A stretch of DNA of 64,000 nucleotides from the human T2T-CHM13v2.0 reference genome, Homo sapiens, in assembly GCF_009914755.1 (NCBI RefSeq), contig NC_060933.1, one strand, 5' to 3'. Made by a program: the position numbers and the translations under genes. Below the pieces are notes generated by a model that saw nothing but the letters and a program-made list of their open reading frames with translations, was not told the origin of the DNA and did no database searches. Below, in pieces: positions 1 through 64,000 of the stretch (within the stretch, counting starts at the first letter, position 1; each line of letters begins with the position of its first letter).

Positions 1-893
1 TCCATTCCATTCCATTCCATTCCATTCCATTCCATTCCATTCCGTTCCATTCCATTCCATTCCATTCTATTCGGTTTAATTCCATTCCATTCCATTCCAT
101 TCCATTCCATTCCAATCGAGTTGATTCCATTCCATTCCATTCCATTCCATTCCTCTCCATTGCAGTCCTTTCCTTTCCATTCCACTCGGGTTGATTCCAA
201 TGTATTCCTTTCCATTCCATTCCATTCCATTGCAATCGAGTTGATTCCATTGCTTTGCATTCCATTCCATTCCATTCCATTCCGGATGATTCCATTCCAT
301 TGCATTCCATTCCATTCCATTCCCCTGCACTCGTGTTGATTCCATTCCATTCCACTCCATTCCGTTGCATTCCATTCCATTACTTTCGGATTGATTCTAT
401 TCAACTCCCTTACTCTCCATTACATTCCATTCCATTCGGGTTGTTCCATTCCATTCCATTCCATTCCACTCCATTCCATTGCACTCGGGTTGATTCCATT
501 CCATTCCATTCCATTCCACTGCATTCCATTGCACTCGGGTTGATTCCATTCCATTCCATTCCATTCCATTCCATTCCATTCAATTCCGGATGATTCCATT
601 CCATTGCATTCCGTTCCATTACTTTCCCCTGCACTCGGGTTGATTCCATTCCATTCCATTCAATTGCATTCCATTACAATTCGTTCCATTCCATTCTATT
701 CCTTACCATTCCATTCCATTCCATAGCATTCCATTCCATTCCTTTCCGTTCCATTCCGTTCCATTGCATTCCATTCCATTCTATTCGGGTTAATTCCATA
801 CAATTCCATTCCATTCCATTCCATTATATTCCATTCCATTGCAATCGAGTTGAATCCATTGCATTTCATTCCATTCCATTCCATTTCATTCCA

Positions 894-3800
894 TTCCGGA
901 AGATTCCATTCCATTGCATTCCATTCCATTCCATTACCCTGCACTCGCGTTGATTCCATTCCATTCCATTCCATTACGTTCCGTTCCTTTCCGTTCCGTT
1001 CCATTCCATTCCATTCCATTCCGTTCCGTTCCGTTCCGTTCCATTCCATTCCATTCTATTCGGGTTAATTCCATTCCATTCCATTCGATTGCAATCGAGT
1101 TGATTCCATTCCATTCCATTCCATTCCTTTCAATTCCATTCCATTCCTTTCCATTCCATTACGGATGATTCCATTCCACTGCATTACATTCCATTCCATT
1201 CCCCTGTACTCGGGTTGATTCCATTCCATTACATTCCATTCCATTCTATTCCATTCCATTCCATTCCATTCCGGAAGATTCCATTCCATTGCATTCCATT
1301 CCATTCCATTCCCCTGCACTCGCGTTGATTCCATTCCATTCCATTCCATTCCATTCCATTCCATTCCGATCCGTTCCATTACATTCCATTCCATTCCATT
1401 CCGTTCCGTTCCATTCCATTCCATTCCATTCCATTCTATTCGGGTTAATTCCATTCCATTCCATTCGATTGCAATCGAGTTGATTCCATTCCATTCCATT
1501 CCAATCCATGCCATTGCACTCGTGTTGATTCCATTCTTTCCATTCCATTCAAGTTGAATCCATTACATTGCATTCCATTCGATTCGATTCCATTCGATTG
1601 CACTCGGGTTGATTCCACGGCATTGCATTCCATTCCATTCCATTCCATTCCTTTCCATTCCATTCCATTCCATTCCATTCGGATTCATTCTATTCAATTC
1701 CCTTACACTCCATTACATTCCATTCCATTCGTGTAGTTTCCATTCCATTCCATTCCATTCCTCTCCATTCCATTGCACTCGGGTTGATTCCATTCCATTC
1801 CATTCCATTCCATTCCATTCCATTCCATTCCGGATGATTCCATTCCATTGAATTCCATTGCATTCCATTCCCCTGCACTTGAGTTGATTCCATTCCATTC
1901 CATTCCATTCCTTTCTTTTCCATTCCATTCCATTCCATTCCATTCTTTCGTGTTTATTCCATTCCATTCTATTCCATTCCATTCCATTGAAATCGAGTTG
2001 ATTCCATTCCATTCCATTCCATTCCATTCCATTCCATTCCATTCCGGATGATTCCATTCCATTCCATTCCATTCCATTCCATTCCATTCCATTGTACTCG
2101 GGTTGATTCCATTCCGTTGCATTCCATTCCATTCCATTACATTCCATTCCGTTGCATTCTATTCCATTACATTCGTATTGATTCTATTCAACTCCCTTAC
2201 TCTCCATTACATTCCATTCCATTCGGGTTGTTCCATTCCATTCCATTCCATTCCACTCCATTCCATTGCACTCGGGTTGATTCCATTCCATTCCATTCCA
2301 TTCCATTCCATTCCATTCCATTCCGGATGATTCCATTTCATTGCATTCCATTCCATTCCATTCCCCTGCACTCGCGTTGATTCCATTCCATTCCATTCCA
2401 TTCCATTCCATTCCGTTCCGTTCCATTCCATTCCATTCCATTCCATTCCATTCCATTCCATTCCGTTCCTTTCCATTCCATTCCATTCCATTCTATTCGG
2501 GTTAATTCCATTCCATTCCATTCCATTGCAATCGAGTTGATTCCATTCCATTCCATTCCATTCCATTCCATTCCATTCCATTCCATTCCATTCCTTTCCA
2601 TTCCATTATGGATGATTCCATTCCATTGCATTCCATTCCATTCCATTCCATTCCATTACATTCCGTTCCATTCCATTCCATTACATTCGGATTGATTCTA
2701 TTCAATTCCCTTACACTCCATTACATTCCATTCCATTCGGGTAGTTTCCATTCCATTCCATTCCATTCCTCTCCATTCCATTGCACTCGGGTTGATTCGA
2801 TTCCATTGCATTCCATTCCATTCCATTCAATTCCATTCCGTTCCATTCCATTCCATTACATTCAGATTGATTCTATTCAACTCCCTTACTCTCCATTACA
2901 TTCCATTCCATTCCGGTTGTTCCATTCCATTCCATTCCATTCCACTCCATTCCATTGCACTCGGGTTGATTCCATTCCATTCCATTCCATTCCATTCCAT
3001 TCCATTCCATTCCGGAAGATTCCATTCCATTGCATTCCATTCCATTCCAATCCCCTCCACTCGCGTTGATTCCATTCCATTCCATTCTATTCCATTCCAT
3101 TTCCTTCCTTTCCGTTCCATTCCATTCCATTCCATTCCATTCCATTCCATTCCGTTCCATTCCATTCCATTCCATTCTTTTCGGGTTAATTCCATTCCAT
3201 TCCATTCGATTGCAATCGAGTTGATTCCATTCCATTCCATTCCATTCCATTCCATTCCAATCCATTCCATTCCTTTCCATTCCATTACGGATGATTCCAT
3301 TCCATTGCATTCCATTCCATTCCATTTCCCTTTACTCGGGTTGATTCCATTCCATTCCATTCCAATCCATGCCATTCCACTCGTGTTGATTCCATTCTTT
3401 CCATTCCATTCAAGTTGAATCCATTCCATTGCATTCCATTCCATTCGATTCCATTCGATTGCACTCGGGTTGATTCCATTCCATTGCATTCCATTCCATT
3501 CCGTTCCATTCCATTCCATTCTGTTCCATTCCATTTCATTACATTCAGATGGATTCTATTCAATTCCCTTACACTCCATTATATTCCAATCCATTCTGGT
3601 TGTCTCCATTCCATTCCATTCCATTTCACTCCATTCCATTGCACTCGGGTTGATTCCATTCTATTCCATTACATTCCATTCCGTTCCATTCCGGATGATT
3701 CCATTCCATTGCATTCCATTCCATTCCATTCCCCTGCACTCGGGTTGATTCCATTCCATTCCATTCCATTACATTCCCTTCCATTCTATTCCATTCCATT

Positions 3801-6800
3801 CGGATTGATTCTATTCAATTCCCTTACACTCCATTACATTCCATTCCATTCGGGTAGTTTCCTTTCCATTCCATTCCATTCCTCTCCATTCCATTGCGCT
3901 CGGGTTGATTCCATTCCATTGCATTCCATTCCATTCCATTCCATTCCATTCCGGATGATTCCATTCCATTGCATTCCGTTCCATTACATTCCCCTGCACT
4001 CGGGTTGATTCCATTCCATTCCATTCCATTCCATTCGATTCCACTCCATTCCAATTCTTTCCATTCCATTCTATTCCGTACCATTCCATTCCATTCCATA
4101 CAATTCCATTCCATTCCATTCCACTCCGTTCCGTTCCGTTCCGTTCTGTTCCGTTCCATTCCATTCCACTCCATTCTATTCGGTTTAATTCCATTCCATT
4201 CCATTCCATTCCATTCCATTCTATTCCATTCCATTGCAATCGAGTTGAATCCATTGCATTCCATTCCATTCCATTCCATTCCATTCCATTCCATTGCATT
4301 CCGGAAGATTCCATTCCATTGCATTCCGTAAGATTCCATTCCATTGCATTCCATTCCATTCCATTCCATTCCATTCCATTCCATTCCATTGTACTCTGGT
4401 TGATTCCATTCCATTGCATTGCATTCCATTCCATTCCATTCCATTCCATTCCGTTCCATTCCATTCCATTACATTCGGATTGATTCTTTTCAACTCCCTT
4501 ACTCTCCATTACATTCCATTCCATCCGGGTAGTTTCCATTCCATTCCATTCCATTCCTCTCCATTCCATTGCATCGGGTTGATTCCATTCCATTCCATTC
4601 CATTCCATTACATTCCATTCCATTCCGGATGATTCCATTCCATTGCATTCCGTTCCATTACATTCCCCTGCACTCGCGTTGATTCCATTCCATTCCATTC
4701 CATTTCATTCAATTCCATTCCATTACAATTCGTTCCATTCCATTCTATTCCGTACCATTCGATTCCATTCCATACCATTCCATTCCATTCCATTCCGTTC
4801 CATTCCGTTCCATTCTGTTCCATTCCATTCCATTCCATTCTATTCGGGTTAATTCCATTCCATTCCATTCCATTCCATTCCATTCTGTTCCATTCCATTG
4901 CATTCGAGTTGAATCCATTGCATTTCATTCCATTCCATTCCATTCCATTCCATTCCATTCCATTCCGGAAGATTCCATTCCATTGCATTCCATTCCATTC
5001 CATTCCCCTGCACTCGCGTTGATTCCATTCCATTCCATTCCATTCCATTCCATTCCATTCCGTTCCGTTCCATTCCATTCCATTCCATTCCATTCCATTC
5101 CGGAAGATTCCATTCCATTGCATTCCATTCCATTCCATTCCCCTGCACTCGCGTTGATTCCATTCCATTCCATTCCATTCCATTCCATCCATTCCGTTCC
5201 GTTCCGTTCCATTCCATTCCATTCCATTCCATTCCATTCCGTTCCGTTCCATTCCATTCCATTCCATTCTATTCGGGTTAATTCCATTCCATTCCATTCG
5301 ATTGCAATCAAGTTGATTCCATTCCATTCCATTCCATTCCATTCCATTCCTTTCCATTCCCTTCCGGATGTTTCCATTCCATTGCATTCCATTCCATTCC
5401 ATTCCCCTGTACTCGGGTTGATTCCATTCCATTCCATTCCAATCCATGCCATTCCACTCGTGTTGATTCCATTCTTTCCATTCCATTCAAGTTGAATCCA
5501 TTCCATTGCATTCCATTCCATTCGATTCCATTCGATTGCACTCGGGTTGATTCCATTCCGTTGCATTCCATTCCATTCCATTCCATTCCATTCCATTCCG
5601 TTCCATTCCATTCCATTACATTCGGATTGATTCTATTCAATTCCCTTACAATCCATTACATTCCATTCCATTCGGGTAGTTTCCATTCCATTCCATTCCA
5701 TTCCTCTCCATTCCATTGCACTCGGGTTGATTCCATTCCATTGCATTCCATTCCATTCCATTCAATTCCATTCCGTTCCATTCCATTCCATTACATTCGG
5801 ATTGATTCTATTCAACTCCCTTACTCTCCATTACATTCCATTCCATTCGGGTTGTTCCATTCCATTCCATTCCATTCCACTCCATTCCATTGCACTCGGG
5901 TTTATTCCATTCCATTCCATTCCATTCCATTCCATTCCATTCCATTCCTTTCCGTTCTGTTCCATTCCATTCCATTCCATTCCAATCCATTCCATTCCGT
6001 TCCGTTCCGTTCCATTCCATTCCATTCCATTCTATTCGGGTTAATTCCATTCCATTCCATTCGATTGCAATCGAGTTGATTCCATTCCATTCCATTCCAT
6101 TCCATTCCATTCCATTCCATTCCTTTCCATTCCATTACGGATGATTCCATTCCATTGCATTCCATTCCATTCCATTCCCCTGTACTCGGGTTGATTCCAT
6201 TCCATTCCATTCCAATCCATGCCATTCCACTCGTGTTGATTCCATTCTTTCCATTCCATTCAAGTTGAATCCATTCCATTGCATTCCATTCCATTCCATT
6301 CCCCTGCAGTCGGGTTGATTCCATTCCATTCCATTCCATTCCATTCCATTCCATTCCATTCCGTTCCGTTCCGTTCCGTTCCATTCCATTCCATTCTATT
6401 CGGGTTAATTCCATTCCATTCCATTCCATTCCATTCCAATCGAGTTGATTCCATTCCATTCCATTCCATTCCACTCCATTCCAGTCCTTTCCATTCCATT
6501 CCACTCGGGTTGATTCCAATGTATTCCTTTCCATTCCATTCCATTCCATTGCAATCGAGTTGATTCCATTGCTTTGCATTCCATTCCATTCCATTCCATT
6601 CCGGATGATTCCATTCCATTGCATTCCATTCCATTCCATTCCCCTGCACTCGGGTTGATTCCATTCCATTCCATTCTATTCCGTTCCATTCCATTCCATT
6701 CCATTGTATTCGGGTTAATTCCATTCCATTCCATTCCATTCCATTCCATTACAATCGAGTTGATTCCATTCCATTCCATTCCATTCCAGTCCTTTCCATT

Positions 6801-9800
6801 CCATTCCACTCGGGTTGATTCCATTCTATTAATTTCCATTCCATTCTATTCCCTTCCATTCCACTCTGGTTGATACCATTCCTTTCCATTCCACTCGAAT
6901 ACATTCCCTCCTATTCCACTCGGAACGATTCCATTCCATTCCATTCCATTCCATTCCATTCCATTCCATTCCATTCCATTCCATTCCATTTCGTTCCATT
7001 CCATTCTATTCCGTATCATTCCATTCCATTCCATTCCATTCCATTCCATTCCATTCCATTCCATTGTACTCAGGTTGATTCAATTCCATTGCATTCCATT
7101 CCATTCCATTCCATTCCATTCCATTCCATTCCGTTGCATTCCATTCTATTACATTCGGATTGATTCTATTCAACTCCCTTACTCTCCATTACATTCCATT
7201 CCATTCGGGTTGTTCCATTCCATTCCATTCCATTCCACTCCATTCCATTCCATTCCATTCCACTCCATTCCATTGCACTCGGGTTGATTCCATTCCATTC
7301 CATTCCATTCCATTCCATTCCATTCCATTCCATTCCATTCCGGATGATTCCATTCCATTGCATTCCGTTCCATTACATTCCCCTGAACTCGCGTTGATTC
7401 CATTCCATTCCATTCCATTCCATTCAATTCCATTCCATTACAATTCGTTCCATTCCATTCTATTCCGTACCATTCCATTCCATTCCATACCATTCCATTC
7501 CATTCCATTCCATTCCATTCCGTTCCATTCCGTTCCATTCCATTCCATTCCATTCTATTCGGATTAATTCCATTCCATTCCATTCCATTCCATTCTATTC
7601 CATTCCATTGCAATCGAGTTGAATCCATTGCATTTCATTCCATTCCATTCCATTCCGGAAGATTCCATTCCATTGCATTCCAATCCATTCCATTCCCCTG
7701 CACTCGCTTTGATTCCATTCCGTTCCATTCCATTCCATTCCATTCCATTCCGTTCCGTTCCATTCCATTCCATTCCATTCCATTCCATTCCATTGCTTTC
7801 CGTTCCATTCCATTCCATTCCATTCTATTCGGGTTAATTCCATTCCATTCCGTTCGATTGCAATCGAGTTGATTCCATTCCATTCTATTCCATTCCATTC
7901 CATTCCATTCCATTCCTTTCCATTCCATTACGGATGATTCCATTCCATTGCATTCCATTCCATTCCATTCCCCTGTACTCGGGTTGATTCCATTCCATTC
8001 CATTCCAATCCATGCCATTCCACTCGTGTTGATTCCATTCTTTCCATTCCATTCAAGTTGAATCCATTCCATTGCATTCCATTCCATTCCATTCCCCTGC
8101 AGTCGGGTTGATTCCATTCCATTCCATTCCATTCCATTCCGTTCCGTTCCATTCCATTCCATTCCATTCTATTCGGGTTAATTCCATTCCATTCCAATCC
8201 ATGCCATTCCACTCGTGTTGATTCCATTCTTTCCATTCCATTCAAGTTGAATCCATTCCATTGCATTCCATTCCATTCGATTCCATTCCATTGCACTCGG
8301 GTTGATTCCATTCCATTGCATTCCATTCCATTCCATTACATTCCATTCCATTCCCTTCCATTCCATTTCATTACATTCAGACTGATTCTATTCAATTCCC
8401 TTACACTCCATTATATTACAATCCATTCTGGTTGTCTCCATTCCATTCCATTCCATTTCACTCCATTCCATTGCACTCGGGTTGATTCCATTCCATTCCA
8501 TTCCATTGCATTCCATTCCATTCCATTCCGGATGATTCCATTCCATTGCATTCCATTCCATTCCATTCCCCTGCACTCGGGTTGATTCCATTCCATTCCA
8601 TTACATTACATTCCGTTCCATTCCATTCCATTCCATTCGGATTGATTCTATTCAATTCCCTTACACTCCATTACATTCCACTCCATTCGGGTAGTTTCCA
8701 TTCCATTCCATTCCATTCCTCTCCATTCCATTGCACTCGGATTGATTCCATTCCATTCCATTCCATTCCATTCCATTCCATTACATTACATTCCATTCCA
8801 TTCCGTTCCATTGTACTCGGGTTGATTCCATTGCATTGCATTCCATTCCATTCCATTCCATTCCATTCCGTTCCATTCCATTCCATTCCATTCTTTTCGG
8901 GTTAATTCCATTCCATTCCATTCGATTGCAATCGAGTTGATTCCATTCCATTCCATTCCATTCCATTCCATTCCATTCCATTCCTTTCCATTCCATTACG
9001 GATGATTCCATTCCATTGCATTCCATTCCATTCCATTCCCCTATACTCGGGTTGATTCCATTCCATTCCATTCCAATCCATGCCATTCCACTCGTGTTGA
9101 TTCCATTCTTTCCATTCCATTCAAGTTGAATCCATTCCATTGCATTCCATTCCATTCGATTCCATTCGATTGCACTCGGGTTGATTCCATTCCATTGCAT
9201 TCCATTCCATTCCGTTCCATTCCATTCCATTCCGTTCCATTCCATTTCATTACATTCAGATTGATTCTATTCAATTCCCTTACACTCCATTATATTCCAA
9301 TCCATTCTGGTTGTCTCCATTCCATTCCATTCCATTTCACTCCATTCCATTGCACTCGGGTTGATTCCATTCCATTCCATTACATTCCATTCCGTTCCAT
9401 TCCGGATGATTCCATTCCATTGCATTCCATTCCATTCCATTCCCCTGCACTCGGGTTGATTCCATTCCATTCCATTCCATTACATTCCCTTCCATTCTAT
9501 TCCATTCCATTCGGATTGATTCTATTCAATTCCCTTACACTCCATTACATTCCATTCCATTCGGGTAGTTTCCTTTCCATTCCATTCCATTCCTCTCCAT
9601 TCCATTGCACTCGGGTTGATTCCATTCCATTCCATTCCATTCCATTCCATTCCATTCCATTACATTCCATTCCATTCCATTCCATTCCGTTCCATTGTAC
9701 TCGGGTTGATTCCATTCCATTGCATTCCATTCCATTCCATTCCATTCCATTCCATTCCATTCCGTTCCATTCCATTACATTCGGATTGATTCTATTCAAC

Positions 9801-12800
9801 TCCCTTACTCTCCATTACATTACATTCCATTCGGGTTGTTCCATTCCATTCCAATCCATTCCACTCCATTCCATTGCGCTCGGGTTGATTCCATTCCATT
9901 GCATTCCATTCCATTCCATTCCATTCCATTCCGGATGATTCCATTCCATTGCATTCCGTTCCATTACATTCCCCTGCACTCGGGTTGATTCCATTCCATT
10001 CCATTCCATTCCATTCGTTCCATTCCATTCCAATTCTTTCCATTCCATTCTATTCCGTACCATTCCATTCCATTCCATACAATTCCATTCCATTCCATTC
10101 CACTCCGTTCCGTTCCGTTCCGTTCTGTTCCGTTCCATTCCATTCCACTCCATTCTATTCGGTTTAATTCCATTCCATTCCATTCCATTCCATTCTATTC
10201 CATTCCATTGCAATCGAGTTGAATCCATTGCATTCCATTCCATTCCATTCCATTCCATTCCATTGCATTCCGGAAGATTCCATTCCATTGCATTCCATTC
10301 CATTCCATTCCATTCCATTCCATTCCATTCCATTGTACTCGGGTTGATTCCATTCCATTGCATTGCATTCCATTCAATTCCATTCCATTCCATTCCGTTC
10401 CATTCCATTCCATTACATTCGGATTGATTCTTTTCAACTCCCTTACTCTCCATTACATTCCATTCCATTCGGGTAGTTTCCATTCCATTCCATTCCATTC
10501 CTCTCCATTCCATTGCATCGGGTTGATTCCATTCCATTCCATTCCATTCCATTCCATTCCATTCCATTCCGGATGATTCCATTCCATTGCATTCCGTTCC
10601 ATTACATTCCCCTGCACTCGCGTTGATTCCATTCCATTCCATTCCATTCCATTCAATTCCATTCCATTACAATTCGTTCCATTCCATTCTATTCCGTACC
10701 ATTCAATTCCATTCCATACCATTCCATTCCATTCCATTCCGTTCCATTCCGTTCCATTCTGTTCCATTCCATTCCATTCCATTCTATTCGGGTTAATTCC
10801 ATTCCATTCCATTCCATTCCATTCCATTCCATTCTGTTCCATTCCATTGCATTCGAGTTGAATCCATTGCATTTCATTCCATTCCATTCCATTCCGGAAG
10901 ATTCCATTCCATTGCATTCCAGTCCATTCCATTCCCCTGCACTCGCGTTGATTCCATTCCATTCCATTCCATTCCATTCCATTCATTCCGTTCCGTTCCG
11001 TTCCATTCCATTCCATTCCATTCCATTCCATTCCGTTCCGTTCCATTCCATTCCATTCCATTCTATTCGGGTTAATTCCATTCCATTCCATTCGATTGCA
11101 ATCAAGTTGATTCCATTCCATTCCATTCCATTCCATTCCATTCCATTCCTTTCCATTCCCTTCCGGATGTTCCCATTCCATTGCATTCCATTCCATTCCA
11201 TTCCCCTGTACTCGGGTTGATTCCATTCCATTGCATTCCAATCCATGCCCTTCCACTCGTGTTGATTCCATTCTTTCCATTCCATTCAAGTTGAATCCAT
11301 TCCATTGCATTCCATTCCATTCGATTCCATTCGATTGCACTCGGGTTGATTCCATTCCGTTGCATTGCATTCCATTCCATTCCATTCCATTCCATTCCAT
11401 TCCATTCCATTCCGTTCCATTCCATTCCATTACATTCGGATTGATTCTATTCAATTCCCTTACAATCCATTACATTCCATTCCATTCGGGTAGTTTCCAT
11501 TCCATTCCATTCCATTCCTCTCCATTCCATTGCACTCGGGTTGATTCCATTCCATTGCATTCCATTCCATTCCATTCAATTCCATTCCGTTCCATTCCAT
11601 TCCATTACATTCGGATTGATTCTATTCAACTCCCTTACTCTCCATTACATTCCATTCCATTCGGGTTGTTCCATTCCATTCCATTCCATTCCACTCCATT
11701 CCATTGCACTCGGGTTTATTCCATTCCATTCCATTCCATTCCATTCCATTCCATTCCATTCCTTTCCGTTCCATTCCATTCCATTCCAATCCATTCCATT
11801 CCGTTCCGTTCCGTTCCATTCCATTCCATTCCATTCTATTCGGGTTAATTCCATTCCATTCCATTCGATTGCAATCGAGTTGATTCCATTCCATTCCATT
11901 CCATTCCATTCCATTCCATTCCATTCCTTTCCATTCCATTACGGATGATTCCATTCCTTTGCATTCCATTCCATTCCATTCCCCTGTACTCGGGTTGATT
12001 CCATTCCATTCCATTCCATTCCATTCCATTCCATTCCATTCCGTTCCGTTCCATTCCATTCCATTCCATTCTATTCGGGTTAATTCCATTCCATTCCATT
12101 CCATTCCATTCCAATCGAGTTGATTCCATTCCATTCCATTCCATTCCATTCCACTCCATTCCAGTCCTTTCCATTCCATTCCACTCGGGTTGATTCCAAT
12201 GTATTCCTTTCCATTCCATTCCATTCCATTGCAATCGAGTTTATTCCATTGCTTTGCATTCCATTCCATTCAATTCCATTCCGGATGATTCCATTCCATT
12301 GCATTCCATTCCATTCCATTCCCCTGCACTAGGGTTGATTCCATTCCATTCCACTCCATTCCGTTCCATTCCATTCTATTCGGGTTAATTCCATTCCATT
12401 CCATTCGATTGCAATCGAGTTGATTCCATTCCATTCTATTCCATTCCATTCCATTCCATTCCATTCCTTTCCATTCCATTCCTTTACGGATGATTCCATT
12501 CCATTGCGTTCCATTCCATTCCATTCCCCTGTACTCGGGTTGATTCCATTCCATTCCATTCCAATCCATGCCATTCCACTCGTGTTGATTCCATTCTTTC
12601 CATTCCATTCAAGTTGAATCCATTCCATTGCATTCCATTCCATTCCATTCCCCTGCAGTCGGGTTGATTCCATTCCATTCCGTTCCATTCCATTCCATTC
12701 CATTCCATTCCGTTCCGTTCCATTCCATTCCATTCCATTCTATTCGGGTTAATTCCATTCCATTCCATTCCATTCCATTTCAATCGAGTTGATTCCATTC

Positions 12801-15800
12801 CATTCCATTGCATTCCATTCCATTCCACTCCATTCCAGTCCTTTCCATTCCATTACACTCGGGTTGATTCCAATGTATTCCTTTCCATTCCATTCCATTC
12901 CATTGCAATCGAGTTGATTCCATTGCTTTGCATTCCATTCCATTCCATTCCATTCCGGATGATTCCATTCCATTGCATTCCATTCCATTCCATTCCCCTG
13001 CACTCGGGTTGATTCCATTCCATTCCACTCCATTCCGTTCCGTTCCATTCCATTCCATTGTATTCGGGTTAATTCCATTCCATTCCATTCCATTCCATTC
13101 CATTACATTCGAGTTGATTCCATTCCATTCCATTCCATTCCAGTCCTTTCCATTCCCTTCCACTCGGGTTGATTCCATTCTATTAGTTTCCATTCCATTC
13201 CATTCCCTTCCATTCCACTCTGGTTGATACCGTTCCTTTCCATTCCACTCGAATACATTCCCTCCTATTCCACTCGGAACGATTCCATTCCATTCCATTC
13301 CATTCCATTCCATTCCATTCCATTCCATTTCGTTCCATTCCATTCTATTCCGAATCATTCCATTCCATTCCATTGCATTCCATTCCATTCCATTCCGTTC
13401 CATTGTACTCGGGTTGATTCAATTCCATTGCATTCCATTCCATTCCATTCCATTCCATTCCATTCCATTCCATTCCATTCCATTCCGTTGTATTCCATTC
13501 CATTACATTCGGATTGATTCTATTCAACTCCCTTACTCTGCATTCCATTCCATTCCATTCGGGTTGTTCCATTCCATTCCATTCCATTCCATTCTACTGC
13601 ATTCCATTGCACTCGGGTTGATTCCATTCCATTCCATTCCATTCCATTCCATTCCATTCCGGATGATTCCATTACATTGCATTCCGTTCCATTATATTCC
13701 CCTGCACTCGCGTTGATTCCATTCCATTCCATTCCATTCCATTCAATTCCATTCCATTACAATTCGTTCCATTCCATTCTATTCCGTACCATTCCATTCC
13801 ATTCCATACCATTCCATTCCATTATATTCCATTCCATTCCGTTCCATTCCGTTCCATTCCATTCCATTCCATTCTATTCCGATTAATTCCATTCCATTCC
13901 ATTCCATTCCATTCTATTCCATTCCATTGCAATCGAGTTGAATCCATTGCATTTCCTTCCATTCCATTCCATTCCATTCCATTCCGGAAGATTCCATTCC
14001 ATTGCATTCCATTCCATTGCATTCCCCTGCACTCGCGTTGATTCCATTCCATTCCATTCCGTTCCATTCCACTCCGTTCCGTTCCGTTCCATTCCATTCC
14101 ATTCCATTCCATTCCGTTCCGTTCCGTTCCATTCCATTCCATTCCATTCTATTCGGGTTAATTCCATTCCATTCCATTCGATTGCAATCGAGTTGATTCC
14201 ATTCCATTCCATTCCATTCCATTCCATTCCATTCCTTTCCATTCCATTACGGATGATTCCATTCCATTGCATTCCATTCCATTCCATTCCCCTGTACTCG
14301 GGTTGATTCCATTCCATTCCATTCCAATCCATGCCATTCCACTCGTGTTGCTTCCATTCTTTCCATTCCATTCAAGTTGAATCCATTCCATTGCATTCCA
14401 TTCTATTCGATTCCATTCGATTGCACTCGGTTTGATTGCATTCCATTGCATTCCATTCCATTCCATTCCATTCCATTCCATTCCCTTCCATTCCACTCTG
14501 GTTGATTCCATTCCTTTCCATTCCACTCAAATACATTCCCTCCTATTCCACTCGGAACGATTCCATTCCATTCCATTCCATTCCATTCCATTCCATTCCA
14601 TTCCATTTCGTTCCATTCCATTCTATTCCATATCATTCCATTCCATTCCATTCCATTCCATTCCATTCCATTCTATTCCATTCCATTCCACTCCATTCCA
14701 TTGCACTCGGGTTGATTCCATTCCATTCCATTCCATTCCATTCCGGAAGATTCCATTCCATTGCATTCCATTCCATTCCATTCCCCTGCACTCGCGTTGA
14801 TTCCATTCCATTCCATTCTATTCCATTCCATTCCCTTCCTTTCCGTTCCATTCCATTCCATCCCATTCCATTCCATTCCGTTCCGTTCCATTCCATTGCA
14901 TTCCATTCTATTCGGGTTAATTCCATTCCATTCCATTCGATTGCAATCGAGTTGATTCCATTCCATTCCATTCCATTCCATTCCATTCCATTCCTTTCCA
15001 TTCCATTACGAATGATTCCACTCCATTGCATTCCATACCATTCCATTCCCCTATACTCGGGTTGATTCCATTCCATTCCATTCCAATCCATGCCATTCCA
15101 CTCGTGTTGATTCCATTCTTTCCATTCCATTCAAGTTGAATCCATTCCATTGCATTCCATTCCATTCGATTCCATTCCATTGCACTCGGGTTGATTCCAT
15201 TCCATTGCATTCCATTCCATTCCATTACATTCCATTCCATTCCGTTCCATTCCATTTCATTACATTCAGACTGATTCTATTCAATTCCCTGACACTCCAT
15301 TATATTCCAATCCATTCTGGTTGTCTCCATTCCATTCCATTCCATTCCATTCCATTGCAATCGAGTTGATTCCATTCCATTCCTTTCCATTCCATTCCAT
15401 TGCCTTGTATTCCAATCGGGGTGATTCCATTCCCTTCTTTCCACTCCATTACATTCCCTTCCATTCCACTCGGAATGATTGATTCCATTCCATTCCATTC
15501 CATTTCATTCCATTGCAATCCATTCCAATCCATTCCATTCCATTCCATTCCACTCGAGTTGATTTCATTCCATTCCTTTCCATTCCATTCCATTGCTTTC
15601 CACTCGAGTTGATTCCATTCCATTCCATTCCATTCCATTCCATTCCATTCCATTCCATTCCGTTGCATTCCATTCCATTACATTCGGATTGATTCTATTC
15701 AACTCCCTCACTCTCCATTACATTCCATTCCATTCGGGTTGTTTCATTCCATTCAATTCCATTCCACTCCATTCCATTGCACTCGGGTTGATTCCATTCC

Positions 15801-18800
15801 ATTCCATTCCATTCCATTCCATTCCGGATGATTCCATTCCATTGCATTCCGTTCCATTACATTCCCCTGCACTCGTGTTGATTCCATTCCATTCCACTCC
15901 ATTCCATTGAATTCCATTCCATTACAATTCGTTCCATTCCATTCTATTCCGTACCATTCTATTCCATTTCATACCATTCCATTCCATTCCATTCCATTCC
16001 ATTCCATTCAGTTCCATTCCGTTCCATTCCATTCCATTCCATTCTATTCGGGTTAATTCCATTCCATTCCATTCCATTCCATTCCATTCTATTCCATTCC
16101 ATTGCAATCGAGTTGAATCCATTGCATTTCATTCCATTCCATTCCATTCCATTCCATTCCGGAAGATTCCATTCCATTGCATTCCATTCCATTCCATTCC
16201 CCTGCACTCGTGTTGATTCCATTCCATTCCATTGCATTCCATTCCATTCCATTCCATTCCATTCCGTTGCATTCCATTCCATTACATTCGGATTGATTCT
16301 ATTCAACTCCCTTAGTCTCCATTCCACTCCATTCCATTCGGGTTGTTCCATTCCATTCCATTCCATTCCACTCCATTCCATTGCACTCGGGTTGATTCCA
16401 TTCCATTCCATTCCGTTCCATTCCATTCCATTACATTCGGATTGATTCTATTCAATTCCCTTACACTCCATTACATTCCATTCCATTCGGGTAGTTTCCA
16501 TTCCATTCCATTCCGTTCCTCTCCATTCCTTTGCACTCGGGTTGATTCCATTCCATTCCATTCCATTCCATTCCATTCCATTCTATTCTATTCCATTGCA
16601 ATCGAGTTGAATCCATTGCATTCCATTCCATTCCATTCCATTCCATTCCTTTCCATTCCGGAAGATTCCATTCCATTGCATTCCATTCCATTCCATTCCG
16701 TTCCATTCCATTCCATTCCATTCCATTCCATTGTACCCGGGTTGATCCCATTCCATTGCATTCCATTCCATTCCATTCAATTCCATTCCGTTCCATTCCA
16801 TTCCATTACATTCGGATTGATTCTTTTCAACTCCCTTACTCTCCATTACATTCCATTCCATTCGGGTTGTTCCATTCCATTCCGTTCCATTCCACTCCAT
16901 TCCATTGCACTCGGGTTGATTCCATTCCATTCCATTCCATTCCATTCCGGATGATTCCTTTCCATTGCATTCCGTTCCATTACATTCCCCTGCACTCGGG
17001 TTGATTCCATTACATTCCATTCCATTCCATTCCATTCCATTCCATTCTCCTGCACTCGCGTTGATTCCATTCCATTCCATTCCATTCCAATCCATTCCAT
17101 TCCATTCCTTTCCATTCCAGTCCTTTCCATTCCATTCCACTAGGGTTGATTCCATTCTATTAGTTTCCATTCCATTCCATTCCCTTCCATTCCACTCTGG
17201 TTGATTCCATTCCTTTCCATTCCACTCGAATACATTCCCTCCTATTCCACTCGGAACGATTCCATTCCATTCCATTCCATTCCATTCCATTCCATTCCAT
17301 TCCATTCCATTTCGTTCCATTCCATCCTATTCCGTATCATTCCATTCCATTCCATTCCATTCCATTCCATTCCATTCCATTCCATTCCATTCCACTCGTG
17401 TTGATTCCATTCCTTTCCATTCCATTCGGTTTGAAGGCATTCCATTCCATTCCATTCCATTCCATTCCATTCCATTCCATTGTACTCGGGTTGATTCCAT
17501 TCCATTGCATTCCATTCCATTCCATTCCATTCCATTCCGTTGCATTCCATTCCATTACATTCTGATTGATTCTATTCAACTCCCTTACTCTCCATTACAT
17601 TCCATTCCATTCGGATTGTTCCATTCCATTCCATTCAATTCCACTCCATTCCATTGCACTCGGGTTGATTCCATTCCATTCCATTCCATTCCATTCCATT
17701 CTATTCCGGATGATTCCATTCCATTGCATTCCGTTCCATTACATTCCCCTGCACTCGCGCTGATTCCATTCCATTCCATTCCATTCTATTCAATTCCATT
17801 CCATTACAATTCGTTCCATTCCATTCTATTCCGTACCATTCCATTCCATTCCATACCATTCCACTCCATTCCATTCCGTTCCATTCCGTTCCATTCCATT
17901 CCGTTCCATTCCATTCCATTCTATTTGGGGTAATTCCATTCCATTCCATTCCATTCCATTCTATTCCATTCCATTGCAGTCGAGTTGAATCCATTGCATT
18001 TCATTCCATTCCATTCCATTCCATTCCGGAAGATTCCATTCCATTGCATTCCATTCCATTCCATTGCATTCCATTCCATTCCATTCCCCTGCACTCGCGT
18101 TGATTCCATTCCATTCCATTCCATTCCATTCCATTCCGTTCCGTTCCATTCCATTCCATTCCATTCCATTCCATTCCGTTCCGTTCCATTCCATTCCATT
18201 CCATTCTATTCGGGTTAATTCCATTCCATTCGATTCGATTGCAACCGTGTTGATTCCATTCCCTTCCATTCCATTCCATTCCATTCCATTCCTTTCCATT
18301 CCATTACGGATGATTCCATTCCATTGCATTCCATTCCATTCCATTCCCCTGTACTCGAGTTGATTCCATTCCATTGCATTCCAATCCATGCCCTTCCACT
18401 CGTGTTGATTCCATTCTTTCCATTCCATTCAAGTTGAATCCATTCCATTGCATTCCATTCCATTCGATTCCATTCGATTGCACTCGGGTTGATTCCATGC
18501 CATTGCATTCCATTCCATTCCATTCCATTCCATTCCATTCCATTCCATTCCGTTCCATTCCATTCCATTACATTCGGATTGATTCTATTCAATTCCCTTA
18601 CACTCCATTACATTCCATTCCATTCGGGTAGTTTCCATTCCATTCCATTCCATTCCTCTCCATTCCATTGCACTCGGGTTGATTCCATTCCATTGCATTC
18701 CATTCCATTCCATTCAATTCCATTCCGTTCCATTCCATTCCATTACATTCGGATTGACTCTATTCAACTCCCTTACTCTCCATTACATTCCATTCCATTC

Positions 18801-21800
18801 GGGTTGTTCCATTCCATTCCATTCCATTCCACTCCATTCCATTGCACTCGGGTTTATTCCATTCCATTCCATTCCATTCCATTCCATTCCATTCCATTCC
18901 GGAAGATTCCATTCCATTGCATTCCATTCCATTCCATTCCCCTGCACTCGCGTTGATTCCATTCCATTCCATTCCATTCCATTCCGTTCCATTCCATTCC
19001 ATTCCATTCCATTCCATTCCAATCCATTCCATTCCGTTCCGTTCCGTTCCATTCCATTCCATTCCATTCTATTCGGGTTAATTCCATTCCATTCCTTTCG
19101 ATTGCAATCGAGTTGATTCCATTTCATTCTATTCCATTCCATTCCATTCCTTTCCATTCCATTACGGATGATTCCATTCCATTGAATTCCATTCCATTCT
19201 ATTCCCCTGTACTCGGGTTGATTCCATTCCATTCCATTCCAATCCATGCCATTCCACTCGTGTTGATTCCATTCTTTCCATTCCATTCAAGTTGAATCCA
19301 TTCCATTGCATTCCATTCCATTCCATTCCCCTGCAGTCGGGTTGTTTCCATTCCATTCCATTCCATTCCATTCCATTCCATTCCATTCCATTCCGTTCCG
19401 TTCCATTCCATTCCATTCCATTCTATTCGGGTTAATTCCATTCCATTCCATTCCATTCCATTCCAATCGAGTTGATTCCATTCCATTCCATTCCATTCCA
19501 TTCCACTCCATTCCAGTCCTTTCCATTCCATTCCACTCGCGTTGATTCCAATGTATTCCTTTCCATTCCATTCCATTCCATTGCAATCGAGTTGATTCCA
19601 TTGCTTTGCATTCCATTCCATTCCATTCCATTCCGGGTGATTCCATTCCATTGCATTCCATTCCATTCCATTCCCCTGCACTCGGGTTGATTCCATTCCA
19701 TTCCACTCCATTCCGTTCCATTCCATTCCATTCCATTGTATTCGGGTTAATTCCATTCCATTCCATTCCATTCCGTTCCATTCCATTCCATTCCATTCCA
19801 TTACAATCGAGTTGATTCCATTCCATTCCATTCCATTCCAGTCCTTTCCATTCCATTCCACTCGGGTTGATTCCATTCTATTAGTTTCCATTCCATTCCA
19901 TTCCCCTCCATTCCACTCTGGTTGATACCATTCCTTTCCATTCCACTCGAATACATTCCCTCCTATTCCACTCGGAACGATTTCATTCCATTCCATTCCA
20001 TTCCATTCCATTCCATTCCATTCCATTCCATTCCATTTCGTTCCATTCCATTCTATTCCGTATCATTCCATTCCATTCCATTCCATTCCATTCCATTCCA
20101 TTCCATTCCATTCCATTCCATTGTACTCGGGTTGATTCAATTCCATTGCATTCCATTCCATTCCATTCCATTCCATTCCGTTGCATTCCATTCCATTACA
20201 TTCGGATTGATTCTATTCAACTCCCTTACTCTCCATTACATTCCACTCCATTCGTGTTGTTCCATTCCATTCCATTCCATTCCACTCCATTCCATTGCAC
20301 TCGGGGTGATTCCATTCCATTCCATTCCATTCCATTCCATTCCGGATGATTCCATTCCATTGCATTCCGTTCCATTACATTCCCCTGCACTCACGTTCAT
20401 TCCATTCCATTCCATTCAATTCCATTCCATTACAATTCGTTCCATTCCATTCTATTCCGTACCATTCCATTCCATTCCATACCGTTGCATTCCATTCCAT
20501 TCCATTCCATTCCGTTCCATTCCGTTCCATTCCATTCCATTCCATTCTATTCGGATTAATTCCATTCCATTCCATTCCATTCCATTCTATTCCATTCCAT
20601 TGCAATCGAGTTGAATCCATTGCATTTCATTCCATTCCATTCTATTCCATTCCATTGCGGAAGATTCCATTCCATTGCATTCCATTCCATTCCATTCCCC
20701 TGCACTCGCGTTGATACCATTCCATTCCATTCCATTCCATTCCATTCCATTCCGTTCCGTTCCGTTCCATTCCATTCCATTCCATTCCGTTCCGTTCCAT
20801 TCCATTCCATTCCATTCTATTCGGGTTAATTCCATTCCATTCCATTCGATTGCAATCGAGTTGATTCCATTCCATTCCATTCCATTCCATTCCATTCCAT
20901 TCCGTTCCATTCCATTCCATTACATTCGGATTGATTCTATTCAATTCCCTTACACTCCATTACATTCCATTCCATTCGGGTAGTTTCCATTCCATTCCAT
21001 TCCATTCCATTCCTCTCCATTCCATTGCACTCGGGTTGATTCCATTCCATTGCATTCCATTCCTTTCCATTCAATTCCATTCCGTTCCATTCCATTCCAT
21101 TACATTCGGATTGATTCTATTCAACTCCCTTACTCTCCATTACATTCCATTCCATTCGGGTTGTTCCATTCCATTCCATTCCATTCCATTCCATTCCCCT
21201 GCACTCGCGTTGATTCCATTCCATTCCATTCTATTCCATTCCATTCCCTTCCTTTCCGTTCCATTCCATTCCATTCCATTCCATTCCGTTCCGTTCCATT
21301 CCATTCCATTCCATTCCATTCGGGTTAATTCCATTCCATTCCATTCGATTGCAATCGAGTTGATTCCATTCCATTCCATTCCATTCCATTCCATTCCATT
21401 CCATTCCATTCCTTTCCATTCCATTACGGATGATTCCATTCCATTGCATTCCATTCCATTCCATTCCCCTGTACTCGGGTTGATTCCATTCCATTCCATT
21501 CCAATCCATGCCATTCCACTCGTGTTGATTCCATTCTTTCCATTCCATTCAAGTTGAATCCATTCCATTGCATTCCATTCCATTCGATTCCATTCGATTG
21601 TACTCGGGTTGATTCCATTCCATTGCATTCCATTCCATTCCATTCCATTCCATTCCATTCCATTCCGTTCCATTCCATTCCATTACATTCGGATTGATTC
21701 TATTCAATTCCCTTACACTCCATTACATTCCATTCCATTCGGGTAGTTTCCATTCCATTCCATTCCATTCCTCTCCATTCCATTGAACTCGGGTTGATTC

Positions 21801-24800
21801 CATTCCATTGTATTCCATTCCATTCCATTCAATTCCATTCCGTTCCATTCCATTCCATTACATTCGGATTGATTCTATTCAACTCCCTTACTCTCCATTA
21901 CATTCCATTCCATTCGGGTTGTTCCATTCCATTCCATTCCATTCCACTCCATTCCATTGCACTCGGGTTTATTCCATTCCATTCCATTCCATTCCATTCC
22001 ATTCCATTCCATTCCGGAAGATTCCATTCCATTGCATTCCATTCCATTCCATTTCCCTGCACTCGCGTTGATTCCATTCCATTCCATTCCATTCCATTCC
22101 AATCCATTCCATTCCGTTCCGTTCCGTTCCATTCCATTCCATTCCATTATATTCGGGTTAATTCCATTCCATTCCATTCGATTGCAATCGAGTTGATTCC
22201 ATTCCATTCCATTCCATTCCATTCCATTCCATTCCATTCCTTTCCATTCCATTACGGATTATTCCATTCCATTGCATTCCATTCCATTCCATTCCTCTGT
22301 ACTCGGGTTGATTCCATTCCATTCCATTCCAATCCATGCCATTCCACTCGTGTTGATTCCATTCTTTCCATTCCATTCAAGTTGAATCCATTCCATTGCA
22401 TTCCATTCCATTCCATTCCCCTGCAGTCGGGTTGTTTCCATTCCATTCCATTCCATTCCATTCCATTCGTTTCCGTTCCGTTCCATTCCATTCCATTCCA
22501 TTCTATTCGGGTTAATTCCATTCCATTCCATTCCATTCCATTCCATTCCAATCGAGTTGATTCCATTCCATTCCATTCCATTCCATTCCACTCCATTCCA
22601 GTCCTTTCCATTCTATTCCACTCGGGTTGATTCCAATGTATTCCTTTCCATTCCATTCCATTCCATTGCAATCGAGTTGATTCCATTGCGTTGCATTCCA
22701 TTCCATTCCATTCCATTCCGGATGATTCCATTCCATTGCATTCCATTCCATTCCATTCCCCTGCACTCGGGTTGATTCCATTCCATTCCACTCCATTCCG
22801 TTCCATTCCATTCCATTGCATTGTATTCGGGTTAATTCCATTCCATTCCATTCCATTCCATTCCATTCCATTCCATTAAAATCGAGTTGATTCCAATCCA
22901 TTCCAGTCCTTTCCATTCCATTCCTCTCGGGTTGATTCCATTCTATTAGTTTCCATTCCATTCCATTCCCTTCCATTCCACTCTGGTTGATTCCATTCCT
23001 TTCCATTCCACTCGAATACATTCCCTCCTATTCCACTCGGAACGATTCTATTCCATTCCATTCCATTCCATTCCATTCCATTCCATTTCGTTCCATTCCA
23101 TTCTATTCCGTATCATTCCATTCCATTCCATTCCATTCCATTCCATTCCATTCCATTGTACTTGGGTTGATTCCATTCCGTTGCATTCCATTCCATTCCA
23201 TTCCATTCCATTCCGTTGCATTCCATTCCATTACATTCGGATTGATTCTATTCAACTCCCTTACTCTCCATTACATTCCATTCCATTCGGGTTGTTCCAT
23301 TCCATTCCATTCCATTCCACTCCATTCCATTGCACTCGGGTTGATTCCATTCCATTCCATTCCATTCCATTCCATTCCGGATGATTCCATTCCATTGCAT
23401 TCCGTTCCATTACATTCCCCTGCACTCGCGTTGATTCCTTTCCATTCCATTCCATTCCATTCCATTCCATTCCATTCCATTACATTCGGATTGATTCTAT
23501 TCAACTCCCTTACTCTCCATTACATTCCATTCCATTCGGGTTGTTCCATTCCATTCCATTCCATTCCACTCCATTCCATTGCACTCGGATTGATTCCATT
23601 CCATTCCATTCCATTCCATTCCATTCCATTCCATTCCATTCCATTCCGGATGATTCCATTCCATTGCATTCCGTTCCATTACATTCCCCTGCACTCGCGT
23701 TGATTCCATTCCATTCCATTCCATTCCATTCAATTCCATTCCATTACAATTTGTTCCATTCCATTCTATTCCGTACCATTCCATTCCATTCCATACCATT
23801 CCATTCCATTCCATTCCATTCCATTCCTTTCCATTCCGTTCCATTCCATTCCATTCCATTCTATTCGGGTTAATTCCATTCCATTCCATTCCATTCCATT
23901 CCATTCTATTCCATTCCATTGCAATCGAGTTGAATCCATTGCATTTCATTCCATTCCATTCCATTCCATTCCATTCCATTCCATTCCATTCCGGAAGATT
24001 CCATTCCATTGCATTCCATTCCATTCCATTCCCCTGCACTCGCGTTGATTCCATTTCATTCCGTTCCATTCCATTCCATTCCATTCCATTCCGTTCCGTT
24101 CCGTTCCATTCCATTCCATTCCATTCCATTCCATTCCGTTCCGTTCCATTCGATTCCATTCCATTCTATTCGGGTTAATTCCATTCCATTCCATTCGATT
24201 GCAATCGAGTTGATTCCATTCCATTCCATTCCATTCCATTCCGTTCCATTCCATTCCTTTCCATTCCATTACGGATGATTCCATTCCATTGCATTCCATT
24301 CCATTCCATTCCCCTGTACTCGGGTTGTTTCCATTCCATTCCATTCCAATCCATGCCATTCCACTCGTGTTGATTCCATTATTTCCATTCCATTCAAGTT
24401 GAATCCATTCCATTGCATTCCATTCCATTCGATTCCATTCGATTGCACTCGGGTTGATTACATTCCATTGCATTCCATTCCATTCCATTCCATTCCAATC
24501 CATTCCATTCCTTCCATTCCATTTCATTACATTCAGATTGATTCTATTCAATTCCCTTACACTCCATTATATTCCAATCCATTCTGGTTGTTTCCATTCC
24601 ATTCCATTCCATTTCACTCCATTCCATTGCAATCGGGTTGATTCCATTCCATTCCATTCCATTGCATTCCATTCCATTCCATTCCGGATGATTCCATTCC
24701 ATTGCATTCCTTTCCATTCCATTCACCTGCACTCGGTTTGATTCCATTCCACTCCATTCCATTACATTCCGTTCCATTCCATTCCATTCCATTCGGATTG

Positions 24801-27800
24801 ATTCTATTCAATTCCCTTACACTCCATTACATTCCATTCCATTCGGGTAGTTTCCATTCCATTCCATTCCATTCCTCTCCATTCCATTGCACTCGGGTTG
24901 ATTCCACTCCATTCCATTCCATTACATTACATTACATTCCTTTCCATTGTACTCGGGTTGATTCCATTCCATTGCATTCCATTCCATTCCATTCCATTCC
25001 ATTCCATTCCATTCCATTCCATTCCATTCCGTTCCATTCCATTACATTCGGATTGATTCTATTCAACTCCCTAACTCTCCATTACATTCCATTCCATTCG
25101 GGTTGTTCCATTCCATTCCATTCCATTCCATTCCGTTCCATTCCATTCCATTACATTCGGATTGATTCTATTCAATTCCCTTACACTCCATTACATTCCA
25201 TTCCATTCGGGTTGCTCCATTCCATTCCATTCCATTCCACTCCATTCCATTGCGCTCGGGTTGATTCCATTCCATTCCATTCCATTCCATTCCATTCCAT
25301 TCCATTCCATTCCGGATGATTCCATTCCATTGCATTCCGTTCCATTACATTCCCCTGCACTCGGGTTGATTCCATTCCATTCCCTTCCATTCCATTCGAT
25401 TCCTTTCCATTCCAATTATTTCCATTCCATTCTATTCCGTACCATTCCATTCCATTCCATACAATTCCATTCCATTCCATTCCACTCCGTTCCGTTCCGT
25501 TCCTTTCCGTTCCATTCCATTCCATTCTATTCGGTTTAATTCCATTCCATTCCATTCCATTCCATTCTATTCCATTCCATTGCAATCGAGTTGAATCCAT
25601 TCCATTCCATTCCATTCCATTCCATTCCATTCCGGAAGATTCCATTCCATTGCATTCCATTCCATTCCATTCCATTCCATTCCATTCCATTCTATTCCAT
25701 TCCATTGTACTCGGGTTGATTCCATTCCATTGCATTCCATTCCATTCCATTCTATTCCATTCCATTCCATTCCGTTCCATTCCATTTCATTACATTCGGA
25801 TTGATTCTTTTCAACTCCCTTACTCTCCATTACATTCCATTCCATTCGGGTTGTTCCATTCCATTCCATTCCATTCCACTCCATTCCATTGCACTCGGGT
25901 TGATTCCATTCCATTCCATTCCGGATGATTCCATTCCATTGCATTCCGTTCCATTGCATTCCCCTGCACTCGGGTTGATTCCATTCCATTGCATTCCATT
26001 CCATTCGACTCCATTCCATTCCCCTGCACTCGCGTTGATTCCATTCCATTCCATTCCATTCCATTCCATTCCATTCCATTCCTTTCCATTCTAGTCTTTT
26101 CCATTCCATTCCACTCGGGTTGATTCCATTCTATTAGTTTCCATCCCATTCCTTTCCCTTCCATTCCACTCTGGTTGATTCCATTCCTTTCCATTCCACT
26201 CGAATACATTCCCTCCTATTCCACTCGGAACGATTCCATTCCATTCCATTCCATTCCATTCCATTCCATTCCATTTCGTTCCATTCCATTCTATTCCGTA
26301 TCATTCCATTCCATTCCATTCCATTCCATTCCATTCCATTCCATTCCATTCCATTCCATTTCGTTCCATTCCATTCTATTCCGTATCATTCCATTCCATT
26401 CCATTCCATTCCATTCCATTCCATTCCACTCGTGTTGATTGCATTCCTTTCCATTCCATTCGGTTTGAAGGCATTCCATTCCATTCCATTCCATTCCATT
26501 CCATTGCATTCCGGAAGCTTCCATTCCATTGCATTCCATTCCATTCCATTCCCCTGCACTCGCGTTGATTCCGTTCCATTCCATTCCATTCCATTCCATT
26601 CCATTCTATTCCATTCCATTCCATTCCATTCCGTTCCATTCCATTCCATTCCATTCCATTCCATTCCGTTCCGTTCCGTTCCATTCCATTCCATTCCATT
26701 CTATTCGGGTTAATTCCATTCCATTCCATTCGATTGCAATCGAGTTGATTCCATTCCATTCCATTCCATTCCATTCCATTCCATTCCATTCCTTTCCATT
26801 CCATTACGGATGATTCCATTCCATTGCATTCCATTCCATTCCATTCCCCTGTACTCGGGTTGATTCCATTCCATTCCATTCCAATCCATGCCATTCCACT
26901 CGTGTTGATTCCATTCTTTCCATTCCATTCAAGTTGAATCCATTCCATTGCATTCCATTCCATTCCATTTCCCTGCAGTCGGGTTGATTCCATTCCATTC
27001 CATTCCATTCCATTCCATTCCGTTCCATTCCATTCCATTCCATTCTATTCGGTTTAATTCCATTCCATTCCATTCCATTCCATTCCATTCCAATCGAGTT
27101 GATTCCATTCCATTCCATTCCATTCCATTCCTCTCCATTGCAGTCCTTTCCATTCCATTCCACTCGGGTTGATTCCAATGTATTCCTTTCCATTCCATTC
27201 CATTCCATTGCAATCGAGTTGATTCCATTGCTTTGCATTCCATTCCATTCCATTCCATTCCGGATGATTCCATTCCATTGCATTCCATTCCATTCCGTTC
27301 CCCTGCACTCGTGTTGATTCCATTCCATTCCACTCCATTCCGTTGCATTCCATTCCATTACTTTCGGATTGATTCTATTCAACTCCCTTACTCTCCATTA
27401 CATTCCATTCCATTCGGGTTGTTCCATTCCATTCCATTCCATTCCACTCCATTCCATTGCACTCGGGTTGATTCCATTCCATTCCATTCCATTCCACTGC
27501 ATTCCATTGCACTCAGGTTGATTCCATTCCATTCCATTCCATTCCATTCCATTCCATTCCATTCCATTCCGGATGATTCCATTCCATTGCATTCCGTTCC
27601 ATTACTTTCCCCTGCACTCGGGTTGATTCCATTCCATTCCATTCAATTCCATTCCATTACAATTCGTTCCATTCCATTCTATTCCTTACCATTCCATTCC
27701 ATTCCATAGCATTCCATTCCATTCCATTCTGTTCCATTCCGTTCCATTGCATTCCATTCCATTCTATTCGGGTTAATTCCATACAATTCCATTCCATTCC

Positions 27801-30800
27801 ATTCCATTATATTCCATTCCATTGCAATCGAGTTGAATCCATTGCATTTCATTCCATTCCATTCCATTCCATTCCATTCCGGAAGATTCCATTCCATTGC
27901 ATTCCATTCCATTCCATTCCCCTGCACTCGCGTTGATTCCATTCCATTCCATTCCATTCCGTTCCGTTCCTTTCCGTTCCGTTCCATTCCATTCCATTCC
28001 ATTCCGTTCCGTTCCGTTCCGTTCCATTCCATTCCATTCTATTCGGGTTAATTCCATTCCATTCCATTCGATTGCAATCGAGTTGATTCCATTCCATTCC
28101 ATTCCATTCCTTTCCATTCCATTCCATTCCTTTCCATTCCATTACGGATGATTCCATTCCACTGCATTACATTCCATTCCATTCCCCTGTACTCGGGTTG
28201 ATTCCATTCCATTCCATTCCATTCCATTCCATTCTATTCCATTCCATTCCATTCCATTCCGGAAGATTCCATTCCATTGCATTCCATTCCATTCCATTCC
28301 CCTGAACTCGCGTTGATTCCATTCCATTCCATTCCATTCCATTCCATTCCGTTCCGTTCCGTTCCATTCCATTCCATTCCATTCCATTCCATTCCATTGC
28401 TTTCCGTTCCATTCCATTCCATTCCATTCTATTCGGGTTAATTCCATTCCATTCCGTTCGATTGCAATCGAGTTGATTCCATTCCATTCTATTCCATTCC
28501 ATTCCATTCCATTCCATTCCTTTCCATTCCATTACGGATGATTCCATTCCATTGCATTCCATTCCATTCCATTCCCCTGTACTCGGGTTGATTCCATTCC
28601 ATTCCATTCCAATCCATGCCATTCCACTCGTGTTGATTCCATTCTTTCCATTACATTCAATTTGAATCCATTCCATTGCATTGCATTCCATTCCATTCCC
28701 CTGCAGTCGGGTTGATTCCATTCCATTCCATTCCATTCCATTCCATTCCATTCCGTTCCGTTCCATTCCATTCCATTCCATTCTATTCGGGTTAATTCCA
28801 TTCCATTCCATTCGATTGCAATCGAGTTGATTCCATTCCATTCCATTCCAATCCATGCCATTGCACTCGGGTTGATTCCATTCTTTCCATTCCATTCAAG
28901 TTGAATCCATTACATTGCATTCCATTCGATTCGATTCCATTCGATTGCACTCGGGTTGATTCCATGGCATTGCATTCCATTCCATTCCATTCCATTCCTT
29001 TCCATTCCATTCCATGCCATTCCATTCGGATTCATTCTATTCAATTCCCTTACACTCCATTACATTCCATTCCATTCGTGTAGTTTCCATTCCATTCCAT
29101 TCCATTCCTCTCCATTCCATTGCACTCGGGTTGATTCCATTCCATTCCATTCCATTCCATTCCGGATGATTCCATTCCATTGAATTCCATTGCATTCCAT
29201 TCCCCTGCACTTGGGTTGATTCCATTCCATTCCATTCCATTCCTTTCTTTTCCATTCCATTCCATTCCATTCCATTCTTTCGTGTTTATTCCATTCCATT
29301 CTATTCCATTCCATTCCATTGAAATCGAGTTGATTCCATTCCATTCCATTCCATTCCATTCCATTCCATTCCATTCCATTCCATTCCGGATGATTCCATT
29401 CCATTCCATTCCATTCCATTCCATTCCATTGTACTCGGGTTGATTCCATTCCATTGCATTCCATTCCATTCCATTACATTCCATTCCGTTGCATTCTATT
29501 CCATTACATTCGTATTGATTCTATTCAACTCCCTTACTCTCCATTACATTCCATTCCATTCGGGTTGTTCCATTCCATTCCATTCCATTCCACTCCATTC
29601 CATTGCACTCGGGTTGATTCCATTCCATTCCATTCCATTCCATTCCATTCCATTCCGGATGATTCCATTTCATTGCATTCAATTCCATTCCATTCCCCTG
29701 CACTCGCGTTGATTCCATTCCATTCCATTCCATTCCATTCCATTCCCTTCCTTTCCGTTCCATTCCATTCCATTCCATTCCATTCCATTCCATTCCGTTC
29801 CATTCCATTCCATTCCATTCTTTTCGGGTTAATTCCATTCCATTCCATTCGATTGCAATCGAGTTGATTCCATTCCATTCCATTCCATTCCATTCCATTC
29901 CATTCCATTCCTTTCCATTCCATTACGGATGATTCCATTCCATTGCATTCCATTCCATTCCATTCCCCTATACTCGGGTTGATTCCATTCCATTCCATTC
30001 CAATCCATGCCATTCCACTCGTGTTGATTCCATTCTTTCCATTCCATTCAAGTTGAATCCATTCCATTGCATTCCATTCCATTCGATTCCATTCGATTGC
30101 ACTCGGGTTGATTCCATTCCATTGCATTCCATTCCATTCCGTTCCATTCCATTCCATTCCGTTCCATTCCATTTCATTACATTCAGATTGATTCTATTCA
30201 ATTACCTTACACTCCATTATATTCCAATCCATTCTGGTTGTCTCCATTCCATTCCATTCCATTTCACTCCATTCCATTGCACTCGGGTTGATTCCATTCC
30301 ATTCCATTACATTCCATTCCGTTCCATTCCGGATGATTCCATTCCATTGCATTCCATTCCATTCCATTCCCCTGCACTCGGGTTGATTCCATTCCATTCC
30401 ATTCCATTACATTCCCTTCCATTCTATTCCATTCCATTCGGATTGATTCTATTCAATTCCCTTACACTCCATTACATTCCATTCCATTCGGGTAGTTTCC
30501 TTTCCATTCCATTCCATTCCTCTCCATTCCATTGCACTCGGGTTGATTGCATTCCATTCCTTTCCATTCCATTCCATTCCATTCCATTCCATTCCATTCC
30601 ATTCCATTACATTCCATTCCATTCCGTTCCATTGTACTCGGGTTGATTCCATTCCATTGCATTCCATTCCATTCCATTCCATTCCATTCCATTCCATTCC
30701 GTTCCATTCCATTACATTCGGATTGATTCTATTCAACTCCCTTACTCTCCATTACATTACATTCCATTCGGGTTGTTCCATTCCATTCCATTCCATTCCA

Positions 30801-44230: not shown

Positions 44231-46109
44231 TTCCATTCCATTCCATTCCATTCCATGCCATTCCACTCGTGTTGATTCCATTCCTTTCCATTCCATTCGA
44301 GTTGAACCCATTCCATTCCATTCCATTCCATTCCATTCCAATCCATTGCACACGGGTTCATTCCATTCCATTCCATTCCATTCCGTTCCAATCCATTCCG
44401 TTCCATTCAATTCCATTCCATTCTGTTCAGGTTAATTCCATTCTATTCCTTTCCCTTCCATTCCATTCCATTCCATCCCATTGCAATCGAGTTGATTCCA
44501 TTGCATTCCATTCCATTACATTCCATTGCATTCCATTCCATTCCATTCCCCTGCACTCAGGTTGATTCCATTCGATTCCATTCCATTCCATTCCATTCCA
44601 TTCCGTTCCATTCCATTCCATTCCATTCTATTCGCGTTAATTGCATTCCATTCCATTCCATTACATTCCATTGCAATCGAGTTGATTCCATTCCATTCCG
44701 TTCCATTCCATTCCATTCCATTCCATTTCGTTCCATTCCATTCTATTCCGTACCATTCCATTCCATTCCATTCCATTCCATTCCATTCCATTCCATGCCA
44801 TTCCACTCGGGTTGATTCCATTGCTTTCCATTCCATTTGGGTTGAATCCATTCCATTCCATTCCATTCCATTCCATTCCATTCCATTGCACTAGGTTTGA
44901 TTCCATTCCACTGCATTCCATTCCATTCCATTCCATTCCGTTCCATTCCATTCCATTACATTCGGATTGATTGTATTCAATTCCCTTACACTCCATTTCA
45001 TTCCATTCCATTCGGGTTGTTTCCATGTCATTCCATTCCATTCCACTCCATTCCATTGCACTCGGGTTGATTCCATTCCATTCCATTCCATTCTATTCCA
45101 TTTCGTTCCATTCCATTCTATTCGGTACCATTCCATTCCATTCCATTCCCTTCCATTCCATTCCATTCCATTCCATGCCATTCCACTTGGGATAATTCCC
45201 TTCCTTTCCATTCCATTCGGGTTGAATCCATTCCATTCCATTCCATTCCAATCCATTCCATTCCTTTCCATTCCATTGCACACGGGTTGATTCCATTCCA
45301 TTCCTTTCTGTTCCATTCCGGATGACTCCATTCCATTGCATTCCATTCCATTCCCCTGCACTCGGGTTCATTCCATTCCATTCCATTTACTTCCATTCCA
45401 TTCCATTCCATTCCATTCCATTCTATTCGGGTTAATTCCATTCCATTCCATTCCATTCCATTCCATTCCGTTCCATTCAATTCCATTACATTCGGATTGA
45501 TTCTTTTTAATTCCCTTACACTCCATTACATTCTATTCCATTCGGGTAGTTTCCATACCATTCCATTCCATTCCACTGCATTCTATTGCACTCGGGTTGA
45601 TTGATTCCATTCCATTGCATTCCATTCCATTCCATTCCATTCCGGATGATTCCATTCCAATGCATTCCATTGCATTCCATTCCCCTGTACTCGGGTTGAT
45701 CCCATTCCATTGCATTCCATTCCATTCCATTCCATTCCATTCCATTCCATTCCGTTCCGTTCCATTCCATTCCCTTCCATTCTGTTCAGGTTAATTCCAT
45801 TCCATTCCATAACCTTCCATTCCATTCCATTCCATTCCATTCCATTCCATGCCATTCCACTCGGGTTAATTCCATTCCTTTCCATTCCATTCGAGTTGAA
45901 CCCATTCCATTCCATTCCATTCCATTCCATTCCACTCGGGTTGATTCCATTCCTTTCCATTCCATTCGGGTTGAAACCATTCCATTCCATTCCATTCCTT
46001 TCGATTCCATTCCATTTCACTCGGGTTGATCCCATTCCATTCCATTCCATTCCATTCCATTCCATTCTATTCGGGTTAATTCCATTCCATTCCATTCCAT
46101 TCCATTCCC

Positions 46110-46270
46110 TTCCATTCCATTCTATTCCATTCCATTCCATTCCATTCCATTCTAGTAGGGTTAATTCCATTCCATTCCATTCCATTCCATTCCATTCCAT
46201 TCCATTCCATTCCATTCCATTCTAGTAGGGTTAATTCCATTCCATTCCATTCCATTCCATTCCATTCCAT
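46110..46270 (+). repeat. 70-bp tandem duplication carrying a private variant TCTAGTAGGGTTAATT
   Basis: TCTAGTAGGG at 46151 and 46221. It was not seen elsewhere in the window. Confidence 0.85.
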
Positions 46271-49200
46271 TCCATTACATTGCAATCGAGTTGATTCCAT
46301 TCCATTCCATTCCATTCCATTCCATTCCATTCCATTGAACTCGGGTTGATTCCATTCCATTCCATGCCATTCCATTTAATTCCATTCCATTCCATTCCAT
46401 TCCATTCCATTCCATTCCATTCCTTTCCGTTCCATTCAATTACATTCGGATTGATTCTATTCAATTCCCTTACACTCCAATACATTCTATTCCATTCGTG
46501 TTGTTTCCATTCTATTCCATTCCATGCCACTCCATTCCATTGCACTCTGGTTGATTCCATTCCATTCCCTTCCATTTCGTATGACTCCATTCCATTTCAT
46601 TCCATTGCATTGCTTTCCCCTGCACTCGAGTTGATTACATTCCATTCCATTCCCTTCCTTTCCGTTCCATTCCATTCTATTCGGGTTAATTCCATTCCAT
46701 TCCATTGCATTCCATTCCCTTCCATTCCATTCCATTCCATTACATTCCATTCCCTTCGATTCTATTCGGGTTAATTCCATTCCATTCCATTCCATTCCAT
46801 TCCATTCCATTCCATTCCATTGCAATCGAGTTGATTCCATTCCATTCCATTCCATTCCATTCCGGATGATTCCATTCCATTGCCTTTCATTCCATTCCAT
46901 TACCATGCACTCGGGTTGTTTCCATTCCATTCCATTCCATTCCATTCCATTCCATTTCATTCCATTCGATTCTAATCCGCACCATTCAATTCCATTCCAT
47001 TCCATTCCATTCCATTCCATTCCAGTCCATGCCATTCCACTCGGGTTGATTTCATTCCTTTCCATTCCATTCGAGTTGTATCCTTTCCATTCCATTCCAT
47101 TCCATTCGATTCCATTCCATTGCACACGGGTTCATTCCATTCCATTCCATTCCATTCCATTCCATTCCATTCCATTCCATTTCGTTCCATTCCATTCTAT
47201 TCCGTACCATTCCATTCCATTCCAGTCCATTCCATGCCATTCCACTCAGGTTGATTCCATTCCTTTCAATTCCAGTTGGGTTGAATCCATTCCATTCCAT
47301 TCCATTCCATTCGATTCCATTACATTACACTCGGGTTGATTCCAATCCATTCCATTCCATTCCATTCCATTCCATTCCATTCCATTCCATTCCATACCAT
47401 TCCATTCCATTCCATTCCATGCCATTCCACTCGGGTTGATTCCATTCCTTTCCATTCCTTTCGAGTTGAACCCATTCCATTCCATTGCATTCCATTCCAT
47501 TCCATTCCATTGCACACGGGTTCATTCCATTCCATTCCATTCCATTCCATTCCATTCCATTTCGTTCTTTTCCATTCTATTCCGTACCATTCCATTCCAT
47601 TCCATTCCATTCCATTCCATGCCATTCCACTCGGGTTTATTCCATTCCTTTCCATTGCATTCGGGTTCAATCCATTCCATTCCCTTCCATTCCATTCAAT
47701 TCCATTCCATTGCACTCGGGTTGATTCCATTCCATTCCATGCCATTCCATTTCATTCCATTCCATTCCATTCCATTCCATTCTATTCCGTTCCATTCCAT
47801 TCAATTACATTCGTATTGATTCTTTTTAATTCCCTTACACTCCATTACATTCCATTCCATTCGGGTACTTTCCATTCCATTCCATTCCATTCCACTGCAT
47901 TCTATTGCACTCGGGTTGATTGATTCCATTCCATTGCATTCCATTCCATTCCATTCCCCTGAACTCGGGTGGATTCCATTCCATTCCATTCCATTCCATT
48001 CCGTTCCATTCCATTCCATTCCATTCTGTTCAGGTTAATTCCATTCCATTCCATTCCCTTCCATTCCATTCCATTCTATTCCATTCCATTCCATTCCATT
48101 CCTCTGCACTCAGTTTGATTCCATTCCATTCCATTCCATTCCATTCCGTTCCATTCCATTCCAATCCACTTTATTCGCATTAATTCCATTCAATTCCATT
48201 CCATTACATTCCATTGCAATCGAGTTGATTCCATTCCATTCCATTCCATTCCATTCAAGTCCTTTCCATTCCATTCCACTCGTGTTGATTCCATTTTATT
48301 AGTTTCCATTCCATTCCATTCCCTTCCATTCCACTCTGGTTGATTCCATTCCTTTCCATTCTACTCGATTGCATTCCCTTCTAATCCACTTGGATTGATT
48401 CCATTCCATTCCGTTCCATTCCATTCCATTTCGTTCCATTCCATTCTATTCCATTCCATTCCATTCCATTCCTTTCCATTCCATTCCGTTCCATTCCATT
48501 CCATTCCATTCCATTTCTTTCCATTCCATTCTATTCCATACCATTCCATTCCATTCCGTTGCATGCCATTCCACTCGGGTTGATTCCATTGCTTTCCATT
48601 CCATTTGGGTTGAATCCATTCCATTCCATTCCATTCCATTCCATTCCATTCCATTCCATTCCGTTCCATTCCATTCCATTACATTCGTATTGATTGTATT
48701 CAATTCCCTTACACTCCATTCCATTCCATTCCATTCGGGTTGTTTCCATTCCATTCAATTCCTTTCCACTCCATTCCATTGCAGTCGGGTTGATTCCATT
48801 CCATTCCATTCCATTCCTTTCCATTCCATTTCGTTCCATTCCATTCTATTCCATACCATTCCATTCCATTCCATTCCATTCCATTCCATTCCATTCCATG
48901 CCATTCCACTCGGGTTGATTCCTTTCCATTCCATTCCATTCGGGTTGAAACCATTCCATTCCATTCTATTCCATTGCATTCCGGATGATTGCATTCCATT
49001 GCCTTGCATTCAATTGCATTCCCCTGCACCCGGGTTGATTCCATTCCATTCCATTCCATTCCATTCCGTTCCCTTCCATTCCATACCATTCCATTCCATT
49101 CCAATCCATTCTATTCGGGTTAATTCCATTCCATTCCATTCCATTCCATTCAATTTCATTGTAATCGGGTTGATTCCATTCCGTTCCATTCCATTGCATT

Positions 49201-52200
49201 CCATTCCATTCCATTCCATTCCATTCCATTCCACTCGGGTTGATTCCATTCCTTTCCATTCCATTCGGGGTGAAGCCTTTCCATTCCATTCCATTCCTTT
49301 CGATTCCATTCCATTGCACTCGGGTTGATCCCATTCCTTTGCATTCCATTCCATTCCATTCCATTCCATTCCATTACATTCCATTCCGTTCCATTCAATT
49401 CCATTACATTCGGATTGATTCTATTCAATTCCCTTACAATCCATCACATTCCATTCCATTCGGTTTGTTTCCATTCCATTCCATTCCATTAAATTCCATT
49501 CCATTCCATTCCATTCCGTATGATTCCATTCCATTGCATTCTATTCCATTCCATTCCCCTGCACTCAGGTGGATTCCATTCTATTCCATTCCATTCCATT
49601 CCATTCCATTCCATTCCATTGAAATCGAGTTGATTCCATTCCATTCTATTCCATTCAATTCCATTCCATTCCATTCTATTCTGGTTAATTCCATTGCATT
49701 CCATTCCATTCCCTTCCATTCCATTCCATTCTATTCCATTCCATTCCATTCTATTAGGGTTAATTCCATTCCATTCCATTCCATTCCATTCCATTCCATT
49801 CCATTGCAATCGAGTTGATTCCATTCCATTCTATTCCATTCCATTCCATTCAATTCCATTGAACTCGGGTTGATTCCATTCCATTCCATGCCATTCCATT
49901 TCATTCCAATCCATTGCCTTCCATTCCATTCCATTCCTCTGCACTCGGGTTGATTCCATTCCTTTCCATTCCATTCCATTCCATTCCATGCCATTCCACA
50001 CGGGTTGATTCCATTACTTTCCATTCCATTCGAGTAGAATCCATTCCATTCGATTCCATTCCATTCCATTCCATTCCATTGCTCACGGATTCATTGCATT
50101 CCATTCCATTCCATTCCATTCTATTCCATTTCATTCCATTTCTTTCCATTCCATTCTCTTCCGTACCATTCCATTCCATTCCATTCCACTTCATTCCATG
50201 CCATTCCACTCGGGTTTATTCCATTCCTTTCCATTCCATTCGGGTTGAATTCATTCCATTCCATTCCATTCCATTCCATTCCATTGCACTCGGGTTGATT
50301 CCATTCCATTCCATTCCATTTCATTCCATTCCCTTCCATTCCATTCCCTTCCATTCCATTCCATTCCATGCCATTCCACTCGGGTTGATTCCATTCCTTT
50401 CCATTCCATTCCAGTTGAACCCATTCCATTCTATTCCATTCCATTCCATTCCATTCCATTCCATTGCACACGGGTTCATTCCATTCCAATCCATTCCATT
50501 CCATTCCATTCCATTCCATTTCGTTCCATTCCATTCTATTCCTTACCATTCCATTCCATTCCATTCCCTTCCATGTCATTTCACTCGGGTTTATTCCATT
50601 CCTTTCCATTCCATTCCGGTTGAATCCATTCCATTCCATTCCATTCCATTCCATTGAACTCGGGTTGATTCCATTCCATTCCATGCCATTCCATTTCATT
50701 CCATTCCATTCCATTCCGTTCCATTCCATTCCATTCCTTTCCGTTCAATTCCATTACATTCGGATTGATTCTTTTTAATTCCCTTACACTCAATTACATT
50801 CCATTCCATTCGGGTACTTTCCATTCCATTCCATTCCATTCCTCTGCATTCTATTGCACTCGGGTTGATTGATTCCATTCCATTGCATTCCATTCCATTC
50901 AGGATGATTCCATTCCATTGTATTCCCTTCCATTCCATTCCCCTGCACTCGTGTTGATTCCATTCCTTTCCATTCCATTCCATTCCGTTCCATTCCATTC
51001 CATTACATTCGTACTGATTGTACTCAATTCCCTTACACTCCATTACATTCCATTCCATTCGGGCTGTTTCCATTCCATTACATTCCATTCCACTCCATTC
51101 CATTGCAGTCAGGTTGATTCCATTCCATTCCATTCCATTTCATTCCATTCCATTCCATTTCGTTCCATTCTTTCTATTCCTTAACATTCCATTCCGTTCC
51201 ATTCCATTCCATTCCATGCCATTCCACTCGGGTTGATTCCATTCCTTTCCATTCCATTCGGGTTGAATCCATTCCATTCCATTCCATTCCATTCCTTTCC
51301 GTATGATTCCATTCCATTGCATTCCATTCCATTCCATTCACCTGCACTCGGGTGGATTCCATTCTATTCCATTCCATTCCATTCCATTCCATTCCATTCC
51401 ATTCCATTCCATTCCATGCCATTCCATTCCATTCTATTCGGGTTAATTTCATTCCATTCCATTCCATTCCATTTCATTCCATTCCATTCCCTTTCATTCC
51501 ATTCCATTCCTTTCCATTCCATTCCATTGAAATCGAGTTGATTCCATTCCATTCCATTCCATTCCATTCCATTCCATTCCATTCCATTCCATTCCGTTCC
51601 AATGCATTCCATTCTATTCAGGTTAATTCCATTCCATTCCATTCCATTCCATTCCATTCCATTCCATTCCATTCCATTCTATTAGGGTTAATTCCATTCC
51701 ATTCCATTCCATTCCATTCCATTCCATTCCATTCCATTTCAATCGAGTTCATTCCATTCCATTCCATTCCATTCCGTTCCATTCCATTCAATTCCTGATG
51801 ATTCCCTTCCATTTCCTTCCATTCCATTCCATTCCCCTGCACTCGGGTTGATTCCGTTCCATTCCATTCCATTCCATTCCATTCCATTCCATTCCATTCC
51901 ATTCCATTTCGTTCCATTCCATTCTATTCCGTACCATTCCATTCCATTCCATTCCATTCCATTCCATTCCATTCCATTCCATGCCATTCCACTCGGGTTG
52001 ATTCCATTCCTTTCCATTCCATTCGAGTTGAACCCATTCCATTCCATTCCATTCCATTCCATTCCTTTCCATTCCATTCCATTTCGTTCCATTCCATTCT
52101 CTTCCGTAGTATTCCATTCCATTCCATTCCACTCCATTCCATGCCATTCCACTCGGGTTTATTCCATTCCTTTCCATTCCATTCGGGTTGAATTCATTCC

Positions 52201-55200
52201 ATTCCATTCCATTCCATTCCATTCAATTCCATTACATTGCACTCGGGTTGATTCCATTCCATTCCATTCCATTTCAATCCATTCCCTTCCATTCCGTTTC
52301 ATTCCATTCCATTCCATTCCATTCCATGCCATTCCACTCGGGTTGATTCCATTCCTTTCCATTCCATTCTGGTTGAACCCATTCCATTCCATTCCATTCC
52401 ATTCCATTCCATTGCACACGGGTTCATTCCATTCCATTCCATTCCATTCCATTCCATTCCATTCCATTCCATTTCGTTCCATTCCATTCTATTCCTTACC
52501 ATTCCATTCCATTCCTTTCCCTTCCATGCCATTTCACTCGGGTTTATTCCATTCCTTTCCATTCCATTCGGGTTGAATCCATTCCATTCCATTCCATTCC
52601 ATTTGATTCCAATCCATTGAACTCGGGTTGATTCCATTCCATTCCAAGCCATTCCATTTCATTCCATTCCATTCCATTCCATTCCATTCCATTCCGTTCC
52701 ATTCCATTCCATTACATTCGGATTGATTCTTTTTAATTCCCTTACACTCCATTACATTCCTTTCCATTCGGGTAATTTCCATTCCATTCCATTCCATTCC
52801 ACTGCATTCTATTGCACTCGGGTTGATTGATTCCATTCCATTGCATTCCATTCCATTCCATTCCCCTGCTCTCGGGTTGATCCCATTGCATTGCATTCCA
52901 TTCCATTCCATTCCATTCCATTCCATTCCGTTCCATTCCATTCCATTCCATTCTGTTCAGGTTAATTCCATTCCATTCCATTCCATCCCATTGCAATCTA
53001 GTTGATTCCATTGCATTCCATTCCATTCCATTCCATTCCATTCCATTGCATTCCATTCCATTCCATTCTCCTGCACTCAGATTGATTCCATTCCATCCCA
53101 TTCCATTCCATTCCGTTCCATTACATTCCATTCCATTCTATTCGCGTTAATTCCATTCCATTCCATTCCATTACATTCCACTGCAATCGAGTTGATTCCA
53201 TTCCATTCCGTTCCATTCCATTCCATTCCATTCCATTTCGTTCCATTCCATTTTATTCTGTACCATTCCATTCCATTCCATTCCATTCCATTCCATTCCA
53301 TTCCATGCCATTCCACTCGGGTTGATTCCATTGCTTTCCATTCCATTTGGGTTGAATCCAATCCATTCCATTCCATTCCATTCCATTCCATTCCATTCCA
53401 TTCCATTGCACTAGGTTTGATTCCATTCCACTGCATTCCATTCCATTCCATTCCGTTCCATTCCATTCCATTACATTCGGATTGATTGTATTCAATTCCC
53501 TTACACTCCATTACATTCCATTCCATTCGGGTTGTTTCCATTCCATTACATTCCATTCCACTCCATTCCATTGCACTCAGGTTGATTCCATTCCTTTCCA
53601 TTCCATTTCGTTCCATTCCATTCTATTCCGTACCATTCCATTCCATTCCATTCCATTACATGCCATTCCACTCAGGTTTATTACATTCCTTTCCATTCCA
53701 TTCGGGTTGAATCCATTCCATTCCATTCCATTCCATTCCATTCCATTCCATTCCTTTGCACTCGGGTTGATTCCATTCCATTCCCTGCCATTCCATTTCA
53801 TTCCATTCCATTCCATTCCATTCCATTCCATTCCATTCCATTCCGTTCCATTCCATTCCATTACATTCGGATTGATTGTATTCAATTCCCTTACACTCCA
53901 TTACATTCCATTCCATTCGGGTTGTTTCCGTTCCATTACATTCCATTCCACTCCATTCCATTGCATTCAGGTTGATTCCATTCCATTCCATTCCATTCCA
54001 TTCCATTCCATTCCATTCCATTCCATTCCATTTCGTTCCATTCCATTCTATTCCGTACCATTCCATTCCATTCCATTCCATTCCATGCCATTCCACTCGG
54101 GTTGATTCCATTCCTTTCCATTCCATTCGGGTTGAATCCATTCCATTCCATTCCATTGCATTCCGTTCCATTCCATTCCCCTGCAATCGGGTGGATTCCA
54201 TTCTATTCCATTCCATTCCATTCATTCCATTCCATTCCATTCCATTTCGTTCCATTCCATTCTATTCCATACCTTTCCATTCCATTCCATTCCATTCCAT
54301 TCCATGCCATGCCATTCCACTCGGGTTGATTCCATTCCTTTCCATTCCATTCTAGTTGAATCCATTTCATTGCATTCCATTCCATTCGATTCCATTCAAT
54401 TGCACACGGGTTCATTCCATTCCATTCCATTCCATTCCATTCCATTCCATTCCATTCCATTTCGTTCCATTCCATTCTATTCCATACCATTCCCTTCCAT
54501 TCCATTCCATTCCACTCCATTCCATGCCATTCCACTCGGGTTTATTCCGTTCCTTTCCATTCCATTCGGGTTGAATCCATTCCATTCGGGTTGAATCCAT
54601 TCCATTCCATTCAATTCCATTCCATTCCATTCCATTCCATGCCATTCCACTCGGGTTGATTCCATTCCTTTCCATTCCATTCGAGTTGAACCCATTCCAT
54701 TCCATTCCATTGCATTCGATTCCATTCCATTCCATTGCTCACGGGTTCATTCCATCCAATTCCATGCCATTCCATTGCATTCCATTCCATTTCGTTCCAT
54801 TCCATTCTACTCCTTACCATTGCATTCCATTCCATTCCCTTCCATGCCATTTCACTCGGGTTTATTCCTTTCCTTTCCATTCCATTCGGGTTGAATCCAT
54901 TCCATTCCATTCCATTGCATTCCATTCCATTCCATTCCCCTGTAATCGGGTGGATTCCATTCTATTCCATTCCATTCCATTCCATTCCATTCCATCCCAT
55001 TCCATTCCATTTCGTTCCATTCCATTCTATTCCGTACCTTTCCATTCCATTCCATTCCATTCCATTCCATGCCATGCCATTCCACTCGGGTTGATTCCAT
55101 TGCTTTCCATTCCATTTGGGTTAAATCTAATCCATTCCATTCCATTCCATTCCATTCCATTCCATTGCACTAGGTTTGATTCCATTTCACTGCATTCCAT

Positions 55201-55380
55201 TCCATTCCATTCCATTAAATTCCATTCCACTCGGGTTGATTCCATTCCTTTCCATTCCATTCGTGTTGAATCCATTCCATTCCATTCCATTACTTTCGAT
55301 TCCATTCCATTGCACTCGGGTTGAACCCATTCCATTGGATTCCATTCCATTCCATTGCATTCCATTCCGTTCCATTCCAT

Positions 55381-55485
55381 TCCATTACATTCGTATTGAT
55401 TCTATTCACTTCCCTTACACTCCATTCCATTCCATTACATTCGTATTGATTCTATTCAATTCCCTTACACTCCATTCCATTCCAT
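55381..55485 (+). repeat. 50-bp tandem duplication of the TCGTATTGATTCTATTCA-TTCCCTTACAC module
   Basis: TCGTATTGAT at 55391 and 55441 with matching flanks. Confidence 0.85.
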
Positions 55486-56071
55486 TCCATTCGGGTTGTT
55501 TCCATTCCATTCCATTCCATTCCACTCCATTCCATTGCAATCGGGTTGATTCCATTCCATTCCATTCCCTTCCATTCCATTCCATTCCATTACATCCCAT
55601 CCAATTGCAATCGAGTTGATTCCATTGCATTCCATTCCATTCCATTCCATTCCATTGCATTCCATTCCATTCCATTCCCCTGCACTCAGATTGATTCCAT
55701 TCCATCCCATTCCATTCAATTCCGTTCCATTCCATTCCATTCCATTCTATTCGCGTTAATTCCATTCCATTCCATTACATTCCATTGCAATCGAGTTGAT
55801 TCCATTCCATTCCGTTCCATTCCATTCCATTCCATTCCATTTCGTTCCATTCCATTCTATTCCGTACCATTCCATTCCATTCCATTCCATTCCATTCCAT
55901 TCCATTCCATGCCATTCCACTCGGGTTGATTCTATTGCTTTCCATTCCATTTGGGTTGAATCCAATCCATTCCATTCCATTCCATTCCATTCCATTCCAT
56001 TGCACTAGGTTTGATTCCATTCCACTGCATTCCATTCCATTCCATTCCGTTCCATTCCATTCCATTACATT

Positions 56072-56169
56072 CGGATTGATTGTATTCAATTCCTTACACT
56101 CCATTACATTCCATTCCATTCGGATTGATTGTATTCAATTCCTTACACTCCATTACATTCCATTCCATT
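56072..56169 (+). repeat. 49-bp tandem duplication, both copies carrying the same 1-bp deletion
   Basis: CGGATTGATTGTATTCAATTCCTTACACTCCATTACATTCCATTCCATT at 56072 and 56121. Elsewhere the module reads CAATTCCCTTACAC. Confidence 0.9.
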
Positions 56170-58957
56170 CGGGTTGTTTCCATTCCATTCCATTCCATTC
56201 CATTCCATTCCATTCCATTCCATTGCACTCAGGTTGATTCCATTCCATTCCATTCCATTCCATTCCATTCCATTTCGTTCCATTCCATTCTATTCCGTAC
56301 CATTCTATTCCATTCCATTCCATTCCATGCCATTCCACTCGGGTTTATTCCATTCCTTTCCATTCCATTCGGGTTGAATCCATTCCATTCCATTCCATTC
56401 CATTCCATTCCATTCCATTCCATTGCACTCGGGTTGATTCCATTCCATTCCCTGCCATTCCATTTTATTCCATTCCATTCCATTCCATTCCATTCCATTC
56501 CATTGCATTCCATTCCATTCCATTCCAGTCCATTCCATTACATTCGGATTGATTGTATTCAATTCCCTTACACTCCATTACATTCCATTACATTCGTGTT
56601 GTTTCCGTTCCATTACATTCCCTTCCACTCCATTCCATTGCACTCAGGTTGATTCCATTCCATTCCATTCCATTCCATTCCATTCCATTCCATTCCATTT
56701 CGTTCCATTCCATTCTATTCCCTACCATTCCATTCCATTCCATTCCATTCCATGCCAATCCACTCGGGTTGATTCCATTCCTTTCCATTCCATTCGGGTT
56801 GAATCCATTCCATTCCATTCCATTCCATTCCATTCCATTCCATTCCATTCCCCTGCAATCGGGTGGATTCCATTCTATTCCATTCCATTCTATTCCATTC
56901 CTTTCCATTCCATTCCATTCCATTCCATTTCGTTCCATTCCATTCTATTCCGTACCATTCCTTTCCATTCCATTCCATTCCATTCCATGCCATGCCATTC
57001 CACTCGGGTTGATTCCATTCCTTTCCATTCCATTCTAGTTGAATCCATTCCATTGCATTCCATTCCATTCGATTCCATTCAATTGCACACGGGTTCATTC
57101 CATTCCATTCCATTCCATTCCATTCCATTTCGTTCCATTCCATTCTATTCCGTACCATTCCCTTCCATTCAATTCCATTCCACTCCATTCCATGCCATTC
57201 CACTCGGGTTTATTCCATTCCCTTCCATTCCATTCGGGTTGAATCCATTCCATTCCATTCCATTCCATTCCATTCCATTCCATGCCATTCCACTCGGGTT
57301 GATTCCATTCTTTTCCATTCCATTCGAGTTGAACCCATTCCATTCCATTCCATTCCATTCCATTCCACTCCATTCCGTTCCACTCGGGTTGATTCCATTC
57401 CTTTCCATTCCATTCTGGTTGAAACCATTCCATTCCATTCCATTCCTTTCGATTCCATTCCATTTCACTCGGGTTGATCCCATTCCATTGCATTCCATTC
57501 CATTCCATGGCATTCCATTCCGTTCCATTCCATTCCATTACATTCGTATTGATTCTATTCAATTCCCTTACTCTCCATTACATTCCATTCCATTCGGGTT
57601 GTTTCCATTCCATTCCATTCCATTCCACTCCATTCCATTGCAATCGGGTTGATTCCATTCCATTCCATTGCATTCCATTCCATTTCATTCCATTCCATTC
57701 CATTCCATTCCGTATGATTCCATTCCATTGCATTCCATTCCATTCCATTCCACTGCACTCGGTTGGATTCCATTCTATTCCATTCCATTCCATTCCATTC
57801 CATTCCATTCCATTCCATTCCATTCCATTCCATTCTATTCGGGTTAATTTCATTCCATTCCCTTCCATTCCATTCCATTCCATTCCATTCCATTCCATTC
57901 CAATGAAATCGTGTTGATTCCATTCCATTCCATTCCATTCCATTCCATTCCATTCTATTCGTGTTAATTCCATTCCATTCCATTCCATTCCATTCCCTTC
58001 CATTCCATTCCATTCCATTCCATTCCATTCCATTCCATTCTATTAGGGTTAATTCCATTCCATTCCATTCCATTCCATTCCATTCCATTCCATTCCACTC
58101 CATTCCATGCCATTCCACTCGGGTTTATTCCATTCCTTTCCATTCCATTCGGGTTGAATCCATTCCATTCCATTCCATTCCATTCCATTCCATGCCATTG
58201 CACTCGGGTTGATTCCATTCCTTTCCATTCCATTCGAATTGAACCCATTCCATTCCCTTCCATTCCATTCCATTCCATTGCATTCCATTCCATTGCTCAC
58301 GGGTTCATTCCATTCCATTCCATTCCATTCCATTCCATTCCATTCCGTTCCATTCCATTCCATTCCATTCTGTTCAGGTTAATTCCTTTCCATTCCATTG
58401 CCTTCCATTCCATTCCATTCCATTCCATCCCATTGCAATCTAGTTGATTCCATTGCATTCCATTCCATTGCATTCCATTCCATTGCATTCCATTCCATTC
58501 CATTCCCCTGCACTCAGATTGATTCCATTCCATCCCATTCCATTCCATTCCGTTCCATTACATTCCATTCCATTCTATTCGCGTTAATTCCATTCCATTC
58601 CATTACATTACATTCCATTGCAATCGAGTTGATTCCATTCCATTCCGTTCCATTCCATTCCATTCCATTCCATTTCGTTCCATTCCATTCTATTCTGTAC
58701 CATTCCATTCCATTCCATTCCATTCCATTCCATTCCGTGCCATTCCACTCAGGTTGATTCCATTGCTTTCCATTCCATTTGGTTTGAATCCAATCCCTTC
58801 CATTCCATTCCATTCCATTCCATTCCATTGCACTAGGTTTGATTCCATTCCACTGCATTCCATTCCATTCCATTCCGTTCCATTCCATTCCATTACATTC
58901 GGATTGATTGTATTCAATTCCCTTACACTCCATTGCATTCCATTCCATTCGGGTTGT

Positions 58958-59004
58958 TTCCATTCCATTCCATTCCGTGTGCAATGGAATGGAATGGAAT
59001 GGAA
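58958..59004. other. Strand-switch (inversion) breakpoint with local inverted repeat
   Basis: Sequence reads ...TTCCATTCCATTCCATTCC (58958-58976) GTGTGCAAT (58977-58985) GGAATGGAATGGAATGGAA (58986-59004). These are 19-bp perfectly complementary arms around a 9-nt spacer, with no foreign sequence inserted. Confidence 0.97.
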
Positions 59005-62000
59005 TGGAATGGGTTCAACTAGAATGGAATGGAAAGGAATGGAATCAACCCGAGTGGAATGGCATGGAATGGAATGGAATGGAATGGAATGGAATGGAAA
59101 GAAATGGAATGGAAGGGAATGGATTGAAATGGAATGGAATGGAATGGAATCAACCCGAGTGCAATGTAATGGAATTGAATGGAATGGAATGGAATGGAAT
59201 GGAATGAATTCAACCCGAATGGAATGGAAAGGAATGGAATAAACCCGAGTGAAATGGCATGGAATGGCGTGGAATGGAATGGAATGGAATACTACGGAAT
59301 AGAATGGAATGGAACGAAATGGAATGGAATGGAATGGAATGGAATGGAATGGAATGGAATGAACACGTGAGCAATGGAATGGAATCGAATGGAATAGAAT
59401 GGAATGGAATGGATTCAACTCGAATGGAATGGAAAGGAATGGAATCAACCCGAGTGGAATGGCATGGAATGGAATGGAATGGAATGGAATGGAATGGAAT
59501 GGAATGGAACGGAATGGAATGGAATCAACTCGATTGCAAAGGAATGTAATGGAATGGAATGGAACGGAATTAACGCAAATAGAATGGAATGGAAAGGAAT
59601 GGAACGGAATGGAATGGAAAGGAATGGAATGGAATAAATCTGAGTGCAGGGGAATGCAATGGAATGGAATGCAATGGAATGGAATGGAATGGAATGCAAT
59701 GGAATCACCTCGATTGCAATGGGATGGAATGGAATGGAATGGAATGGAAGGGAATGGAATGGAATGGAATTAACCTGAACAGAATGGAATGGAATCGAAT
59801 GGAATGGAATGGAATGCAATGGAATGGAATCAATCAACCCGAGTGCAATAGAATGCAGAGGAATGGAATGGAATGGAATGGAATGGAATGGAATGGAATG
59901 GAATGAAATGGAATGGCAGGGAATGGAATGGAATCAACCCGAGTGCAAAGGAATGGAATGGAATGGAATGGAATGGAATGGAATGGAATGGATTCAACCC
60001 GAATGGAATGGAAAGGAATGGAATAAACCTGAGTGGAATCGCATGGAATGGAATGGAATGGAATGGAATGGAATGGTACGGAATAGAATGGAATGGAACG
60101 AAATGGAATGGAATGGAATGGAATGGAATGGAATCAACCTGAGTGCAATGGAATGGAGTGGAATGGAATGTAATGGAATGGAAACAACCCGAATGGAATG
60201 GAATGTAATGGAGTGTAAGGGAATTGAATACAATCAATCCGAATGTAATGGAATGGAATGGAACGGAAGGGAATGGAATGGAATGCAGTGGAATGGAATC
60301 AAACCTAGTGCAATGGAATGGAATGGAATGGAATGGAATGGAATGGAATGGAATGGAATGGATTGGATTCAACTCAAATGGAATGGAAAGCAATGGAATC
60401 AACCCGAGTGGAATGGCATGGAATGGAATGGAATGGAATGGAATGGAATGGTACAGAATAGAATGGAATGGAATGAAATGGAATGGAATGGAATGGAATG
60501 GAACGGAATGGAATGGAATCAACACGAGTGCAGTGTAATGGAATCGAATGGAATGGAATGGAATGGAATGGATTCAACACGAATGGAATGGAAAGGAATG
60601 GAATAAACCCGCGTGGAATGGCATGGAATGGAGTGGAATGGAATGGAATGGAATGGAATGGAATCAACCCGAGTGCAAAGTAATGGAATCGAATGGAATG
60701 GAATGGAATGGAAAGGATTCAACACGAATGGAATGGAAAGGAATGGAATAAACCCGAGTGGAATGGCATGAAGTGGAGTGGAATGGAATGGAATGGAATG
60801 GAATGGAATGGTACGGAATAGAATGGAATGGAACGAAATGGAATGGAATGGAATGGAATGGAATAGAATGGAATGAACCCGTGTGCAATGGAATGGAATC
60901 GAATGGAATGGAATGGATTGGAATGGATTCAACTCGAATGGAATGGAAAGGAATGGAATCAACCCGAGTGGATTGGCATGGAATGGAATGGAATGGAATG
61001 GAATGGAATGGAATGGAATGGTACGGAATAGAATGGAAAGGAACGAAATGGAATGGAATGAAATGGAATGGAATGGAATGGAATGGAATGGAATGGAATG
61101 GAATGGAATCAACCCGAGTGCAGGGGAATGGAATGGAATTGAAGGCAATGGAATGGAATCATCCGGAATTGAATGGAATGGAATGGAATCAACTCGATTG
61201 CAATGGAATGGAATGGAATGGAATGGAATGGAATGGAATGGAATGGAATGGAATGGAATGGAATTAACCCGAATAGAATGGAATGGAATGGAATGGAAGT
61301 AAATGGAATGGAAGGTAATGAACCCGAGTGCAGGGGAATGGAATGGAATGGAATGCAATGAAATGGAGTCATCCGGAATGGAACGGAAAGGAATGGAATG
61401 GAACCAACCCGTGTGTAATGGAATTGAAAGGAATGGAATGGAATGGAATGGAATGGAATGGAATGGAATGGATTCAACCCGAATGGAATGGAAAGGAAGG
61501 GAATCAACCCAAGTGGAATGGCATGGAATGGAATGGATTGGAATGGAATGGAATGGTACCGAATGGAATGGAATGGAATGGTACCGAATAGAATGGAATG
61601 GAACGAAATGGAATGGAATGGAATGGAATGGAATGGAATGGAATGGAATGGAAACAACACGAGTGCAATGTAATGGAATCGAATGGAATGGAATGCAATG
61701 GATTCAACCCGAATGGAATGGAAACGAATGGAATAAAACCGAGTGGAATGGCATGGAATGGAGTCTAATGGAATGGAATGGAATGGAATGGTATGGAATA
61801 GAATGGAATGGAACGAAATGGAATGGAATGGAATGGAATGAAATGAACCCGTGTGCAATGGAATGGAATGGAATGGAATGGAATGGAATGGATTCAACTC
61901 GAATGGAATGGAAAGGAATGGAATCAACCCGAGGGGAATGGCATGGAATGGAATGGAATGGAATGGAATTAACCCTAATAGAATGGAATGGAATGGAATG

Positions 62001-64000
62001 GAATGGAATGGAATGGAATGGAATGGAAGGAAATGGAATGGAATGGAAGGGAATGGAATGGAATGGAATGGAATGGTACGGAATAGAATGGAATGGAACG
62101 AAATGGAATGGAATGGAATGGAATGGAACGGGATGGAATGGAATGGAATGGAATGGAATGGGATGGAATGGAATGGAATGGAATCAACCCGAGTGCAGGG
62201 GAATGGAATGGAATGGAAGGCAATGGAATGACATCATTCGGAATTGAATGGAATGGAATGGAATGGAATGGAATCAACTCGATTGAAATGGAATGGAATG
62301 GAATGGAATGGAATGGAATGGAATGGAATGGAATGGAAGTGAATGGAATGGAATGTAATGAAACCGAGTGCAGGGGAATGGAATGGAATGGAATGCAATG
62401 GAATGGAGTCATCCGGAATGGAACGGAATGGAATGGAATGGAATCAACCCGAGTGCAATGGAATGGAATGGAATGGAAAGGAATGGAATGGAATGGACTC
62501 AACCCGAATGGAATGGAAAGGAATGGAATCAACCCGAGAGGAATGGCATGGAATGGAATGGAATGGAATGGAGTGGAATGGTACAGAATAGAATGTAATA
62601 GAACGAAATGGAATGGAATGGAATGGAATTGAATGGAATCATTCCGAGTGGAATAGAAGGGAATGTTTTCGAGTGGAATGAAAAGGAATGGAATCAACCA
62701 GAGTGGAATGGAATGGAATCGAGTGGAATGGAATGCAATCGAATGTAATGGAAAGGAATAGAATGGAATCAACCCGAGTGGAATGGAATGGAAAGGACTG
62801 GAATGGAATGGAATGGAATGCAATGGAATCAACTCGATTGCAATGAAATGGAATGGAATGGAATGGAATGGAATGGAATGGAATTAACCGGAATAGAATG
62901 GAATTGAATGGAATGGAAAGGAATGGAATGGAATAGAATGGAATGGAATATAATGGAATGGAATGGATTCAACTCGAATGGAATGGAAAGGAATGGAATC
63001 AACCCGAGTGGAATGGCATGGAACGGAATGGAATGGAATGGAATGGAAGGAAATGGAATGGAATGGAATGGAATGGAATGGAATGGAATGGAATGGAATC
63101 AACCCGAGTGCAATGGAATGGAATGGAATGGAAAGGAATGGAATGGAATGGATTCAACCCGAATGGAATGGAAAGGAATGGAATCAACCCGAGAGGAATG
63201 GCATGTAATGGAATGGAATGGAATGGAGTGGAATGGTACGGAATAGAATGTAATGGAACGAAACGGAATGGAATGGAATGGAATGGAATGGAATGGAATG
63301 GAATGGAATCATTCCGAGTGGAATAGAAGGGAATGTTTTCGAGTGGAATGAAGAGGAATGGTATCAACCAGAGTGGAATGGAATGGAATTGAATGGAATG
63401 GAAAGGAATAGAATGGAATCAACCCGAGTGGAATGGAATGGAAAGGACTGGAATGGAATGGAATGGAATGCAATGGAATCAACTCGATTGCAATGAAATG
63501 GAATGGAATGGAATGGAATGGAATGGAATGGAATAGAATGGAAAGGAATCACTCCAAGTGCAGGGGAATTTAATGGAATGGAATGCAGTGGAATGGAATC
63601 ATCCGGAATGGAATGGAATGGAATGGAACGGAATGGAATGGAATCAACTCGAATTCAATGGAATGGAAAGGAATGGAATGGAATGGAATGCAATGGAATC
63701 GTACGGAATAGAATGGAATGGAACGAAATGGAATGTAATGGAATGGAATGGAATGGAATGGAATGTAATGGAACGGAATGGAATGGAATGAACCCGCGTG
63801 CAATGGAATGGAACGGAATGGAATGGAATGGAATGGAATGGAATGGAATGGAATGGGTTCAACTCGAATGGAATGGAAAGGAATGGAATCAACACGAGTG
63901 GAATGGCATGGAATGGAATGGAATTGAATGAAATGGAATGGAATGGAATGGAATGAAATGTAATGGAATGGAAAGGAATGGAATCAACACGAGTGGAATG
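58977..64000 (-). repeat. Sub-domain C: inverted HSat3 block (GGAAT on +), same variant family as domain B
   Basis: The + strand reads (GGAAT)n with CAACCCGAGT modules. It contains reverse complements of B markers: AAACCTAGTGC (60301), GAACCCGTGTGCA (~60875, ~61845), TAACCTGAACAGA (59771) and CAATCAACCC (59831). Confidence 0.97.
62420..63540 (-). repeat. ~660 bp tandem duplication within the inverted block
   Basis: ATTCCGAGTGGAATAGAAGGGAATGTTTTCGAGTGG at 62641 and 63311. CCCGAGAGG at ~62533 and ~63188. GGACTGG at 62795 and 63445. Confidence 0.85.

What the first reader, a model, noticed from the sequence alone, without database searches (positions are those of the whole stretch)
58958..59004. 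Clean strand-inversion breakpoint forming a near-palindromic hairpin/cruciform centre
Seen: the array flips from CATTC to GGAAT at 58,976/58,977 with no intervening foreign DNA. The left side ends mid-pentamer run (CATTCC). The right side starts inside the module AACCCGTGTGCAATGG. The two share CC (58975-58976), or up to CCGT if the left pentamer was the common CCGTT variant. This suggests short microhomology joining or a template switch. Locally it forms a perfect 19-bp stem with a 9-nt loop, extendable for kilobases by imperfect CATTC:GAATG pairing. Established: strand switches are reported in T2T HSat3 arrays, notably chr9, but their mechanism and function are poorly understood.
Basis: partly seen in the sequence, partly recalled or inferred. 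Interest (0 to 1): 0.7.

Follow-up and report, generated by a model that had tools for sequence, protein, structure and literature searches.

The report
Satellite flip junction copied 85 times
This spot where a chromosome 9 satellite repeat switches direction is one of 85 near-identical copies of the same junction, and five such junction types make up about nine in ten of the direction switches found in the array, likely because recombination copied and flipped a few old inversions rather than because a hairpin keeps breaking there.

Summary
The strand flip at 58,976/58,977, the 19-bp stem with 9-nt loop and the 2-bp overlap are real. The junction is not unique. Its 28-mer occurs 80 times exactly (85 with 1-2 mismatches), only on chr9 at 52.3-76.4 Mb, 36 forward and 49 reverse. 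Copies share kilobase flanks about 1% apart, whereas the two arms are only about 80% alike, so it is neither a fold-back palindrome nor a chimera. I placed 221 of at least 231 strand switches in the array: five junction families (85, 53, 30, 22, 17 copies) supply 207. Junction pairs multiply by direct duplication (9.5 kb, 21 kb, multi-Mb). One crossover was located and made no new switch. Orientation changed repeatedly: this copy's closest relatives, apart from its twin, lie in the opposite orientation at about 0.3% divergence. Best reading: a few old inversions, amplified and re-flipped by homologous recombination. A cruciform role is unsupported. The 200+ chr9 switches are published; I did not find the founder-family structure in ten literature searches, but key supplements were unseen. 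One genome only.

The parts
58965..58992 (+). Junction signature (family J1): 28-mer spanning the strand switch; 80 exact and 5 near-exact copies on chr9
58958..58976 (+). Left arm of the perfect 19-bp stem (end of the CATTC block)
58975..58976 (+). 2-bp overlap (CC) shared by the two parent modules
58977..58985 (+). 9-nt loop; first bases of the truncated GAATG-polarity module
58986..59004 (+). Right arm of the perfect 19-bp stem
1..58976 (+). CATTC-polarity HSat3 block; the nearest mapped switch to the left is a Kc junction at chr9:57,225,012 (about 246 kb away)
58977..64000 (-). Opposite-polarity (GAATG on +) HSat3 block; the nearest mapped switch to the right is a Ka junction at chr9:57,590,853 (about 120 kb away)
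55477..63876 (.). Stretch colinear with the opposite-orientation copy at chr9:54.09 Mb: 10 mismatches in 2,565 aligned positions on the left, 10 in 3,715 on the right (pentamer runs collapsed)
60875..60892 (+). Intact copy of the right-hand parent module
60180..60190 (-). Intact copy of the left-hand parent module in mirror orientation, 1.2 kb into the right block (a local 400-bp match at 91%, not a fold-back)

Best explanation
This is one of 85 near-identical copies of a single strand-switch junction scattered in both orientations over 24 Mb of the chr9 HSat3 array, likely descended from one old inversion join that homologous recombination then multiplied and flipped. Step 1 (inferred): a rare non-homologous join with 2 bp of overlap fused two diverged HSat3 modules head to head. 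About four other such joins founded the remaining large families. Step 2 (shown in sequence): unequal exchange between same-polarity blocks duplicates junction pairs at 9.5-kb, 21-kb and multi-megabase scales; the one crossover located made no new switch. Step 3 (result shown, pathway inferred): because CATTC and GAATG blocks are inverted repeats of one another, recombination between them flips or copies segments in reverse, again without new switches. This gives a roughly 50:50 orientation mix and near-random pairing of junction arms. The hairpin is a by-product of joining complementary pentamer runs.
For: 80 exact copies (33 forward, 47 reverse), all on chr9, control 0; 85 at up to 2 mismatches. 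Flanks were read for 24 of the 85. Among 20 copies the median pairwise difference over about 600 collapsed bases of right flank is 1.1%, and colinear sharing falls to background after about 2 kb at the median, against about 80% identity between the two arms. Map: 221 placed plus 10 inferred switches; five families give 207; every interval between two CATTC-to-GAATG switches holds a mapped reverse switch. 7 of 7 bisected unlisted reverse switches were one family. Direct duplications: 43 of 44 and 31 of 31 junctions match in order and orientation between Mb-scale twins, with one extra junction pair in one twin; a recent multi-Mb duplication is published (PMC9186530). A 21-kb tandem duplicate has its crossover about 1.2 kb into the arm. 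Flips: 27 forward and 28 reverse after removing the twins; arm pairing Fisher p = 0.39, 0.09, 0.47; the tree needs 3 orientation changes and 0% of 200 bootstrap trees need only 1; the window copy differs from the reverse copy at 54.09 Mb by 20 of 6,280 aligned positions. Switch number scales with array length across haplotypes, r = 0.90 (10.64898/2026.07.22.740206).
Against: One genome only; no reads, other haplotypes or apes could be searched. The tree covers 20 of 85 copies, ten loci were picked for likeness to the window, and its well-supported branches alone do not exclude a single orientation change. After removing twins, one of three arm-pairing tests is nominally non-random (Kb, p = 0.036). 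No flip has occurred between the Mb-scale twins, so flipping is not fast. No long inverted junction barcode was found (longest run 3). No inversion crossover point was mapped. At least 14 placed switches are singles or pairs, and 3 of 3 bisected unlisted forward switches were new junctions, so new joins do keep arising. The total of 231 is a minimum: hidden pairs in long intervals would lower the 90% share.
Confidence: 0.85

Rival explanations
1. The junction is a cruciform- or hairpin-forming element that is fragile or functional, and that structure drives its spread or retention.
For: A 19-bp perfect stem exists. This family is the commonest, 85 of at least 115 forward switches. In a different family (J2/J3, 24-bp stem, 5-nt loop) the two J3 copies read have the right arm carrying a mirror image of left-arm variants, which looks like hairpin-templated rewriting. 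Same-family mirror-oriented neighbours are more evenly spaced around a central junction than other triples (38 of 130 triples, p = 0.003, post hoc, non-independent).
Against: 9-nt loop, several slipping registers, centre unpaired in the centroid. Arms about 80% alike. 80 of 85 centres are intact and 0 of 3 unlisted forward switches derive from this one. The other large families have perfect stems of only 7-10 bp in the copy measured, yet are also amplified. The one mirror triple testable in sequence was not an inverted duplicate. In permanganate/S1 data, inverted-repeat and cruciform motifs were negatively correlated with signal genome-wide, and the HSat3 signal was ascribed to a G-rich-strand hairpin that needs no junction (PMC12637528, passages).
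Confidence: 0.08
2. The same breakpoint forms again and again at a sequence-determined hotspot (recurrent template switch), so the copies are not related by descent.
For: Several other junctions sit on short palindromes within the modules (TGCA, CCATGG, TGGCCA), so local sequence does bias where joins form.
Against: Copies share private variants for kilobases on both sides and form nested groups. The parent modules are common (11 and 13 hits in this window alone) and differ from one another, yet the copies read carry the same pair of flanks. Only 2 bp of overlap guides the join.
Confidence: 0.03
3. The junction is an assembly error or a fold-back read chimera.
For: The array was a source of graph ambiguity at multi-Mb scale (PMC9186530). 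Raw reads could not be checked here.
Against: A fold-back chimera gives mirror-identical arms, and these are about 80% alike. 85 copies with graded divergence alternate with reverse-type junctions. Independent assemblies report about 129 switches per haplotype (10.64898/2026.09.03.749043).
Confidence: 0.01
4. Each family was inverted only once or twice long ago, and all later spread and arm re-pairing came from direct duplications alone, with no continuing flipping.
For: Orientation is fully kept within both Mb-scale twins. One search shows that direct exchange alone can re-pair arms. Strongly supported branches do not force more than one change.
Against: The window's forward copy is about 0.3% from reverse copies over more than 6 kb aligned, and no other forward copy but its twin is among its four nearest on either flank. 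All five families occur in both orientations.
Confidence: 0.15

Closest known systems
Inversion breakpoints (strand switches) of the chr9 HSat3B5 array (10.1101/2021.07.12.452052; 10.64898/2026.07.22.740206; 10.64898/2026.09.03.749043)
   Same: Same array, same feature. My minimum of 231 agrees with the published 'over 200'. The 2026 preprint already calls them by-products of array expansion because their number scales with array length.
   Different: The passages I read count switches but do not say that they are copies of about five junction sequences, that one supplies about three quarters of one polarity, or that copies lie in both orientations.
Recent multi-megabase HSat3 duplication at 9q12 in CHM13 (PMC9186530)
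   Same: The junction barcode recovers a roughly 6-Mb direct duplicate holding this window (twin at 68.09 Mb) and a second of about 2.2 Mb.
   Different: These account for only 30 of the 85 copies; 55 remain, evenly split by orientation.
Recurrent inversion by recombination between inverted repeats (flip-flop; general mechanism recalled, and mentioned for centromeres in PMC10813616)
   Same: Inverted homologous blocks with an internal asymmetric marker found in both orientations.
   Different: Here the inverted repeats are the satellite blocks themselves, about 230 of them, and the marker is the junction; no crossover of an inversion was mapped.
Fold-back / ODIRA palindromic junctions (PMC10766186, abstract) and cruciform-forming palindromes such as PATRRs (recalled)
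   Same: Head-to-head join with a short stem-loop centre.
   Different: The arms are not recent mirror copies and the centre is stable across 85 copies. The J2/J3 family is the better candidate for hairpin-templated change.

Membership tests
chr9 HSat3 strand switch (published inversion breakpoints) | Lies within the large chr9 CATTC-derived array | tested here: met
   Window is C9:57,412,001-57,476,000; pentamer counts
chr9 HSat3 strand switch (published inversion breakpoints) | Long-range change of repeat polarity at one point | tested here: met
chr9 HSat3 strand switch (published inversion breakpoints) | Subfamily B5 by diagnostic k-mers; listed in the published breakpoint table | not testable with these tools
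   Subfamily name taken from the paper's text; its supplementary tables were not seen
Amplified founder junction (identity by descent) | Same breakpoint to the base in many copies | tested here: met
   80 exact, 5 near-exact
Amplified founder junction (identity by descent) | Flanks on both sides far closer between copies than between array segments at large | tested here: met
   about 1% versus about 20%; 24 of 85 copies read, 20 compared
Flip-flop inversion between inverted repeats | Asymmetric marker in both orientations, more than one change | tested here: met
   36 forward, 49 reverse; 3 changes on a 20-copy tree, moderate support
Flip-flop inversion between inverted repeats | Crossover mapped inside inverted homology | tested here: inconclusive
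   Mapped only for a direct duplication; longest inverted barcode run is 3
Flip-flop inversion between inverted repeats | Orientation polymorphic between haplotypes | not testable with these tools
   Only one human assembly is held
Fold-back / ODIRA palindromic junction | Near-identical mirror arms around the junction | tested here: not met
   158 mismatches in 1,285 aligned positions; about 80% gapped
Fold-back / ODIRA palindromic junction | Microhomology at the join | tested here: inconclusive
   2 bp, not above chance in a C-rich repeat
Cruciform-forming fragile palindrome (PATRR-like; criteria recalled) | Long near-perfect stem with a very short loop | tested here: not met
   19 bp, 9-nt loop, no register with a loop of 5 or less
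Cruciform-forming fragile palindrome (PATRR-like; criteria recalled) | Frequent centre deletions | tested here: inconclusive
   0 of 3 bisected unlisted forward switches looked like derivatives; 10 remain unplaced, and pattern search cannot see indels
Cruciform-forming fragile palindrome (PATRR-like; criteria recalled) | Structure-specific nuclease sensitivity | not testable with these tools
   needs bench work

The most novel reading that the evidence does not exclude
The chr9 HSat3 array is a still-active flip-flop machine seeded by about five founding inversions: its roughly 230 alternating blocks recombine in both directions, existing junctions act as centres of large mirror duplications and sometimes rewrite their own arms, and the five junction k-mers form a barcode that lets inversion and duplication rates inside this array be read directly from pangenome and pedigree assemblies.
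Probability: 0.35. Interest if true: 0.72.

Novelty: new variant of a known kind. Interest (0 to 1): 0.5.

Why it matters
The 200+ strand switches in the chr9 HSat3 array were reported as surprising, and at least one population study leaves inversions inside this array out because alignments are unreliable. If about 90% of them are copies of five junctions, the question changes from why this array breaks and inverts hundreds of times to how a few inversions were multiplied and flipped. That is directly testable. Five roughly 30-nt k-mers give an alignment-free, oriented barcode for the array, usable on any assembly or long-read set to map duplications, inversions and 9qh size variants, and to date them against apes. 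The single site itself is ordinary.

Tried and rejected
(1) Fold-back palindrome: arms no closer than any two array segments. (2) My idea that GAATG-to-CATTC switches are mostly unique while the other polarity is one founder: rejected when 7 of 7 bisected cases proved to be one family of 53. (3) J2 as a centre-deleted J1: flanks differ, only partial 93-95% module matches; J2 instead groups with J3. (4) Long inverted segmental duplications from the junction barcode: none beyond runs of 3. (5) Mirror duplication around a junction: spacing excess seen, but the one triple testable in sequence (52.92-52.95 Mb, spacing ratio 0.83) was negative; the most symmetric triples were not read. (6) Extra conservation of the centre: 80 of 85 exact, but the search cannot see indels, so no selection claim. 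(7) Permissive BLAST extension aligned almost anything in this repeat and was replaced by k-mer profiles. (8) Generic gap patterns missed most reverse switches; a candidate was a singleton. (9) No age is given: satellite mutation and conversion rates are too uncertain. (10) No binding, RNA-family or protein searches were run; the window has no annotated gene and they did not bear on the question.

Full report
Observation. The window is CATTC satellite from 1 to 58,976 and GAATG satellite after it, with three stray opposite-strand pentamers in 64 kb and a matching flip in GC skew. The perfect stem is 19 bp with a 9-nt loop; a second 19-bp register has a 14-nt loop. Intact copies of both parent modules lie in the window. 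They show that the join cuts the right module after its AAC and shares two bases with the left.

Not a palindrome. The arms differ at 158 of 1,285 aligned positions over 1.4 kb. Their best gapped matches, about 78-83%, equal those between same-strand parts of the array. Folding is strong against shuffles (z = -7.6) but ill-defined: the best structure has frequency 0.003 and the centroid leaves the centre open. From general knowledge (recalled), a 9-nt loop and short perfect stem disfavour cruciform extrusion.

Not unique. The junction 28-mer (family J1) occurs 80 times exactly, only on chr9 between 52.34 and 76.36 Mb, 33 forward and 47 reverse, control 0. Allowing three mismatches adds 5 J1 variants and 6 copies of another centre. 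I read flanks of 24 of the 85 copies; all were true switches with the same neighbours. Among 20 copies the median difference over about 600 collapsed bases of right flank is 1.1%. Among the 13 with long flanks, colinear k-mer sharing falls to the arm-versus-arm background after about 2 kb. Ten loci came from a search ranked by likeness to the window, so the sample leans towards close relatives.

The rest of the array. Gap patterns and bisection found the other families: J2, 11 copies, and J3, 6 copies, which share both flanks and count as one family (7 of 11 and 2 of 6 read); Ka, 30 (5 read); Kb, 22 (4 read); Kc, 53 (7 read, found by bisecting 7 intervals, 7 of 7 the same family). Fourteen more placed switches are singles or pairs. 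The map has 221 placed switches. Every interval between two forward switches holds a mapped reverse one, and 10 intervals still lack a forward one, so the minimum is 231. Five families give 207. Copies not read are accepted on pattern match and on this alternation. Hidden pairs in long intervals, and anything before 51.07 Mb, would raise the denominator, so 90% is an upper figure. J1 is 85 of at least 115 forward switches.

How copies multiply. The ordered barcode shows two direct megabase-scale duplicates: 54.6-60.7 Mb against 65.2-71.3 Mb (43 of 44 junctions match; the unmatched one was not searched for in the twin) and 52.3-54.6 Mb against 61.1-63.4 Mb (31 of 31). The window's twin at 68.09 Mb has no mismatch over 1.5 kb either side. 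A recent multi-Mb duplication here is published (PMC9186530, passages). The distal twin carries one extra junction pair in a 9.5-kb repeat. At 52.93-52.98 Mb a 21-kb tandem duplicate shares 65-100% of 40-mers per kb with its neighbour. Its crossover lies about 1.2 kb into the J1 arm, where the sequence switches to a same-polarity stretch 18 kb away, with no new strand switch.

How orientation mixes. With the twins removed, 55 J1 copies remain, 27 forward and 28 reverse. Each J1 arm faces each arm of the reverse families at similar rates (Fisher p = 0.39, 0.09, 0.47; after removing twins 1.0, 0.036, 0.55). A 20-copy tree needs three orientation changes and none of 200 bootstrap trees needs only one, though the two strongly supported branches alone do not exclude one. 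The window's forward copy differs from the reverse copy at 54.09 Mb by 10 of 2,565 and 10 of 3,715 aligned positions. I infer recombination between opposite-polarity blocks, which are inverted repeats of each other; crossover and inverted copying cannot be told apart here. Against fast flipping: no orientation change between the twins, and no inverted barcode longer than three.

Hairpin effects. For J1 I found none: 80 of 85 centres are exact, and the three unlisted forward switches I located were three new junctions on short palindromes. In J2/J3, both J3 copies read have a right arm mirroring left-arm variants and a near-perfect centre, which suggests a hairpin-templated rewrite; its direction is not established. 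Mirror-oriented same-family neighbours are more evenly spaced than other triples (38 of 130, p = 0.003, post hoc, overlapping), but the one triple I could read was not an inverted duplicate. Permanganate/S1 data show HSat3 single-strand signal ascribed to a G-rich hairpin, and depletion at cruciform motifs genome-wide (PMC12637528, passages).

Literature. Over 200 breakpoints in this array: 10.1101/2021.07.12.452052 (passages), repeated in PMC10813616 (passages). About 129 switches per haplotype: 10.64898/2026.09.03.749043 (passages). Count scales with length, randomly spread, read as by-products of expansion: 10.64898/2026.07.22.740206 (passages and section 6). Also looked at, without bearing on founder families: PMC2588610, PMC13174521 and 10.64898/2025.12.22.696095 (passages), 10.1101/2024.10.22.616524 (four terms, no hit), PMC10766186 (abstract). 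Ten searches led to no passage describing shared junction sequences. The journal version of the T2T centromere paper was not held, the 2022 HSat review was not read, and no supplements were seen; any of these could already state it.

Verdict. Real, known in kind, and locally unremarkable. The useful result is that this junction is the commonest of about five founders behind the array's strand switches, most likely spread and flipped by homologous recombination (0.85). A structural role for this hairpin is unlikely (0.08). Interest 0.5.

Noticed in passing
L160, L161 versus L032-L037 (chr9 58.657, 72.813 Mb versus J2 copies): J3 shares both flanks with J2, but its right arm carries a mirror image of left-arm variants and its centre is a near-perfect palindrome (45-bp perfect stem in one register in L160): a likely hairpin-templated rewrite, amplified to 6 copies.
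   Followed up: partly
chr9 60,202,486-60,219,084 and 70,855,022-70,871,640 (partly in L011): A J1 copy sits between two mirror-oriented Kb junctions at 8.4 and 8.2 kb; possibly a 16-kb palindrome. Only one side was read.
   Followed up: no
L046 (chr9 75,367,552): Shares the right flank of family Ka exactly from the centre but has a different left side: a likely one-sided derivative.
   Followed up: partly
L044, L138, L158, L159, L164: Minor junctions are centred on short palindromes already present in the modules (TGGCCA, CCATGG, TTGCAA, GAATTC), suggesting where new joins form.
   Followed up: partly
G000:C7 58,725,952-59,037,569: Six satellite strand switches on chr7 occur as three mirror pairs, consistent with a roughly 310-kb inverted duplication; C13 has a similar pair at 51.50 and 51.74 Mb.
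   Followed up: no
chr9 61,030,704 and 61,082,270 (L008, L009, L113): A 51.6-kb tandem repeat of a J1 plus Kc unit sits at the start of the 2.2-Mb duplicate; the J1 flanks are identical to the copy at 52.34 Mb.
   Followed up: partly
window 15,472; 62,641; 63,311: Isolated opposite-strand pentamers, not switches.
   Followed up: yes
chr9 76.53-76.57 Mb (L163, L164): Three closely spaced, diverged, non-family reverse switches near the distal end of the array (two read), perhaps an older layer.
   Followed up: partly
whole array (inference): At J-type junctions the G-rich strands run away from the centre and at K-type junctions they converge; if satellite III transcription follows the G-rich strand (recalled), read-through at K junctions would give hairpin RNA. 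Untested.
   Followed up: no
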